Positions 1 through 64,000 of a stretch of 64,000 nt of DNA are shown here, piece by piece (positions within the stretch are counted from its first letter, which is position 1; each line of letters opens with the position of its first letter). A program made the position numbers and the translations under genes. The notes under the pieces are model-generated. The model worked only from the letters and a program-made list of their open reading frames with translations. It was not told the origin of the DNA and did no database searches. The stretch spans positions 14,902-78,901 of the forward strand of contig JAMCQZ010000005.1 in assembly GCA_023380305.1 (NCBI GenBank). Direction: 5' to 3'. The stretch is from Patescibacteria group bacterium (lineage in GTDB: Bacteria; Patescibacteriota; Minisyncoccia; UBA6257; Colwellbacteraceae).

Positions 1-180
1 CGCCGTTCCATATTCGATGTTCGGAAAACGCTTGACGATCGCGAGCACGAGAAGAATGTTCGTTTCCGCCAGTCTGCGTTTAGCCGTTTCATCGAATGGC
101 CGCGCCAGAAGCGAAGCCAGCTCCTCGGAAGTCAACCGCAAAGGCAAGTTGGGAAGAAACGGATCCGCCGCGCCTTGCAT
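1..180 (-). CDS. RNA polymerase sigma-70 family factor, N-terminal fragment; the gene continues beyond the window start
   Basis: Minus-strand translation from the ATG at 180 gives MQGAADPFLPNLPLRLTSEELASLLARPFDETAKRRLAETNILLVLAIVKRFPNIEYGTA. The AKRRLAE-N-LVL-I-KRF stretch matches sigma-70 region 2.1/2.2 (compare AKRRLAEANLRLVVSIAKRY in SigA). An AAAGGAG Shine-Dalgarno lies 8 nt upstream. The + ORF at 17-286 on the opposite strand is low-complexity and was rejected. Confidence 0.5.
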   Translation of the reverse strand, partial: MQGAADPFLPNLPLRLTSEELASLLARPFDETAKRRLAETNILLVLAIVKRFPNIEYGTA

Positions 181-368
181 AACCCGATCTCCTTTCACAA
201 AGACCGATTTCAGCCGAACCCCGCTCCGAGCGGAGTTTCAAACATTAAACCCGGACCGGAACGATAAATCAAGCCTTCTTCAATAAACCGCTTTTTTCCG
301 CTATCTGCGACAGCGGCTCCGCTCCATAAGCGTCTATATAATATATAATCGGACGCTTTGAAAGCGCG

Positions 369-1772
369 TCAGCCTTTGATGACGGCTACCGGCTTCATCC
401 TCGCGATTTTCGCGGCGATTCCGGACCGGCTGATAACATCAACCACCTGGTCGACATCCTTATAGGCTTCGGGCGCTTCTTCCGCAAGTCCGGAAATCGA
501 ACCGGCGTTTATGGAGACCCCTTCGGCCGAAAGCTTCTGTTTTAATTCGCCGCCACGGATTTTTCTTCGCGCTTCGGTCCGGGACATCCTGCGACCGGCG
601 CCATGGCAGCTCGAACCGAAACTCTCTTTCATGGCGGCGCTTTCACCCATAAGAAGATAAGACCTTGTCCCCATGCTCCCAGGGACGAGAACCGGCTGGC
701 CGGGGAAAGACCTTGTCGCACCTTTCCGATGGATCACCAGTTTTTTATTTGCTCCGGAGACGGCATATTCCTCGATCTTGGCGATGTTGTGCGCCACGTC
801 GTAAAGAAGCTCCAGTTCCCCGGCTCCGTCGCCCAGGATCCCCCTCCAGGCCCGTCTGACTTCCCAGGATATGAGTTCACGGTTTCCCCAGGCGAAATTG
901 GCGGCGCCGGCCATCGCCTGGAAATAATTCCGGCCCTCATCCGAATCGAACGGCACGCAGGCCAGCTCCCTGTCTTTCAAAAAGATGCCGTGCCTGGGCA
1001 TGGCCCTCATCATCTCCCTGATGTAATCGGTAGCCACCTGGTGACCAAGTCCGCGTGAACCCGTATGTATTAAAATAACGACCTGGCCCGGGAACAGTCC
1101 GAATTTGTCAGCCGCGTCCTTATCAAAAATTTCCTCGATCGTTTCCACCTCCACAAAATGGTTCCCGGCGCCGATCGTGCCCAATTGGTCGCGACCACGG
1201 TCCTTGGCGCGGACAGAAACCATCCGCGGATCGGCTCCGGCCAGACATCCCTGCTCTTCGCAATTTTTAAGATCTGCCGGATCGCCGTATCCGATTTCCG
1301 TCATCCGGCCGGCCCCCCTCCTCAAAACTTCATCCAATTCCGTATCGGTCAATTTCAACCGTCCGGCTTGGCCGACTCCCGATGGAATCTCCCGATATAA
1401 AGCCCTCCCCAGTTCCGGAATAACGGACCGGATCGCGGAGACATCGATATTAGAACGCAGAAGCCTCACTCCGCAGTTGATGTCGTAACCGATGCCGCCG
1501 GGGGAAATAATCCCCTCTTTGAGGTCAAAGGCCGCCACCCCGCCTACCGGAAACCCGTAACCCTCGTGGATGTCGGGCATGGCGATCGCATAATCGACGA
1601 TTCCCGGGAGGCCAGCGACGTTTACAAGCTGATCCAAGGAACGATCGCCGATGATCTCATCGAGCATTTCTTCTGTCGCATAGACTCGCGCCGGGACCCT
1701 CATATCCGAGCGATAGGTTTTCGGTATCTCCCAAAGCCAATCATTTATTCTTCGCAAAGCCGATCTTTCCAT
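369..1772 (-). CDS. rtcB: RNA-splicing/repair ligase RtcB
   Basis: The 467-aa protein has the typical RtcB length and family-wide similarity, including the GYDINCG and GAGNHF...HTGSRGLGHQ stretches and the C-terminal CHGAGR metal/GMP-histidine region. Confidence 0.9.
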   Translation of the reverse strand: MERSALRRINDWLWEIPKTYRSDMRVPARVYATEEMLDEIIGDRSLDQLVNVAGLPGIVDYAIAMPDIHEGYGFPVGGVAAFDLKEGIISPGGIGYDINCGVRLLRSNIDVSAIRSVIPELGRALYREIPSGVGQAGRLKLTDTELDEVLRRGAGRMTEIGYGDPADLKNCEEQGCLAGADPRMVSVRAKDRGRDQLGTIGAGNHFVEVETIEEIFDKDAADKFGLFPGQVVILIHTGSRGLGHQVATDYIREMMRAMPRHGIFLKDRELACVPFDSDEGRNYFQAMAGAANFAWGNRELISWEVRRAWRGILGDGAGELELLYDVAHNIAKIEEYAVSGANKKLVIHRKGATRSFPGQPVLVPGSMGTRSYLLMGESAAMKESFGSSCHGAGRRMSRTEARRKIRGGELKQKLSAEGVSINAGSISGLAEEAPEAYKDVDQVVDVISRSGIAAKIARMKPVAVIKG

Positions 1773-1775
1773 GGA

Positions 1776-2225
1776 TTAGATATCAAAAATTATGGTTGTC
1801 GCGAGAACCCCGTTTTCATTCTCAACGATATCGGCTTCGTGATAAGTGACGGCTTTAATGTCCCGTTCAAACCGGACTGCCGGACGCGCTTTTAAAATCG
1901 CTCGCATTCCGGTCGGCGAAAGCTTTTCAAACTCGATGTCGCGGTAAAACTCGAAATTTTTTTCCATGCCGAAAAGGACTTCATTCAAGAAGTCGACAAG
2001 CAGCGCCGTCCGGTCGGCGGCTGATAATTTTATTTTCCGGTTGGTCTCTTTAAGATCGTCCGATTCCCGCGGGCCGGCGATAAAAACCATTCCTTTCAGA
2101 GCGTCCCTAAACAATTCTTCCAGATCTTTCCCCTCGACAGACAACCGGATATCGGCTGTATGTCCCAAGATCCTGTAGGGCATCCCGTGTCTCCAGTATA
2201 ACAAAAAACTTGCCGGAACTGCCAA
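1776..2225 (-). CDS. Archease, the RtcB activator
   Basis: The 149-aa protein carries the N-terminal GHTADI motif characteristic of archease. It lies immediately upstream of rtcB and is co-oriented with a 3-nt gap. Confidence 0.8.
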   Translation of the reverse strand: MAVPASFLLYWRHGMPYRILGHTADIRLSVEGKDLEELFRDALKGMVFIAGPRESDDLKETNRKIKLSAADRTALLVDFLNEVLFGMEKNFEFYRDIEFEKLSPTGMRAILKARPAVRFERDIKAVTYHEADIVENENGVLATTIIFDI

Positions 2226-2264
2226 CGACCGGACCCATTTCTTTTTTCTCCGCGGAAATATAAA

Positions 2265-2549
2265 TTAATCCTCCAAGGCCCTGCGGATATAATCGAGCGT
2301 CTCGTCGTCCGGAATGGCATCGCCGAACCGATCTTTAAAATCGTTGATATCTTCGCTATAAAGACCGCGGAGCTGTTGGCTAATAATCCCGTCTCCGGAA
2401 CCGAGCTCATCCATGAGCGTCGTCCATTTTTCCGCGAGGACGACCACTTCCGGATCTTGGGGATCGATTTCCTTGGCCATCGACAATTTAATAGCCTCAA
2501 TCGTCTTCGATCGCTCCGTTTCGTTTTGAATCTGCAAAGATTCGTCCAT
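2265..2549 (-). CDS. Hypothetical small acidic protein
   Basis: The 94-aa ORF is co-oriented with its neighbours and I recognise no domain. Confidence 0.4.
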   Translation of the reverse strand: MDESLQIQNETERSKTIEAIKLSMAKEIDPQDPEVVVLAEKWTTLMDELGSGDGIISQQLRGLYSEDINDFKDRFGDAIPDDETLDYIRRALED

Positions 2550-2564
2550 GATATTGCGCGTCCT

Positions 2565-3101
2565 TTACTGTATGTAAAAAGGAAGGACCGAGATAAGCGT
2601 GTTGTTGATATAGGTCTTCAGCTCGTATTCTCCGGGGCCGAATTGCAGGTTTTCGCAACCGACGCTGTTTCCCGGACCCAAAGCCCGTGGAAATCCGGCG
2701 GATCGCGGACTGGCATAAGTCGCCAAAGCCCTGTCGTAAATCGCGGTGCTCAAAACTTTCGCCGGAATTTGACTTTTCATATCCATGATCACACAAAACT
2801 GCTCTCCGGCGGTGAAATACTTGGTTTTAATCACTTTTGCCGGATCGAAGACAACGCCCGCCTCCAGTTTACCGAGATAGATACGCGTGAAATAATTGGA
2901 AAAAGTCGACTTGTCCGGCTCTTCTGAGAGCGGCTCGGTGTTCTCTTCTGTTTTCCCGCCCGCTTCCGCTCCCGGGGCGGAAAGATCGCGACGGCTCATA
3001 CCGAATATCACAGCGGCGATAATGACAACTAAAATTAAAATAATATATAAGCCCTTTCTATTGTTCATATCGACTGATGATAAAAAACGACCTTGAAACA
3101 A
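2565..3101 (-). CDS. Membrane-anchored hypothetical protein
   Basis: The N-terminal segment LYIILILVVIIAAVIFG is a transmembrane helix. The start is more likely Met12 (near 3068) than 3101. Confidence 0.5.
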   Translation of the reverse strand: MFQGRFLSSVDMNNRKGLYIILILVVIIAAVIFGMSRRDLSAPGAEAGGKTEENTEPLSEEPDKSTFSNYFTRIYLGKLEAGVVFDPAKVIKTKYFTAGEQFCVIMDMKSQIPAKVLSTAIYDRALATYASPRSAGFPRALGPGNSVGCENLQFGPGEYELKTYINNTLISVLPFYIQ

Positions 3102-3143
3102 TTATAACACAGAATTCCTCCGTCGATTCGAAAGGGATGTGCT

Positions 3144-3710
3144 ATGATGTATTTTGTGATGAGGACCGTTATTTTTATTCATGGATATAACGCTTCTCCG
3201 GAAATCAACTGGTATCCGGAAATGCGTCGCGAGCTCGATAAACTTCGCGTCCCTTACCGGATGCCCGCGCTCCCGGGCGGCGACAACCCGAAAAGCAGGG
3301 AGTGGCTCCGGATCATCGACGAAACCGTCAAATCCGTAAAAGGAGACGTCGTTTTGGTCGGCCACAGCCTCGGGACCAGAGCGGCCCTCTTATATTTGGA
3401 CCAATCGAAAAAACCGGTAAAAGGCGTTCTGCTGGTCGCGCCGTTTGACAACAACATCGCAAACGCCGGCCGCCGCGGCTTCGGATACTCGGATTTTTTC
3501 GAATATCCCTTGAATATCGGAGAAATCAAAAAACTTTCTCCGAAATTCGTCGTCATGCACTCGCACGACGACCAAAGGATCCCCTTTGGCCAGGGCAAAA
3601 GAATCGCCAAGGAGCTCGGGGCGGATTTCGTCGCTTATGACGGCAAACACCATTTTGCGAGGCCGGAGAGCTTTGCCGACGTGTTCGCCCAACTAAAAAA
3701 ATTTTTGTAA
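3144..3710 (+). CDS. Alpha/beta serine hydrolase, YdeN/RBBP9-like
   Basis: The protein has the GHSLG nucleophile-elbow motif and a C-terminal HDDxR...H arrangement. Its ~185-aa size is typical of the family. Confidence 0.65.
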   Translation: MMYFVMRTVIFIHGYNASPEINWYPEMRRELDKLRVPYRMPALPGGDNPKSREWLRIIDETVKSVKGDVVLVGHSLGTRAALLYLDQSKKPVKGVLLVAPFDNNIANAGRRGFGYSDFFEYPLNIGEIKKLSPKFVVMHSHDDQRIPFGQGKRIAKELGADFVAYDGKHHFARPESFADVFAQLKKFL

Positions 3711-3766
3711 TCCACGCCGTCTGTCGCCCTCGGAAAAAAATTTAGAGAAATAACATCACGGGACGC

Positions 3767-4159
3767 ATGAATATTGAATCGGCTGAAAAACTGTTCGACG
3801 ATAACGAAAAACAGATTTTGCGCATCTTTAAAAAAATCCAGATGCTCGAATTTTGGCTGAAGACGAAGATTGCCGACAAAAAAAGCCGTTCGGCCGAAGA
3901 CTTCGAGATTTACGAGAAGTGGCTTGAGGACAAAACCTGGAATTTCGTCATCGACGAGTTTCTGGTTCTCTATCCAGAAAAGGAAAACCTGCGGTTCGAA
4001 CTGAAACGCGCCATGGCCGGCCGCAACAAATTTATGCATGCCGTCTACACCTGGGCTATGGTTTCGAGTAAAACCCGCGTCGAGGAAGAAGGCAAAGCCA
4101 TGCTCGACGATATCGAGGAAGACATCGCCCGGGTCTTAAAAGCGCTGCTTGCGGACTAG
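3767..4159 (+). CDS. Hypothetical protein
   Basis: 130-aa ORF with no recognisable domain. Confidence 0.4.
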   Translation: MNIESAEKLFDDNEKQILRIFKKIQMLEFWLKTKIADKKSRSAEDFEIYEKWLEDKTWNFVIDEFLVLYPEKENLRFELKRAMAGRNKFMHAVYTWAMVSSKTRVEEEGKAMLDDIEEDIARVLKALLAD

Positions 4160-4223
4160 GCGCGACTAAAGCTTGCCAAAGCATTGAAAAAATGCCGATT
4201 TTGGCGTATCCTTTACAAGTTTT

Positions 4224-5681
4224 ATGGCCAAAAATGAAGTTATTTTGCGGTTCGACGAGGTATCCTTCGGATATTCGCCCACAAAGCCTATTCTCGACGA
4301 GGCGGGTTTTTCCGTGCGCCAAGGAGCCAAAATCACCCTGATGGGGCAAAACGGCGCCGGAAAGACAAGTATTTTCGAACTGATAAACGGCGGCCTCAAA
4401 CCGGAAGCGGGAACGATTTCCATAAGCCAAGGAGCAACCATCGGCTTGAGCCGGCAGGTCGTCCGCCGGTCAGAGCTCGACCTCGACGTCCGCGAATTTT
4501 TCGAAAAAGCCTTCGCCGAAAAAATATACGACATTGATCCGCGCATCGCGAAAGTGCTCAAGGTGGTTAATCTCGACGCGCCTCTCGACCGGAAGATCGG
4601 CAGCTTCTCCGGCGGACAGCAAGCCAGACTGCTTTTAGCTTTCGCCCTCATCCAAAATCCGGATATCCTGCTTCTCGACGAGCCGACGAATAACCTCGAT
4701 AAGGAAGGGATCGATCATCTTAAAAAATTCATCATCGAATATCCGAAAACCTGTATCGTCATTTCCCACGATGCCGGCTTTTTAAACTCCTTTACCGAAG
4801 GCGTGCTTTATCTCGATGTCTTTACAAACAAAGTGGAGCAATATGCCGGAAATTATCTCGATGTCGTCGAAGAAATATCGAAACGAATCGAACGCGAGAG
4901 GATGCAGAACGTCCGTCTGGAAAAAGACATCGAAAATCGCAAAGAACAAGCCAATTTTTTCAGCCAAAAGGGCGGGCATATGCGCGACGTCGCCGCCAAA
5001 ATGAGAAATAGGATAGAAGAGCTTGAAACAAGCAAAGTGGAAATACGACGAGACGACCGGACCATTAGAAGCTTCGCCATTCCGATGCAGGAGAACATTT
5101 CCGGAGACATTATCAAAATTTCGGCGGTAGCGAGTGTTAAGGACGGGAAAACCGCCGTGAAAAAAATCGCGCCGATCGCCCTGAAGAAAAAAGACCGGTT
5201 GCTGCTGACCGGACCGAACGGCATCGGCAAGACCACCTTTCTCGAGGCCATCGCTTCTGGACGCGCTAAAGGCATTGAACTCGCTCCGGACGTGAAAATA
5301 GGTTATTACCGCCAGGATTTCTCGACGCTCGATTTCGACGAAACCGCCTATGAGAATCTGGCCGAAGTGATGACCCAAGGAGGAGAAGAAGAACTCCGTT
5401 CGGCCGCCGCGGGATTTTTAATAGACGCGGACACTTTAAGAAAGAAGGTTGGAGACCTTTCGGAAGGACAAAAGGGCCTTCTCTCCTTCTGCCGCCTGAT
5501 GCTTCAAAAGCCGGGGCTTCTAATCCTCGACGAGCCGACAAATCATATCAATTTCCGGCATATTCCGGTGATCGCCGACGCCATAAACCGCTACGAAGGT
5601 CCGGCGATCCTCGTCAGCCATATGGCCGATTTCGTGAATAAAATCAAAATCACAGCCTCGGTCGACCTTGGAGGGATTTAA
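4224..5681 (+). CDS. ABC-F family ATPase with two ABC domains and no transmembrane domain
   Basis: There are two Walker A sites (GQNGAGKT and GPNGIGKT), two LSGGQ-like signature motifs (FSGGQQ and LSEGQK), and a charged linker between the two ABC domains. Confidence 0.85.
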   Translation: MAKNEVILRFDEVSFGYSPTKPILDEAGFSVRQGAKITLMGQNGAGKTSIFELINGGLKPEAGTISISQGATIGLSRQVVRRSELDLDVREFFEKAFAEKIYDIDPRIAKVLKVVNLDAPLDRKIGSFSGGQQARLLLAFALIQNPDILLLDEPTNNLDKEGIDHLKKFIIEYPKTCIVISHDAGFLNSFTEGVLYLDVFTNKVEQYAGNYLDVVEEISKRIERERMQNVRLEKDIENRKEQANFFSQKGGHMRDVAAKMRNRIEELETSKVEIRRDDRTIRSFAIPMQENISGDIIKISAVASVKDGKTAVKKIAPIALKKKDRLLLTGPNGIGKTTFLEAIASGRAKGIELAPDVKIGYYRQDFSTLDFDETAYENLAEVMTQGGEEELRSAAAGFLIDADTLRKKVGDLSEGQKGLLSFCRLMLQKPGLLILDEPTNHINFRHIPVIADAINRYEGPAILVSHMADFVNKIKITASVDLGGI

Positions 5682-5827
5682 TCGACGAATTTGTGATAAA
5701 ATAATCTACAAATCGGCCGAAGCTGTGATCTTTACTGCCACCGACTCGGCACGCGGCTGATCCGCAAGGAACGCTTGGTTTGAACAGGCGCATGATGCAT
5801 AATAAATCAAGGTTCTGACTGACGCAT

Positions 5828-6361
5828 ATGAAAATCGATTTTTGGAGAAAGTTTTTAAGGAAGAAAAAAATCGTGGGCTTCACCTGCGGCGCTTTCGACC
5901 TCTGCCACGCGGGACACGTGCGCATGTTTAAAGAATGCAAAAAGCATTGCGATTATTTAATCGTCGGCGTCCAGGGAGATCCGAGCATCGATCGGCCGGC
6001 GAAAAATATTCCCATTCAATCCCACGCCGAACGCTTAGAAATCATGAGTTCCATCCGGTTTATCGACGAAGTCATTCCCTATAACACGGAGGAGGATTTA
6101 TATCGGCTGCTTAAAGGATTAAAAGAGCAGAACCGCGTGGATATCCGGTTTCTGGACGAAGATTGGCGAGATAAACAATTTACCGGCTGGGATCTTGATT
6201 TTAAACTATATTTCAACGATCGTTCCCACGGATTTTCGACTAGCGAACTCCGACGACGCATTTATCTGGTGGAAAAGAATAAAATGCTTATGCAAGAATC
6301 CGCGAATGATCCTGAAAATTTATCCGCCGAAACCGCTGACATAAACCATGCTTATCGATGA
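5828..6361 (+). CDS. Cytidylyltransferase-family protein, glycerol-3-phosphate cytidylyltransferase (TagD)-like
   Basis: The GAFDLCHAGH sequence matches the (H/T)xGH nucleotidyltransferase motif. Overall layout resembles TagD. Confidence 0.6.
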   Translation: MKIDFWRKFLRKKKIVGFTCGAFDLCHAGHVRMFKECKKHCDYLIVGVQGDPSIDRPAKNIPIQSHAERLEIMSSIRFIDEVIPYNTEEDLYRLLKGLKEQNRVDIRFLDEDWRDKQFTGWDLDFKLYFNDRSHGFSTSELRRRIYLVEKNKMLMQESANDPENLSAETADINHAYR

Positions 6362-7310
6362 CGTTACTATTAGGGTTTCCGGCGGCGACGGCGGCCGAGG
6401 CGGAATGTATTTCAGCAACATCAAAATGCAGCTCGGTCCGACCGGCGGGAGCGGCGGCAAAGGCGGCAGTGTCTTTCTGGAGGGAGTTTCCGATCTAAAC
6501 AGCCTGACTGTTTTCCGCTACAAAAAAGAGTTCCGGGCGCAGGACGGAGACAACGGCCGGCAAAGATGCAGCGACGGCCGCGGCGGAGACGATGTTGTTC
6601 TCAAAGTGCCTGTCGGCACCGTCATTACCGACCTCGACACTGGCGAGACAAAAGAAATCCTGCGGACCGGCCAGAAGCTGCTGGCGGCTTCCGGAGGGAA
6701 CGGAGGAAAGGGTAATTTTCTTTTCCGGTCTTCGAAAAACACCAGTCCGACCCAATTTCAAGAAGGCCGGCCCGGAGAAACCAAGCGACTGCGGCTGGAA
6801 TTAAAGCTGATCGCCGACGTGGGGCTCGTTGGACTGCCGAACGCGGGAAAATCAAGCCTCCTAAACGAGCTTACGAACGCTTCGGCCAAAGTGGCCAACT
6901 ATCCCTTCACCACCCTCGAACCAAACCTCGGGGTTTATTATGAGCTCATCCTGGCCGATATCCCGGGGCTGATCGCCGGAGCCTCGGCCGGCAAGGGTCT
7001 CGGCATAAAATTCTTGAGACACATTGAACGGACGAGGATTGTCTTCCATCTGGTTTCGGCCGAATCCACGACACCGGTCAAAGACTACCGCACGGTGAGG
7101 TCGGAACTCAAAAAATACAATCCTCTGCTTCTTAAAAAACCCGAATATCTCTTTTTATCGAAAAGCGACCTGATTAAAGAAAAAGACCTGAAGAAAAAAC
7201 TCGACGCCCTTAAAAAGATAAACCCGAAGACCATCACCGTTTCCATCCACGATTGGGACAGCCTGGAAAAGGTAAAAAAGATATTGAATAAAATCAAGGC
7301 GGCCAAATAG
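6348..7310 (+). CDS. obg: GTPase Obg
   Basis: The N-terminal Gly-rich Obg fold (GGDGGRGG, GGSGGKGG, GGNGGKGN) is followed by a G domain with GLVGLPNAGKSSLL and DIPGLI. Confidence 0.9.
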   Translation: MLIDDVTIRVSGGDGGRGGMYFSNIKMQLGPTGGSGGKGGSVFLEGVSDLNSLTVFRYKKEFRAQDGDNGRQRCSDGRGGDDVVLKVPVGTVITDLDTGETKEILRTGQKLLAASGGNGGKGNFLFRSSKNTSPTQFQEGRPGETKRLRLELKLIADVGLVGLPNAGKSSLLNELTNASAKVANYPFTTLEPNLGVYYELILADIPGLIAGASAGKGLGIKFLRHIERTRIVFHLVSAESTTPVKDYRTVRSELKKYNPLLLKKPEYLFLSKSDLIKEKDLKKKLDALKKINPKTITVSIHDWDSLEKVKKILNKIKAAK

Positions 7311-7357
7311 AATCCCCGCTTGACGGCAAAAAATTAATATTGAATACTGATTGAGCT

Positions 7358-7570
7358 ATGAAAACAAAAAAGGACATCTTAAACGAACTCATCGGCGAAG
7401 CCAAGGAAACCCTGCTTCGCATCGAGATAACCACCCACTACGTTGAGGCCAAACAGGCCGAGACGCAGAAAGACCGATATCTGCAGGAGCTCGCCAAACT
7501 CAAAGCCAACAAGGACGAAAACGAGGATTGGCTAAAGTTTCTCGAAGAAGAATTGAAGAAAGAAAAATAA
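7358..7570 (+). CDS. Hypothetical small coiled-coil protein
   Basis: 70-aa charged ORF that is followed directly by an intrinsic terminator. Confidence 0.45.
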   Translation: MKTKKDILNELIGEAKETLLRIEITTHYVEAKQAETQKDRYLQELAKLKANKDENEDWLKFLEEELKKEK

Positions 7571-7596
7571 CAACCGCGCTTTCTCCAATATCGAAT

Positions 7597-7634
7597 AAAA
7601 ATCCCCGCCTGACTAACCGACGGGGATTTTTGAC
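7597..7634. terminator. Rho-independent terminator, usable in both directions
   Basis: The hairpin ATCCCCG-N13-CGGGGAT is flanked by A5 upstream and T5 downstream. Confidence 0.7.
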
Positions 7635-7993
7635 GCTTCTGTTCCAAAAGCGCCTGCTTCGGCCACCGAAGGAGCTCGCTCATTCATAAAACCGGCGAAT
7701 TCTTTCGGGTCAGTGGTAAAGAGCAAAACGCGCGTCCGCAGATCGACAGCCATTAACAACGGATCTGGACCATCCACAAACCGCCGAAGAGATGACGGAA
7801 CGCTCAAGCCGTAAAGCGGGACCACAGCACCAAAAGCCCGGAGGCCAACACAACGTATCGCCGCCTCGACGTCGAACGCCGGATCGCGCTTCAGAACGAT
7901 TCTCCTGCCAAGCACGACTTCGAACGGTCCAACAATGTTCAAGATACACCTCCTCATCCAATTTGAGACCATTTGAAAATAAATCCTGCACAT
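7613..7993 (-). CDS. Hypothetical protein; GC-rich ORF of doubtful reality
   Basis: The 126-aa ORF has a possible TTG start with an AGGAGG Shine-Dalgarno near 7945. Its 3' end runs into the terminator hairpin, and I recognise no motifs. Confidence 0.25.
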   Translation of the reverse strand: MCRIYFQMVSNWMRRCILNIVGPFEVVLGRRIVLKRDPAFDVEAAIRCVGLRAFGAVVPLYGLSVPSSLRRFVDGPDPLLMAVDLRTRVLLFTTDPKEFAGFMNERAPSVAEAGAFGTEASKIPVG

Positions 7994-7997
7994 TATT

Positions 7998-8630
7998 GTG
8001 TCAATGATCGCGCCGAAAAGTTATAATAAAAAGGTGAAACTGAAAATTTCCACAAAAATCTTTTGCGCCATTTTGATCGCGGCCGCCGCTTTTCTGGTTG
8101 ATCCAAAATTCATCACGCCGGGCGCCGATAAACACGCTCCGGCCGATATCGTCCGCCGCCTTCTCGCTTGGGGAAACCTGGCTTCGGAAAAGCCGCGAGA
8201 AATCGACACCATCGTCATTCACACTTCCTACAATGCCTGGGGCAAAGATCCGTTCGACGTCGACGGCATCATCAAGCAATACAAGCATTACGACGTAGCT
8301 CCCCATTTCCTTATAGACAGGCAGGGCCGGATTCATGAGCTCGCGCCCGTCGAAAACGTCGCCGACCACGCCGGCAAAGCCCAGATGCCCGACGGTCGGG
8401 CAAACGTCAACGATTTTTCCATCGGCATCGAACTCGTCAACAAACCCGATACCTTCATGACAATAGTCCAGTATGAGGCTTTGGCCGGACTCATCAAGGA
8501 TCTCGGTCAAAAGCATCCGATCGACAACGTCGTCGGACACAGCGCCATCACCACCATCGATAAAACCGATCCCTGGAATTTTGAATGGGAAAGACTGAAC
8601 TATCTTCTTTATTTCGACGGCCTCCGTTAG
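7998..8630 (+). CDS. N-acetylmuramoyl-L-alanine amidase (Amidase_2/PGRP fold), membrane-anchored
   Basis: An N-terminal transmembrane helix precedes IVIHTS...HYDVAPHFLIDRQGRI...DHAG...GIEL, which is the Amidase_2 zinc-site pattern. Confidence 0.75.
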   Translation: MSMIAPKSYNKKVKLKISTKIFCAILIAAAAFLVDPKFITPGADKHAPADIVRRLLAWGNLASEKPREIDTIVIHTSYNAWGKDPFDVDGIIKQYKHYDVAPHFLIDRQGRIHELAPVENVADHAGKAQMPDGRANVNDFSIGIELVNKPDTFMTIVQYEALAGLIKDLGQKHPIDNVVGHSAITTIDKTDPWNFEWERLNYLLYFDGLR

Positions 8631-8636
8631 GCGCGG

Positions 8637-11609
8637 CTAAGACATCATCTGCCTTAAAGCGCAATAAGGGCAATCCTTGTCCTCGCATTTTCTATCCCAA
8701 AAGTCGAGGTTGAGGATTTCGTCGGCAGTCCGGAGCACGAGTCCTTTGAGATTTTCCGTATCCTCGTCGCCAATCGTAAATCTCTCCCGGCGGTAAACTC
8801 CCTTCTGGTCCGGCTCGACAAAATCGACGTCGGCGTATTCCAGGCGGTATTTGGCGCTTTTAAAATTGTCTAAAAGTAGCTTATAAAAGACGAGTTGGCG
8901 CTTGATGTCTCCCCGCGAATCTTTGGTCGTCCCCTCGATCTGCCCCCGCGTTTTCGGACGGCCGGTCTTGAAATCAACGACGCCCACTCCGGCGCCGGAA
9001 CCGATCATGTCCATCCGGTCTATCTTGCCGTTGATTTTCACGTCTTTCGCGAGCTCGATGCCTTTAATATTGAACTCCAAAAGAGAGTTTCTCGGCCAGG
9101 TTCCCGCATACTTGTCGTAATATCCTTCCAGTGATTTTCTACCTTTCTCCAGACTCGCCTCGAAATCCTTTTCGCTCAAGGGTTCTTTTTTCAGATGATA
9201 GACAAATCTGTCGATAAAGAAATCCTTGTCCGCCGGATTCTCGCGCATGGCGCTGAAAAAATCCCGAAGCGCTCCGTGAACGGCTGTTCCGTACATCTGG
9301 TGTTTGGTTTTTGCTTTGGGAATTCGGAAAAGATTGGTGTAAAAATATTCCCAAGGACAGGCTAAATAGTTGTTCAAAGCCGTTACCGAAAGACCGTTCC
9401 TCAAAAAAAGCTCCCGGATAAAATCCTTGTCTTTGACACTTATTTTCGGCCAAGAAGATTTTTCGAAGATCAGCTCGCGATGGCTATCAAAATGGTTTTC
9501 AAATTCCTTGACGTCGAGTTTGTCGACAAGCGCCGGATCGATTTCAGTAACGAACTGCGACGGCAGCTGTTCGCGGCCGTCGGCGCCGGTCTTCGAATAT
9601 GAAATCATCGCCTCTTTCTTGGCCCGAGTAAGCGCCACGTAGAAAAGCCGGCGTTCGTCATCCAAGCTGTCCGCGGCGCCGAGGTCGCGGCTCAAAAGCG
9701 AGAATATCCTCGGCGGTAATGGTAGATAATTCGGCTTGCGCTTGTTTCCCCAATGGCCGTCGCGGGCGTCGATAATATAGACGCAGTCGAACTCCTGTCC
9801 TTTGGATTTATGGGCGGTCATTAGTCTTACGCCCTTGGCGAGCCTGGCCATGTTCCCTTTTTTTAGGAGCACGTTGTGTTCAGCGAGCATCTCAAGGTAT
9901 TCCAAAAAATCCCGGAGTCTGGCCGATTTATGCTTTTCCAAAAACTCCTTCATCTCCCGGAAAAGTCCGGAAACCTTGTCCATCTCTTCGATGACGTTGT
10001 CTCCCTGAAGCACAGCCGAAAGAAAACCCGATTCCCTGGCGACGGTTTCAAAAAGCTCGGTTAAATACTTGTTCCGACTCAAGGTAAACCAGCGCGACAT
10101 TTTTCCGAAAAAATCAAGGACGATTTCCGGAGAGACAAGACCGATCGACTCAAGCGCTTCCGCGTCGCGGCTCAAATCGAAAACCGATATCTTGTTCCGG
10201 TTCGCGTGTTCGATCAATTTGTAAACGTCGATGGGCGGAATCCGCAAAAAATCGATGTGCATCGCCTCGATGAATTTTTCCTGATCGCCGAACCGGTCGA
10301 CGGCCTGGAGCAGCAGAACGATCTTCCGGATATCGAGATCGGATAAAATGTCCTGGTCGGATTCGATGATATAGGGAACGCCGGCCTTGTCCAAGGCCTC
10401 GGCTACCGGAAAGGCATCCTTGTTTTCCCTGTAGAGCACGGCGATTTCGTTCGGCGCGGCGCCGGCATCCATCTTCTTCTTTATTTCTTCGGCCACGAAC
10501 CGGTTTTCTGTCTCGGGTTTTATGAATTCGCAAAGGCTTATTTTCTTTTCCGGATGCCCGGCTTTCGCCTGGAGTTTCTTTTCCCCGGCGATCAAGCTTT
10601 CGGCGCTCGACAATATCGACTGGGTGGAACGATAGTTTTCTTCGAGCGTTACCAGCCTGGCCCCGGGATACAACGACTTGAAATATAAGAAATTTTCGAT
10701 GCTCGCGCCCTGGAAACGGAAAATCGCCTGCTTTTCGTCGCCGACTACAAAGATGTTTGGATTTTCATGAAAATTGCAAAGCAGTTCCAAAATCCTGTTC
10801 TGGCTGTTGTTGGTGTCCTGGTGTTCGTCGACCAAAACGTACTGGTATTCTTCCTGAAGCCGGAGCAACAAATCGCTATTTTTTTCGAGCGTCCGCAAAA
10901 CTTCCATAATCATATCGCTGTAATCGTAGAGCTTGTCTTTGCGCAACCGCTCCTCATATTTTCCGTAGAAAAGCACCAGATCCTTGTTCTTGCTTATCCG
11001 CCGCGACAAGTCCTGGTATTTTCCTTTCATTTTTCCCTTGTGCGGACCCTTCTCGTAAATCAAGTCGTCGATTTTTTCGAAATTCGCGGCTTCTTCGGCA
11101 ACGGCTTCCTCAAATTTTTCGACGGTTACCCCTTCGCGCTTCAGCTCATTCAAAGCGGCGATGATAGGTCGAAGATAATAGAAAACGTCGCCGAACGGCT
11201 TCAGCTCTCGAAGCGGCAGGCTATCGATGAGCTCTTCGACGATCTTGATCTGGTCGACTTCGTTGATGTTTTTCGAACCGATAATCATCGAAAACTCCTC
11301 CGGATAATCTTTGATGATGTCGTTGCAGAATCCGTGAAAGGTTTTGATATAGACCCCGTAAGCCGGGCTGCCGACAAACTCGATTAGGCGTTTACGCATC
11401 GAGGCCACACCCGCTTCGGTGAAAGTGAGAGCCAGGACGTTCTCCGGTTCGGTGTCGGTCCGGCGCAAAATGTTGGCTATTCTCAAGGTTAAAATCTGGG
11501 TCTTTCCCGTGCCAGGGCCAGCTATTACCATTACCGGACCCTCAATCGCGTCTACGGCCTGTTTTTGGGCCAAATTAAGGCATTTATAAGCGGTTTCGAA
11601 GCTCGTCAT
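8637..11609 (-). CDS. UvrD/PcrA-family helicase fused to a C-terminal Cas4/AddB-like PD-(D/E)XK nuclease domain
   Basis: N-terminal helicase motif I (AGPGTGKT) and helicase motifs follow. The C-terminal ~250 aa carry a Cys cluster (C-x-W near NYLACPWEY, and CEDKDCPYC at the C-terminus) typical of Fe-S RecB-family nucleases. Confidence 0.8.
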   Translation of the reverse strand: MTSFETAYKCLNLAQKQAVDAIEGPVMVIAGPGTGKTQILTLRIANILRRTDTEPENVLALTFTEAGVASMRKRLIEFVGSPAYGVYIKTFHGFCNDIIKDYPEEFSMIIGSKNINEVDQIKIVEELIDSLPLRELKPFGDVFYYLRPIIAALNELKREGVTVEKFEEAVAEEAANFEKIDDLIYEKGPHKGKMKGKYQDLSRRISKNKDLVLFYGKYEERLRKDKLYDYSDMIMEVLRTLEKNSDLLLRLQEEYQYVLVDEHQDTNNSQNRILELLCNFHENPNIFVVGDEKQAIFRFQGASIENFLYFKSLYPGARLVTLEENYRSTQSILSSAESLIAGEKKLQAKAGHPEKKISLCEFIKPETENRFVAEEIKKKMDAGAAPNEIAVLYRENKDAFPVAEALDKAGVPYIIESDQDILSDLDIRKIVLLLQAVDRFGDQEKFIEAMHIDFLRIPPIDVYKLIEHANRNKISVFDLSRDAEALESIGLVSPEIVLDFFGKMSRWFTLSRNKYLTELFETVARESGFLSAVLQGDNVIEEMDKVSGLFREMKEFLEKHKSARLRDFLEYLEMLAEHNVLLKKGNMARLAKGVRLMTAHKSKGQEFDCVYIIDARDGHWGNKRKPNYLPLPPRIFSLLSRDLGAADSLDDERRLFYVALTRAKKEAMISYSKTGADGREQLPSQFVTEIDPALVDKLDVKEFENHFDSHRELIFEKSSWPKISVKDKDFIRELFLRNGLSVTALNNYLACPWEYFYTNLFRIPKAKTKHQMYGTAVHGALRDFFSAMRENPADKDFFIDRFVYHLKKEPLSEKDFEASLEKGRKSLEGYYDKYAGTWPRNSLLEFNIKGIELAKDVKINGKIDRMDMIGSGAGVGVVDFKTGRPKTRGQIEGTTKDSRGDIKRQLVFYKLLLDNFKSAKYRLEYADVDFVEPDQKGVYRRERFTIGDEDTENLKGLVLRTADEILNLDFWDRKCEDKDCPYCALRQMMS

Positions 11610-11667
11610 TGTCTTAAATATAACCCAAAAAAGCGGCTTCCGGAAGCCGCTTTTCGGAGGTCTTCGA

Positions 11668-13497
11668 TTAGCCCTGGTCGAGCTTCTGCTTTTCCTCCCT
11701 TTCCGCCTTGCGGCGATCGTTTTCAGTCAGATATTTTTTCCTGATCCTCACGCTTTTCGGAGTGATCTCCACGAGCTCATCGTCATGAATATAATCCAGG
11801 GCGTCTTCCAGGGTGAGCTTCAAGGGAACCTCGAGCTGATCCTGCAACCCCTCGTTCTTGGCGCGGAAATTAGTGAGTTCCCTCTGCCGGCAGACGTTCA
11901 CCAGTTCGTCCCGGGATTTGGCGTTTTCGCCGATAACCATGCCTTCATAGACCTCGACCCCCGCTCCCATGAAAAGTTTTCCCCTTCCCTGGGCGCTCAC
12001 CAAACCGTAATTGTTGGTGGTGCCGGTTTCGGTCGTGATGATCGAACCGTGGGGATTTTCCGGAAGATCCCCTTTATAAGGTTCGTAACCGGAAAAAAGG
12101 GTGTTCATGATACCCAACCCCTTGGTGTTCGTCATAAATTCGTTCCTGACGCCGATGAGGCCCCTTGTCGGGATTTCAAAATCCATTTTGGTCGTATGGT
12201 TATCGACACCCATGTCTTTCATCTTTCCGAGACGCTTTCCCATCATCTCGATGACCACTCCTGCAAATTCCTCAGGGACCTCGACTGAGACAAGCTCGAT
12301 CGGTTCGGTAAGTCCGGCTTCGCTTTCTTTAAAAATAACCTGGGGTTTGGAAACTTCGAGCTCGTATCCCTCGCGCCGCATTTTTTCGATAAGAATGGCA
12401 AGGTGCAGTTCGCCCCGACCGGAAACGATCCAACGATCGGTTTTATCCGTGTCCTCCACCTTCAAAGCGACATCTGTTTCAAGCTCCTTCGTCAGCCTTT
12501 CCTTGATATTTCGCGAAGTGGTGTACTCCCCTTCCAGGCCAGCAAAGGGCGAAGTATTCACTCCAAAAGTCATCTTGATAGTCGGCTCGTCGATATGGAT
12601 GACGGCTAGAGCTTTCGGATTTTCCAGGGCGGCGATGGTCTCGCCGATCGAGATTTCCGGAATGCCGGAAACGGCGACGATCTCTCCAGCGTCGGCTTCG
12701 GGAACGTCGATCCGGTTAAGGCCGTCAAAAAGCATAACATTCCCAATCTGGGCTTTTTTGATTTCGCCTCGGCGGTTGATATGGCTGACCCACATGCCTT
12801 TTTTCAAGACGCCGGAATAAAGCCGGCCGACAGCGATGCGGCCGCGATAATTGTCGTATTGAAGGTTGACCGTAAGCATCTGGAGCGGCTCGTTTTTTTC
12901 CGCCTTGGGAGCAGGGATGTATTCCATAATCGCCTCGAAGAGAGGTTCGACGTTTTTCATGACGCTCAAATCCGGCTCGGTCCCGGCTTTGCCAGCGACC
13001 GCCGAAGCGTAAATCACGGGGAAATCGATCTGTTCGTCGGTCGCTCCGAGCTCGATGAAAAGATCGTAGGTGGCATTCAGCGCCCAATTTGACCTCGCGT
13101 CCGGCTTGTCTATCTTATTGATGACGACGATGATCTTGTGTCCAGCCTCGATCGCCTTCCGCAAAACGAACTTGGTTTGCGGCATCGGACCCTCTTTGGC
13201 GTCGATCAATAAAATGGCGCCATCGACCATCCTCATGATGCGTTCCACCTCCCCGCCGAAATCGGCGTGTCCGGGAGTATCCACGATGTTGATCTTCGCC
13301 TCTTTGTACCTGATCGAGGCGTTTTTGGAAAAAATGGTGATGCCCCTTTCCCGCTCGAGTTCGTTCGAATCCATGATGAGATCCGTCGGGTTGTCGGTTT
13401 TAATCTTGAAGTTTTCGGATTGCTTTAATAAGGCATCGACCAAAGTGGTCTTGCCGTGATCAACGTGAGCAATAATGGCGATGTTTCTTAAATCCAT
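11668..13497 (-). CDS. typA: Translational GTPase TypA/BipA
   Basis: 609 aa with AHVDHGKTTL, DTPGHADF and NKIDK motifs, and similarity to BipA along the whole length. Confidence 0.9.
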   Translation of the reverse strand: MDLRNIAIIAHVDHGKTTLVDALLKQSENFKIKTDNPTDLIMDSNELERERGITIFSKNASIRYKEAKINIVDTPGHADFGGEVERIMRMVDGAILLIDAKEGPMPQTKFVLRKAIEAGHKIIVVINKIDKPDARSNWALNATYDLFIELGATDEQIDFPVIYASAVAGKAGTEPDLSVMKNVEPLFEAIMEYIPAPKAEKNEPLQMLTVNLQYDNYRGRIAVGRLYSGVLKKGMWVSHINRRGEIKKAQIGNVMLFDGLNRIDVPEADAGEIVAVSGIPEISIGETIAALENPKALAVIHIDEPTIKMTFGVNTSPFAGLEGEYTTSRNIKERLTKELETDVALKVEDTDKTDRWIVSGRGELHLAILIEKMRREGYELEVSKPQVIFKESEAGLTEPIELVSVEVPEEFAGVVIEMMGKRLGKMKDMGVDNHTTKMDFEIPTRGLIGVRNEFMTNTKGLGIMNTLFSGYEPYKGDLPENPHGSIITTETGTTNNYGLVSAQGRGKLFMGAGVEVYEGMVIGENAKSRDELVNVCRQRELTNFRAKNEGLQDQLEVPLKLTLEDALDYIHDDELVEITPKSVRIRKKYLTENDRRKAEREEKQKLDQG

Positions 13498-13508
13498 GGT
13501 TCAAAATA

Positions 13509-13546
13509 ATAAAAAAGGCCTCTTTTGGTCGATCAGTGGCCTTTTT
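13509..13546 (-). promoter_or_regulatory. Leader hairpin plus U-tract between the predicted promoter and the typA start; possible attenuator
   Basis: On the minus strand, AAAAAGGCC, a 17-nt loop, then GGCCTTTTTTATTATTTTGAACC-ATG. Confidence 0.3.
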
Positions 13547-13557
13547 GACGCTTTTAA

Positions 13558-13586
13558 ATAATACAATATTTTTGACGAAATTGCAA
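13558..13586 (-). promoter_or_regulatory. Sigma-70-like promoter for typA
   Basis: Minus strand: TTGCAA, a 17-nt spacer, then TATTAT, about 55 nt upstream of the typA ATG. Confidence 0.45.
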
Positions 13587-13610
13587 GCCGGAAGCGGATA
13601 TGGCCGCTAA

Positions 13611-13640
13611 AAAATCGCCCCCTCACAAGGCGATTTTCTA
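13611..13640. terminator. Rho-independent terminator after ftsX
   Basis: AAAATCGCC, loop CCCTCACAA, GGCGATTTT; T-tracts lie on both strands. Confidence 0.6.
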
Positions 13641-13715
13641 GTTTTTTATTACTCCGCTCATTATAACAGATCTCTCGCGTTGAGAAAACCCGTACAGCGG
13701 TATTTATCCACAGGC

Positions 13716-14624
13716 CTAAACCTCAAGATATTTTCGGATGACGATGACGCTCGAGATGACGCCGATGCCGACTCCAAAAAGAAGGTTGTATCCCAGGAGT
13801 TTAAAGAACGATCCCATAAAGAATCCCCAAAGGCTCATCCCCGGGATGAAGACGGCCACATAGGGCGAAGCCGCGTAGATGAAAGGCGCCGACAAGATCA
13901 TGGCGAGAAGGACGGCGATGATCCCGTAGATGACGCCGACGATAATGTACGGTCCCCTGATAAAAGCGTTCGAAGCGCCGACCAGACGCATGATGCCGAT
14001 TTCCTCCTTATTGGAATAAATGGCAAGCAGAATAGTGTTGAAAGAAATGATGATGGCGACAATGGCAAAAGCCAGGGTGAGCACCGCGGCCGTCCGGCGA
14101 CCGAGGCTCAAAATCTTGGCGAGCCGGTCGATAACCACTTGGTTTTGGCTGTAACTCACTTCTTGGATAACGCTTTTCGAAGAGTCGTTCTCAAGGAAGG
14201 AAGCGATAAGCGAATATTGGTTCGGATTTTTAGCTTTGATGTTCAAGGAAGCGCGCAAAGGATTTTCTTCAAGTTCGCCGATCGCCTGGGAAATAGTCGG
14301 ATCGTCGGCGTGCCGCTCTTTGAAAAGCTCCAGGGCCTCGTCTTTGGAGATATAATCCACCGACTTTACCTCGGATAACGTAAGCAGGGCCTCTTTCAGT
14401 TTCAATATCTCATCTTCCGGAGCGTTCGAAACGAAATAAACGCTGATGTCTATCTTGTCCTGGACGGCGTTGATGGCCTGCTTGCCGATCTCGCCGAAAA
14501 TAACCATCCCCTGGAAGACGACAACCGCGAGAAGGAGCACGAGGATGGTGGCGAAAGAAACCAGGTTGTTCCTCCAGAAATTTTGAAAGCCGTATTTTAT
14601 GATGCGAGCAAGAGTGGTGAACAT
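13716..14624 (-). CDS. ftsX: Cell-division ABC permease FtsX
   Basis: It has four transmembrane helices with a large periplasmic loop and lies directly downstream of ftsE. Confidence 0.8.
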   Translation of the reverse strand: MFTTLARIIKYGFQNFWRNNLVSFATILVLLLAVVVFQGMVIFGEIGKQAINAVQDKIDISVYFVSNAPEDEILKLKEALLTLSEVKSVDYISKDEALELFKERHADDPTISQAIGELEENPLRASLNIKAKNPNQYSLIASFLENDSSKSVIQEVSYSQNQVVIDRLAKILSLGRRTAAVLTLAFAIVAIIISFNTILLAIYSNKEEIGIMRLVGASNAFIRGPYIIVGVIYGIIAVLLAMILSAPFIYAASPYVAVFIPGMSLWGFFMGSFFKLLGYNLLFGVGIGVISSVIVIRKYLEV

Positions 14625-14640
14625 TTGAAATATTCTGAAA

Positions 14641-15321
14641 TTAAGTAAGGATGTATTTCCCTTTGTCTTCGTCGCGGATGATCATACCGTCGTCCAGGCT
14701 GATCACCCGACGCTCGAGCTGGTTGACGATGTCTTTGTTATGGGTGGCGAGAAGCACCGTGGTGCCGAGCTCGTTTATTTTAAGAAGAAGGTTGATGATG
14801 CCCCAGGTGTTTACCGGATCAAGGTTGCCGGTCGGTTCGTCGGCGATGATGACATCCGGCTGGTTAACCATCGCCCGAGCGATGGCCACCCTTTGGCGCT
14901 CGCCGCCGGAAAGCTCGTGAACGTAGTTGCTCATCTTCTTGCCGAGGCCGACAAGCTCGAGGGCTTGGGGCGCAGCTTCCTCGATATCCTCTTCGGACCG
15001 GCCGGCCACTTCCATGGCAAAAACCACGTTCTCGTACGCGGTTTTTCTCGGCAACAATTTGAAATCCTGGAAAATAATGCCCATATGCCGCCTCACCGCA
15101 GGCAGCTCCTGGCTTTGAAGCTTGTTGATTTCGTAGGGCCCGAAAACGATCCTGCCCTTGTCCGGTTTGTCTTCGCCAATCAAAAGCCTGACCAAAGTCG
15201 ATTTGCCGGCTCCGGAACGACCAACCAAAGAGACGAATTCTTTCGGCTCTATCTTGAAACTGACATCTCTCAAGACCTCATGGTGATTGTAGGTCTTTGA
15301 AACATTGCTGAAGGTAATCAC
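14641..15321 (-). CDS. ftsE: Cell-division ABC ATPase FtsE
   Basis: Motifs GRSGAGKST, LSGGERQR and IIADEPTGNLD, with a length of about 226 aa. Confidence 0.85.
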   Translation of the reverse strand: MITFSNVSKTYNHHEVLRDVSFKIEPKEFVSLVGRSGAGKSTLVRLLIGEDKPDKGRIVFGPYEINKLQSQELPAVRRHMGIIFQDFKLLPRKTAYENVVFAMEVAGRSEEDIEEAAPQALELVGLGKKMSNYVHELSGGERQRVAIARAMVNQPDVIIADEPTGNLDPVNTWGIINLLLKINELGTTVLLATHNKDIVNQLERRVISLDDGMIIRDEDKGKYILT

Positions 15322-15326
15322 TTTTT

Positions 15327-16046
15327 TTAGCTTTGACTTAATTTTAACTCGGCTTCGATAAACGTATCAAGATCGCCCTCGAGCACTTCGTCCGCCCGTC
15401 TTGACTCCGCCTTCGTCCTGTGATCCTTGACCAATTTGTACGGATGAAGAGTATAGGACCGGATTTGTCTGCTCCACTCGGGGACAACCTTGACCCGCAA
15501 GTTGTCGAGAGTGGTTTCCCGACGATCTTCCATTAATTTGGCCAATTTAGATTTTAAAAGAATCAAAGCCCGTTCTTTGTTTTGAACCTGGGAGCGCTCG
15601 GCTTGAGAAACGGCCACGAGTCCGGTCGGCAGATGGACCAACCGCACGGCGGTCTCCACTTTGTTGACGTTCTGACCGCCGGGACCGGAAGAACGGAAAA
15701 ACTCCGTCTTTAAATCGCTTTCCGGAATTCTTATTTTGTCCGCTTCGAATTTTTTAAGCTCAGGTAAGACTTCGACGAGCGCGAAAGAAGTGTGCCTCAA
15801 TTTTTTGGCGTCGTAGGGAGAAATGCGCACCAGCCGGTGCACTCCGGACTCGTTTTTCAACGTGTTGTAAGCTCCCGATCCCTCGATCTCGATGACGTTG
15901 TCGTGCAGCTCCCTCGACTTCCAGCCGCGTCTTTTGACGTAGCCTTCATACATCTTGATGAGCATCCGCGCCCAATCCTTGGCGTCGTCTCCTCCGACTC
16001 CAGGAAGAGCGGAAATGGTGATTGTCTGGTTTGGTAATGAATCCAT
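15327..16046 (-). CDS. prfB: RF2-type peptide chain release factor lacking domain 1 (domains 2-4 only)
   Basis: The 239-aa protein aligns to RF2 from about residue 126 onward. The SPF tripeptide-anticodon motif appears as SPY within GVHRLVRISPYDAKKLRHTSFALVEV. GGQ is at SGPGGQNVNKVETAVRL and the C-terminal SWSRQIRSY-like domain 4 is present. The tRNA-Thr gene lies 26 nt upstream, which leaves no room for a domain-1 exon or frameshift segment. Confidence 0.75.
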   Translation of the reverse strand: MDSLPNQTITISALPGVGGDDAKDWARMLIKMYEGYVKRRGWKSRELHDNVIEIEGSGAYNTLKNESGVHRLVRISPYDAKKLRHTSFALVEVLPELKKFEADKIRIPESDLKTEFFRSSGPGGQNVNKVETAVRLVHLPTGLVAVSQAERSQVQNKERALILLKSKLAKLMEDRRETTLDNLRVKVVPEWSRQIRSYTLHPYKLVKDHRTKAESRRADEVLEGDLDTFIEAELKLSQS

Positions 16047-16071
16047 GATAAAACGGTTATTCTGCCCTCTG

Positions 16072-16143
16072 AGCCGAAGGTGAGATTTGAACTCACGACC
16101 TTTGCTTTACGAAAGCACTGCTCTACCACTGAGCTACTCCGGC
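16072..16143 (-). tRNA. tRNA-Thr(CGU)
   Basis: A hand-folded cloverleaf: acceptor GCCGGAG/CTTCGGC, D-arm GCTC-AGTGGTA-GAGC, anticodon loop TTCGTAA (U33, anticodon CGU, A37), T-arm GTGAG-TTCAAAT-CTCAC, and discriminator U. Confidence 0.8.
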
Positions 16144-16219
16144 TCGGAAGGAGGAATAACGGATAAAATCGCTTTAATTAATTCCAATATAGAGTAATAT
16201 AAATGTATTATAGCATCAA

Positions 16220-16924
16220 ATGCCAGACATCCTCGAAGTCAAGAATTTGTCCGTCGCTTTCGGACAGATAAAGATTCTCTCTCATCTGAGCTTTTCCGTC
16301 AAAGAAGCGAGTACGCTCGCGGTCATCGGCCCGAACGGCGCCGGTAAAACCCTTCTTTTTCGAGCCCTGATTGGCGCTGAAAGGCATTCCGGCGAGGTGG
16401 TCTGGAAACCGGGTATCAAAATCGGCTACATCCCCCAGAAACTCGATCTCGAGAGGGATCTTCCGGTAACGGCCCTCGAGCTTTTAATGGCCAAGGCGGC
16501 CATTGTGAAGCTCGGCGCGAAACACGTCGACGAATCCCTGAAACTTGTCGATCTTCCGATAAAGGACGCCCGGCAGCCGATCGGCAATCTCTCCGGCGGC
16601 CAATTCCAACGGGCGCTCATCGCTTTCGCGCTCATCGGCGAACCCGAAGTCCTGCTCTTCGACGAACCGACTGCCGGTGTTGACGCGCCCGGCCAGGAGA
16701 AAATCTACGAGCTTACGAACCGCCTTAAAAAAGAAAAACACCTGACGGTCATCATTATTTCCCACGATTTGAGCCTAGTTTACGAATACGCCGACGAAGT
16801 GCTTTGCCTGAATCGCGAGAAGATTTGTTTTGGTAAACCCCAAGAGGTCTTGGAACCCCAAGCCCTGGAAAAACTCTACGGTTCGCCGCACAAGTATTAT
16901 ATCCATAATGACCATCGAAACTAG
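16220..16924 (+). CDS. Metal (Zn/Mn) ABC transporter ATP-binding protein, ZnuC/TroB-like
   Basis: Motifs GPNGAGKT, LSGGQFQR and LLFDEP. The ~234-aa size is typical of cluster-9 ABC ATPases. Confidence 0.75.
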   Translation: MPDILEVKNLSVAFGQIKILSHLSFSVKEASTLAVIGPNGAGKTLLFRALIGAERHSGEVVWKPGIKIGYIPQKLDLERDLPVTALELLMAKAAIVKLGAKHVDESLKLVDLPIKDARQPIGNLSGGQFQRALIAFALIGEPEVLLFDEPTAGVDAPGQEKIYELTNRLKKEKHLTVIIISHDLSLVYEYADEVLCLNREKICFGKPQEVLEPQALEKLYGSPHKYYIHNDHRN

Positions 16925-17675
16925 CTATCTTTTGCTTTCCGTTTTTATCGCCGCCGCCGCCGGCTTGGTCGGCTGCTTCGCGCTTATGAAAAAAATGACC
17001 TTGGCTTCGGACGCCTTCAGCCACATCGCCCTGCCTGGACTCGGCATCGCCATTCTTTTGAAAATAAATCCGCTTATCGGCGGCGCCGCCGCTCTGATGA
17101 TCGGCGGATTGCTTGTCTGGCTCATCGAAAATCGCACTAGGATTTCCTCCGAAGCGGTCATCGGCGTCATTTTCTCGGCGAGCCTCGCCGTCGGCAGCTT
17201 AATCACCCCGAGGGAAGATTTGATCGAAGCGCTCTTCGGCGGACTTCAAGCGATCAACCCGCTCGAGTTTGTCATTGCCGCCCTCATCAGCTTGGCGATC
17301 ATCGCTTTTATTCTCAAAAACAAGGAAAGGCTGGTCGTCTCCCTGATTTCCCGAGACCTGGCCGCCACCTCGGGCATCAGCACCGAAAGACTGAACTTCT
17401 ATTTTCTCCTTTTTTTCAGCCTGACCATCATCCTCGGCCTTCGATATTCGGGTGTGCTCCTTATGGGATCGCTCATCATCGTTCCGGCGGCGGCAGCCAA
17501 ATACCTGAGCCGCAGCTTGAAGGGCATGCTCGCCACCTCCACTGTTATCTCCGTCGTTTCCACCATCTCCGGACTTTTGCTCGCCTCCAAATTCAATCTG
17601 ACGGCCGGACCGATCATCGTCATCATCGCCGCTGCCGCCTTTTTCGCCGGATTGGTTTTAAAACCAAAAGACTGA
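16908..17675 (+). CDS. Metal ABC transporter permease (ABC-3 family, ZnuB-like)
   Basis: Polytopic membrane protein with 7-9 transmembrane helices. Its start overlaps the stop of the ATPase gene. Confidence 0.7.
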   Translation: MTIETSYLLLSVFIAAAAGLVGCFALMKKMTLASDAFSHIALPGLGIAILLKINPLIGGAAALMIGGLLVWLIENRTRISSEAVIGVIFSASLAVGSLITPREDLIEALFGGLQAINPLEFVIAALISLAIIAFILKNKERLVVSLISRDLAATSGISTERLNFYFLLFFSLTIILGLRYSGVLLMGSLIIVPAAAAKYLSRSLKGMLATSTVISVVSTISGLLLASKFNLTAGPIIVIIAAAAFFAGLVLKPKD

Positions 17676-17702
17676 CGGATCCGCCAGACAGCCGGTGGTT
17701 TT

Positions 17703-19364
17703 TTATTTGCCCATTTTTCCTTGGCGGGTTTTCGAGGCCGCCACAAAAGCCGCGAAAAGCGGATGGGGTTCCATGAACCGGCTTTTGAATTCCGGATGCG
17801 CCTGGGTGGCCACAAAAAACGGATGGGATTTTTGAGGAAGCTCTATGAATTCCACAAGCTCGCGGTTCGGGGAAAGGCCGCTGAAGACCATTCCCTTCGC
17901 GAAAATGTCCCGATGATATTTCGGATTAACCTCGAAACGATGTCTGTGCCTTTCTTCGATCGATCCCCTTCCTTTATGCCAGGGTTTATAGATCCTCCAG
18001 ACCAGGCTGCCTTTTAGGAGTTCGGCCGGATAAGCGCCGAGCCTCTGGGTGCCGCCCATTTTCTGCAAATCCTTCTGGGAGTCGAGGATGTCGATCACCG
18101 GATGATCGGTTTTTAATCCGAATTCCGAACTCGCGGCGTCTTTCCAACCAAGCATATTCTGGCACCACTCGACGATGGCGATTTGAAGTCCGTAACAAAG
18201 CCCCAAAAACGGGATTTTGTTTTCTCTCGAAAATCTGATGGCTTTGATAATGCCCGGCACTCCGCGATAGCCGTAACCTCCGGGAACGACGATAGCGTCC
18301 ACTTTCTTCAACCTCGCCGCCAGATCGGTTCTTTCGGAATCGATGGGAACGATCTTAACAGAAACGTTGTTCGCGGCGGCGGCGTGATGCAGAGCTTCGT
18401 TTACCGAAATATAAGCGTCCGGATGGTTATGGTATTTGCCGACCATACCGATGACGACTCTTTTTTTGGAAAGCGTTTTTTTGTATTGCTTCGCCCACGC
18501 GTCCAACCTGCATTTCTTGTTGGTCTTCATCCCGACGGCGCCGAGGACCGCCTTCAAAAGACCTTTCTCTTCCAGAGCGAGCGGAATCTCATAGATATTG
18601 ACGGCGTCGAGCGCTTCCACCACTCGATTCCGCGGAATGCTGCAAAAGAGGGATATCTTTTGGAGATTTTCTTCTTCGATCGGTCGCTTGGCCCTCACCA
18701 CCAGCACGTCCGGCTGGAGGCCTAACGACAACATGGCGCGCACCGAATGCTGAATCGGCTTGGTCTTCGCTTCGTCCGAAGGAAAGACGTAATCTATCTT
18801 CACCACGTGGATGTTTAAGAAACGGTTCTCCGATTTGAATTTCAAGGCCATCTGCCTCATTGCCTCGGCGAACGGCTGGATCTCAATGTCCGCGCCCATG
18901 GTGCCTCCGATTTCCACCAGTAAAAAATCCGGCCTGTCCTTTTCCGCCGCTTCTAAAATGCGACGCTGGATTTCATCGGTGATATGGGGAACGAACTGAA
19001 TAGTCTTGCCGAGGAATGACCCGTTCCGTTCCTTGTCAAGCACGGCCCTGAAAACCGAGCCGCTCGTGAAGTTGGATTTTTTGGTCAGAGAAACCGAAGT
19101 GAACCGCTCGTAATGCCCAAGATCGAGGTCTGTCTCGGCGCCATCGTCAGTAACAAAAACCTCGCCGTGTTGGAACGGATTCATCGTGCCCGCATCCTCG
19201 TTCAGATACGGATCGATTTTTACCTGCCTGATCGAATACCCGCAGGAGATCAAGAGCCTCCCCAGGCTCGAAGCGACGATTCCCTTTCCGATTCCGGAGA
19301 TGACTCCCCCGGTAATAAAAATAAATTTGGTTTTGTTGTTTCTGTTTCCGGAGGTCATCTTCAA
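17703..19364 (-). CDS. pyrG: CTP synthase
   Basis: 553 aa; N-terminal synthetase domain FITGGVISGIGKG and a C-terminal glutamine amidotransferase with the GLCYGLQ catalytic Cys. Confidence 0.9.
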   Translation of the reverse strand: MKMTSGNRNNKTKFIFITGGVISGIGKGIVASSLGRLLISCGYSIRQVKIDPYLNEDAGTMNPFQHGEVFVTDDGAETDLDLGHYERFTSVSLTKKSNFTSGSVFRAVLDKERNGSFLGKTIQFVPHITDEIQRRILEAAEKDRPDFLLVEIGGTMGADIEIQPFAEAMRQMALKFKSENRFLNIHVVKIDYVFPSDEAKTKPIQHSVRAMLSLGLQPDVLVVRAKRPIEEENLQKISLFCSIPRNRVVEALDAVNIYEIPLALEEKGLLKAVLGAVGMKTNKKCRLDAWAKQYKKTLSKKRVVIGMVGKYHNHPDAYISVNEALHHAAAANNVSVKIVPIDSERTDLAARLKKVDAIVVPGGYGYRGVPGIIKAIRFSRENKIPFLGLCYGLQIAIVEWCQNMLGWKDAASSEFGLKTDHPVIDILDSQKDLQKMGGTQRLGAYPAELLKGSLVWRIYKPWHKGRGSIEERHRHRFEVNPKYHRDIFAKGMVFSGLSPNRELVEFIELPQKSHPFFVATQAHPEFKSRFMEPHPLFAAFVAASKTRQGKMGK

Positions 19365-19367
19365 TCG

Positions 19368-19541
19368 CTATCTTTTCGTCTCTTCTAAATTAACGCTTCC
19401 GCCGTTTTCCCATGATCTTTCCGCTAAGCCGATCCTGCCGTAAATCCAGGCGAGGAAAAAACCCAACGTGGTCAAATAAGCGATCAAGGCGATCTTTAAA
19501 AGCCTAAAAAACGACTCTGGATTGAAATGGCTTTTTTTCAT
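19368..19541 (-). CDS. Small hydrophobic protein of 57 aa; not in the supplied ORF track
   Basis: Manual translation gives MKKSHFNPESFFRLLKIALIAYLTTLGFFLAWIYGRIGLAERSWENGGSVNLEETKR, which has one transmembrane helix. It sits between pyrG and tRNA-Gly. Confidence 0.25.
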   Translation of the reverse strand: MKKSHFNPESFFRLLKIALIAYLTTLGFFLAWIYGRIGLAERSWENGGSVNLEETKR

Positions 19542-19674
19542 ATGACGGGTCTAAAACTTTCTATATTATATATCGGGGGCAAACCAAAGCAAAAACCAGA
19601 AACTGTGATTAATTTAAAACGTCAAAAAAGCCGGATTTTAAAGGCCTAAACCCTCGATAAGGGAGCCTTTGTCT

Positions 19675-19748
19675 TGGAGCGGGATACGGGAATCGAACCC
19701 GCGTCTCAACCTTGGGAAGGTCGTATATTGCCACTATACTAATCCCGC
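19675..19748 (-). tRNA. tRNA-Gly(CCC), with the CCA end encoded
   Basis: Cloverleaf: acceptor GCGGGAT/ATCCCGC, D-arm GTAT-AGTGGCA-ATAT, anticodon stem CGACC/GGTTG, loop TTCCCAA (anticodon CCC), T-arm GCGGG-TTCGATT-CCCGT, discriminator U, then CCA. Confidence 0.75.
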
Positions 19749-20024
19749 TTATTCTCCTTGTTTGGGAACAACAATGATCGATCTTTCTCCCGGAAACTTG
19801 TAATTGAATCTCTCCCTTAAAGCCTTCAGGAGATTTTCGGGGATGCTTAAATAACCCACTTCCGCCTCCAGTTCCTTGTTTTCCGCTCTCAAGCCCTCGG
19901 CTTTGACTTTTAATTCGTTGTAATTGTCCGTCGCCGCAAGATAGGCGCCGTAAATTCCGTAGAGTTCGAATCCCGCAGCCAAAAGCAGGGTGCCGAGAAC
20001 CAAAGTGAGCGCAAGCTTCCACAT
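19749..20024 (-). CDS. Septum-formation initiator family protein (FtsB/DivIC-like)
   Basis: 91 aa; an N-terminal transmembrane helix is followed by a coiled coil (LKVKAEGLRAENKELEAEV). Confidence 0.5.
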   Translation of the reverse strand: MWKLALTLVLGTLLLAAGFELYGIYGAYLAATDNYNELKVKAEGLRAENKELEAEVGYLSIPENLLKALRERFNYKFPGERSIIVVPKQGE

Positions 20025-20047
20025 GCCGATTGTATTCTAACCGAGAA

Positions 20048-21802
20048 TTATTTTTTCAACAATTCTTTGAAAATCTCCGGCGAAATAGTAACTCTGGCCG
20101 AAGCCTGCAGCCTCTTCTTACCGGCCTGCTGTTTTTTCCAAAGCTTCATCTTGCGGGTGCGGTCTCCGCCCGTCTTCCCGAAATTACCCAGTTCCTTCCT
20201 CATCGCCGGAATGGTTTCGCGCGCCACGATTTTGCCGCCGACCGCCGCCTGGATCGGCTGGCTGAAGAGCTGTTTTGGCAAAAGGTTTTTCAGCTCCTCG
20301 ACGGTGGTCCTCGCCACGTGGTCAAGCTCGTCTTTATAGACGATTCTCGTAAGACCCGGAACTGTTTCGTTCGCCACCATAATCCGCATTTTTTCCACCC
20401 GGGCATCCTGCCAGCCGGCGATCTCGTAACTGAACGAGGCGTATCCTAACGAAACCGATTTCAGGCGGTCGTCGAAATCGGAGATGAGCTCGGATAGGGG
20501 CATCTTGGCGGAAATAACAATCCTGTCGTCGATAACTTCGGTTTCAACGATTTCCATTCTGAAAATGTCCTTCAGCCCCAGGACTTTCCCAAGATAGTTT
20601 TGCGGCACGATGATTTTCAGACTGACGATCGGCTCCTCCGCTCCTAAGTTCTCATCGGGAAAATCTTTAGGGCTTTCCACCATTTTCACGCCGGTTTTTG
20701 TTTTGACGCGGTAGGCCACTGACGGGAAGCTCGTGACGACCGGCAGGTTAAATTCGCGGTTCAACCGCTCGGTCGCGATTTCAAAGTGAAGTCTTCCTAA
20801 AAATCCTGTTTTGAATCCTCTGCCCAAAATCTCGCTGTAATCTGGTTCGACGGAGATGGACGAATCAACCAACCGCAATTTATTCAAAGCGGCCTTCAAG
20901 TCGTCATACTTATCGCCTTCGTCCGGATATAAGGAGACGAAAACGACGGGTTTCGGAGGGTTGTAGCCTTCAAGTGGAATCGTGCCGATGGTGTCGCCGA
21001 TGCGGAGCACGCCCGGGTCCTTGATGCCGGTCGCGATATAGCCGATTTCCCCCGGAGTTAATTTCACTGTCGGCTTAAATTCCGGATTAAAAATTCCCAC
21101 TTCCTTGATACCAAAACCGCGGTCGGCCGCGACAAGCCTCGTTTCCTTCCGGCCCGCAAACTCGCCGGAAAAAACGCGGACGTACGCGATGATCCCCTTG
21201 TGGTCGTTGTAAACAGAATCGAAAATCAAAGCCTGCTCGCCGTTGTCGGGCGTCGGCGCCGGAACCTCGTCGGCGATACCCCGCAAAAGCTCGGCGACGC
21301 CAGCACCGGTTTTGCCGGAAACACGATAGATTCTTTCCGGCGGTTCTCCTAAAAGCTTGGCCACTTCTCCGATCTTTTTTTCGAGATCCGGCGGATTCAA
21401 ATCAATCTTATTGACGCAACCGATGATCTTCAGACCGGCTTTCCGAGCCGCCTCGAAATTAGCGAGGGTCTGCGCCTGGACGCCCTGAGTGGCGTCAACT
21501 AAAAGAACGGCACCCTCGACCGCTTTTAAGGCACGGGAGACCTCGTAGCCGAAATCGCTGTGTCCCGGCGTGTCTATGAGGTTAAAGATGTATTCGCTTC
21601 CCTGGCCCGGACAATAGATCATCCTTACCGGCGTCATTTTGATGGTGATGCCCCGTTCGCGTTCGAGCTCCATCTGATCGAGATACTGGGGCCGCATCAG
21701 CCTTTTTGGCACGGTGCCGGTGATTTCAAGCATGCGGTCGGCCAAGGTCGATTTTCCGTGGTCGATATGGGCGATAATGACGAAATTGCGAATATTTTCC
21801 AT
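20048..21802 (-). CDS. lepA: Elongation factor 4 (LepA)
   Basis: 584 aa with IIAHIDHGKSTL and DTPGHSDF motifs and the LepA-specific C-terminal domain. Confidence 0.9.
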   Translation of the reverse strand: MENIRNFVIIAHIDHGKSTLADRMLEITGTVPKRLMRPQYLDQMELERERGITIKMTPVRMIYCPGQGSEYIFNLIDTPGHSDFGYEVSRALKAVEGAVLLVDATQGVQAQTLANFEAARKAGLKIIGCVNKIDLNPPDLEKKIGEVAKLLGEPPERIYRVSGKTGAGVAELLRGIADEVPAPTPDNGEQALIFDSVYNDHKGIIAYVRVFSGEFAGRKETRLVAADRGFGIKEVGIFNPEFKPTVKLTPGEIGYIATGIKDPGVLRIGDTIGTIPLEGYNPPKPVVFVSLYPDEGDKYDDLKAALNKLRLVDSSISVEPDYSEILGRGFKTGFLGRLHFEIATERLNREFNLPVVTSFPSVAYRVKTKTGVKMVESPKDFPDENLGAEEPIVSLKIIVPQNYLGKVLGLKDIFRMEIVETEVIDDRIVISAKMPLSELISDFDDRLKSVSLGYASFSYEIAGWQDARVEKMRIMVANETVPGLTRIVYKDELDHVARTTVEELKNLLPKQLFSQPIQAAVGGKIVARETIPAMRKELGNFGKTGGDRTRKMKLWKKQQAGKKRLQASARVTISPEIFKELLKK

Positions 21803-23757
21803 TAAATCTGTTTTAAATTGAGATCGATGATGAGGCGTTTCGGCGGATCGTCGCTTTCGTAGGAAAAGGCCGAAATCCCGGTTTCTTTAAAGATAAATCC
21901 AGGCGGAGCCGAAATTTCGTACTTGAACGAAGATTCGACGCCGGATTGCTTTTCGTAAACGAAACGGAAATGATCCCGGATCATCGACGGCTGCTCGTAG
22001 GAAACCGCGAGTTTCCCGGTTTTGCCGGGTCTCACGTCCAACCAGTATCCTAAGACTTTTTTAGCCGATTGGAAACCGGATTCGAAGAGCTCCACGTCCG
22101 GATCCCGGCTATATCCCGCCTTCGCGTAATTCACTTTCGGCGTTACCGTCCGGCTGGTGTTCCCGGTCGCTTTCAGGGCCTTGGCTTCTTTCGGAGCGAG
22201 GATTTGGATGTAATCCTGATTGGTCGCCCGGTAAAAACTCAATTTCTGGTTTTGGCCGGTATGCGTCCTTACGATCTCCAAATTGTTTTTGATCGTTCCG
22301 TCGGACAGGAGTTCGCTCTTTAAAGAAATCTTCTGTTTCATAAAGACATCTGTTTTCCCGCCGTTGATGTTCGCATTCGCCACCGCCAGATAATCGGCAT
22401 AATCGCCGTCAGCCGATTTATAAATCGATCCAGTCATACCCAAGGATTCGGCCGCGGTCTCCAGCCTCCTATTTTTAAAATAAACTCGGATGTCTTTCCG
22501 ATTGAACGACTCAAAGATGGAAGCGAACAGCCTCTCTTTTTGGGTGTCGTCGGACTGCTGTATTCTTTCCACAATCTTCGGCGCCAGGACTTTCAATATC
22601 TGCTTGCGCGCCGGCCCCTTGGAAGCGGAATTCAGAGAAACCTCTTCCTGTATCTCCGTCAGAAAATTATCTTTGGTTAGAGTCAGCTTGTATTCGGGGA
22701 GATCGATCGGTCCGCAGATATCGAGAATGCGCTCGACCGCCCGGCTGTTGATGGCAACCACCCCTTGAAATTCCACGGCTTTGTCCTTGTAGGCGGATGA
22801 GCCGTTTAAAAAAGAGAGTGTTTTCTCCGCGGAAGACGGAAAATCAAAAAACCAGTTGGCGTCCCGAGCTCCCCATGATTTAGCGATAACCTGCAACGGT
22901 TTCGGCGGAACAACATTCTCTTCAAAATACTGATCCGGATAAAAAATATCGTTTACCGTCAAAGTCTCAATCTTGCCGAATTTGACGGCCGCATCGGCGT
23001 AACTGCCGTTAAAACCGCCGGCTGGCCGGATTTCGGAAACGTTCTCGAAAATAAACGCGATATGGCTATTCCCGGCAAGGACCTCCTGAAGGCCGGCGAG
23101 GCCGTCTTTGATCGTATAAAGGCCGGATTGGAGATTTAGATAAGCCGGGGAAATTTTGCCGGCGAAACCGAATTTTGAAGCGACGTTCCGCAGCAAAGCC
23201 GCTTTGTCGTTAATCGAAGAAACGGTCTTCTCAAGCCGCTCCAGGCTCGCGACAAGCGCTTCCCCGTCTTCGAAAAGCCAGTTGAGACCGCTTTGTTTTA
23301 GGGAAGCCATCTCTGATTCGGCGGCGTCGATATCTTTGTTAAAAGCGATAAGATACTCCGGGAAGCGCCCTCCTTCGCTCCAAAAATCAAATGCCTGAAG
23401 AATGGACGAATCCCCCGGCGTCCAGTCGAGCGGCTCCACCCCGGAACCGGCGTTGTCCCCGGAAATATCGGACCGGTCGATAAAAGACACGATTCTCATA
23501 AAGCTCTGCTGCAATTCCGCCACCGAACGCATAGTCTGGTTCCGATAATGGATGAACATTCCGAAAGCCAATCCTGCAATTACGATCGCCGCCCCGAAAA
23601 CAACCGCCTTCGAGGAAAATCGATTGGTCTTCGGACCAAAAGAATCATCGCCCCTGCCCCTGAAAAGGCCGTTAAAAGTCTTCTCTTCGAATTCCCCGCC
23701 GGGATTTTTAATATCCTTAACGACGGACGTTTTTTTGAGAGGTTTATTATCGGACAT
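21802..23757 (-). CDS. DUF4012-domain membrane-anchored protein
   Basis: One N-terminal transmembrane helix. The central IAFIFENVSEIRPAGGFNGSYA stretch matches the DUF4012 signature (NxxExRPxGGFxGSY) as I recall it. Confidence 0.6.
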   Translation of the reverse strand: MSDNKPLKKTSVVKDIKNPGGEFEEKTFNGLFRGRGDDSFGPKTNRFSSKAVVFGAAIVIAGLAFGMFIHYRNQTMRSVAELQQSFMRIVSFIDRSDISGDNAGSGVEPLDWTPGDSSILQAFDFWSEGGRFPEYLIAFNKDIDAAESEMASLKQSGLNWLFEDGEALVASLERLEKTVSSINDKAALLRNVASKFGFAGKISPAYLNLQSGLYTIKDGLAGLQEVLAGNSHIAFIFENVSEIRPAGGFNGSYADAAVKFGKIETLTVNDIFYPDQYFEENVVPPKPLQVIAKSWGARDANWFFDFPSSAEKTLSFLNGSSAYKDKAVEFQGVVAINSRAVERILDICGPIDLPEYKLTLTKDNFLTEIQEEVSLNSASKGPARKQILKVLAPKIVERIQQSDDTQKERLFASIFESFNRKDIRVYFKNRRLETAAESLGMTGSIYKSADGDYADYLAVANANINGGKTDVFMKQKISLKSELLSDGTIKNNLEIVRTHTGQNQKLSFYRATNQDYIQILAPKEAKALKATGNTSRTVTPKVNYAKAGYSRDPDVELFESGFQSAKKVLGYWLDVRPGKTGKLAVSYEQPSMIRDHFRFVYEKQSGVESSFKYEISAPPGFIFKETGISAFSYESDDPPKRLIIDLNLKQI

Positions 23758-24175
23758 GTTTTGCTATGAAAAAACGCAAATCTTCGGCTGTTTTATCGGT
23801 TAAATCATACCCGAAAACCCTTTTAAGCGGTATCCAATCGAAATCGGCCCCTTCGCCGAGACGCATGGATGACTTCGGCAACTCGGTTTCCACGAAAAAA
23901 ACGCATCGATATTTTCGCAAATCTTCGTTGAAATAATCAGCGAGAGGAACGATGTCTTTGCCTTTAAGATCGACTCCGAGCTCTTCTCTTATCTCCCGTT
24001 TAAAAGTTTGGCAAGGCGTCTCGCCGCCTTCGGCCGATCCTCCGAAAAAGGCCCACTTGTCGGGGTTTGTTTCGGCCGAAGAATCGCGTTTGTGCAGCAA
24101 AACCGATTTTGCCGTCGGATTGTAAAAAAATCCGCCGGCGTAAAAACCATTTTCCGCGACGGTTTCTTTGTTCAT
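23747..24175 (-). CDS. NUDIX hydrolase
   Basis: Nudix box GGSAEGGETPCQTFKREIREELG. Confidence 0.8.
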   Translation of the reverse strand: MNKETVAENGFYAGGFFYNPTAKSVLLHKRDSSAETNPDKWAFFGGSAEGGETPCQTFKREIREELGVDLKGKDIVPLADYFNEDLRKYRCVFFVETELPKSSMRLGEGADFDWIPLKRVFGYDLTDKTAEDLRFFIAKHVR

Positions 24176-24187
24176 GGTCCTTTTAAA

Positions 24188-24490
24188 TTATGATTCTTCC
24201 AAAATGATTTTTTTCTTGAACACTCCGCGGTTTTCGGCTTTGTCCGACCTGACCGCCTCAAGCTCGTCCGCGCCGAAACCCTTGTAGTCGGCTATGGCGC
24301 TCACCACCTCCTGGATGTCGGCCAATTCCTCGATGGTCTCGTTCTCGAAAAATTCCTTGATTTCTTCAAGCAGCTTCTCTTTCAGCTTGGCCCAATATTC
24401 GGCGTCATCGGCGACGTGCGTTACCGGCGTCCCTCCCCGGCTAACGATATATTCCGGGATTTTATCCCTCACCAATTTGTTGTATTTCAT
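24188..24490 (-). CDS. MazG-like nucleotide pyrophosphohydrolase (HisE/MazG all-alpha NTP-PPase fold)
   Basis: 100 aa. The KLVRDKIPEYI...EE..E...EELADIQEVV pattern fits small MazG-type NTP pyrophosphatases. Confidence 0.5.
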   Translation of the reverse strand: MKYNKLVRDKIPEYIVSRGGTPVTHVADDAEYWAKLKEKLLEEIKEFFENETIEELADIQEVVSAIADYKGFGADELEAVRSDKAENRGVFKKKIILEES

Positions 24491-24531
24491 GCGTTGATCG
24501 TCGATTCTATTTCCCGTGGCAATGTTTGTAT

Positions 24532-25011
24532 TTATTTCTGCGATTGTATAAACCCTTTTCGACCGTTTTCGACATATTGTTCAGCAAATTCTTCTTTTTC
24601 AACAGATAAAAATCTATGATGATAGCTAAAAAAATCTTCGATTAATTTTCTTTCTGTTTCAGGAATATCTTTCCATTCTCGAATATCCTCTCGAGAGACA
24701 TCGACAGCGACCACCTTATCATCCCCGTCCGCCCGCCTAATTAAGGCTATCGGTTTTACACATATTTCTTCGCCGACCGTCGACTCTCTGTCTGATAAAA
24801 CCAAAATATCAATTTCGTCTCCTTCTTTCTCGTTTAAGGTTTCTGGAATAAACCCATAATGAATCGGCATAACGCCATCATTAATGGGAATAATATCTTT
24901 TGTTGGTCCGAGATCAATAAATCCCGTTTTATCAAATTTAAAATGACGCCGTCTGTCGTCGCCCTTCGGAATTTCAATAATCGCTTTCATATTCATATCT
25001 TTTTTAATCAA
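24532..25011 (-). CDS. ppa: Inorganic pyrophosphatase, family I
   Basis: Motifs IEIPKG, YGFIPETL and DGDEIDILVL (metal-binding Asp cluster). The start is probably at MNMKAI. Confidence 0.8.
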   Translation of the reverse strand: MIKKDMNMKAIIEIPKGDDRRRHFKFDKTGFIDLGPTKDIIPINDGVMPIHYGFIPETLNEKEGDEIDILVLSDRESTVGEEICVKPIALIRRADGDDKVVAVDVSREDIREWKDIPETERKLIEDFFSYHHRFLSVEKEEFAEQYVENGRKGFIQSQK

Positions 25012-25035
25012 CGGCGCACTATTTATATGCGAGAA

Positions 25036-27480
25036 CTACACATTTTCCCCATGGCAATGTTTGTATTTTATCGGCCGGCCGTCCGGGTGCTTCGCTCCGC
25101 ACGGACAAGGATCGTTCCGGCCGACCTCCTTGCCGAAATTCCGGCTGTCCGGTTTCGGCGCCTCTTCGACCACGGCTTCGCTAGCGCCAAACTGCAATTT
25201 GAAAACGTTGTCCGCGATCCACTGGCTGAAATTTCGCAGCATGGCGTTGAACATCGCGTGGCTGTCGCGCCGGTATTCCACCAAAGGGTCGCGATGGCCG
25301 TAAGCGCGAATACGTACGGATTCGATCAAGGCCTCGATATCCTCAAGGTGGTTCATCCAAAACATATCGAGAATCATAAGGACGATCCGGCGGATTTCCG
25401 GCAGATGATCGAGGGACTGGAGCCGGCTTTCCAGATCCGTCGGTGTTTCGACGCCGGCGTCCAGAAAAGCGGCTTCGATCATTTTTTTCGTTCCTTCGTC
25501 GTCAAGATGGAGAATGGTCTGTCGGCGATTGTAAATATTGGTCCGCTGCTTATTCAAAACATCGTCGTAATCGAGCAGATTTTTTCTGATATCGAAATTA
25601 AACCCCTCGACTTTGTTTTGGGCTTCGGCGATGGCTTTCGACACCAAACGCGCTTCTATCGGCTGGTCCTCGGGTATTTTTAGGGTCTGCATCATCGCCT
25701 TCAGACGATCTCCTCCGAAAATTCTCATCAAGTCGTCTTCGAGCGAAAGAAAGAACCTCGACGATCCGGGATCTCCTTGCCGGCCGCTCCGGCCGCGAAG
25801 CTGGTTATCGATGCGGCGGGCTTCGTGACGTTCGGTGCCGATAACATGGAGTCCTCCGGCTTCGCGCACCTTGGCGGCCGCCTCTTTATCGGGCGGATTT
25901 CCTCCCAAGATAATGTCGACGCCGCGTCCGGCCATATTGGTGGCGAGAGTAACCGCCCCCGGCCTTCCAGCCTGCGCGATGATCGCTCCTTCGCGCTCGT
26001 TATTTTTGGCGTTCAAAATTTCGTGATCAACGCCGGCCCGATGAAGATATTTGGAAAACTCCTCGTTTTTTTCAATAGAGATCGTCCCGATCAGAATCGG
26101 TTGGCCTTTTTCGCGACGGTTTCTGATATCCTCGACGATCGCCCGGTATTTTGATTCTTTGGTTTTATAAATCAAGTCGGGTAGATCCTTGCGAACCAAA
26201 GGTTTGTTTGTCGGAATACTCGTCACTTCCAATTTATAAACCTTAAAGAACTCCTCAGCCGAGGTGGCGGCCGTGCCGGTCATGCCGGAAATCTTTTGAT
26301 AAAGCCGAAAATAATTCTGGATGGTGATTTGGGCGTAGGTTTTCGATTCTTCGGCCACCTTCAGGCCCTCCTTGGCCTCGAGCGCTTGATGGAGCCCGGC
26401 GGAATACCGGCGACCGAACATCAAACGGCCCGTGAATTGATCAACGATAACCACTTCCCCGTCGCGAACGACGTAATCCCGATCGCGCAAAAAATGCCTT
26501 TCAGCCCTAAGGCAAGCCTCAAGATAGTGCACCAGCCTAAAATTAGTCGGGCCGTAAAGGTCGCTCACACCGACGATTTTTTCCACTTTGTCGATTCCGG
26601 AATCCGTGATCTCGACCGACTTTGTTTTATCGTCGGCCGTGTAATCCTCTCCCTCGACGAGCTGCTTTACCGCTCTCGCGAAAATACGGTAATAATCACT
26701 CGATGATTGGTCCGGAGCGGCGATGATGAGTGGCGTGCGTGCCTCGTCGATTAAAATGCTGTCTACCTCATCGATGATAGCGAAATAATGCGGTCTTTGG
26801 ACCTGGCCCGAAACATCATAAACCAAGTTATCCCTCAGATAATCAAATCCGAATTCGGCATTGGTGCCATAGGTAATGTCGGCAAGATATGCCTCCTTGC
26901 GCGTTATCGGCCTTAAATATTTTTCCTGGACCAAAAAACTCCCTTTAATATCCCTTTCTTCATCGACCGATTCAGCTACTTGGCTAGGCACGAAGGACGG
27001 ATCGTACAAAAAAGCATTGTCGTGGACGATGCAGGCGGTTTTCAGCCCGAGGGAATAATAAATCTGTCCCATCCATACCGCGTCCCTTTTGGCAAGGTAA
27101 TCGTTCACTGTAATGACGTGGACCCCTTTTCCAGATAGCGCGTTTAAATAAGCCGGCGCCACCGCCGCCAAGGTTTTTCCTTCACCAGTCAACATTTCCA
27201 CGATCTTGCCACGGTGGAGATGCAGTCCGCCGAGCATTTGCGTGTCAAAAGGCCTCTGACCCAGGGTTCGTTTCGACGCTTCGCGGCACAAAGCGAACAC
27301 CTCCGGAGTCGCCGCATCCAAATCTTCCCCCGAGACGATCCTCTCGCGAAGCTCGGCGCTTTTTTCTTTAATGGCTTCGTTTGTTAGCCCGGTCACGGAG
27401 CTTTCCAGACGGTTGATCTCCTCGATGATTCTTTTAGGATCAAGGTTCCGTTTATTCGCAAAAAAATTTAAAAACATCAA
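25036..27480 (-). CDS. secA: Preprotein translocase ATPase SecA
   Basis: 814 aa with DEAD-like motor motifs and a C-terminal zinc-binding CPCGAKHPDGRPIKYKHCHG tail. Confidence 0.95.
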   Translation of the reverse strand: MMFLNFFANKRNLDPKRIIEEINRLESSVTGLTNEAIKEKSAELRERIVSGEDLDAATPEVFALCREASKRTLGQRPFDTQMLGGLHLHRGKIVEMLTGEGKTLAAVAPAYLNALSGKGVHVITVNDYLAKRDAVWMGQIYYSLGLKTACIVHDNAFLYDPSFVPSQVAESVDEERDIKGSFLVQEKYLRPITRKEAYLADITYGTNAEFGFDYLRDNLVYDVSGQVQRPHYFAIIDEVDSILIDEARTPLIIAAPDQSSSDYYRIFARAVKQLVEGEDYTADDKTKSVEITDSGIDKVEKIVGVSDLYGPTNFRLVHYLEACLRAERHFLRDRDYVVRDGEVVIVDQFTGRLMFGRRYSAGLHQALEAKEGLKVAEESKTYAQITIQNYFRLYQKISGMTGTAATSAEEFFKVYKLEVTSIPTNKPLVRKDLPDLIYKTKESKYRAIVEDIRNRREKGQPILIGTISIEKNEEFSKYLHRAGVDHEILNAKNNEREGAIIAQAGRPGAVTLATNMAGRGVDIILGGNPPDKEAAAKVREAGGLHVIGTERHEARRIDNQLRGRSGRQGDPGSSRFFLSLEDDLMRIFGGDRLKAMMQTLKIPEDQPIEARLVSKAIAEAQNKVEGFNFDIRKNLLDYDDVLNKQRTNIYNRRQTILHLDDEGTKKMIEAAFLDAGVETPTDLESRLQSLDHLPEIRRIVLMILDMFWMNHLEDIEALIESVRIRAYGHRDPLVEYRRDSHAMFNAMLRNFSQWIADNVFKLQFGASEAVVEEAPKPDSRNFGKEVGRNDPCPCGAKHPDGRPIKYKHCHGENV

Positions 27481-27791
27481 CTATTCAATTCCTTATATTT
27501 TTTTACCGCCTCGGAAAGAATCTCTTTGACTTTGTCGATTGCGGCTGTCAGATCCTCTTCCGTCGCTTCGGCTCTAATCAGTTTTTTCGGAAGGTCGAGA
27601 TTGGCCTCCGCTCGGAAAACGTCTCCCTTCTGATGGTGACGGGTGGTTTTCGAGACTTCAAAATCTAATTCAATTTCGCCGTTGTCGTCAAATTTTGCCA
27701 ACAGCCTTTCGACAGCCCCAAGCTTGGCGGTTGCCGTGTCCCGGATGGCCGGCGTCAATTCGAATCCCGACGCCTTAAGATTGATATTCAT
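27477..27791 (-). CDS. hpf: Ribosome hibernation-promoting factor, short HPF/RaiA type
   Basis: 104 aa. The pattern MNINLKASGFELTPAIRDTA...E...K...H is typical of HPF/YfiA. The hpf-secA adjacency is a common arrangement. Confidence 0.8.
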   Translation of the reverse strand: MNINLKASGFELTPAIRDTATAKLGAVERLLAKFDDNGEIELDFEVSKTTRHHQKGDVFRAEANLDLPKKLIRAEATEEDLTAAIDKVKEILSEAVKKYKELNS

Positions 27792-27915
27792 GTGTATATA
27801 AAAGAAATTTATGACCTCCAGGCCCCATTATAACAGGGATTATCTGCGAGGGGAAACCAGTCGAAAAGCCTGCTATAACGCCTCCCCAAAGCTTTTCCAA
27901 AAGACTAGGAAATAC

Positions 27916-27954
27916 AAAAAATCTCCTCCCGCGAATCGCGGGAGGAGATTTTTC
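27916..27954. terminator. Strong bidirectional intrinsic terminator
   Basis: A perfect 13-bp stem ATCTCCTCCCGCG/CGCGGGAGGAGAT with a 3-nt loop, flanked by A6 and T5. Confidence 0.8.
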
Positions 27955-27959
27955 AAAGA

Positions 27960-28052
27960 CTATTTCCTCTTTTTAGCCTTCTTAGTTGTCTTCTTGGCCT
28001 TCTTCGCCGTCTTCTTCACCGTCTTTTTGGCCTTCTTAGCTTTTTTAGCCAT
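27960..28052 (-). CDS. 30-aa lysine-rich micro-protein (KKAKK repeats); not in the supplied ORF track
   Basis: Manual translation gives MAKKAKKAKKTVKKTAKKAKKTTKKAKKRK. The stop lies 6 nt before the perfect terminator hairpin and it has its own intergenic region upstream. Confidence 0.4.
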   Translation of the reverse strand: MAKKAKKAKKTVKKTAKKAKKTTKKAKKRK

Positions 28053-28251
28053 TACAGAATTTTTATTCAAGACAAGTTGATAAAAAATTGCCGACCAATC
28101 AATTTCATCAACCTTCAATATAATTTTAGAACAAATGATTTCTAAAAAACATGTGGATAATTTAAATTTTTTCCCATCGCGAAAAAAATTGTTTTTTTCC
28201 GATATATCCGTTAAAAGATCACGCGCGGCGTCGGCCTTATGGGAGCAGTCG

Positions 28252-29238
28252 TTAAATTTTTATTCCTCTACTTTCGTCGATCACCCGGATTTCTTCTTCC
28301 AATTCTATATCGAATTTTTTTCTGATCGATTCTTTGGCTAAAGCGACGAGATAAAGAACGTCTTTAGCGGACGCGTCAGCGACATTGACGATAAAATTGG
28401 GATGCTTTTCGGAAATCATCGCCCCTCCCTTGCGCGCTCCCTTAAGCCCGGCTTCGCTTAGAAGGTGAGCCACGGGCACGACGGGAAACGGATCGGTTTT
28501 GATGACGTCTTTGAAGCCATCGCGAAGCCGCGCGGGAACATCCTCCAGCCTGACGTTTTTAAAAACGCTTCCGGCGGAAGGATACTCGAGCGGCTGCCGC
28601 TCGAGACGGTAGGCAATATGTTCCCGAACGGATTTTTCTATCTCCGCCCGATCGCCCTTTTGGAGACGAACGACAACTTCCAAAATAATTTCATTTCCGG
28701 TCCGCTTAAAAATACTCGAGCGGTAGTCGAAGGCACACTGTTTGTTATCCCGGGAGATGATTTTCCGCGGATCTCGGACGTTGAGGCTCTTCACCTCGAT
28801 CACCGAATCTTTCATTTCGCCGCCGAAAGCGCCGGCGTTCCCAAAAACCGCTCCGCCGATCGTTCCCGGCAAACCGCCAGCCCATTCCAATCCCCGCAAG
28901 CTGTTACGCGCGGCAAGATCGACGACCGTGCTCATCTTTGCTCCGGCTCCGGCCCGCATTTCTCCGACCGAGATCTCCAACGAATCCAGACCAATTTTCA
29001 AAACCAATCCCGCGAAACCTTCATCTGAAAACAAAACATTGTTCCCTCCGGCCAAAACGAAAAGAGGGCATCCTTTCTGTTTCCAAAAATCGAGCGCTTC
29101 TTGAATCTCGGCGACGGTTTTGGCTTCGGCAAAATAACGGGCCGGGCCGCCGATTTTGTAGCTCGCATGATTTTTTAAAGGGATATTCTCCTGAATAACC
29201 ATTATGTATAGTGTCCAGCCGATCAACCAAAAAGTCAA
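28252..29238 (-). CDS. murB: UDP-N-acetylenolpyruvoylglucosamine reductase MurB
   Basis: An FAD-binding domain (AKIGGPA..., FVLAGGNNVLF) plus a C-terminal MurB domain. The true start is probably Met13 (about 29202). Confidence 0.85.
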   Translation of the reverse strand: MTFWLIGWTLYIMVIQENIPLKNHASYKIGGPARYFAEAKTVAEIQEALDFWKQKGCPLFVLAGGNNVLFSDEGFAGLVLKIGLDSLEISVGEMRAGAGAKMSTVVDLAARNSLRGLEWAGGLPGTIGGAVFGNAGAFGGEMKDSVIEVKSLNVRDPRKIISRDNKQCAFDYRSSIFKRTGNEIILEVVVRLQKGDRAEIEKSVREHIAYRLERQPLEYPSAGSVFKNVRLEDVPARLRDGFKDVIKTDPFPVVPVAHLLSEAGLKGARKGGAMISEKHPNFIVNVADASAKDVLYLVALAKESIRKKFDIELEEEIRVIDESRGIKI

Positions 29239-29342
29239 AATCGGGCCGACCGTTCGGATTTACAGATACGAAAAGAGCGGCAGTGGTGACCTCGTGTAAG
29301 ACTATTTGTTTTAGCGAGTGCTCGTCCTGCCGCTCCGCTCAA

Positions 29343-30014
29343 TTATAACCCAAAGCTGTGTTCCCGAAAATTTATCGTGTGGATAAACCCGATTTTATCC
29401 TTCGGCTCTTTGATCTTCATGCCCCCGAATCCGGAATCGGCAATCGTATCCATAATCTCTCGCGCTTGGTACTCACTCGGGGCCGATGATAAAATCCTGA
29501 TTTCAAAATTCGCCCCGGGCAACCGCGGTGCATGAACAACCTGAACAACCGCCCCTTCTCCAACCTCATTCACTTTGGAAAAATCTATCTTGCCAAAATC
29601 AATCCCGCGGATATCTTTATCGGACGCCGGCGTCACCGCCTTCGCCAAGGTTACGCCCGAATAATTAAAAAGCTCGTAATCCTCCACTTCCCCGCATTTG
29701 GCATCCGGCAAAATTTTTTTTAAAAACACCAGCGCTCGGTTCAGCTCGGATTTCGGGACGATCAAATAATAATTAACCTCTTTGCCAAGGTGGTGCACCG
29801 CGACCTCGACGGCGGCCCTAAAATTGATTTTCCCCATGATTTCAGCCACGGCCCTTCCGCCGTTATCAGAAACAATTTCTATCACCTTTAATTCATGGTT
29901 CTCGATGAAAAGCCGATGAAATAACACCCGGAACAACGGATACAACAACAAGGCGAAAATCAACGCCAATCCGATAATGAGCGCGATCATCGGCAACAAA
30001 GCTATAAATGCCAT
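29343..30014 (-). CDS. Membrane-anchored hypothetical protein
   Basis: Has an N-terminal transmembrane helix. A long hairpin, GAGCGGCAG...CTGCCGCTC, follows at 29284-29340. Confidence 0.45.
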   Translation of the reverse strand: MAFIALLPMIALIIGLALIFALLLYPLFRVLFHRLFIENHELKVIEIVSDNGGRAVAEIMGKINFRAAVEVAVHHLGKEVNYYLIVPKSELNRALVFLKKILPDAKCGEVEDYELFNYSGVTLAKAVTPASDKDIRGIDFGKIDFSKVNEVGEGAVVQVVHAPRLPGANFEIRILSSAPSEYQAREIMDTIADSGFGGMKIKEPKDKIGFIHTINFREHSFGL

Positions 30015-30096
30015 GATATATATTATACAACATCCGTCCGCCGATATCCGAAAAATCCGCCCATCGAGGGCGGATTCCGGAAATCTCGATATAAAA

Positions 30097-30531
30097 TTAT
30101 TCTCCGGAAGGCGCGGGCGCTTGCGTCTCTCCCGCGGTTCCGCCGGTCATCGGCTGCCTTGCGGTCGGATTTTTCAAGAAGGCGGCCACCTGTCCAGATC
30201 GGTCAAGCCTAACCGTCCAGATGACATGCTCGCGGTTCAAAATCAGTCTGTCTTCCGGCGACCAGCGCAAATCCGTGAATTTCACCACGCTATAAGGATT
30301 TTCTTGGTTTCCAGTTTGTCTCAAGTACCAAACATCTCTCAACTGGAGACACGGGAAATAACTCAATTTCCCAAAGTAAACGTCTCCGGTTTCGATAGCC
30401 ACGGCGTAGTAGTTGGCCCACGAAGTAAGCGGCCACAGCCACATGCCAAGACAAACAAAAACGACTATGACGATGGCGGCAATGATATATTTGGTTGCTT
30501 TTTTCATGCCCTTATTAGAACGACTCCTCAT
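30097..30531 (-). CDS. Membrane-anchored hypothetical protein
   Basis: 144 aa with a single N-terminal transmembrane helix. Confidence 0.45.
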   Translation of the reverse strand: MRSRSNKGMKKATKYIIAAIVIVVFVCLGMWLWPLTSWANYYAVAIETGDVYFGKLSYFPCLQLRDVWYLRQTGNQENPYSVVKFTDLRWSPEDRLILNREHVIWTVRLDRSGQVAAFLKNPTARQPMTGGTAGETQAPAPSGE

Positions 30532-30610
30532 TGTGTTTAAAATCTGTCCGACTGTTTTTTATCGACGTTATAATAATTTTAACCCTTCGGCGCAGAACGT
30601 CAAATCAAAA

Positions 30611-30844
30611 TTATTTTTTCCCCTTGGAGCCCGCGATTATAATGGCGCCGGTCGGACAAAATCTCGCGGCTTCTTCGATACAAGAGTCGTCGGTTTCCGC
30701 CGTCGCGACTTCTTTATCTTTTTTCCCGCTTTTTTTCAAAGTCGGCTCCGACGTTTTCGAACTCCATCCGAAGACGCCCGGACAGATGTTGGCGCATAAT
30801 CCGCAACGCGCGCATTTTTTATAATCCAAAGAAACTTTTTTCAT
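30611..30844 (-). CDS. porD: 4Fe-4S ferredoxin; probable delta subunit of the 2-oxoacid:ferredoxin oxidoreductase
   Basis: Two Cys clusters, CARCGLCANICP and CIEEAARFCPTGAI. It lies directly downstream of the beta subunit. Confidence 0.7.
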   Translation of the reverse strand: MKKVSLDYKKCARCGLCANICPGVFGWSSKTSEPTLKKSGKKDKEVATAETDDSCIEEAARFCPTGAIIIAGSKGKK

Positions 30845-30847
30845 AAA

Positions 30848-31621
30848 TTATCTCCGCTTTTTGGTTCCCGTCTTCAAAAGACCGAGGTTTTCTTCAAGGG
30901 TCGGCCTCGTTTTTTTTCGGAAGACGCCCGTTTTGATCTTCGACTCCGATTTTTCTCCAAAATCGGCCACCGAGACGGTTTGGCCCCGCCTTCTTTCAAT
31001 ATTCTTTCGAAGCCACTCGGCATTGTTATTATAAGACAAACACGGCTCGATTATATCCACCAAGGAAAATCCCTTGTGGTTGATAGCTGCCTTAATGGTA
31101 GATTGAAGACTCGCAAGATCAAAGGTAGTTTCTCGGCCGACGAACGACGCTTTGCTCGCCAAAGCCATGGCAATCGGGTTTAAATCCGAATTCCCGATCA
31201 GCAATCGGTTGGTTGGCGTCGCCTGACCCTTGGTTAAAGCCAAAACGCCGTTATTTAAAACGATGGCCGTGATATCAGGATTCATCCGGCCGCTGGCCGC
31301 CAAGTGGTTGACTCCTTCGCTATAGGTGCCACCGTCTCCGGCAATGGCGATGACCGTCAGTTTCGGATTACCGAGCTTGACACCGACAGCAATCGGAATG
31401 GCTCGGCCGTGCAGCCCGTAAAAAGCGTTCAGATTTAAATAATCGTACATCTTCCCGCCGCAACCAATATCGGTGACTATCACCACGTCCCGCTTGAGGA
31501 TCTTTTTCGAAGCAATCAGATCCTCGAGGGCGGACTTCAGGGCATAAAGCACGACGTTGTTCGGACACCCCGGGCACCACGTTATCGGCATTTTGGAATT
31601 CAAGCTTTCTTTCTTATTCAT
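30848..31621 (-). CDS. porB: 2-oxoacid:ferredoxin oxidoreductase beta subunit (TPP-binding)
   Basis: ITWCPGCPNN, GCGG and a GDGG TPP motif. The gene overlaps the alpha gene. Confidence 0.8.
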   Translation of the reverse strand: MNKKESLNSKMPITWCPGCPNNVVLYALKSALEDLIASKKILKRDVVIVTDIGCGGKMYDYLNLNAFYGLHGRAIPIAVGVKLGNPKLTVIAIAGDGGTYSEGVNHLAASGRMNPDITAIVLNNGVLALTKGQATPTNRLLIGNSDLNPIAMALASKASFVGRETTFDLASLQSTIKAAINHKGFSLVDIIEPCLSYNNNAEWLRKNIERRRGQTVSVADFGEKSESKIKTGVFRKKTRPTLEENLGLLKTGTKKRR

Positions 31622-33260
31622 GTCGATTTATCGCTTTCAATCTTTTTACAATTTCATCCGCCGTAAACGGCCGACCGCCGTTTTTTAATATCTTATCCCC
31701 GATTTCGATTCCCGTCTTCTCTTTGATGACCTGGCCCAAAAGCCCGGTGGAATTGTTTTCAACCAGGATTGTTTTTCTCGCTTTGCGCATGATCTTCTTC
31801 ACCTTATCAACCGGGAAAGGTGCGACATAGGTAATCTGCAAAAAAGAATAATCCGGAAGCTCTCTTAAAGCGTCGATGATCGCGCCCTTCACCGATCCCC
31901 AGCCGACAATCAAATTCTTTCCCTTGCCATAAACGCGATACGGCTGCAATTTGGCAATCTCTCCCTCCAAAAATTTTCTCTTTTTCCAACGCTTCGCGTC
32001 CATCGCCACGATGGTTTTTGGATCTTCGGTCGTCAACCCTTCTTCGTCGTGTTCGTAACTCGTAACCCGGACCACTTGGTTTTGGCCCGGCGCGAGGCGT
32101 GGACTAACGCCGTTCCGAGTCACGGCGTAGCTCTTATAGTCGGCTCCCGATGCCGTCAAAAATTTTTCCGGCCTTACCAAAAAAGGCGAGGGTTTGAAAT
32201 TGTAATAGCTTTCGGCTAAATGTTTGTCCGTCAAAATCACCACCGGCAGGCGATATTTATAAGCCAGATAAAAAGCTTCGGCTGTCCGGTTGTATGCTTC
32301 ATCCGCGTCCCCGGGCGCGACAACCACGCGCGGAAACTCTCCGTGGCCGATATTCAAAGCGAATTTCAAATCTCCCTGGCTTGTGTAGGTGGGGACGCCG
32401 GTGGAAGGGCCAAGTCGTTCGGCCCAATAAAGGACCAGCGGCAACTCGGACATAGCCGCCAAACTGAAAGATTCAGCCATCAGGGCCGCTCCCTCTCCAG
32501 AAGTAGCCACAGCGGTCATCGCTCCACCAAAAGTCGCTCCCAAGGAATTATTGATGGCGGCGATTTCGTCTTCCGGCTGATGGACGACTACCCGGTTACC
32601 CTGTCTCAACTCGTCGACAAAGCCGGTCGCCGGCGTGATCGGATAAGCAAAACAAAGCTCGAGCCCGGATTCGACCGCGGCTCGGGCCGCGGCCTGGTTT
32701 CCGGTTGATAACCGCAATTTCTGCAACCGCGGCTTGAACCAAAACCTTTTATCGTTCCACGCGCCGTAGCCTTTTTTTAAAGCCTCCCGAGCCACGACCG
32801 CGTCAAATTTAGAAAATTGTTTTGACAAGATTTTCCATCCCGAATGCCAGTCCAACCCAAAAGATTTCAAGACAGCGCCTATAAAAACATTATTGCCGAA
32901 AGAACGCTTGATATTTTTCCGGGCGGCGAACTCATCGGCCCCCACGGAGATGATATTCCCGGTCGGTTTCCGATCGCCGTTGTTTACAAAAATCAAGCCG
33001 TCCGGCTTCAAAAACTTGATGTGTTTGCGGAGCGCGACATCGTCCAGGGCGACGATCACATCGAAATTTTCTTCATGGGAAAAAACCGGATCGGAAGAAA
33101 CGGTAACCACGCTGAAATTGTGGCCTCCCTTGATAAAGGAACCGTAATCACGATAGATAAAACAATAATAGCCGCAAGAAGAGAATATCTCTCCGATCAG
33201 AGCCGCCGTCTTGTCGGTTCCCCGTCCGGCCTCTCCTCCAACCAAAACAGATCGCTTCAT
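31614..33260 (-). CDS. porA: 2-oxoacid:ferredoxin oxidoreductase fused gamma-alpha subunit
   Basis: The N-terminal ~170 aa look like the gamma subunit (GGEAGRGTDKTAALIGE...) and are followed by the alpha subunit domains. Confidence 0.75.
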   Translation of the reverse strand: MKRSVLVGGEAGRGTDKTAALIGEIFSSCGYYCFIYRDYGSFIKGGHNFSVVTVSSDPVFSHEENFDVIVALDDVALRKHIKFLKPDGLIFVNNGDRKPTGNIISVGADEFAARKNIKRSFGNNVFIGAVLKSFGLDWHSGWKILSKQFSKFDAVVAREALKKGYGAWNDKRFWFKPRLQKLRLSTGNQAAARAAVESGLELCFAYPITPATGFVDELRQGNRVVVHQPEDEIAAINNSLGATFGGAMTAVATSGEGAALMAESFSLAAMSELPLVLYWAERLGPSTGVPTYTSQGDLKFALNIGHGEFPRVVVAPGDADEAYNRTAEAFYLAYKYRLPVVILTDKHLAESYYNFKPSPFLVRPEKFLTASGADYKSYAVTRNGVSPRLAPGQNQVVRVTSYEHDEEGLTTEDPKTIVAMDAKRWKKRKFLEGEIAKLQPYRVYGKGKNLIVGWGSVKGAIIDALRELPDYSFLQITYVAPFPVDKVKKIMRKARKTILVENNSTGLLGQVIKEKTGIEIGDKILKNGGRPFTADEIVKRLKAINRHE

Positions 33261-33295
33261 GATTGTCTAAAGCTAACAGAAATATTGGATTAGGT

Positions 33296-33865
33296 CTACC
33301 GGGCGGGGAGGCTCGGTGTAGGAATCATAAACCTTATCTTATGGATCAGACAGCTGGCCCCCTCTAAAATTGACAAATTATTATTGACTGTCAGATCAGC
33401 CACCACTTGATCATTGACTTTTAGATCCGCGAAAACAATCGATTTTTCTTTATTAGTGGCCGGATCAAAAGCAGCGATGACGGCGTCTTTCTCTAAATCG
33501 CAAGTGACATCGACGCTTTCTGTCTTGGGATTGACAAAGATGCTCGCCAATTTGATAGCTATGGTGATTTTCGTCGGTAATTTTTCGCCGGCGATGTTTT
33601 TAATCGGTCCCTCGATCAAATACGGCGAATAAGTGGCAACTAATTTCTGACCGGATGAGGAAAAAATAGGAACAGTTGTTGTCGTAGGAACCGGTGTCTT
33701 AAGATCCGGAAGCTTTATTTTAAAACTGTCCAGGACGAAAAAGGTGATCCCGGTCGCGACGATAACCAATAAAACAATTAATAAAATCGTGGAATTTTTA
33801 GGCATACGCATATGATTAAAATCCTTAGTTCTTTTATATTTTGACCTTGTTTTAATTATACACAA
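33296..33865 (-). CDS. Membrane-anchored hypothetical protein; last gene of the rSAM block
   Basis: Transmembrane helix ILLIVLLVIVATGITFFVL. The start is probably MRMPKNS at about 33811; TATAAT and AAGGA elements lie upstream. Confidence 0.45.
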   Translation of the reverse strand: MCIIKTRSKYKRTKDFNHMRMPKNSTILLIVLLVIVATGITFFVLDSFKIKLPDLKTPVPTTTTVPIFSSSGQKLVATYSPYLIEGPIKNIAGEKLPTKITIAIKLASIFVNPKTESVDVTCDLEKDAVIAAFDPATNKEKSIVFADLKVNDQVVADLTVNNNLSILEGASCLIHKIRFMIPTPSLPAR

Positions 33866-35014
33866 TTACCCCAAAAATTGCATTAAAAGGGCTATCAAAG
33901 AACTGCGCGTCGACATGCAGATTAGAGCGGCTAAAAGCATATAGGGAGCAAAGGGGAAAGTTTTATAAATCTGTACTGTTATTTCCGGCTCTCCCGTGGG
34001 TATGGCGGCCAACGCCGTCACCTCGGCAGCGCTCAGCCCTTCCGGACCCCACGATCCCGAATTATCGCCCTGGTTAACGGCTGATAATTTTTCCTTGATA
34101 AGTGGTTCGGCAGAGGGACAAGGCATATCGCCCCTTTTAAGACACCTTAGCGGAACCGTCGAAATTTCTCTAGTCTGTATATAAAAAGCGATAGCCTGTT
34201 TGATAACCCTAAAGACAATCCACATAATCAATACCATCTGCACGAAGGAGAAGACTATCCCCCACTTGCCGAGCCAACCATAGTAGCCGATATAAACCAA
34301 GGGAATGGCGACGATCATCTTATCCAACCACTTGTTTTTTTTCAGATAATCCATCGCTTTTCTGAACAAAATCGCCATAGAGAAAAAAATGAATAGCGGG
34401 TTGGAAAATAGGGACTCAAATACTGTACCACTAAACGCTTTGGAAATTATTTGAAAAAAGGCGAACATCATAAAAAACATCATCAAAGAACTACCCAACT
34501 CTTTCAGTCGAAAAATGCGGGTCTTTCTTTTCTCCTCCAGAGATGATTTTTCATCAACGCGATGGTCAATCCGACGGAATCTTGTAAAATCTTGAAAATA
34601 AATAATCCCCGCTTTTAATACCAAAATGGCCAAAAGGGGAATAAAAAGATTGATCAATAGATTTATCGAAGGAAAAAATTTTATAAAACTGGCCGAATAA
34701 AATTTAAGGGGCATCAAAGCGGCGTAAACCATAAACAGCTTGGCGTCCCCTGCGGACCATAATTTTTTATCCCATAAAACGTAACCTACGACAATCGCCA
34801 AAGCGGCGTTTGATAAAACTTCAGACACATAATGGCTATTTTCCGGAAGACCGATAAAAAAATAGTTGTACAAAAAGACGAATATATAAGAAATCATCGC
34901 GCAACCTAATCCCGCGATAATTATCTTGTTAGGAATTCTGTTGTATCTGATATCCGTGTAAGCGCAGACGAGGCCTATTAAAAACATCAGCGCTATAAAA
35001 AACGCGTCTATCAT
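33866..35014 (-). CDS. A24-family (prepilin-peptidase-like) polytopic aspartic membrane protease homolog
   Basis: The first Asp motif is in YTDIRYNRIPNKIII and the second is in WSAGDAKLFMVYAAL, which resembles the GGDxKL motif. There are more than 8 transmembrane helices and a C-terminal extension. The gene overlaps rSAM-1 by 4 nt. Confidence 0.55.
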   Translation of the reverse strand: MIDAFFIALMFLIGLVCAYTDIRYNRIPNKIIIAGLGCAMISYIFVFLYNYFFIGLPENSHYVSEVLSNAALAIVVGYVLWDKKLWSAGDAKLFMVYAALMPLKFYSASFIKFFPSINLLINLFIPLLAILVLKAGIIYFQDFTRFRRIDHRVDEKSSLEEKRKTRIFRLKELGSSLMMFFMMFAFFQIISKAFSGTVFESLFSNPLFIFFSMAILFRKAMDYLKKNKWLDKMIVAIPLVYIGYYGWLGKWGIVFSFVQMVLIMWIVFRVIKQAIAFYIQTREISTVPLRCLKRGDMPCPSAEPLIKEKLSAVNQGDNSGSWGPEGLSAAEVTALAAIPTGEPEITVQIYKTFPFAPYMLLAALICMSTRSSLIALLMQFLG

Positions 35015-35958
35015 GATTTGGATGTGTTTTTGACGGCGACGATCGGATGATAAATAAAATCTTGGCCTCGGCTCATTTTAAAAGCGCCCATCGACGACCT
35101 GATCGGCTCAAACTCTTTATCTCCGATAAGTCGAAGATAATCATTATGAATCCCCATGCAATATTTCTTGTATAAACAGGTGGAACATTTTTTAGGAAAA
35201 GAGACTTCTGTAGCCGGTAAGGTCCGCCAGGCATGTGGCCAAAGATCCGACGGCAAGGCGCAAAGAGGAAAATGGTACAATCGAAGATCGTTGATTTTGA
35301 CGGCCCACTTGCGGATGCTTTTGGCCACCTCGGACTCGACATCCTGATAGGTTATCCCCACCCGCTTCAGATGATCCCCACACTGGCCCTCTAATTCATG
35401 AAAAATTAACACGACCGCGTTCAATCCCCTGAAACTCTTATAGATAAATTCCAATAAACCATCAAGTTTTTTGTAATTTTGTTTAATAATGACCGTCCTT
35501 GTCTCCACAAAATGACTATCGTTTCTGAAGCGCAAAATATTTTTCAATCCTTGAACAGCCTGGGGAAAACCACCTTTAACGCCGGTTATCTCGTCGTACA
35601 GTGCCGGCGTGTGACCGTGCATGGCGATTTCCAACTTTAAGTTTTCGACGGCTAAAACTTTTTTAGCAAAATCATCGTATGCGAACATCCGGCCGTTGGA
35701 AACGCAAACGATTTCGTTATCCGGAAATTCTTTCCTAATCCAATTTAAAAGTTGGACAAACTGCGGAACAATCGTCGGTTCTCCGCCGGTCAAATTAATT
35801 GATTCTCTGCTTTTAAAAAGTCGATCCGCGCAGTCTTCGATGCGCTTGATTAATTGATTATAACCGTAAGCGCGGCTATCTCGCGGATTATTGAACTCGG
35901 CGGGATTGGAGCACATTACGCACCGGTTGTTGCATCGATTCGTTATGCAAAACTCCAT
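35011..35958 (-). CDS. Radical SAM enzyme with a C-terminal SPASM/twitch-like Cys cluster (rSAM-1)
   Basis: CITNRCNNRCVMC matches the CxxxCxxC radical-SAM motif. The C-terminal Cys cluster is CALPSD...CSTCLYKKYCMG. Confidence 0.8.
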   Translation of the reverse strand: MEFCITNRCNNRCVMCSNPAEFNNPRDSRAYGYNQLIKRIEDCADRLFKSRESINLTGGEPTIVPQFVQLLNWIRKEFPDNEIVCVSNGRMFAYDDFAKKVLAVENLKLEIAMHGHTPALYDEITGVKGGFPQAVQGLKNILRFRNDSHFVETRTVIIKQNYKKLDGLLEFIYKSFRGLNAVVLIFHELEGQCGDHLKRVGITYQDVESEVAKSIRKWAVKINDLRLYHFPLCALPSDLWPHAWRTLPATEVSFPKKCSTCLYKKYCMGIHNDYLRLIGDKEFEPIRSSMGAFKMSRGQDFIYHPIVAVKNTSKS

Positions 35959-35970
35959 CTTACCGGATGA

Positions 35971-36213
35971 TTAAAAATTTACTTCTGAGGCGTCCTTATA
36001 TTCGGCTATCTCGGCCAAAGTGACTTCATAACGACGGGCTTGATCTAAAAGTTCTTCCCGAGCCTTGCGTTTGGCTTCCGCTATGTTGTCCGCCCACACC
36101 CAACCGACCACCTCGAAATGCTCTTTGCTTCTATAAGTGACGATATAAGTTTTTTCTCCTTTGTTTTTATTTTTTTTAGCGTTCATGCTTACGGTTTGTA
36201 TTATAAGCATCAA
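35971..36213 (-). CDS. Small hypothetical protein nested between rSAM-1 and rSAM-2
   Basis: The 80-aa ORF has a probable start at MNAKKNKNK near 36186. Confidence 0.35.
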   Translation of the reverse strand: MMLIIQTVSMNAKKNKNKGEKTYIVTYRSKEHFEVVGWVWADNIAEAKRKAREELLDQARRYEVTLAEIAEYKDASEVNF

Positions 36214-37180
36214 GCATCTTTTTTTGCTCGACGCTGATTTTTTTAACGGGCGACAATTCTTGATCGCCGTAATGCTTTAGATATTCGACCCATATACCCT
36301 CGCAGGCATTATACAATGCGCACCCGCCACAACGCAAAGTCTTTTTCCGAGCCCACTTTTTCCTCGATTCCAAAGCATCAAAATCAACAAAATCTTGGGC
36401 GATGTGTTCGGTATTGAAGGTTTTTGTTTCGTGCAACTCGCTGATTCGATTCAAATAATCAGGAAAATGGCAAAGCGGCACGTATCTTATATCCCAATGG
36501 AGCACATCCTTTTTCCCCCCGAGATCGAGGCATTTTCGGATATAAGGCGCCGCTTCGGATATTTTGGGAACCAGTTCCTCGAAATAACGTTTGGCTCCGC
36601 CTTCGTTGCAATCGACAAAAATGAATTCGGAATCAACGATGCCGTGGTTTAAAATAAATTTCCCTATCTGGGGCAGATAACGATAATTCTGTTTGACAAT
36701 AGTCGTGTTCGAACCGAAATGAAAATTAATTTGTTTCCGCTTAATAATTTCTTGAAGATTCGTCAACCCTTTTTTGAGCTGTTCGAAACTCCCCGGGGCT
36801 TGTGTCAGATAATCATGAATCTCCGGCTTGTGCCCGTGAATAGAAAAAACGACGCTGTTAAGACCGGCTTCCACAAGTTTTTTGGCGACCGATTTATAGG
36901 AAAACATCCGGCCGTTGGTCGCGATCATAATCGTATGAAAACCGATTTTTTTCGCAAAACCGACGATGTCGGGAAAGTCCGGTCTCATCGTCGTTTCCCC
37001 GCCGATGAGTTCGAGATAAACCGTGCCCCTCTTTTTGGCGGCGAATATTTCTTTTTTGATTTCATGCGTCGGTCTGACGGGCATACTCCTTTTGTCCTGT
37101 TCCATGCAAAACCGGCAATGATTATTGCAGGCATAACCCACGAAGATGACGCTTTTGGAGATTTTGCTTTCTTTCCTCAT
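36176..37180 (-). CDS. Radical SAM/SPASM-like enzyme (rSAM-2)
   Basis: GYACNNHCRFC, and C-terminal CGGCALYNACEGIW. The track ORF extends to 37342, and the start was trimmed to MRKESK to limit overlap with the upstream gene. Confidence 0.75.
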   Translation of the reverse strand: MRKESKISKSVIFVGYACNNHCRFCMEQDKRSMPVRPTHEIKKEIFAAKKRGTVYLELIGGETTMRPDFPDIVGFAKKIGFHTIMIATNGRMFSYKSVAKKLVEAGLNSVVFSIHGHKPEIHDYLTQAPGSFEQLKKGLTNLQEIIKRKQINFHFGSNTTIVKQNYRYLPQIGKFILNHGIVDSEFIFVDCNEGGAKRYFEELVPKISEAAPYIRKCLDLGGKKDVLHWDIRYVPLCHFPDYLNRISELHETKTFNTEHIAQDFVDFDALESRKKWARKKTLRCGGCALYNACEGIWVEYLKHYGDQELSPVKKISVEQKKMLDAYNTNRKHER

Positions 37181-37220
37181 TTTGATTCTATAAAAAGCCT
37201 GGGTGTCGACTATATTCCGG

Positions 37221-38117
37221 TCATATCTGCAATCCTTTCTCGCCGTATAAATCAAGGTAGTCCTGTAATATGCCATCGCATGAAGATTTGTAGGGACACT
37301 CGGCACACAAATTAATGCGTACTTTATTGGAGTTCTTTTCAAGACATGGAAAAAACAAATCTCTGGCGGTTTTCGGCAAGCTGCACGGTAAAAATTCGAC
37401 TAGAAGGAACTTAACCGGCGATTTTTGATATTTGTTTTTTTGGAGTACTCCGGCGACGTAACGGCTGAGAGTCGGCATATGACAGACGACACCTTTATCG
37501 CGGGATCGCTTACTCAAAGGCGCCACCCATAAAATGTTTATTTCCTTGACCCCCAAACGAATCAATAAATCGAGCGTCAACTCAAGGGTCGGATAATTAT
37601 GACGCGTGAGCGGAACATTAACGAGGATGCTCAAACCTGGTTTTCTCAAAGCCATCAAATTTTTGATCCCCTGAACCGTTTGCTTGAAACTGCCCGGAAC
37701 TTGAGTCATCAAATCATGCGTTTTCTCGTCGGCGCTGTTGAAAGAAATCCCCACCTGGTTGACGCCGCAAGCGATCATTCTTTTTGCAAAAGCCGGATAA
37801 GAAAGCAGGCGGCCGTTGGTGGCGACGCTCACCTGCCTGAATTTCAAAGTTTTTACAAAAGCCAGAAGCTTAAAGAAATCCGGCCGCAAAGTCGGCTCCC
37901 TACCCATTAGGCTTATAAAATCGTAATGGGCCCTGACTTGTTTAACCTCATCCTTTAACTCCTCCAAGCTTTTGTTCCGGAGATTTTTCAGATATTCATC
38001 GGCTTCGCTGCAAAATGAACAGTTATTGTTACAGGCGTAACCGCCGTAAATGTACGGACTGACATATTCGTGGCCTCGATCCGGCCACCTTTTTTTATCA
38101 TTCAAGCGTTTAGCCAT
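37221..38117 (-). CDS. Radical SAM/SPASM-like enzyme (rSAM-3)
   Basis: GGYACNNNCSFC, and C-terminal CAECPYKSSCDGI. The track ORF extends to 38162; the MAKRLNDKK start at 38117 leaves a 2-nt gap after the upstream stop. Confidence 0.75.
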   Translation of the reverse strand: MAKRLNDKKRWPDRGHEYVSPYIYGGYACNNNCSFCSEADEYLKNLRNKSLEELKDEVKQVRAHYDFISLMGREPTLRPDFFKLLAFVKTLKFRQVSVATNGRLLSYPAFAKRMIACGVNQVGISFNSADEKTHDLMTQVPGSFKQTVQGIKNLMALRKPGLSILVNVPLTRHNYPTLELTLDLLIRLGVKEINILWVAPLSKRSRDKGVVCHMPTLSRYVAGVLQKNKYQKSPVKFLLVEFLPCSLPKTARDLFFPCLEKNSNKVRINLCAECPYKSSCDGILQDYLDLYGEKGLQI

Positions 38118-39081
38118 GGCGTTTTTTCGGACGAATCTTATTAACGATCTTTCGAGGATCATCGTGTCGCGGCTTAAAATCAGAAACTCCGTAAAGGACT
38201 TTCAGGCGCGGGTAAAACCCTCCGCAGATCTCGTTCATCGAACACTCGACGCATTGAGGAGCCTTGTTCGCCACCGTGTGATCGGGTTTTTTAAAATCGA
38301 GTATCCTCTGGCCGCTATAATAATCATCCAATATTTTCAATCCCGTGAATCGAAAGTTGGTCGACACGGCATGCGTTTCGAATCCTTTCACGTGGCATAA
38401 AGGCACTATTTCTGAAATATCAAAATTAATTTTATATTCTTCGCACTTACGACAAGCCTTCCGGAGATAAGGACCGATGTCGGCCATTCTGGGAATAATC
38501 CATTTGTTCTCCCAAGCCCAACCGTCCGGCACGACGATGCTCAAATTGAGATAGAATCGCCCGCTTCGAATGTCCAAATCATGAACAAAATCGATCATCG
38601 CCGGCATGTCTTTATAATTGACCGAGTTGATCACGTGAATCAAGTGAAGTTCAAATCCCAACTGGCTAGCGCTTTTAATATTGTCTACGATAGTCTTGGA
38701 CCCGTAATTAATGCCTCGCAACTTATTGCTGATTTCCTCTCTATGACTATGAAAGGCAAAATTGATGATATCTAAACCCGCCTTCCGCCAAGCCATAAGC
38801 TCTTTAACACCGAACATCGTGCCGTTGGTTTGGATCTCTACGATAAATCCCCGCTTCTTCGCCTCCATGATGATACCGGATAATTTTGGATGGAGCGTCG
38901 GTTCTCCTCCGGTTAAAATAACGCGATGGGTTATATTCTCTCTTTTAAGCCTGTCGAGCTCTTCCTTGATTTTTGAAAACGGATAATCATCCGACTCGAA
39001 GCCGACCGGAGGACGGTTGCAAAAAACGCACTTCTGATTGCATCTTGAATTTATCTGCAGATAAGTATGGGTTTCCGCCAT
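38110..39081 (-). CDS. Radical SAM/SPASM-like enzyme (rSAM-4)
   Basis: NSRCNQKCVFC, and C-terminal CVECSMNEICGGFY. Confidence 0.8.
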   Translation of the reverse strand: MAETHTYLQINSRCNQKCVFCNRPPVGFESDDYPFSKIKEELDRLKRENITHRVILTGGEPTLHPKLSGIIMEAKKRGFIVEIQTNGTMFGVKELMAWRKAGLDIINFAFHSHREEISNKLRGINYGSKTIVDNIKSASQLGFELHLIHVINSVNYKDMPAMIDFVHDLDIRSGRFYLNLSIVVPDGWAWENKWIIPRMADIGPYLRKACRKCEEYKINFDISEIVPLCHVKGFETHAVSTNFRFTGLKILDDYYSGQRILDFKKPDHTVANKAPQCVECSMNEICGGFYPRLKVLYGVSDFKPRHDDPRKIVNKIRPKKRHG

Positions 39082-40299
39082 TTATGGATTATCGTTTTTT
39101 ACGATCACGGCCATTATTTTCTTTTCTCGCAACGAATGCGCTAACGGCTGCAAATATCGCTCTATATAATCCGTTAATATAATCGCATTTAATTTGCCGT
39201 CCGCCAATCTTGATATTATCGCCTCGACATCGCCCGCATTTCTCAAACTGGCCCTGATTTTATTGCCCTTGAAGCTACGGGCGGTAACCGGCTTTAATCC
39301 GTCAAAACCGAATAATTCAATATACTCTCTCCAAAAACCCTGGCAGTAACCGGAAAGGATGCATCGCAAACAGTCCCTGTGTTTGTTTTTATAGAAATCT
39401 ACCGCTTCTTTTGACGACCATTCAAATTCATGAAAAACATCTTGACCGACCGCGCCAGCTACTTTTTCTTCTCCAAAAGACAATGATTGGAGAACCTTCT
39501 CTTCAAACCCCGGAATAATGCATAAAGGAAACTGGCCGCAAGCGGCTATACTCGTTTCATAATGATTTTGATTCAAAAAAATCAGAGCTTTCGTCAAAAA
39601 CGGTTTTAACAAACTAAACGGCACATAGATCCATTTATTTAAAACGGCATTTCCTTGAGGAAATGGGTAAGCTAAGGTGACGCTATGCACCGCCGGGAAA
39701 TTAGCGGAGATAAATGAACAAAACCTGGGCAAATAGCGAAAATTATCATTGGTAATCACGTGGTATACCGACATTCGGCGCTTGCTTTTAACGATAGCTT
39801 GCATGCCCTTGAACGTTTTCGAGTATGCTCCCGATAATCCGGTGATACGGTCGGAAATAACAGCGTTGTCGGCGTGCAACGAGACGCTAAAGACCAACTT
39901 GTGTTTAGTGTCCGCCTTAAAAACTTCTCCGGCGTAATGTTTATCGGCCATTCTGACAGCGTTGGTTAAAACCGAAATCGTCCTCAACCCTTTTTGCTTT
40001 TCCGCATAATCAATAATCTCGGGCAGATCATCGCGCAAGGTCGGCTCTCCGCCGGTTAACATAATTTCCTCTCCTCCGACTTCTGAAAAATCCTTAATAA
40101 CCCTTTTAACTTCTTTAAGATCCATCAAAGGAAAATTATGCTCGTTGCCTTTGATAAGGCAAAAATTGCAATTCTCATTGCATTGAGCGCCCAGGTTAAT
40201 ATAGAGGACTTCCGGAACGGCATCACCAGATCGTTCGAAAAACGTCTTTTTCTTGCCGGCGATCACTTTTTCAATTTTTTGAAGGGTGTTTTTTTTCAT
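39082..40299 (-). CDS. Radical SAM/SPASM-like enzyme with a C-terminal extension (rSAM-5)
   Basis: GAQCNENCNFC, then CLRCILSGYCQGFW, plus about 70 extra C-terminal residues. Confidence 0.8.
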   Translation of the reverse strand: MKKNTLQKIEKVIAGKKKTFFERSGDAVPEVLYINLGAQCNENCNFCLIKGNEHNFPLMDLKEVKRVIKDFSEVGGEEIMLTGGEPTLRDDLPEIIDYAEKQKGLRTISVLTNAVRMADKHYAGEVFKADTKHKLVFSVSLHADNAVISDRITGLSGAYSKTFKGMQAIVKSKRRMSVYHVITNDNFRYLPRFCSFISANFPAVHSVTLAYPFPQGNAVLNKWIYVPFSLLKPFLTKALIFLNQNHYETSIAACGQFPLCIIPGFEEKVLQSLSFGEEKVAGAVGQDVFHEFEWSSKEAVDFYKNKHRDCLRCILSGYCQGFWREYIELFGFDGLKPVTARSFKGNKIRASLRNAGDVEAIISRLADGKLNAIILTDYIERYLQPLAHSLREKKIMAVIVKNDNP

Positions 40300-41258
40300 T
40301 TTTCCGAGCCCAATAAATCAGCAATACAAGACCCGATATCTTTCTCCACCGCAGCCAAACCAAAAATCTGGGGGTACGGCTTCCAAATCCCGGCGCAACG
40401 TTTTTTCATAGAACAATCGGCGCAAACGCCGAGTCTTGTCTTATGGATATCCTCGTAAAGATCGCCTTTATTGCTAAAGCGTTGCGGATTATAACCGACC
40501 TGCTTGAACTCGTCCACGCGGCCTTGAGCGTCAAAAACCGTAATGTGTTGATCTTTAATAAGCCTTTTTCCGAGAACGCATACCGGAAAATCGAAAAACT
40601 CGACTTGGTCGAACCGATCGATGATCCCCGCCAGTCGGCGAATATTTAAAGAAAGCGTTTTGATATCAACGGCCAATTTATCATAAAATTGCTCGGCGTT
40701 ACCGAAAGGTATCAAATCGAGCAAGCCCCAAACGCGCACACCCAAATTCGAAAGAAATTCCCCCGTTTCCAAAAGATAGCCACAATTCAAACGACAGACG
40801 ACAGTATTGACGCTTAAGGTGACGTCTTTACGCGCCAAAATATTTTTGATGCCGGCGACGGTCTGTTTAAACGAATCCGGAGTCCTCGCAATGGCATTAT
40901 GTGTTTTAGCGTTCGGTCCGTAAAGCGTCAAAGTGATGCGGTTTAACCCTGCATCCGCAGCTTTATTTAAAAAACGTTCGTAACCGAACATCCGGCCGTT
41001 GGTGCTCATGGCAATTTCCGTAAAACCGCTCTTTTTAGCCGCGGCGATTAAAGCAAAAATATCCGGCCGGATGGTCGGCTCTCCGCCGGTGAATTCCACG
41101 CGCGCGTAACCGGATCGTCGTCCCTCGTCAATCAGTTTTAAGATATCCCGCGTATTTTTGTCCTTGTTCAACTTCGCTTGCGGCCGCAAAGAACAAAGCA
41201 AGCAATTATTATTGCAAGAGAATCCCGTCATAATTAGCCACAACTTACTTGTGTCCAT
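40296..41258 (-). CDS. Radical SAM/SPASM-like enzyme (rSAM-6)
   Basis: GFSCNNNCLLC, and C-terminal CADCSMKKRCAGIW. Confidence 0.8.
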   Translation of the reverse strand: MDTSKLWLIMTGFSCNNNCLLCSLRPQAKLNKDKNTRDILKLIDEGRRSGYARVEFTGGEPTIRPDIFALIAAAKKSGFTEIAMSTNGRMFGYERFLNKAADAGLNRITLTLYGPNAKTHNAIARTPDSFKQTVAGIKNILARKDVTLSVNTVVCRLNCGYLLETGEFLSNLGVRVWGLLDLIPFGNAEQFYDKLAVDIKTLSLNIRRLAGIIDRFDQVEFFDFPVCVLGKRLIKDQHITVFDAQGRVDEFKQVGYNPQRFSNKGDLYEDIHKTRLGVCADCSMKKRCAGIWKPYPQIFGLAAVEKDIGSCIADLLGSEK

Positions 41259-42264
41259 TTTCTCTTTTTATACTTTGAGTTTTTTCTAGGTCGCTGCTTT
41301 TAACTAAAATCGGTATATAGGGATGATCCTTCTTTTTCTTAATAAGACTCTTTCCGTCCTTATAGACCTCGAAGAAATCAGGCGTCATCGTCAAACGATT
41401 TCCCTCGACAATCTTTTTCTGGACCATCCGCAATTCTGCCAGATAAGAGCTGTCATTGTCTTGATAAAACTCGGCAGAAGTTATTCGCGGCTCCATTTTT
41501 TTATAGGCGATTTCGGAGTGCAGGAAATCGTCGCTTTGAAAATCGCCTTTTAATAAAATCCTGTCGGCACAATTCCAATAAAGCGCAGCATAATTCTTAA
41601 GCTGGTCTTCGGTTTCAGCGACAAAATCGGGCGCGACGTCTCTCATGGCGTCTAAAATAGCATCGACGTATTTTTTGCTCGGAGAACAATCCAGGCTACA
41701 AGGAAAATGAGGTATCAGAGACAATATAAAAACATTCAACTGCCAAGCTACTTTTTTCGATCTTTTCAACGATTCAACGGCCGGATTTCGAAAACCGAAA
41801 TTATCCGGGTTCGCATCGTTATTATTAAGATAATTTCCGAATTCGAGGCAACAGTCGGGATATCCCATGAGTTTCCCAAAACTTTTTCCATAACGGCTGT
41901 CGAGCATTTTCCAGTGATAATGAGCGACGGCGCTCAAAGCCTTTTTCCGGTCTTTAGAGATACCGATGATCAGGTTCCCGTCGCGAGGATCATCAAGACT
42001 GACTTCTTGGAAGATACCCCTCGGACTGTTGATAATGTATTTTCGACGGGAAAAAGCCATTTTTAACCCCAATTCCGAGCACAACTCTCCCAGTTTTTTT
42101 AATCTCGCGGGCGTGGAGACGTCATAGACACCGGTGTTAGCCTCGGCCATGGCCGGCTTGATGTCGTACACCACGCCAAGAAGCTCAAGCGACGACAAAT
42201 AAAATAACTGACCGATTTCCAAAACCTTATTGTAAACCTCTGTTTTATTTGTCGTTTTTGGCAT
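41245..42264 (-). CDS. Hypothetical protein with conserved Cys motifs, embedded in the rSAM array; not a radical SAM enzyme
   Basis: It has no CxxxCxxC motif but carries MGYPDCCLEFG and LIPHFPCSLDC. The track ORF extends to 42444, and the start was trimmed to MPKTTNK. Confidence 0.5.
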   Translation of the reverse strand: MPKTTNKTEVYNKVLEIGQLFYLSSLELLGVVYDIKPAMAEANTGVYDVSTPARLKKLGELCSELGLKMAFSRRKYIINSPRGIFQEVSLDDPRDGNLIIGISKDRKKALSAVAHYHWKMLDSRYGKSFGKLMGYPDCCLEFGNYLNNNDANPDNFGFRNPAVESLKRSKKVAWQLNVFILSLIPHFPCSLDCSPSKKYVDAILDAMRDVAPDFVAETEDQLKNYAALYWNCADRILLKGDFQSDDFLHSEIAYKKMEPRITSAEFYQDNDSSYLAELRMVQKKIVEGNRLTMTPDFFEVYKDGKSLIKKKKDHPYIPILVKSSDLEKTQSIKRENGHK

Positions 42265-43180
42265 GTCGGCGCGTTTTGACGACCGGTCGGAATTCTCCCC
42301 ATCCGAAAATATCTGGATATTCTCTCCACGGTCCTTCGCATATCTTATTATGCTTGCATTTAATACACAAAGAGCCCTTGGCTTTCCCGCGTTCGCGCCG
42401 ATACGTGGCATAATCTTTAATATCGATATTGGCGTCGAACACATGGGCGTCCGGTATAATCTGTTCGGCGATATAAGTCTCGTAACCGGCCATCAAACAG
42501 TATGGTATAGCTTCGGTCATGCAATTAACGCCCGCTTTCTTGCCTATATCTAAAGCTTCCTTGACGTACGGCATCACATCGGTCACTCGCGGAACGATTT
42601 CTTCTATCTGGCACAGATCGTGGGCGATCAAATTGTTGATGTGGATAAAAGCGCATTGGAATTGGTCAACGCCGAGCCGCACTAAAAGCCTGGCGATGTT
42701 CGGTAAATCTTTATAATTAATTTTGGTGATGACCGTATTCGTCATCACCCGCTTGCGAAGTCCAACAAGGTTTTTGATGCCCTGGACGGTCTGATCGAAG
42801 CTTCCTGGAGAACGCGTCAATTTGTCATGGATAGCCGCGGTCGAACCATGCAATGCCGGGCTGAAATCATCGGCTCCGGCGCGAATTATTTCTTTACAAT
42901 AATCAAGATAGGCGAACACCCGGCCGTTTGTCTGGATCTGAATGGGTTTATAACCCAACTTGTGGGCATAGGCCACTGCCTCCAAAAGCAACTCTTTTCT
43001 CAAGGTTGGCTCTCCTCCGGTGAAGACGACCTCGTCGCATCCTTCTTTCCAGCTCTGTTTCAAAATGGACTTTATCTCCTCGATCGGACGATTCGGATAA
43101 TGATATCTTTTATCTCCCTGAACGCAGAAAACACAATGATTATTGCACTGAAAACCCATTTTTAAATCCAACCTTTTCAT
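42245..43180 (-). CDS. Radical SAM/SPASM-like enzyme (rSAM-7)
   Basis: GFQCNNHCVFC, and C-terminal CIKCKHNKICEGPW. Confidence 0.8.
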   Translation of the reverse strand: MKRLDLKMGFQCNNHCVFCVQGDKRYHYPNRPIEEIKSILKQSWKEGCDEVVFTGGEPTLRKELLLEAVAYAHKLGYKPIQIQTNGRVFAYLDYCKEIIRAGADDFSPALHGSTAAIHDKLTRSPGSFDQTVQGIKNLVGLRKRVMTNTVITKINYKDLPNIARLLVRLGVDQFQCAFIHINNLIAHDLCQIEEIVPRVTDVMPYVKEALDIGKKAGVNCMTEAIPYCLMAGYETYIAEQIIPDAHVFDANIDIKDYATYRRERGKAKGSLCIKCKHNKICEGPWREYPDIFGWGEFRPVVKTRRHAKNDK

Positions 43181-45147
43181 AACGCTGTCTTATTAATCGA
43201 TTTTATCTTTGAAATTTGACAAAAATCCCGATAAATCTCTTCTCTATCCGCATACGCCTTAAAATTTTTGCGGCCCGTTTTTCCCGCCGCGAAGCGCACT
43301 TTGTCGTCCGCAACGCGATACAGTTCAAGACATTCCTTATAGGTTTGGGGCAATTCTAATTCCGCACAAAAGGACGCGTAGTTTTCCGGCCACAATCCTT
43401 TGGGAAGAGGCTCTGTTATTTTAAAATAGACCCGGTTTTTGCGTAAGGCCCTTAAAAATTGAAGGATTTTCTTGCCATTTTGAGGATTGATATCTTTAAG
43501 TTTTAGTTGAAAATTCAAAAGCACCGCCGTCAGTTCCTCTCGGCTGTTTTTATATTCGATTATCTTTTTTTTCAAGTCCTGAAGACGGTCTAATCGGTCG
43601 ACGATAATATAGGGATTTTTGGCAAGGTCTTCGCCGTTTTTACTCATTCGCAGTTCAAAATCTGTATACAACATAGAATAGAATAGTTTGCTCCCTCTGT
43701 ACGCCAAACAGGGTTTTTTATTAATCAAATAACGCTCGGCCAGATAGGCGAAGGCGTAAACAAGACCGTTTTTTTGATCGGCGTCGCAGCTGCGTTTCTC
43801 GGGGTCAATGCTTCCGTATTTCATGCCCAAGGCATACAAACAAATCGGCGAACAGGGAGACACTAAAGAGCACGAATCGCAGTGATTTATCGCAAACTGG
43901 TGATCAATCACATCTACCAATCGGTTAAGTTTCTTGAAATCCATTTTAATTCGTTTCGTCCCGCGATCATAACGCCCGATAAGAAAATCCTTCATAAAAG
44001 GATACTGTGTAAAATCCCAAGAGCTCGTATGCCGTGAACAGGACGACACATAGCCGTCAGGGTCAACAATAAAATAATTTTTGGTATAGATGCCGCAAGT
44101 CAACGTGTTACCCAGGGCACCGAAATTAGCCCCTCGTACGTTCATCCGCAACTCATCTTGAAGCTCCATAAACTTTTGAGCCTCTTTGAAATAAATCGTG
44201 GGGCGCTGGAAAGCTTGATAGGCTATCGATCCTTTCTTATCATCGGCCGTCTTATAAAGCTGTTCCGCAATGCCGCTGAAATTAAGCGAGCTGATATCCA
44301 ACGTCCTTACGCCCAATTGCCAAAAATAATTAATCACCCTCAAATCATTTTCATAAAATTCGTCAACAGCGGTGGTTCTCACCCTGAAGGGCGCCTTTTT
44401 TTTGACAAAATATTTGATTGTCTTTTCGACAAATTTACTACTCGCCCTACCGTTAGCCAACGGCCTATATTTGTCTTGGATAAAAGCCGGCCCATCGCAG
44501 GAAATCTGCGGAAAACCGGCATTATTAATCAGCCAATCCGCCACCGACCGAGAGATCACTCCGTTGGTCGAAATGGGCTGGATGACTACTTTGGGGATTC
44601 TTTTTTTTGCATAATCCAATATTTTTTTCAACAATTCAAACTCCAGGGTGTTCTCCCCTCCTCCTATCAACTTAAGGTTTAATTCGCCGCCGCAATATTT
44701 GGAGACGAAATCGATAGCAGCTTTCGCTATCGAAAACGGCATTATCTTGTTCTTTTCCCTCCGACCCGCTGACGCGTAACAATAACGGCACCTCAAATTG
44801 CAGTTCAGAGTTAAGTTCAATCCCAAATCTCTAAAATAATACGGCGGCTTATATATCCGCGGTCGATCGGTTTTAGGAACAATAATATTGAGATCTAAAA
44901 GTAGCTGGGGAATGGGTTCTGTCTCTGAAAAATGCCTGATATATTTGTCATAGTCTTCTAATGAAAATCTAAATATCTTGGCCAAGACAAAAGAAAAGAT
45001 GATAATTCCATCTCTCAAGGTCCATAAAGGAGTCAGATTCGGATTAATCTCAAACCTAATATTTTGAGGCAAGTTGAGTATCCTCCCGCCCTCTGCGCTT
45101 TCTACATGATAGAAACTTTTCTTTAAATCTATAATTTTTACCAACAT
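43177..45147 (-). CDS. Large radical SAM/SPASM enzyme (rSAM-8, 656 aa) with N- and C-terminal extensions; candidate HxsB/HxsC-type maturase
   Basis: LTLNCNLRCRYCYASAG, a SPASM-like cluster CGIY...CSRH...CDSCSLVSPCSPIC, and an extra ~100-aa N-terminal domain that could be a peptide-binding region. It lies immediately downstream of the precursor. Confidence 0.8.
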   Translation of the reverse strand: MLVKIIDLKKSFYHVESAEGGRILNLPQNIRFEINPNLTPLWTLRDGIIIFSFVLAKIFRFSLEDYDKYIRHFSETEPIPQLLLDLNIIVPKTDRPRIYKPPYYFRDLGLNLTLNCNLRCRYCYASAGRREKNKIMPFSIAKAAIDFVSKYCGGELNLKLIGGGENTLEFELLKKILDYAKKRIPKVVIQPISTNGVISRSVADWLINNAGFPQISCDGPAFIQDKYRPLANGRASSKFVEKTIKYFVKKKAPFRVRTTAVDEFYENDLRVINYFWQLGVRTLDISSLNFSGIAEQLYKTADDKKGSIAYQAFQRPTIYFKEAQKFMELQDELRMNVRGANFGALGNTLTCGIYTKNYFIVDPDGYVSSCSRHTSSWDFTQYPFMKDFLIGRYDRGTKRIKMDFKKLNRLVDVIDHQFAINHCDSCSLVSPCSPICLYALGMKYGSIDPEKRSCDADQKNGLVYAFAYLAERYLINKKPCLAYRGSKLFYSMLYTDFELRMSKNGEDLAKNPYIIVDRLDRLQDLKKKIIEYKNSREELTAVLLNFQLKLKDINPQNGKKILQFLRALRKNRVYFKITEPLPKGLWPENYASFCAELELPQTYKECLELYRVADDKVRFAAGKTGRKNFKAYADREEIYRDFCQISKIKSINKTAL

Positions 45148-45217
45148 AAAATTTTTTAGAATAGAGACATTCTAACGCGTAGAAAATGATCCGCAAGTTC
45201 CATCCAAAATTTTATTT

Positions 45218-45994
45218 TTATGGATAGAACTCGTATATGCCGCTATTGTGGCAACAAGACGAATAGTGGGCGGAATGGGATCCATGGGAAGAATGGGAGC
45301 CATGGGAAACATGGGAGCCATGGGAAACATGGGAACCGTGAGAAGAATGGGAAGAATGAGAAGAGTGGGAGCCATGGGAAGAGTGGGAGCCATGGGAAGA
45401 GTGGGAGCCATGGGAAGAGTGGGAGCCATGGGAGCCATGGGAAGAGTGGGAGCTGTGGGAGGAATGGGAGCCATGGGATCCATGGGAAGAGTGGGAGCCA
45501 TGGGAAGAGTGGGAGCCATGGGAAGAGTGGGAGCCATGGGAAGAGTGGGAGCCATGGGAAGAGTGGGAGCCATGGGAAGAGTGGGAGCCATGGGAAGAGT
45601 GGGAGCCATGGGAGGAGTGGGAGCCATGGGATCCGTGGGAAGAGTGGGAGCTGTGGGAGGAGTGGGAGCCATGGGAAACATGGGAACCGTGGGAAGTATG
45701 CGAAGAATGGGATGTATGTTGTCCTTTGCCGGCGACATTTTCAAACTGGCTTGTGTGGTTGGCCGCAGTCGGCGGCGCCGGAATAACCGTCTCATCTCCG
45801 GACTGATGCTGGGCGCCTCCGGTGATGTTTTGAAAATAACTCCGATGAGCGGCGGAGGCCACTTTCGTCAGCATCAAACCGAGCATCGCCAAACCGGCGC
45901 CCAACTCCAGGACGTTCTTTTTACTGATCCTGCCTTCTTCGCTGTTTAGAAAACACTCGATCTTCTTTTTAAATATCGGCAAGTTATTTTTCAT
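45218..45994 (-). CDS. His-Xaa-Ser repeat precursor-like protein (HxsA-like): signal-peptide-like N-terminus plus ~50 tandem H-x-S triplets
   Basis: 258 aa. The N-terminus KKNVLELGAGLAMLGLMLTKVASAA resembles a signal peptide. The C-terminal ~150 aa are almost purely (S-H-G-S-H-S)n with occasional T or V, and the protein ends AHYSSCCHNSGIYEFYP. It is co-oriented with the rSAM genes and tightly spaced between them. Confidence 0.7.
   Translation of the reverse strand: MKNNLPIFKKKIECFLNSEEGRISKKNVLELGAGLAMLGLMLTKVASAAHRSYFQNITGGAQHQSGDETVIPAPPTAANHTSQFENVAGKGQHTSHSSHTSHGSHVSHGSHSSHSSHSSHGSHGSHSSHGSHSSHGSHSSHGSHSSHGSHSSHGSHSSHGSHSSHGSHSSHGSHGSHSSHSSHSSHGSHGSHSSHGSHSSHGSHSSHGSHSSHSSHSSHGSHVSHGSHVSHGSHSSHGSHSAHYSSCCHNSGIYEFYP
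45268..45718. repeat. Tandem 18-nt (2 x 9-nt) DNA repeat of about 24 copies that encodes the His-Xaa-Ser repeats
   Basis: The unit GGGAGCCATGGGAAGAGT recurs with minor variants. All four frames are open, and the minus frame gives SSHGSH. Confidence 0.9.
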
Positions 45995-46000
45995 GAAGAG

Positions 46001-47464
46001 CTATTGAATGTTCAGCCACCGATAAAAGACTCCCGCAGCCTTTTTATTTTTCAGTTTTTTAAACAGATAATCGAACGTCGCCGAATGCAGTTTACACCAA
46101 TCGTTCGACGGTCCGGCCGGAAATAGATCTCCGTAGATCATGTAGTTCATTACCGGACAAATACCGCAATAGGGCTTGTAAGCGCAATAATCACACTGGG
46201 TGTTATCGAGCGTCGAACACGCGAGTAAAGTCTTCGTTTTTTGGCTGTTAATGATCTTCTGGTAATATTTGGCGGACGTCATGCCTTTCTTCTGAAGATC
46301 GGCCAGATCGCCCACGGCAAAAGTATCGTCGCCGCACATTCTGCCCTCGTCGCAGGAATAAATTTTGCCATCATAATTATACAATATTTGCCCGGTAACG
46401 GCTCCGCATGGAGACCTGAGTTCGGTAAAACCCGGGTCGACTTCCTGCATGATTTTCTGCAGCATGATCCGGCTTCCGCGCTCGTAAAATTGCTTTCCTT
46501 GAAGGTTTAAATCGATGATATAATCGAGAGATTTTTTCCAAAATTTCAAAAATTCTTCTACAGAATAACCGATGCGGTTTTTCGCTTCGCCAGCCGCTCC
46601 AAGATAACTGAGCCTTCTCAGATGGACCCCTTCGAATCCCCATTTCAAATATTCATCCACGATCTCCTTGGGATATTTCAAAGATTCTTTTGAAATGGTC
46701 ACGAGAGCGGACAAATGATAGATATCCCTGCCGGACGCCTGTCTCTCGCCCTCTATTTTTTTAATCTTATCGATCCAATCGGAAGTCACTTTATAGCTGC
46801 TTTTGCCGGGAAACGGCCGGTTGAGATTGTGAACTTCTTCCGGGCCGTCCAAGGAAGTGCAAACCGAAACCCGATTGTCGGCCAAAAAATCGAATTTTTC
46901 CTTGTCCATCAAGCTCAAGTTGGTAACGAGACTGATAAGCAAGATTTTCCGGATCTTTTCGTTCTTTTTGCGGCTGTATTCGACGATGAATTTGACCACG
47001 GGCCAGTTTACTAAAGGCTCCCCTCCCTGAAATTCAATGGTGATAACCTGGCTCGGTGATTCAAAAATCATATCCACCGCCCGCTTGGCGGTTTTAAGAT
47101 TCATGTCGTAGCCTTTCGACGTCAAGTCCCGAGAGCTCGCCTGGCAATACACGCATTTATAATTGCACCTCAAGGTGGTAACGATAATATGCAAAGACGG
47201 CCCTTGAAACAGAAAAGCCGATCTATTTTGATATCGCGTGATTGATTTTGTTAAATCCCAATCGTCTTTTAAAAAACCCTTGGCCCTCAATTGGTCATAT
47301 AAATTGGTATCTGGCTTTATCTTCCCCCGAGTAAAACTGGAAAATTCGTCCGGGGACAAAAAAAGATGATGTCCTGTATCGTTGGTAATCAGATAATCTT
47401 TATCGATTTTTTTGAATCGAAAAAAATTCGGTTTATCGGGATTTAATTTTAATGGTTTGGGCAT
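46001..47464 (-). CDS. Radical SAM/SPASM enzyme (rSAM-9, 487 aa) with an N-terminal extension; candidate HxsB/HxsC-type maturase
   Basis: TTLRCNYKCVYC, and C-terminal CGAV...CDEGRMCGDD...CSTLDNTQCDYCAYKPYCGICP. Its stop is 6 nt upstream of the precursor start. Confidence 0.8.
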   Translation of the reverse strand: MPKPLKLNPDKPNFFRFKKIDKDYLITNDTGHHLFLSPDEFSSFTRGKIKPDTNLYDQLRAKGFLKDDWDLTKSITRYQNRSAFLFQGPSLHIIVTTLRCNYKCVYCQASSRDLTSKGYDMNLKTAKRAVDMIFESPSQVITIEFQGGEPLVNWPVVKFIVEYSRKKNEKIRKILLISLVTNLSLMDKEKFDFLADNRVSVCTSLDGPEEVHNLNRPFPGKSSYKVTSDWIDKIKKIEGERQASGRDIYHLSALVTISKESLKYPKEIVDEYLKWGFEGVHLRRLSYLGAAGEAKNRIGYSVEEFLKFWKKSLDYIIDLNLQGKQFYERGSRIMLQKIMQEVDPGFTELRSPCGAVTGQILYNYDGKIYSCDEGRMCGDDTFAVGDLADLQKKGMTSAKYYQKIINSQKTKTLLACSTLDNTQCDYCAYKPYCGICPVMNYMIYGDLFPAGPSNDWCKLHSATFDYLFKKLKNKKAAGVFYRWLNIQ

Positions 47465-47465
47465 T

Positions 47466-47717
47466 CTATAAAATGGCTTTCATTTCCGCCAAGGCGCGAT
47501 TTGCTATTTCATCGGCGATCAGGCTGGCGTCAAACGGCTTCTTGTCCTTTACAAAGACACTCACGTTGATCGACGCTCTGGCGTCGTCGATCTCCAAACG
47601 AGCCAGGCCCTTAAATTGTCTGGCTGCTTTTGCCACGGATTCACGATTATAAAACTTTTTGTTGAAACGGATCAATCTCCCCGGCTGGACCCTTGAAGCA
47701 GTTGATTTGAGCGTCAT
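47466..47717 (-). CDS. Small hypothetical protein of 83 aa
   Basis: Co-oriented, with a 1-nt gap to rSAM-9. Confidence 0.4.
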   Translation of the reverse strand: MTLKSTASRVQPGRLIRFNKKFYNRESVAKAARQFKGLARLEIDDARASINVSVFVKDKKPFDASLIADEIANRALAEMKAIL

Positions 47718-47720
47718 CGG

Positions 47721-48287
47721 TTATTTTTTCGCTTTCTGCGTTTTTTTCTTCTCCGCCGTTTCCGCGTTTGAGACAGAAGCGGAATCGGCCGCGTATTTTT
47801 CCTCCCAAGGAACGGCAATCTGCATCGGGTCTTCTTCCCAGGCCTCGGACTGGTCCGCTGCCGCTACCCCGGCCTCGTCCTCCACAACCGGCAATTCTTC
47901 GGGGTTAATGTCTTCATCTTCCTCCGTCTCTGTTACCGGAAATACGTTTATCTCTCCCGAAGCCCCGAGAAGGGCGGCGCCGACGATATATTCCCTCAAC
48001 TTAGCGTTTCTTTTTACGATCTGCTGACGGAGACTGTAATTAACGAGCTCATTTAAAAATTCTGATTTTATTTCCCGACTATCGCCGAAGCTCGCCTCAT
48101 CCTTGCTTTTTAAGCTAACAATGATCTTCTTGTCCGGATCGCCGTCCAAAAAAACATAAGCCCTGTCCAGAAAAACATAAGCGGCGCCGTAAATCGCTTC
48201 CAACGGATAAATCTTAGGATTGACGACAACTTTAATTTCTTTGTTTTCGGGTTGAGATTTTTTAACCGTATTCTTCCGTTTTGTCAT
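47721..48287 (-). CDS. Hypothetical protein with an acidic C-terminal half; possible HxsD-like component
   Basis: It contains FLNELVNYSLRQQ, which resembles the LLNDYxLRE motif I recall as the TIGRFAMs label for HxsD. This needs an HMM check. Confidence 0.4.
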   Translation of the reverse strand: MTKRKNTVKKSQPENKEIKVVVNPKIYPLEAIYGAAYVFLDRAYVFLDGDPDKKIIVSLKSKDEASFGDSREIKSEFLNELVNYSLRQQIVKRNAKLREYIVGAALLGASGEINVFPVTETEEDEDINPEELPVVEDEAGVAAADQSEAWEEDPMQIAVPWEEKYAADSASVSNAETAEKKKTQKAKK

Positions 48288-48298
48288 AAGAATAGAAA

Positions 48299-49459
48299 TT
48301 AGATCGGATTACTGACTTTACAACAAAGCATATACCCGGAAGTCAATGCTACACCAGACCAGGTGTAAAAACCAGAGGGACAGGAGGTAGTGCCGCCGCC
48401 GCTCGTGTAAGCGACTAAATTACAAATGTTGGCGTTCCCGGTAACCGTCAAGGTGCCGTCGATCGAGGCGTTATTGTCTCCGGGGTCGGTGTCTCCGCCG
48501 ACATGCAAACCGCCGTTAATAGCAAGTTTGGCCACCGGATTGGTCGTGCCAACGCCGACGTTTCCGTTAGTCAATACCAGGATGTTGCTGAATTGGTCGG
48601 CGCCGGTGCTTTTATTTATATATGACCAAATTAATGAGCCGCTAGTCACGGCGGTTCCCACGGTATGTAATTTGTAAGAATAAGTGGTGTCCTGATCAAA
48701 CAACACACCTCCTGCGCCAGCCACGGAAGTGCTATTCTGAAAACGAGCGGTATAGCTGGTCGCCGTATTCCCCGCAGAAGCAACCTGCAGTTTTGCTCCG
48801 GGAGCGGACGTCCCGATGCCGATGTTACCGCCGCTAGGCGCAATTATAATGTCGCCTTTCGTGGCATTTGTGGTGGAATCTAAAGTAAGCTTCCCAGAAG
48901 CGTCATTGCTGCCGAAAACACTTAAACTATTGCCCGTGCCGAAAGCGTTGATTTGGGAATTTGTCGCGCTTCCGGAAAGAATTAATCCGTTAGTACCGGA
49001 AGCTCCATAAATTCTAAGATTCTGATCATTAACGGCTCCATTATATATAATCAAGGTGTTGTTCTGAGGTTGAATATGCGTATATGAAGCGCTCGTGGAA
49101 TCAGAAATACGCTTATTGCCATTCAACATAATATCGTTGCCACCGATATTTAAGTCGCCCGCCGTTGTCACCGAATAACTGGTCGATGGCGCCACGCCTA
49201 CCCCCAGGTAAGTGCCGATTTTTGCGTTACCATTAACATCCAGATTATATCCTGGAGTCGCCGTTCCAATGCCAACAGTTCCGTCAGCTTTGATGTAGAT
49301 TACGTTCGCTGGCGCCCCAGACTCGATCACAAAACTGCCTCCACCCGCAGGCGGCAAAGCCGTCGGATCCTGCCAAGCCAAGGCCACGGGTTGAGCCGCC
49401 AGCCCAAAAATCGACCCGATGCTCAAAAAAACGACAGCAACGATGATTTTCTTATTCAT
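48299..49459 (-). CDS. Secreted Gly/Thr/Asn-rich beta-helix-like repeat protein with a Cys-containing C-terminus
   Basis: A signal peptide, then recurring GN(I/V)GIGT(T/S)xPxAKLxV-type repeats, and a C-terminus ...CNLVAYTSGGGTTSCPSGFYTW...MLCCKVSNPI. Confidence 0.5.
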   Translation of the reverse strand: MNKKIIVAVVFLSIGSIFGLAAQPVALAWQDPTALPPAGGGSFVIESGAPANVIYIKADGTVGIGTATPGYNLDVNGNAKIGTYLGVGVAPSTSYSVTTAGDLNIGGNDIMLNGNKRISDSTSASYTHIQPQNNTLIIYNGAVNDQNLRIYGASGTNGLILSGSATNSQINAFGTGNSLSVFGSNDASGKLTLDSTTNATKGDIIIAPSGGNIGIGTSAPGAKLQVASAGNTATSYTARFQNSTSVAGAGGVLFDQDTTYSYKLHTVGTAVTSGSLIWSYINKSTGADQFSNILVLTNGNVGVGTTNPVAKLAINGGLHVGGDTDPGDNNASIDGTLTVTGNANICNLVAYTSGGGTTSCPSGFYTWSGVALTSGYMLCCKVSNPI

Positions 49460-49505
49460 ATCTTTATGTATATAAAGACGGATCTCTTTAATAAATTATA
49501 CATCA

Positions 49506-49522
49506 AAAACCCCGAAAAGCGT
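49506..49522 (-). terminator. Possible weak intrinsic terminator after rnc
   Basis: On the minus strand, CCCCACGCTTTTCGGGG is followed by TTTTTG. Confidence 0.35.
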
Positions 49523-49619
49523 GGGGATAACCCTATTTGCTGCGATAAAAAGGAGCGCAAAATCCGAAATCCCAAATCTGAAAGATGAAGATGAGACTCA
49601 AAGCCTTATAAAATGGAAT

Positions 49620-50306
49620 CTATTTCATTTTTTGCAGCGCTTCCTTGGCCGCTGCTATTTCCGCTTCTTGTTTGGAAGCGCCCGTGCCTTCGCCTTTCAG
49701 CTCGTCTCCAAAATAGACTCCGACCGAAAATACCCTCGCATGATCCGGACCAGACTCGGACAGAAGCTTATAGACCGGAGTCAATTTCAATTCGGCCTGG
49801 CTTATCTCTTGCAGCAGGCTTTTCGGATCTTTATAAAGCTGCTTCTTTTCTATTTCCTCGAGGTGAGAAAGCACGAACCGCAAGACGAATTTGTCAGCGG
49901 CTTCGAATCCCTGATCGACATAGACTGCGCCGGTCAGGGCCTCAAAGGCATCGGCTAAAATAGTCTCCATGGCCCGACCCGCCATCTGGGCCTCGCCCCT
50001 TGAAACCAAAAGATGATCACGGAGGCCGACTTCCTCTTCCGCGATTTTTGAAAGCATCTTCGTATTTACCAGGGCGGCCCGAAGCAAGGTAAGCAATCCC
50101 TCCTCGAATCTTGGTCGAGTCTTCCAAAGGTATTCGGTCGTGATAAGTTCCAAAACGGCGTCGCCCAAAAATTCCAGACGTTCGTTTTGAGGCAATTTCC
50201 AAGAAGGATTTTCGTTTAAATACGAACGATGGGTCAGCGCTTCCTTGAGAAGGTTTTCGTTTTTAAAATAAACGCCGATCTTATTTTCCAAAGAAACGAT
50301 ATCCAT
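49620..50306 (-). CDS. rnc: Ribonuclease III
   Basis: ERLEFLGDAVLEL catalytic signature plus a C-terminal dsRBD. Confidence 0.9.
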   Translation of the reverse strand: MDIVSLENKIGVYFKNENLLKEALTHRSYLNENPSWKLPQNERLEFLGDAVLELITTEYLWKTRPRFEEGLLTLLRAALVNTKMLSKIAEEEVGLRDHLLVSRGEAQMAGRAMETILADAFEALTGAVYVDQGFEAADKFVLRFVLSHLEEIEKKQLYKDPKSLLQEISQAELKLTPVYKLLSESGPDHARVFSVGVYFGDELKGEGTGASKQEAEIAAAKEALQKMK

Positions 50307-50333
50307 GTTGTTAAGCCGATGTTAAAATCCGGT

Positions 50334-50825
50334 TTATTCCGCCCCCGCGGCGTTTTTACCGCCGGCCGCGGCTTCGCGCTCTTTTTTGGTCGGTTCGCCC
50401 TTGTCCGGCTCGCCGATCTCCCGATAGATCGTTCCCAAAACCCCGTTGATGAATTTTCCGGAGTTGGGACCGCCGTAAGCCTTGGCGAGTTCGATCGCTT
50501 CGTTGATAGCCACCCTCGGCGGCACCTCGTTCCGATCGGCAAAAAGAAGCTCGTAAAGTCCGACCCGTAAAACGTTCCGGTCGATGGGAGCAATTTGATT
50601 GATTGGCCATTCAGGAGCGGCCTTGACGATGATGGCGTCGAGATCCGGCATCTTTTGAATCACGCCGGATGAAAGTTTTTTAATAAAGTCCCTTTCGTCG
50701 GTGTCCGGAAAAAATTCCTTGATGTTTCTTTCAAGGATAGCATCGAGATTCCCCCTCTGGCCGCCGAAATCCCATTCGTAAAGCGACTGTAGAACGATTG
50801 ATCTTCCTATTTGGCGAGCGGACAC
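50334..50825 (-). CDS. nusB: Transcription antitermination factor NusB
   Basis: Similarity to the NusB family in the first 140 aa (R..RE.A.Q.LY), plus a short Ala-rich tail. Confidence 0.8.
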
Positions 50826-50863
50826 GTTGGTGGCTTAAAAGTTAAAAAACAAAGATTGGTCGA

Positions 50864-51013
50864 TTATTTGTAAAATCCGCAATTGGGGCAAGCGCGATGG
50901 GGAGCGACCGGAGCGCCGCATTTCTTGCAAACCCCGACGGTCGCCTTGGTCTTCGCGAGATGCGAGCGCCGGCGTCCGACTTTCGATTTCGAGTGGTGTT
51001 TTACTGGAGGCAT
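50864..51013 (-). CDS. rpmF: 50S ribosomal protein L32; not in the supplied ORF track
   Basis: Manual translation gives MPPVKHHSKSKVGRRRSHLAKTKATVGVCKKCGAPVAPHRACPNCGFYK, which has a basic N-terminus and the CxxC...CxxC zinc ribbon typical of L32. Confidence 0.8.
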   Translation of the reverse strand: MPPVKHHSKSKVGRRRSHLAKTKATVGVCKKCGAPVAPHRACPNCGFYK

Positions 51014-51055
51014 TTTGTGATTATCTTTTATTAATCGGCCCGAATCTGGGCCCTC

Positions 51056-51739
51056 TTATTTAGGCTTTATATTATTGCAATTTTCCAAAAACGTCAATCG
51101 GTGAATCGGACTCGGACCGTGCCGCCGGATGGCTTCGATATGCTCTTTCGTGCCGTAACCCTTGTGTCTTATAAAATTGTACGCCGGATAGTCTTTGTGT
51201 TTAAGATCCATATAGCAGTCCCGCGAAACTTTGGCGACGATCGAGGCCAGTTTTATGGCGACGAATCTTTCATCGCCGGAGACGACCGTCTTTACGGATC
51301 TTATCAAAACCTTTTTAAAATCGCGGCCGGCGACGGTCTCCTGCCAATGCCTGCTTTTCAAATAAAGTCCGCCGTCCAAATAAATTCTCACTTCCGATGT
51401 TTGCCGCGATTTCGAAAGCTCGCTACAGATTTTCCGACACGACTTATAAGCGGCGGCGTTTGCCGCGTTCGCAATATTCATCTTGTCGATCTTCCGGGGA
51501 TAAATCCGGCTTGTCGCGTAAACGATCCGAAGGCGGGAAGACGACGGACGATGAACGGCTTGATATTCCAACCATTTTTTCCACTTTTTCCTTTCTCCGG
51601 CCGAAAGCCGCTTCGAGTCTTTAAGCTTCAAGGGCCCGGCTTTCGGCTTGAATCCGGCCGGCAAAAGACAGGCGCCGACGCAGACTGGCCCGGCCAAGGG
51701 ACCGCGGCCGACTTCGTCAACGCCAAGGATGTATTTCAT
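51056..51739 (-). CDS. rnhB: Ribonuclease HII
   Basis: GVDEVGRGPLAGPV catalytic motif, with the start taken at MKYILGVDE. The longer track ORF to 51925 overlaps the divergent dnaE. Confidence 0.8.
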   Translation of the reverse strand: MKYILGVDEVGRGPLAGPVCVGACLLPAGFKPKAGPLKLKDSKRLSAGERKKWKKWLEYQAVHRPSSSRLRIVYATSRIYPRKIDKMNIANAANAAAYKSCRKICSELSKSRQTSEVRIYLDGGLYLKSRHWQETVAGRDFKKVLIRSVKTVVSGDERFVAIKLASIVAKVSRDCYMDLKHKDYPAYNFIRHKGYGTKEHIEAIRRHGPSPIHRLTFLENCNNIKPK

Positions 51740-51802
51740 AAAATAATGCGGCCGATGATCGCCGGTTTGGAACCCGCAAAAAGTCGCTCTATAATTATAC
51801 CA

Positions 51803-54800
51803 ATGAAATTCGTCCATCTGCATACCCACAGCCATTATTCTCTCCTCGACGGATTGTCGAAGATAGACGACCTTGTTAATTACGCCAAAGAACTGGGAAT
51901 GGATGCTCTGGCCGTCACCGATCACGGCAACATGTATGCCGCCGTGGAGTTTTACAAAAAAGCCAAAGCCGCGGGACTAAAGCCAGTCATCGGCGCGGAG
52001 CTTTATGTCGCTTTCGGATCGCGATTTTCCAAAAACGCCAAAGTGGACAATATCCGCTATCACCTGACACTGCTCGTTAAGAACGAAACCGGCTACAAAA
52101 ATCTCGTCAAATTGGTCACGGCAGCGAATCTTGAAGGTTTTTATTACAAACCGCGCATCGACCACGAACTCATCGAAAAACACCACGAAGGATTGATCTG
52201 CCTTTCCGGATGCTTCACCGGAGAGATCTCGAGGCTGCTCGAATTTGGCAAGACCGAAGAAGCCAAAGAAGTCGCCCTGTTTTATAAAAACCTTTTTGCC
52301 GACGATTTTTACATCGAAATCCAACAGCATTCCGGAGAGACTCGGCCGAAGCTCATCAAGCTCGCGAACGAGCTCCAAATACCCCTGGTCGCCACCCAGG
52401 ATTCCCATTATCTGCGACCGGAAGACAAAGCCACCCACGAAGTGCTTCTCGCCATCCAGACCCAAAACCAGTTCGACGACGAGAAAAGGCTGACGATGAA
52501 AGACTTCGACCTTTCGCTCACTTCACCCGAAAGGATGGCCGAGCTTTTTTCAGACGTTCCCGAAGCCCTGGAGAACACCATAAAAATAGCCGACAAATGC
52601 AATTTCGAATTCGAGCTTGGTAAAAACAAACTGCCGGCCTATCCAATCCCCGAAGGAGAAACTCCCCTCTCTTATTTGAAGAAGCTGATCGACGAACGGA
52701 TCAAGGAACGTTTTTCGGAAATCACGCCGGAAATCAAAGAAAGGCTAGAATATGAGCTTTCCGTCATCGAGCAGACGGGGTTTGCCAGCTATTTGTTGAT
52801 CGTCCAGGATTTCGTCCGCTGGGCTAAAAGCCACGGCATCGTCGTCGGCCCGGGCAGGGGCTCGGCCGCTTCAAGCATCATCGTTTATATCCTCGGCATC
52901 ACCGAGGTCAACCCCCTTCCCTACGGGTTGCTTTTCGAAAGATTTTTGAATCCGGCGAGAATTCAGATGCCCGATATCGACATGGATTTTGCTGATACGA
53001 GACGGGAAGAAGTCATCGGCTATGTCAAAGAAAAATACGGCGAAGACCGCGTCGCCCAAATCATCACTTTCGGAACCTTGGCCGCCCGCGCCGCCATCAG
53101 GGACGCCGGACGGGCTCTCGGATATCCCTATTCTTTTGTCGATCACATCGCCAAGCTCATTCCCTTCGAACCGAACCAAGGTAAATCCGACCACCAACTC
53201 GAGGAGCTCCTGGAGTCGAACGCCGAATTCCGCAAGGAATACGAAACCGATCCGGATATCAAAAAGATCGTCGACGCCGCCTCGAAACTCGAAGGAGTGG
53301 CGAGGCACGCTTCGGTTCACGCCGCGGGCGTCGTCATCACCGACAAACCGATCACCGAATACGCGCCTCTCCAGCGGTCGCCGCAAGATGAGACCGCTTC
53401 AATCACCCAATTCGAAATGCACGCCGTCGAAGACATGGGCCTCCTAAAAATGGATTTTTTGGGGCTCCGCAACCTGACCATCATCGAGGGCTGCCTCCGG
53501 TTGGTCAAGGAAAAAGGAGAATCCATTGAAATCAACAATCTCCCGTTGGACGATAGAGGCACCTTCGCCCTGCTCCAGGCCGGAGACAACGTCGGCGTGT
53601 TCCAATTCGAAGGCGCCGGCATGACGCGCTGGCTCATGGCCATGAAGGCCGACCGCTTCGAAGACCTGGTGGCCATGGTCGCCCTATTCCGCCCGGGCCC
53701 GATGGAACTTATTCCCTCCTACATCGCAAGAAAACAAGGACGCGAACCGATCACCTATCTTCATACGAAACTCCAACCGATCCTCGGCGGCACCTATGGC
53801 ATCATGATCTACCAGGAGCAGCTTCTGATGATCGCCCGCGAAATGGCGGGCTTCACCTACGGCGAAGCCGACGTTCTCCGCAAAGCCGTCGGTAAAAAGA
53901 TCAAATCCCTGCTCGACCAGCAAGCGGAAAAATTCATCTCCGGCGTCGAAAAGACTTTGGGCGACAAAAAACTCGGCGAGGATCTTTGGAAGCTGGCCGA
54001 GCCCTTCGCCCGATACGGATTCAACAAAGCCCACTCCGTCTGCTACGCCCTGATCGGCTATCAAACGGCTTACCTCAAGGCCCATTACCCGCAAGAGTTT
54101 ATGACGAGTCTTTTAAACAACGACTCTTCGGATGTGGAGCGCATCGCCGTTCTCGTCGCCGACTGCCGCCGCATGAAAATTCAAGTCTTATCCCCGGACG
54201 TCAATAAAAGCTACCCCGACTTTGTTCCGGAAGACCAAAACATCCGTTTCGGATTGTCGGCTATCAAAAATGTCGGCGTGGCCATCACCCAGGCTATCGT
54301 CGACGAACGGCTCCGCGGCGGACCGTTTTTAAACCTCGAAGATTTTATTTCAAGAATCAACCACAAAGATTTGAATAAGAAATCCCTGGAGAGCCTGATC
54401 AAGTGCGGAGCCATGGATTCTTTGGGCGTCGAAAGGAAAACCCTGCTTATGAATTTGGATGATATCATCAAGACCTTGAGCGCTTATCGCCGAAGCCTAA
54501 CTGCGAGCCAGACGAGCCTTTTCGGAGGCGCGCCGAAAATGACGATCAAGCTGACGCCGGTCGCCCCGGCGACGAATATGGAAAAACTCAATTGGGAAAA
54601 GGAACTTCTGGGACTCTTTGTCTCAGACCATCCTTTAAACGGATTCCAACACAACAACGACGGAGCGACGCCTTTGACCGAGATCAAGAATATCCGCGAT
54701 GGTTGGAGCGTCACTGTAACGGGCCTCGTTACCAAGATCCAAAAAATTAATACCAAAAACGGACAACCGATGTTGTTTGTAAAACTGGAGGATTTGAGCA

Positions 54801-54946
54801 ATAATGTGGAAATATTGGTCTTCAACGACACCCTCCAAAAAAAGCCCGATATCTGGAGAGAAAATGCAATTTTGGAGGTCAAAGGACGAGTTTCAAGAAA
54901 AAACGGAGAACCAAAAATAATATGCGAAACAGCAAAAATAATATAA
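51803..54946 (+). CDS. dnaE: DNA polymerase III alpha subunit
   Basis: Start at MKFVHLHTHSHYSLLDG (PHP domain), followed by a polymerase core and a C-terminal OB fold. The track ORF starts spuriously at 51101. Confidence 0.9.
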   Translation: MKFVHLHTHSHYSLLDGLSKIDDLVNYAKELGMDALAVTDHGNMYAAVEFYKKAKAAGLKPVIGAELYVAFGSRFSKNAKVDNIRYHLTLLVKNETGYKNLVKLVTAANLEGFYYKPRIDHELIEKHHEGLICLSGCFTGEISRLLEFGKTEEAKEVALFYKNLFADDFYIEIQQHSGETRPKLIKLANELQIPLVATQDSHYLRPEDKATHEVLLAIQTQNQFDDEKRLTMKDFDLSLTSPERMAELFSDVPEALENTIKIADKCNFEFELGKNKLPAYPIPEGETPLSYLKKLIDERIKERFSEITPEIKERLEYELSVIEQTGFASYLLIVQDFVRWAKSHGIVVGPGRGSAASSIIVYILGITEVNPLPYGLLFERFLNPARIQMPDIDMDFADTRREEVIGYVKEKYGEDRVAQIITFGTLAARAAIRDAGRALGYPYSFVDHIAKLIPFEPNQGKSDHQLEELLESNAEFRKEYETDPDIKKIVDAASKLEGVARHASVHAAGVVITDKPITEYAPLQRSPQDETASITQFEMHAVEDMGLLKMDFLGLRNLTIIEGCLRLVKEKGESIEINNLPLDDRGTFALLQAGDNVGVFQFEGAGMTRWLMAMKADRFEDLVAMVALFRPGPMELIPSYIARKQGREPITYLHTKLQPILGGTYGIMIYQEQLLMIAREMAGFTYGEADVLRKAVGKKIKSLLDQQAEKFISGVEKTLGDKKLGEDLWKLAEPFARYGFNKAHSVCYALIGYQTAYLKAHYPQEFMTSLLNNDSSDVERIAVLVADCRRMKIQVLSPDVNKSYPDFVPEDQNIRFGLSAIKNVGVAITQAIVDERLRGGPFLNLEDFISRINHKDLNKKSLESLIKCGAMDSLGVERKTLLMNLDDIIKTLSAYRRSLTASQTSLFGGAPKMTIKLTPVAPATNMEKLNWEKELLGLFVSDHPLNGFQHNNDGATPLTEIKNIRDGWSVTVTGLVTKIQKINTKNGQPMLFVKLEDLSNNVEILVFNDTLQKKPDIWRENAILEVKGRVSRKNGEPKIICETAKII

Positions 54947-56745
54947 AGAAGCCGGCTGGTCGGAAGAAGGGTCTGGCGCCAGCCGAAGGACCGAACGTAG
55001 ATAGTATCCGGCACTCCATTTCCCACATCGTCGCCCTGGCGACCATGGAGAAATTCCCAAAAGCCAAGCTCGGCATCGGTCCGACGATCGAAAACGGATT
55101 CTACTATGATTTCGGCCTCAAGGAAATCACCGATGAAAATCTGAAATCCATCGAAGGCCGCAGTCGAGAGCTCCTTAAGCAGGGGCTAAAATTCAAAAAA
55201 GAAATCGTCACTCCGGCTGAAGCAAAAAAGATCTTTAAAGACCAGCCGTTCAAGTTGGAATTGATCGACGAGTTGAAGAAGCAAAAAAAGACGATCAGTA
55301 TCTATAAGACCTACGACAAAAGCCCGAAGGATCCCCTTTTTATCGATCTTTGCGCCGGACCCCACGTCAAATCGACCTCGGAGATCGATCCCGAAGCCTT
55401 TAAGCTAACTTCGATCGCCGGAGCCTATTGGAAAGGAGACGAAAAAAATCCGATGCTCCAACGCATATACGGGTTGGCCTTCGCCTCGAAGAAAGCGCTC
55501 AACGATTATCTTGTTGTCCAAGCCGAAGCCGAAAAGCGAGACCACCGCAAACTCGGCGCCGAATTGGAGCTTTTTATGATTTCCGACGAAGTCGGACAGG
55601 GTCTTCCCCTTTTCCTGCCGAAAGGCAGCCGGTTGAGGCACGAGATCATGACTTTTGCCTTGAACACCTACCTGAAGAACGGCTACGAAATGGTAACCAC
55701 GCCCCACATCGGATCCCAAAAACTTTGGGACAGATCGGGACACACCGGATTCTACAAAGACAGCATGTACGCTCCCTTCGGCATCGAAGGCGAAAACTAC
55801 CTTTTGAAGCCGATGAACTGCCCATTGCACATCCAGCTTTACAAGAGCAAACCGCGCTCCTACCGCGACTTGCCGATCAGATGGACGGAAATGGGCACTG
55901 TTTACCGCTATGAACGCTCCGGCACCCTCCACGGGCTGACTCGCGTTCGCGGTTTTACCCAGGACGACGCGCACATCTTTTGTACTCCGGAGCAAATCGA
56001 AGACGAGGTGAAAAAAGCTCTTAAGCTCACTATTTACATCCTCGGAACTTTCGGATTCAGAGATCTCGAGATGAACCTGAGTGTCCGCGATCCCAAAAAG
56101 AAGGGGGATTTCATCGGAGGCGATAAAGACTGGGCCATGGCCGAGAAGGCTTTGAGGCTCGCCATGGAAGAAATGAGATTCAAGGATTTCGCTTACGATG
56201 TCGGCGGCGCCGCTTTCTACGGTCCGAAAATAGACATCAAAGTGAGCGACGCCATCGGCCGCAAATGGCAGCTTTCGACCATCCAATTCGATTTCAACGA
56301 ACCGGCCAGGTTCGATATGGCCTACACCGACGATAAAGGCAAAGAGAAGCGGCCTCTGATGGTGCACCGGGCGCTTTTGGGATCGCTCGAACGGTTTATG
56401 GGCGTCTACATCGAGCACGTGGCCGGAGCTTTCCCGGTTTGGATCGCACCTGTTCAGGCAGCTATCATTCCGATCTCCGAGAAATTCAACCGCTATGCCA
56501 AAGACCTTGAAGAAAAACTGATGGCCGAAGATATTCGGACCGAGCTCTATTCGAGCGCCGAGACCCTGGGGCGCCGCATCCGCGCCGCGGAGATGCAGAA
56601 AATCCCCTACATTCTCATCGTCGGAGAAGCGGAGATGAAATCGAACACCGTCTCGGTGAGAAAACGCGGCGAAGGCGATCTCGGGGCCAAACCCGTCGAT
56701 GCCTTTCTACAAAATCTGAAGCAGGAAATCAAAAACAGAAAATAG
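54922..56745 (+). CDS. thrS: Threonyl-tRNA synthetase
   Basis: N2 editing-domain motif RHSISHIVA, the class II core and a C-terminal anticodon-binding domain. The N-terminal TGS domain seems to be absent. The gene overlaps the end of dnaE. Confidence 0.85.
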   Translation: MRNSKNNIKKPAGRKKGLAPAEGPNVDSIRHSISHIVALATMEKFPKAKLGIGPTIENGFYYDFGLKEITDENLKSIEGRSRELLKQGLKFKKEIVTPAEAKKIFKDQPFKLELIDELKKQKKTISIYKTYDKSPKDPLFIDLCAGPHVKSTSEIDPEAFKLTSIAGAYWKGDEKNPMLQRIYGLAFASKKALNDYLVVQAEAEKRDHRKLGAELELFMISDEVGQGLPLFLPKGSRLRHEIMTFALNTYLKNGYEMVTTPHIGSQKLWDRSGHTGFYKDSMYAPFGIEGENYLLKPMNCPLHIQLYKSKPRSYRDLPIRWTEMGTVYRYERSGTLHGLTRVRGFTQDDAHIFCTPEQIEDEVKKALKLTIYILGTFGFRDLEMNLSVRDPKKKGDFIGGDKDWAMAEKALRLAMEEMRFKDFAYDVGGAAFYGPKIDIKVSDAIGRKWQLSTIQFDFNEPARFDMAYTDDKGKEKRPLMVHRALLGSLERFMGVYIEHVAGAFPVWIAPVQAAIIPISEKFNRYAKDLEEKLMAEDIRTELYSSAETLGRRIRAAEMQKIPYILIVGEAEMKSNTVSVRKRGEGDLGAKPVDAFLQNLKQEIKNRK

Positions 56746-56754
56746 CCAAGAAAT

Positions 56755-56780
56755 AAAACCCCTTCCTCTGAAGGGGTTTT
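56755..56780 (+). terminator. Rho-independent terminator after thrS
   Basis: AAAACCCCTT, loop CCTCTG, AAGGGGTTTT. Confidence 0.75.
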
Positions 56781-56808
56781 ATCGCGGCCGAAATTCGTAT
56801 AGATTGAA

Positions 56809-57735
56809 ATGATGACTGCCTTGAAACCGAAACTGATCGTCATTCTCGGACCGAACGCCTCGGGCAAGACCGGGCTTTCGATCAAGCTCGCGAAATTTAT
56901 CGAATCGAAAAAACTTGGATACCGCGGCGCCGAAATCATCTCGGCCGATTCCCGGCAGGTTTACAAGGGACTGGATTTGGGAACGGGTAAAATCACCAAA
57001 AAAGAAATGTCCGGGATTCCCCACCATCTTTTGGACATCGCCTCTCCAAAAAGGACTCTCTCGGTGGCGGATTACCAAAAGCTCGGAGAAAAAGCCGTTC
57101 GCGAGATATTGTTCCGAGGTAAACTTCCCGTCATCTGCGGCGGCACCGGGCTTTACATCGACAGCTTGATCTATGATTTTCAGCTTCCGGAAGTGGCGCC
57201 CGATCCGGCTTTGAGAAAAAAACTGGAGAAAAAAACCACCGAAGCGCTTTTTAGAGATCTCCAAAAAATTGATCCCAGACGCGGCGCGGTCATCGACTCT
57301 CATAATCGGCGGCGGCTCATCCGGGCGCTCGAAATTATCATCAAATCCGGAAAACCTGTTCCGGCGCTCCAAAAGCGACCGGCCTATAATGTTTTGAAAA
57401 TCGGCCTTATCCGGTCGAAAGATGATCTCCGCGACCGCATCTTAAAAAGACTCGATGAACGTTTAAGCCAGGGCATGATCAAGGAAGCGAAAAAACTCCA
57501 CGACCGCGGATTATCCTGGAAACGCATGGAGGAATTGGGACTTGAATACCGATATTTGAGCCGTTATCTCCGCGGCCGGATCAGTCTGGAAGAAATGAAG
57601 TCCGAGCTTTCGCGGGAAATCGTCAATTACGCCAAACGCCAAATGACTTGGTTTAAGAAAGACAAAAACATCCGCTGGGTTAAAACCGAAAAAGAAGCCG
57701 AACGCCTCTTAAAACGGTTCTTGAAGAACGGTTAA
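56809..57735 (+). CDS. miaA: tRNA dimethylallyltransferase
   Basis: P-loop GPNASGKT and ISADSRQVYKGLDLGTGK. Confidence 0.85.
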   Translation: MMTALKPKLIVILGPNASGKTGLSIKLAKFIESKKLGYRGAEIISADSRQVYKGLDLGTGKITKKEMSGIPHHLLDIASPKRTLSVADYQKLGEKAVREILFRGKLPVICGGTGLYIDSLIYDFQLPEVAPDPALRKKLEKKTTEALFRDLQKIDPRRGAVIDSHNRRRLIRALEIIIKSGKPVPALQKRPAYNVLKIGLIRSKDDLRDRILKRLDERLSQGMIKEAKKLHDRGLSWKRMEELGLEYRYLSRYLRGRISLEEMKSELSREIVNYAKRQMTWFKKDKNIRWVKTEKEAERLLKRFLKNG

Positions 57736-59231
57736 AGCTGTTTTTCGAGCTTCTCGCCGATTTTCCCAGGATGGCCCTTGCCTTTGAGCTCGGCCATGGT
57801 CTTGCCTATCAAAAACTGCAAGGCTGTTTTCTTGCCAGCTTTGTAATCCGCCACCGCTCCCGGATTTTCGGCGACCACTTTATTGACTGCCTGCTCGATG
57901 ATTTCTTCGTCTGATACTTGTTCCAATCCCTTTTCTTTGACGATCTGCCTCGGATCCAAACCTGTTTTTTGCATTTCCGGAATCAAATCCTTGGCGACGC
58001 GGCTCGTTATCTCGCCATTAAAAATCAAATCCGCCAGATCGGCGAGGTTCTCCGGACTGATTTTTAATTCCTCGAAGCCGATGCCCTGGCTGTTCATAAA
58101 TCCTTTAAGATCACTTGTCAGATAATTGAAGGCGAGTTCGGTAAACCGCTGTTTTTCGGACGAATCGATGTCGTCGTCCCCTTCCGCTTCCGAAATAGTC
58201 TCTTCGAAGAAATCCGCCAGATCTCCGTCTTCGATCATTAAATCCGCCTGGACCTCGACAAGACCGTACTCCTTCATCAGACGGGATTTCTTTTCCAAAG
58301 GCAGCTCGGGAATGGCTCGCCGCAATTCTTCCAAATTAATAAGCGAGGTTTCTTGCAGGTCGATCGACGGAATGTCCGGCTCCGGGAAATAACGGTAATC
58401 CTTGGCCTCCTCTTTGCTCCTCTGGCTGAAAGTGGCTTTTTTGTTTTGATCCCAACCGCGAGTTTCTTGAAAAACTTTGCCGCCGGATTCCAAAGCCTCG
58501 GTCTGCCTTCGGATCTCGAAATTAACGGCGTCTCCGACCGATTTGAAAGAATTCAAGTTTTTCACCTCAACTTTGGTGCCAAACTCGTCTTGGCCTTCCG
58601 GCCGGACAGAAATATTGGCTTCGACTCGCATCTGGCCTTTTTCCATATCGGCGTCAGAGATGCGAAGATAGCGAAGAATAAGCCGCAACATCTTGGCGAA
58701 AGCGACCGCCTGCTCCCCGCTTTTAATATCCGGTTCAGTGACGAGTTCCATAAGAGGGACGCCAGCGCGATTGAAGTCGACATAAGTCGCTTTATCCGAC
58801 GTCTTTAGGCGTTCGTCGTCTTTTGCCCCGTGAGAACGAGACAAAGCCGGAATTTCGTGGAGCAACCGGCCGACATCTTCTTCCAGATGAATCCTTTTGA
58901 CGCGAACCCCCAGAAGCTCGCCGTTTCTCACCAAAGGTTCGTCGTATTGGGAAATCTGATAGCCCTTAGGAAGATCTGGATAGAAATAACTTTTCCGGTC
59001 GAATTTCGATTTTTCGGCCAAGTCGGCTTGAAGCGCCAACCCGAGTTTTAGAACCGATTTAACGGCCTCGATATTCGGCACCGGCAAAGTGCCCGGATGG
59101 CCGAGACAGATCGGACAGACGTTTGTGTTCGGCTTCGTCTCCAAGCTGTCGTTTTTACAGCCGCAGAACATCTTCGTCTTCGTCTTCAGCTCGACGTGGA
59201 TTTCCAAACCGATAGTAGGCAGATATTTCAT
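57732..59231 (-). CDS. gatB: Asp-tRNA(Asn)/Glu-tRNA(Gln) amidotransferase subunit B
   Basis: MKYLPTIGLEIHVEL...FCGC at the N-terminus and a C-terminal GatB/YqeY domain. The track ORF starts at 59267; Met13 was chosen so the upstream terminator is not overlapped. Confidence 0.85.
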   Translation of the reverse strand: MKYLPTIGLEIHVELKTKTKMFCGCKNDSLETKPNTNVCPICLGHPGTLPVPNIEAVKSVLKLGLALQADLAEKSKFDRKSYFYPDLPKGYQISQYDEPLVRNGELLGVRVKRIHLEEDVGRLLHEIPALSRSHGAKDDERLKTSDKATYVDFNRAGVPLMELVTEPDIKSGEQAVAFAKMLRLILRYLRISDADMEKGQMRVEANISVRPEGQDEFGTKVEVKNLNSFKSVGDAVNFEIRRQTEALESGGKVFQETRGWDQNKKATFSQRSKEEAKDYRYFPEPDIPSIDLQETSLINLEELRRAIPELPLEKKSRLMKEYGLVEVQADLMIEDGDLADFFEETISEAEGDDDIDSSEKQRFTELAFNYLTSDLKGFMNSQGIGFEELKISPENLADLADLIFNGEITSRVAKDLIPEMQKTGLDPRQIVKEKGLEQVSDEEIIEQAVNKVVAENPGAVADYKAGKKTALQFLIGKTMAELKGKGHPGKIGEKLEKQL

Positions 59232-59270
59232 CAGATTTAAGCTTATTCTAACAGGTTTTCGGAACAAGAA

Positions 59271-59293
59271 AAAAGCCCTCTTCCGAGGGCTTA
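59271..59293 (-). terminator. Intrinsic terminator after tmk
   Basis: AAGCCCTC, loop TTCC, GAGGGCTT, with a T-tract on the minus strand. Confidence 0.65.
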
Positions 59294-59297
59294 AAAC

Positions 59298-60014
59298 TTA
59301 ATCTTTTTTGTTTCGGTCAAGCTTAGCCTGGAGACTTGTCTTTAAAACAGCCTCCACTTTGGCGTCCACTTGTTCGTGGGACAGGTTTTCTCCACGATCG
59401 TCACAACACTCGACAAGAACAAACCCGGGGTAGTTTTCGGTAAGCCAGCGATAGGCTCGACCGGCGTTAATCAGATGCTGCGGATCGATTTCGTGGCCCT
59501 TTGGATTGCCCCGACCGGCGATCCTCTGCTCCACCAGCTCTGGCGGCAGCCAAAGGATGATGTTTATATCCGGCTTCGGGATTCCGTAAAACCCGTATTC
59601 CCGGTCGAAAAGCCAGTCGACGAATTCTTTGCGCTTTTCGGGATCGCTGATTTTGCCACCTTGATGGCCGGCGTTCGATTCGACATAACGATCACAGATG
59701 ACCACTTTTCCCTCGGCGAGCGCCTGCCTAATTTCGAAACTCGCGTCGTAGCGGTCAAGAGCGTAAAACTCCGAGGCAATTTTCGGAGCGACGTCGTTCG
59801 GCGGACCGTAACGCGGCGGCGCGTTATCGGGCAGTTTGCCAAGATAGGCGGCCACGAAATATCCAGCCGGCGATCCGTAACGAGGAAAGGCGAACTTGGC
59901 GACCGAATACCCCTGGTCGGCAAACCATTTTTCGGCGAACTGCGATTCGGTGTTTTTACCGGTGCCGTCGGTACCGCCGAAAACGATCATCAATCCACCT
60001 GGTATTTGACGCAT
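59298..60014 (-). CDS. tmk: Thymidylate kinase
   Basis: P-loop FGGTDGTGKNTE and the DRY motif CDRYVESNAGHQG. The start is possibly Met9 (59990). Confidence 0.65.
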   Translation of the reverse strand: MRQIPGGLMIVFGGTDGTGKNTESQFAEKWFADQGYSVAKFAFPRYGSPAGYFVAAYLGKLPDNAPPRYGPPNDVAPKIASEFYALDRYDASFEIRQALAEGKVVICDRYVESNAGHQGGKISDPEKRKEFVDWLFDREYGFYGIPKPDINIILWLPPELVEQRIAGRGNPKGHEIDPQHLINAGRAYRWLTENYPGFVLVECCDDRGENLSHEQVDAKVEAVLKTSLQAKLDRNKKD

Positions 60015-60020
60015 GATTAT

Positions 60021-60584
60021 TTATAGCTTGTCAAAAAGATTCTGCGGATTGGCCGCGGTTGGACCTTTTTGTTTGTTATACAATGATTTTTTTCTGAGAT
60101 TATAGGGTTTTTCAGCCGGGCTCGAAAGATATTCCACGGCCACCTGGCAAATATACATGCCCGGATAAAGCTTTACTGGCAGATCAGATTGATTGCTAAT
60201 CTCCAAGGTGATGGATCCCTCGAATCCCGGATCGACAAAGCCGGCCGTGTGGACCAGAATGCCCATCCGCGCCAGAGTGCTCTTACCCTCCACTCGGAGC
60301 ACCATATCGTCCGGAACCTTCATATATTCGGCTGTGCTTGCCAAAATAAATTTTCCCGGATGCAAAATAAACGACTCGCGATGGTCGTATTTTTTCATAA
60401 CGTCGAGCGGGATGCCTTTTTTCGTATCGAGCAAGCTCGTCTCGCTGATGTGAAAAACCTTGAATTGCGGGCCGAGTTTGAGATCAATCGAAGCTGGACC
60501 GATCTGGTCCGGAGAAATTTTAGGAAGAAAAACCAATCTTTTCTGCTTGATGACTTTTTTGATATCTCTATCGGAAAGAATCAT
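60021..60584 (-). CDS. dcd: dCTP deaminase
   Basis: MILSDRDI...ASIDLKLG and the VDPGFEG motif; 187 aa. Confidence 0.85.
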   Translation of the reverse strand: MILSDRDIKKVIKQKRLVFLPKISPDQIGPASIDLKLGPQFKVFHISETSLLDTKKGIPLDVMKKYDHRESFILHPGKFILASTAEYMKVPDDMVLRVEGKSTLARMGILVHTAGFVDPGFEGSITLEISNQSDLPVKLYPGMYICQVAVEYLSSPAEKPYNLRKKSLYNKQKGPTAANPQNLFDKL

Positions 60585-60601
60585 GAAGCCTGGTGATCGG
60601 A

Positions 60602-61024
60602 CTATTTGATTTCGATACCCATCGATCGGGCGGTCCCAGCGATTATTTTTTCGGCGGCTTCGACGTCGTTCGCGTTCAAATCCACCATTTTCTTCTCGGC
60701 GATTTTGCGCAGATCCTCCTTGCTCACCGTTCCCACTTTATTTTTGTTCGGAACAGCCGAACCCTTCTCGATGCCGGCGGCCTTGCGGAGCAGATCCGAA
60801 GCCGGCGGAGTCTTTAACTTAAAAGTGAAGCTTCTGTCCTCGTAAACGGTGATTTCAGCCGGAATAATGTCGCTGCCCATATCCTTGGTGGCGTCGTTAA
60901 ACTGCTTGCAGAAATCCTGGATATTGATTCCGTGCTGTCCCAACGCCGGACCCACCGGAGGAGCCGGGTTAGCAGCGCCGGCCTTAATCTGAAGTTTTAA
61001 TATTGTTTTGATTGGTTTAGCCAT
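60602..61024 (-). CDS. rplK: 50S ribosomal protein L11
   Basis: [26 protein letters not shown]. Confidence 0.95.
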
Positions 61025-61044
61025 ATTAGCGAAAATATCTTAAA

Positions 61045-61599
61045 CTAAATTTTCTTCACTTGCAAAGCGTCGATCTCTACGGCTGTGTCGCGGCCGAAAA
61101 TGGAGACCAGGACCTTGACCCGGCCCCTTGTCTCGTCCACTTCCGAAATCTTGGCGTCGGCGTCTTTGAACGGACCGTCGGTGATACGGACAAGATCGCC
61201 CGGCTTGTAATCAATTCTGAAACTCGGCTCCTCGCCGGTCATCTTGGCCATCAAAGAGTCGACTTCGGCCTTGGAAAGAGGCGTCGGGGTGGTGGTGTCG
61301 GCGCCGACAAAACCGGTAACGCGCGGGGTGTTCCGGACGATATACCAAGTGTCCGGCCCCATGACCATGTCGACGAGCACGTAGCCCGGATAGATTTTCT
61401 CTTCGACGACCGTCCGGCGGCCGTTCTTGATCTTCACTTTTTTCTCTTTCGGAACGATAACATTAAAAATCTTATCCTCGACAGCCAAAGATTCGATGCG
61501 CTGTTTTAAATAGCGACTGACGGCGTCCTCGTAGCCCGAATAAGTGTGCACCGCATACCAGTGCCGAATTCCAGTTTGTTCTGATGTGGTTTTGTCCAT
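61045..61599 (-). CDS. nusG: Transcription termination/antitermination factor NusG
   Basis: WYAVHTYSGYE NGN domain and a C-terminal KOW domain (GDLVRITDGPFKD). Confidence 0.9.
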   Translation of the reverse strand: MDKTTSEQTGIRHWYAVHTYSGYEDAVSRYLKQRIESLAVEDKIFNVIVPKEKKVKIKNGRRTVVEEKIYPGYVLVDMVMGPDTWYIVRNTPRVTGFVGADTTTPTPLSKAEVDSLMAKMTGEEPSFRIDYKPGDLVRITDGPFKDADAKISEVDETRGRVKVLVSIFGRDTAVEIDALQVKKI

Positions 61600-61605
61600 G
61601 AAGCG

Positions 61606-61791
61606 TTAAATCTTAAGGATTAATCTCTTCAAGAGAAACGTGAAAAAAGAATCGCTTGTAGAAAGCAAGATAGCCACCGCCGCCGAGAAAAGGACGACGA
61701 TGAGCACCATCCGCAAAGTCTCCCGCCTGCTCGGCCAGTTGACTTTGCGAAGCTCTTCGTAAGAATTTTTGATGAATTTATTCAGCGCCAT
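61606..61791 (-). CDS. secE: Preprotein translocase subunit SecE
   Basis: 61 aa with a single transmembrane helix. The conserved secE-nusG-rplK order supports the call. Confidence 0.8.
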   Translation of the reverse strand: MALNKFIKNSYEELRKVNWPSRRETLRMVLIVVLFSAAVAILLSTSDSFFTFLLKRLILKI

Positions 61792-61821
61792 ATAAGCTTT
61801 GTAAGGTTATAATTTTTGAGG

Positions 61822-63789
61822 CTAGATGTCAAGATTTTTAACCGAAGCCCCGTGAATCTGGATGTATCTTTTTCTCGGTTCAACCTCGCTGCCCATGAAA
61901 ATATCGAAAAGATGGTCCGCTTCCTTGGCGTCGGTGATCGTCACCACTTTCATCAGTCTCGTCTCCGGATCCATGGTCGTTTCCCAAAGCTGTTCCGGGT
62001 TCATTTCTCCCAAGCCTTTGTAGCGGCTGACCACGGCAGCCTCGCCCATTTTTTTGATCAGATCGTCTTTCTCGGCATCGGTGTAGCAATAATGGAATTC
62101 CTTGCCCTTCTGAACTTTATAGAGCGGCGGTTGGGCGATAAAAATATGTCCGGCTTCAATCAGCCGCGGGAAATAGCGGTAAAAAAGAGTAAGGAGCAAA
62201 GTCCGGATATGGGCGCCATCGACATCGGCATCGGTCATGATGATCACCTTGCCGTATCTTAATTTTTCCAAATTGAAGTCCTCGCCGAAAGCCGTTCCCA
62301 AAGCGACGATCAAAGATTTGATTTCGTTATTGGCGAGCATCCGGTGGATCTGGGCTTTCTCGACGTTTAAAATTTTCCCCCTCAAGGGCAGAATGGCCTG
62401 GAAGCGGCGATCCCGGCCCTGTTTGGCCGAGCCGCCGGCGGATTCTCCCTCGACGATGAACATCTCGGCTTCCTCACTTTTCCTCGTCTGACAATCAGCC
62501 AGTTTTCCCGGTAAAGTCAGGCCCTCCAGGGCGCCTTTGCGCAAAACAGTGTCCTTGGCCGCCTTGGCCGCCTTTCTCGCTTTGGCCGCCAAAACGCATT
62601 TTTCAACCATCCTCCGGCCATCGGCGCCGTGCTTTTCCAAAAATTCTTTAAGCGCTTCCGAAACAACGGCGTCAACCGTGCTCCTTGCTTCCGGATTGCC
62701 AAGCCTGGCTTTGGTCTGGCCCTCGAACTGGGGATCTTTGAGCTTCACCGAAACAACGGCGATCAATCCCTCCCTCACGTCTTCGCCCGTCAGATTGTCT
62801 TCGCCTTCCTTGAGATAGCCCGAAGAACGGCTGAAATCGTTTAAAGTCCTCGTGAGCGCCGTCCTCAAACCGGTCAGATGCATGCCACCGTCCGAAGTAT
62901 GAATGTTGTTCGCGAAGCTGTATTCCTCGGCTTCGAAGCCATCGGTATAAGCCAGGGCCGCTTCGATATCCATTCCGCCGTATTCCTTGTTCACATAGAA
63001 AACCTCCTCTTGGATGATGCGGTCTCCATCCTCGTTTAAATAATCGATGAACGATCTAAGTCCTCCGTCGAATTGGAAAGCATAATAGAAAGGAGTCTCT
63101 TCCCTGTAGTCGGTAAAGATAATCCTCAAGCCCTTGGTGAGATACGCCTGTTCCCGGAGATGATCCAGAATCCTTTTTTTGTCGAAAACCATTTCGGAAA
63201 ATATCAACCTGTCGGGATAAAAAGTGGACGTGGTGCCGTGGCCCTCGGATTTGCCGATTTTCTTCGCGGCGTATTTCGGCTTTCCGCGCTCGTACTCCTG
63301 GACATAAAGATAGCCGCCCTGGCGGACCTCCACCTTCATCCATTCGGACAGGGCGTTCACCACCGAAGCGCCGACTCCGTGCAAACCGCCGGAAACCTTG
63401 TATCCGCCTCCGCCGAACTTGCCGCCGGCGTGCAACACGGTCATGACGGTTTCGAGCGCAGACTTTTTGGTGACGCTGTGAACGTCAACCGGAATGCCTC
63501 GGCCATCGTCCTGAACGGTAATGCTGCCATCCTTGTTTATCTCCACGCGGATGTTTTTGGCGTAACCGCCCATGGCCTCGTCGACCGAGTTGTCGACGAT
63601 CTCCCAAATCAGGTGGTGCAAGCCGTCGACGCCGGTCGAGCCGATATACATGCCCGGACGCTTTCTCACCGGCTCCAGGCCCTCCAAAACTTCAATATCT
63701 TTGGCGCTGTACGATTGTTCTTTTTTAACGGGTTTTTCCTCGCTTTTTTTAACCATTTTAGATGTTTCCAAATTAAATCCAGCCCTCAA
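61822..63789 (-). CDS. gyrB: DNA gyrase subunit B
   Basis: GHKL ATPase, TOPRIM (EGDSAGG) and the C-terminal domain. The start is possibly Met12 (63756). Confidence 0.9.
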
Positions 63790-63849
63790 AAAGGCTTATT
63801 TATTCTACCAAAAAACCGGCCCGAAAACAACCCTCAAAACCCCCGTAAA

Positions 63850-64000
63850 TCAACGGATTTGGGCATTGAAATTGGCCGTTAAAACGTTCTCGATTTTGGC
63901 TGTCGCGCGGTTCGCTTCCTCGTCCGACAAGGTCCTTTTCATGGACTGGAAAACCAAACGCAGGGTCAGACCGATCAAGCCTTCGCCCGCCGCCTCCGGC
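63850..64000 (-). CDS. pheT: Phenylalanyl-tRNA synthetase beta subunit, C-terminal fragment; the gene starts beyond the window
   Basis: The ...LTLRLVFQSMKRTLSDEEANRATAKIENVLTANFNAQIR* ending matches the PheT FDX-ACB C-terminal domain. The stop codon is TGA. Confidence 0.6.
   Translation of the reverse strand, partial: PEAAGEGLIGLTLRLVFQSMKRTLSDEEANRATAKIENVLTANFNAQIR

What the first reader, a model, noticed from the sequence alone, without database searches (positions are those of the whole stretch)
45218..45994. Precursor-like ORF with about 50 consecutive His-Xaa-Ser triplets encoded by an 18-nt tandem DNA repeat
A 258-aa minus-strand ORF has a signal-peptide-like N-terminus (KKNVLELGAGLAMLGLMLTKVASAA) and a ~90-aa linker. 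Its C-terminal ~150 aa are almost entirely (SHGSHS)n, meaning His every third residue followed two positions later by Ser, and the protein ends AHYSSCCHNSGIYEFYP. At the DNA level this is about 24 copies of GGGAGCCATGGGAAGAGT. The ORF sits 6 nt after one radical-SAM gene and 70 nt before another, on the same strand. This matches what I know of the TIGRFAMs His-Xaa-Ser system: an HxsA repeat protein matured by paired radical SAM enzymes HxsB and HxsC, with HxsD. The product of that system has never been chemically characterised. Here the repeat tract is unusually long and the maturase set is far larger than the canonical pair.
Basis: partly seen in the sequence, partly recalled or inferred. Interest (0 to 1): 0.9.

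Follow-up and report, generated by a model that had tools for sequence, protein, structure and literature searches.

The report
Giant His-x-Ser repeat protein cassette
A tiny-genome (Patescibacteria) bacterium encodes an exported protein with about 50 consecutive His-x-Ser triplets inside a conserved block of about 15 genes holding nine radical-SAM enzymes, an expanded and largely unannotated relative of the recently characterised HXS anti-phage system.

Summary
ORF 45218-45994 (-) encodes 258 aa with His at every third residue 51 times in a row, from an 18-nt tandem repeat of 23.9 copies. The HxS frame is the selected one: His codon positions 1-2 never vary, and dN/dS against a sister-species orthologue is 0.06.

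It is a His-Xaa-Ser-type system. HxsB, HxsD and an HxsD-like protein pass NCBIfam cut-offs, and HxsA passes the HxsA4 model. It is not the canonical four-gene system: canonical HxsA does not match, and none of seven HxsC-like enzymes reaches an HxsC cut-off.

The cassette (33866-48287, -) holds nine intact radical-SAM genes, a DUF483-like protein with no matching solved fold, a 71-aa ORF and an A24-type aspartyl protease. Each HxsC-like paralogue has a one-to-one orthologue in other Patescibacteria, and several have one in a DPANN archaeon. Arrays of 42-58 triplets recur there.

Copy number is uncertain or variable: 49 versus 51 triplets between two near-identical assemblies. The gene is missed or called in the wrong frame in all five public records with long arrays.

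The claim that the product was never characterised is outdated (Li et al. 2026: +8 Da, anti-phage). This is a new variant of a known kind. The function in this organism is inferred, not shown.

The parts
45218..45994 (-). HxsA-type precursor, 258 aa. Leader aa 1-27 (45914-45994). Hydrophobic segment ending ASA|A, aa 28-49 (45848-45913). Linker aa 50-92 with two copies of H-x-S-[YQ]-F-x-N-x-x-G-x-G-Q-H-x-S (45719-45847). His-x-Ser array aa 93-245 (45260-45718). Cys-Cys tail aa 246-258 (45221-45259).
   Evidence: frame and selection; NF038313 HxsA4 89.2 bits against cut-off 55 and NF038309 HxsA3 49.5 against 65; leader consensus from 87 sequences
45276..45696 (.). 18-nt tandem DNA repeat, 23.9 copies, encoding (HGS-HSS)n
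   Evidence: one unit shorter in near-identical assembly L008
46001..47464 (-). HxsB, radical SAM/SPASM maturase, 487 aa; CX3CX2C at aa 100 and CX2CX5CX2C at aa 424
   Evidence: TIGR03978 492.5 bits against cut-off 370; 38% identical to Aeromonas HxsB; motifs
47466..47717 (-). HxsD-like small protein, 83 aa
   Evidence: NF038315 48.3 bits against cut-off 41; orthologues in L001, L010, L011, L058, L059
47721..48287 (-). HxsD, 188 aa: HxsD core, acidic linker and a conserved C-terminal DPxxIAVPWEEKY motif
   Evidence: TIGR03976 63.1 bits against cut-off 50; named HxsD by NCBI; motif; AF2 pLDDT 86
43177..45147 (-). Second radical SAM/SPASM enzyme, 656 aa, immediately downstream of HxsA. Candidate modifier of the Cys-Cys tail (inferred).
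   Evidence: Best NCBIfam hit PapB ranthipeptide maturase, 114.6 bits, far below cut-off; CX3CX2C and CX2CX5CX3C motifs; co-varies with the HxsA tail type
42245..43180 (-). HxsC-like radical SAM, 311 aa. The most conserved paralogue: 53-66% identical across Patescibacteria, Elusimicrobia, Schekmanbacteria and an Aenigmatarchaeote.
41245..42264 (-). DUF483-like protein, 339 aa, function unknown. Conserved in the cassette and fused to a radical-SAM or methyltransferase domain in some homologues.
   Evidence: AF2 pLDDT 92.4; no convincing match to a solved fold
40296..41258 (-). HxsC-like radical SAM, 320 aa
39082..40299 (-). HxsC-like radical SAM, 405 aa
38110..39081 (-). HxsC-like radical SAM, 323 aa
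37221..38117 (-). HxsC-like radical SAM, 298 aa as called in L008 (the ORF is open to 38162)
36176..37276 (-). HxsC-like radical SAM, 366 aa as called in L008 (the ORF is open to 37342)
35971..36186 (-). Small conserved ORF, 71 aa (EKTYIVTYRSxEHFEVVGWV...AEIAEY), directly upstream of the enzyme closest to canonical HxsC. Possible small partner subunit (inferred).
   Evidence: no family found
35011..35958 (-). HxsC-like radical SAM, 315 aa; the paralogue closest to canonical HxsC
   Evidence: TIGR03977 181.9 bits against cut-off 267.9; 24% identical to Aeromonas HxsC
33866..35014 (-). A24 (GxGD-type) aspartyl peptidase-like polytopic membrane protein, 382 aa. Candidate leader or signal-processing protease (inferred).
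   Evidence: PF01478 33.2 bits against cut-off 26.5; D21 and the W-x-A-G-D90-A-K-L-F motif conserved in 8 orthologues (D21, W, G, D90, K and F invariant; second A and L in 7 of 8) from Patescibacteria, a deltaproteobacterial MAG and a Woesearchaeote; recurs at the cassette end
48299..49459 (-). Upstream 386-aa Gly/Thr-rich protein with an N-terminal hydrophobic segment. Membership of the cassette is uncertain.
   Evidence: 11-nt gap to HxsD; first 51 aa are 90% identical to a 618-aa protein at the same position in L059, and the rest has diverged; no family found

Best explanation
This is the precursor gene of an expanded His-Xaa-Ser (HXS)-type protein-maturation cassette carried by a Patescibacteria (CPR) genome.

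Shown: the frame is under purifying selection; HxsB, HxsD and the HxsD-like protein meet curated family cut-offs; nine radical-SAM genes carry intact CX3CX2C motifs and C-terminal Cys motifs; the cassette is tightly packed on one strand; each paralogue is conserved one-to-one in distant lineages.

Inferred mechanism:
1. HxsA is made with a conserved 27-aa leader (KKKIECFLNSEEGRISKKN) that recruits the cytoplasmic maturases.
2. HxsB and the two HxsD-type adaptor proteins act with seven non-redundant HxsC-like radical-SAM enzymes. Together they install covalent changes on His and Ser side chains, repeated along about 50 H-x-S units. The precedents are the +8 Da change on SHRSS in E. coli HxsA and the His-C2-to-residue-3-Cbeta crosslinks that triceptide synthases make on H-X-X motifs.
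3. The 656-aa SPASM enzyme next to the gene acts on the Cys-Cys tail.
4. The short hydrophobic segment ending ASA|A directs export. The leader or signal is removed by signal peptidase or by the cassette's own A24-type aspartyl protease.
5. The mature product of about 200 aa sits at or outside the cell envelope. It has 55 His and only 2 Lys/Arg, so its calculated charge is about +2.5 at pH 7 and about +25 at pH 6.

The most likely role, by analogy with E. coli HXS, is an envelope-level barrier to incoming phage DNA. I put about 0.35 on that specific role and about 0.8 on the identity of the molecular system.
For: Frame and selection. Family scores.

A portable leader: the leader is conserved in 87 distinct sequences and in 46 species genomes across several phyla. 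The same leader with HxsB and HxsD also accompanies non-HxS cores that begin A-H-x-S-C-W.

Non-redundant enzymes: nine intact radical-SAM motifs, and intergenic gaps of 70 nt or less. The seven HxsC-like paralogues are only 20-33% identical to each other. Each has a reciprocal-best orthologue at 44-61% identity in L056 (all seven) and in L058, where three are fused into one 1055-aa protein. Several have orthologues in an Aenigmatarchaeote.

Conservation of the long array: the sister species keeps the whole cassette at 59-83% identity and a 48-53-triplet array in three independent assemblies.

Tail enzyme: only the SPASM enzyme next to HxsA is swapped between the two species (27% identity), and its type tracks the tail type.

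Protease: the catalytic Asp motifs of the A24-like protein are conserved.

Experimental precedent: E. coli HxsA needs HxsB, HxsC and HxsD for N-terminal processing, periplasmic export, the +8 Da change and defence (PMC13128918). Triceptide synthases HaaB, HtkB and YhhB crosslink His-C2 to Cbeta of residue 3 (PMC11499958).
Against: No biochemistry exists for this variant. No HxsC-like enzyme reaches a curated HxsC cut-off.

The mature protein lacks both the Lys/Arg-rich repeats and the peptidoglycan-binding domain on which the E. coli DNA-trapping model rests.

The cassette sits in a syntenic housekeeping neighbourhood in at least two species, not in a variable defence island. PADLOC has no matching model. 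No relative was found on viral contigs.

The +8 Da shift is not what a simple cyclophane crosslink (-2 Da) would give.

Signal-peptide status rests on reading the sequence only. The leader lacks a classical prepilin cleavage motif. HxsD resembles a Pcc1/KH-like adaptor only weakly and is not a PqqD-type leader-recognition element.
Confidence: 0.8

Rival explanations
1. The molecular system is the same, but its role is metal handling. The exported, radical-SAM-modified poly-His polymer would bind or buffer Ni, Zn, Cu or Fe at the cell surface, or act as a metallophore-like product, rather than block phage.
For: 55 His in about 200 residues and almost no other charged residues. The Cys-Cys tail. 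Conserved chromosomal synteny typical of a physiological function rather than a defence island. No PADLOC match and no viral association.
Against: The only experimentally studied homologous system is anti-phage. If the imidazoles are crosslinked at C2 or otherwise modified, metal binding may change. No metal transporter or metal regulator was identified among the cassette genes I annotated.
Confidence: 0.25
2. It is a structural or adhesive surface fibre of episymbiotic Patescibacteria/DPANN cells. The A24-type protease would cleave after the invariably small residue just before the hydrophobic segment (..LELG|AGLAML..), as with a prepilin. The crosslinked HxS rod would then stay membrane-anchored or polymerise.
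For: The A24-like protease, with both catalytic Asp motifs conserved, recurs at the end of the cassette across bacterial and archaeal loci. Position +17 after the FLNSEEG motif is always G, A or S and is followed by a hydrophobic stretch. An adjacent, variable surface-type protein lies upstream. Some HxsA proteins are fused to a C-terminal domain of about 330 aa.
Against: There is no canonical [KR]-G|F-T-L-x-E prepilin motif and no Glu at +5. The hydrophobic segment is short and is followed by AxA, which fits Sec/signal peptidase I better. No pilus-assembly ATPase or platform gene lies in the cassette.
Confidence: 0.15
3. The HxS ORF is not the real gene. Either the repeat is non-coding, or the gene lies on the opposite strand or in another frame, as the public annotations have it.
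For: Gene callers chose an antisense 227-aa ORF in the near-identical source record (L008), and other frames or strands in L056, L059, L060 and L061. Four frames are open.
Against: Synonymous variation fits only the HxS frame. dN/dS is 0.06 in that frame. The in-frame leader is conserved across phyla and meets the HxsA4 cut-off. His and Ser are invariant while the middle residue and the codons drift between species. All indels are multiples of 9 nt.
Confidence: 0.01
4. The extreme length (51 triplets) is an assembly artefact of a short-read metagenome. The true array would be much shorter, like the 12-16 triplets seen in some relatives.
For: Two near-identical assemblies differ by one unit. 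A Logan contig ends inside the array. A close relative appears with 12 triplets on a 3.3-kb contig (L007), while the species-representative genome has at least 25 plus a run of N in the array (L010).
Against: The longest perfectly periodic stretch is 134 nt, interrupted by unique variant units that anchor reads. The sister species gives 53, 53 and 48 triplets in three independent assemblies from different samples. Runs of 58, 46 and 42 occur in other lineages.
Confidence: 0.07

Closest known systems
Canonical HXS anti-phage system (hxsD-hxsB-hxsC-hxsA; Haft & Basu 2011 TIGRFAMs; Li et al., Nat Commun 2026, PMC13128918)
   Same: An HxsB orthologue (38% identical to Aeromonas HxsB and above the TIGR03978 cut-off). 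HxsD is present. HxsC-related radical-SAM enzymes are present. The substrate has an N-terminal export signal followed by in-register His-x-Ser repeats. The gene order starts D-B.
   Different: About 50 repeats instead of 5-7. The repeats lack Arg/Lys. There is no peptidoglycan-binding domain. A different, conserved 27-aa leader precedes the signal segment, and the protein ends in a Cys-Cys tail. HxsA follows HxsB directly. There are seven divergent HxsC-like paralogues, none above cut-off, instead of one. Extra components are a second SPASM enzyme, a second HxsD-like protein, a DUF483-like protein, a 71-aa ORF and an A24 protease. The hosts are Patescibacteria/DPANN, whereas the paper reports 99.7% Pseudomonadota.
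NCBIfam variant models HxsA4 (NF038313), HxsA3 (NF038309), HxsC4 (NF038332) and HxsD_rel (NF038315)
   Same: The ORF and all tested relatives that carry this leader, except one Elusimicrobiales homologue (20.5 bits), pass the HxsA4 cut-off. The model spans leader, hydrophobic segment, repeats and C-terminus. The HxsD-like protein passes HxsD_rel.
   Different: The N-terminus falls below the HxsA3 cut-off (49.5 against 65). The best HxsC4 score is 166.6 against 500. I found no published description of these variant families, or of the nine-enzyme cassette, in the searchable literature.
Triceptide (three-residue cyclophane) RiPP systems: HaaB, HtkB, YhhB radical SAM/SPASM synthases (PMC11499958)
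   Same: A three-residue motif with an aromatic first residue (His), often repeated, is modified by a SPASM radical-SAM enzyme. HxsB gives weak hits to the YhhB, GrrM/OscB and AmcB models (44-54 bits).
   Different: Those scores are far below the family cut-offs, and the PapB, SCIFF and CcpM models score higher. The substrate is an exported protein of about 200 aa, not a short peptide. The only measured mass shift in an HXS system (+8 Da) is not a simple -2 Da crosslink.
Ranthipeptide / SCIFF-type thioether maturases (PapB, ScfB, CcpM)
   Same: The 656-aa enzyme next to HxsA is a SPASM radical-SAM enzyme whose best hits are these Cys-directed maturases. The precursor ends in a Cys-containing tail.
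   Different: 114.6 bits against a cut-off of 340, so it is not a member. Action on the tail is inferred only from enzyme-tail co-variation in five loci.

Membership tests
Canonical His-Xaa-Ser system (TIGR03976-03979) | HxsB radical SAM/SPASM maturase (TIGR03978, cut-off 370) | tested here: met
   492.5 bits over the full length for 46001-47464
Canonical His-Xaa-Ser system (TIGR03976-03979) | HxsD small protein (TIGR03976, cut-off 50) | tested here: met
   63.1 bits for 47721-48287; named HxsD in the NCBI record
Canonical His-Xaa-Ser system (TIGR03976-03979) | HxsC radical SAM maturase (TIGR03977, cut-off 267.9) | tested here: not met
   The best of seven paralogues scores 181.9 bits (35011-35958); the others score 66-112. 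24% identical to Aeromonas HxsC.
Canonical His-Xaa-Ser system (TIGR03976-03979) | HxsA repeat protein (TIGR03979, cut-off 121.65) with a peptidoglycan-binding domain | tested here: not met
   No TIGR03979 hit at E <= 0.01. No Pfam domain except a sub-threshold collagen hit.
Canonical His-Xaa-Ser system (TIGR03976-03979) | Radical-SAM-dependent covalent modification and processing of HxsA, plus anti-phage activity | not testable with these tools
   Known only for E. coli (PMC13128918)
NCBIfam HxsA4 (NF038313, exception-level model) | Whole-protein score at or above 55 bits | tested here: met
   89.2 bits, partly driven by the low-complexity repeats. Orthologue L059 scores 88.9 with leader-to-repeat alignment; relatives score 60-134, except one Elusimicrobiales homologue at 20.5.
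NCBIfam HxsA3 (NF038309) | N-terminal domain score at or above 65 bits | tested here: not met
   49.5 bits on aa 5-102
NCBIfam HxsC4 (NF038332) | Score at or above 500 bits | tested here: not met
   Best scores are 166.6 and 165.4 bits
Radical SAM superfamily (PF04055) | CX3CX2C cluster motif and a Pfam match above the gathering score, in all nine enzymes | tested here: met
Peptidase A24 (GxGD aspartyl protease) | Pfam PF01478 above the gathering score, and two conserved catalytic Asp residues | tested here: met
   33.2 bits against 26.5. D21 and the G-D90 pair are invariant in 8 orthologues. Activity and substrate were not tested.
Type IV prepilin-like substrate | Class III signal: [KR]-G|[FML]-[TS]-L-x-E, with Glu at +5 | tested here: not met
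   Only a small residue before the hydrophobic stretch is conserved; there is no Glu at +5
Triceptide (3-CyFE) systems | The maturase meets a cyclophane-synthase family model (YhhB, GrrM/OscB or AmcB) | tested here: not met
   44-54 bits against cut-offs of 310-445

The most novel reading that the evidence does not exclude
A cassette of about 15 genes, conserved across Patescibacteria and exchanged with DPANN archaea, forms a nine-enzyme radical-SAM assembly line. It would convert a ribosomally made poly-(His-x-Ser) chain of about 50 units into a heavily and repetitively crosslinked, exported polymer, processed by its own GxGD protease. That would be a new class of 'mega-repeat' RiPP-like envelope material whose chemistry and role (pH-switchable polycation, metal binder or attachment fibre) differ from the four-gene E. 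coli HXS defence system. The portable leader would serve several unrelated core types.
Probability: 0.3. Interest if true: 0.85.

Novelty: new variant of a known kind. Interest (0 to 1): 0.68.

Why it matters
1. The chemistry of the HxS modification has been open since 2011. In E. coli it is still only a +8 Da shift at one site on a protein that is hard to obtain. A substrate with about 50 in-register sites would yield enough modified residue for NMR or hydrolysis-based structure work.

2. Seven ancient, non-redundant HxsC-like paralogues conserved one-to-one across lineages imply a multi-step pathway rather than one modification. Nine to eleven radical-SAM enzymes around one precursor is, to my knowledge, exceptional.

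3. The cassette occupies about 14 kb in organisms whose genomes are typically under 1 Mb. It is shared with DPANN archaea at up to 61% identity, so it is probably important for the envelope biology of these episymbionts.

4. Gene callers miss the precursor in every long-array record I examined. Surveys based on HxsA proteins, such as the reported 99.7% Pseudomonadota, therefore under-count this branch.

Tried and rejected
- PADLOC: no HXS models; only weak viperin-type radical-SAM hits.
- Rfam over the whole window: two tRNAs and nothing near the locus.
- Viral contigs: no relative of the leader.
- Exact-sequence look-up of HxsA: not on record, because the gene is not called in public records.
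- HxsD fold: only weak Pcc1/KH-like matches (E 0.016), so the idea that it is a PqqD-type leader-recognition element is not supported.
- A24-like protein and HxsD against PDB sequences: nothing significant.
- Hairpin after the HxsA stop (z = -3.56) as a precursor-enriching attenuator: not conserved, because in L059 the stop abuts the next start codon.
- Promoter and terminator scan: counts equal the shuffled expectation.
- Classical prepilin cleavage motif in the leader: absent.
- Correlation between a Cys tail and mere presence of a second SPASM enzyme: not clean across phyla. Only the enzyme-type versus tail-type co-variation within the clade held.
- A second leader-type precursor in the window: none.
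- Literature on radical SAM in Patescibacteria/CPR, on histidine-rich proteins and on DUF483: nothing relevant.
Full report
**1. The observation**

His occupies every third position 51 times in a row (aa 93-243): 49 consecutive H-x-S, then HSA and HYS. The middle residue is S (23), G (22), V (3), T (2) or Y (1). Tandem Repeats Finder gives an 18-nt unit, 23.9 copies, at 45276-45696. The stated distances to the flanking radical-SAM genes, 6 nt and 70 nt, are correct.

**2. Which frame is real**

Four frames are open across the repeat. Public gene callers chose the wrong one. In the near-identical GenBank MAG contig (L008, GCA_023480935.1, 'Patescibacteria group bacterium') a 227-aa antisense ORF is annotated in place of this gene.

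The sequence decides for the HxS frame.
- Over the 51 nine-nt units, the first two bases of the His codon and the first two of the Ser codon are essentially invariant, while the His third base is T30/C21.
- 54.5% of pairwise unit differences are synonymous in this frame, against 5% or less in the other three open frames.
- Against the orthologue of a sister species (L059), the first 95 codons have dN/dS 0.061, with 41 of 57 differences at third positions.
- The in-frame N-terminal domain is conserved across phyla.

**3. Is the length real**

The window and L008 are 99.91% identical over 21.5 kb. They differ by one 18-nt unit plus a few substitutions inside the array, giving 51 versus 49 triplets. 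A Logan assembly of SRR10267473 reproduces HxsB and the first 15 or so triplets, then breaks. The exact count is therefore uncertain or polymorphic.

The order of magnitude is sound.
- The longest perfectly periodic stretch is 134 nt.
- Three independent assemblies of the sister species give 53, 53 and 48 triplets.
- Other lineages have His-every-third runs of 58 (Colwellbacteria, L056), 46 (L046), 42 (L058) and at least 36 on one side of a gap, with 12 more before it (L011).
- All length differences are in frame.

**4. What surrounds it**

From 48287 down to 33866 on the minus strand the genes overlap or are separated by 70 nt or less. In order they are:
- HxsD (TIGR03976 63.1 bits, cut-off 50)
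- an HxsD-like protein (NF038315 48.3, cut-off 41)
- HxsB (TIGR03978 492.5, cut-off 370)
- HxsA
- a 656-aa radical SAM/SPASM enzyme
- an HxsC-like enzyme of 311 aa
- a DUF483-like protein (339 aa)
- HxsC-like enzymes of 320, 405, 323, 298 and 366 aa
- a 71-aa ORF
- an HxsC-like enzyme of 315 aa
- an A24-type peptidase-like membrane protein

All nine radical-SAM proteins keep CX3CX2C and a C-terminal CX2CX5C motif, extended to a SPASM-type motif in HxsB and the 656-aa enzyme. G+C content is 0.42-0.47 in the cassette against 0.48-0.53 in the flanks. The flanks are housekeeping genes: RNase III, NusB, RNase HII, DnaE, SecA and MurB.

**5. Related loci**

A scan of one genome per species with the leader pattern FL[NS]SEEG[RK][IV] found 46 loci. 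They lie in MAGs labelled Saccharibacteria or Azambacteria (Patescibacteria), Myxococcota, Elusimicrobia, Woesearchaeota, Poribacteria, Bdellovibrio and Schekmanbacteria. Runs of 3 to 46 in-register triplets follow the leader in the loci that carry an HxS core.

Multi-enzyme cassettes with five or more radical-SAM genes accompany the precursor in Patescibacteria, Elusimicrobia, Schekmanbacteria and an Aenigmatarchaeote.

The seven HxsC-like paralogues of the window are only 20-33% identical to each other. Each has a reciprocal-best orthologue at 44-61% identity in L056 (all seven) and in L058, where three are fused into one 1055-aa protein. The archaeal locus L057 has orthologues of the 311-, 320- and 298-aa (C313) enzymes, the 656-aa enzyme and the DUF483-like protein at 44-61%. 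The paralogues are therefore ancient and non-redundant, which argues for a multi-step pathway.

The sister species L059 keeps every cassette protein at 59-83% identity, with one exception. The SPASM enzyme next to HxsA is only 27% identical. That enzyme's type tracks the HxsA tail:
- window 656 aa and L057 648 aa (44% identical) go with the tails SSCC... and ANCCC...
- L010 565 aa and L059 559 aa (58% identical) go with SCTPVA and SCSPNID.

This is the basis for assigning the tail to that enzyme. It rests on few loci.

**6. The precursor's anatomy**

Across 87 distinct sequences the N-terminus reads KKLPxIKKxIxxFL[NS]SEEGKI[TS]KK. A position that is always G, A or S follows, then a hydrophobic stretch of about 10-14 residues, then usually AxA. 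I read this as a maturase-recruiting leader fused to a Sec-type signal. No predictor was available to test that reading.

The mature part begins A-H-x-S-[YC]-[FW]. In the window it contains two copies of a motif H-x-S-[YQ]-F-x-N-x-x-G-x-G-Q-H-x-S, and similar motifs precede the array in relatives.

The same leader, still accompanied by HxsB and HxsD, is also attached to Cys/Asp/Tyr-rich cores, His/Cys repeats and Trp/Asp-rich cores. Some HxS arrays are fused to a C-terminal domain of about 330 aa. The leader is therefore portable.

**7. Accessory proteins**

*DUF483-like protein.* It has 77 homologues, mostly from Patescibacteria plus an Aenigmatarchaeote. Some are fused to a radical-SAM or methyltransferase domain. 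Its AF2 model is confident (pLDDT 92.4), but no solved fold matches convincingly.

*HxsD core.* It models as a small alpha/beta unit ending in a long helix, with only weak Pcc1/KH-like matches.

*A24-like protein.* Its two catalytic Asp residues (D21 and D90 within the W-x-A-G-D-A-K-L-F motif) are invariant in eight orthologues from bacteria and archaea.

**8. Comparison with what is known**

Haft's His-Xaa-Ser system is now characterised in E. coli. [quoted passage not shown] A +8 Da change maps to one SHRSS motif. The system blocks phage DNA entry. It is reported as 99.7% Pseudomonadota, with the order D-B-C-A (PMC13128918).

A canonical Aeromonas plasmid operon that I retrieved has a 192-aa HxsA with seven HxS in a row, rich in Arg, plus a peptidoglycan-binding region. 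Its HxsB is 38% identical to the window's HxsB, and its HxsC is 24% identical to the 315-aa paralogue.

The window's system shares HxsB, HxsD and the logic of an exported HxS substrate. It fails the canonical HxsA and HxsC models. It fits NCBIfam's rare-variant model HxsA4, as do all but one of the tested relatives. No paper in the searchable library describes this branch.

Mechanistically, the three-residue H-x-S period matches the aromatic-X-X motif of triceptide synthases. HaaB, HtkB and YhhB link His-C2 to Cbeta of the third residue (PMC11499958). That is an analogy, not a membership.

**9. Function**

The molecular identity is well supported: a radical-SAM-matured, leader-guided, exported HxS-repeat protein. 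The biological role is inferred.

Anti-phage gatekeeping is the only demonstrated role of a homologous system. Here, however, the mature protein has 55 His and only two Lys/Arg, giving a calculated charge of +2.5 at pH 7 and +25 at pH 6. It has no cell-wall-binding domain and sits in conserved housekeeping synteny. Metal handling and a structural or attachment role remain live alternatives.

**10. Verdict**

This is a new variant of a known kind, and interest is moderately high.

Noticed in passing
window 45218-45994; L008 11516-12199; L056 30-566; L059 6573-7416; L060 6573-7287; L061 357-1155: In all five public records with long arrays, the HxsA gene is missed. An antisense ORF or another frame is annotated instead. 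Short arrays (L001, L007, L057) are called correctly. As a result the family is nearly invisible in protein databases: about 50 clusters among 1.84 billion representatives.
   Followed up: yes
window 35971-36186 (-): Unannotated small ORF of 71 aa (EKTYIVTYRSxEHFEVVGWV...AEIAEY), just upstream of the HxsC-closest enzyme. It is conserved at the same position in L059 (17813-18013), L056 (13567-13764) and L058 (16370-16588). No Pfam or NCBIfam family matches.
   Followed up: partly
window 30848-33260 (-), with 33296-33865: The 2-oxoacid:ferredoxin oxidoreductase alpha/gamma and beta genes follow the A24-like gene and a 189-aa membrane protein, with gaps of 35 nt or less. The same adjacency of A24 peptidase, then (ferredoxin), then oxidoreductase occurs in Colwellbacteria L056 and in L059. 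This could be a dedicated low-potential electron supply for the nine radical-SAM enzymes, or only inherited synteny.
   Followed up: partly
window 47721-48287 (-), aa 110-188: Patescibacterial HxsD proteins carry an acidic linker and a nearly invariant C-terminal motif DPxxIAVPWEEKY, which the 96-aa canonical HxsD lacks. It may be a docking peptide.
   Followed up: no
L020 9965-10615; proteins P0091, P0098, P0108, P0112, P0116, P0117, P0123: The same leader is attached to cores without HxS arrays: Cys/Asp/Tyr-rich cores, His/Cys repeats and Trp/Asp-rich cores. Many of these begin A-H-x-S-C-W. In L020 such a precursor still has HxsD, the HxsD-like protein, HxsB and the A24-like protease nearby.
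   Followed up: partly
L058 4045-5610; proteins P0084, P0092, P0123: In some lineages the HxS array is fused through a Cys-Pro-Phe junction to a conserved C-terminal domain of about 330 aa, of unknown function (..CPF[IV]xxWNGxxFxxENNILPQSE..).
   Followed up: no
window 48299-49459 (-): A 386-aa Gly/Thr/Ser-rich protein with an N-terminal hydrophobic segment lies 11 nt upstream of HxsD. Its first 51 aa are 90% identical to a 618-aa protein at the same place in L059, but the rest is unrelated. This looks like a variable surface protein on a conserved anchor.
   Followed up: partly
window 34000-48000: The cassette has G+C of 0.42-0.47 against 0.48-0.53 in the flanks. Its proteins are up to 61% identical to those of an Aenigmatarchaeote (L057). 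Both points suggest lateral transfer between Patescibacteria and DPANN archaea.
   Followed up: partly
L016, L018, L023, L026-L031, L033-L034, L037-L039, L041-L045, L047, L049, L052 (Myxococcota / 'Deltaproteobacteria' MAGs): Many Myxococcota genomes carry leader-plus-(HGS)n proteins ending in GSW, with no HxsB or HxsD detected on the same strand within 10 kb. The maturases may lie elsewhere or may be of another type.
   Followed up: no
window 45140-45235 (-): A 12-13-bp hairpin spans the HxsA stop codon (z = -3.56 against shuffles). It is absent in the sister species, where the stop abuts the next start codon.
   Followed up: yes
L001-L006 (metagenome contigs): A different expanded variant: HxsD, HxsD-like, HxsB, a 342-aa protein, HxsA (113 aa), four radical-SAM enzymes, a methyltransferase, a 464-aa protein, a B12-binding radical-SAM enzyme, a U32-family protein, a 258-aa protein and a 701-aa radical-SAM enzyme.
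   Followed up: no
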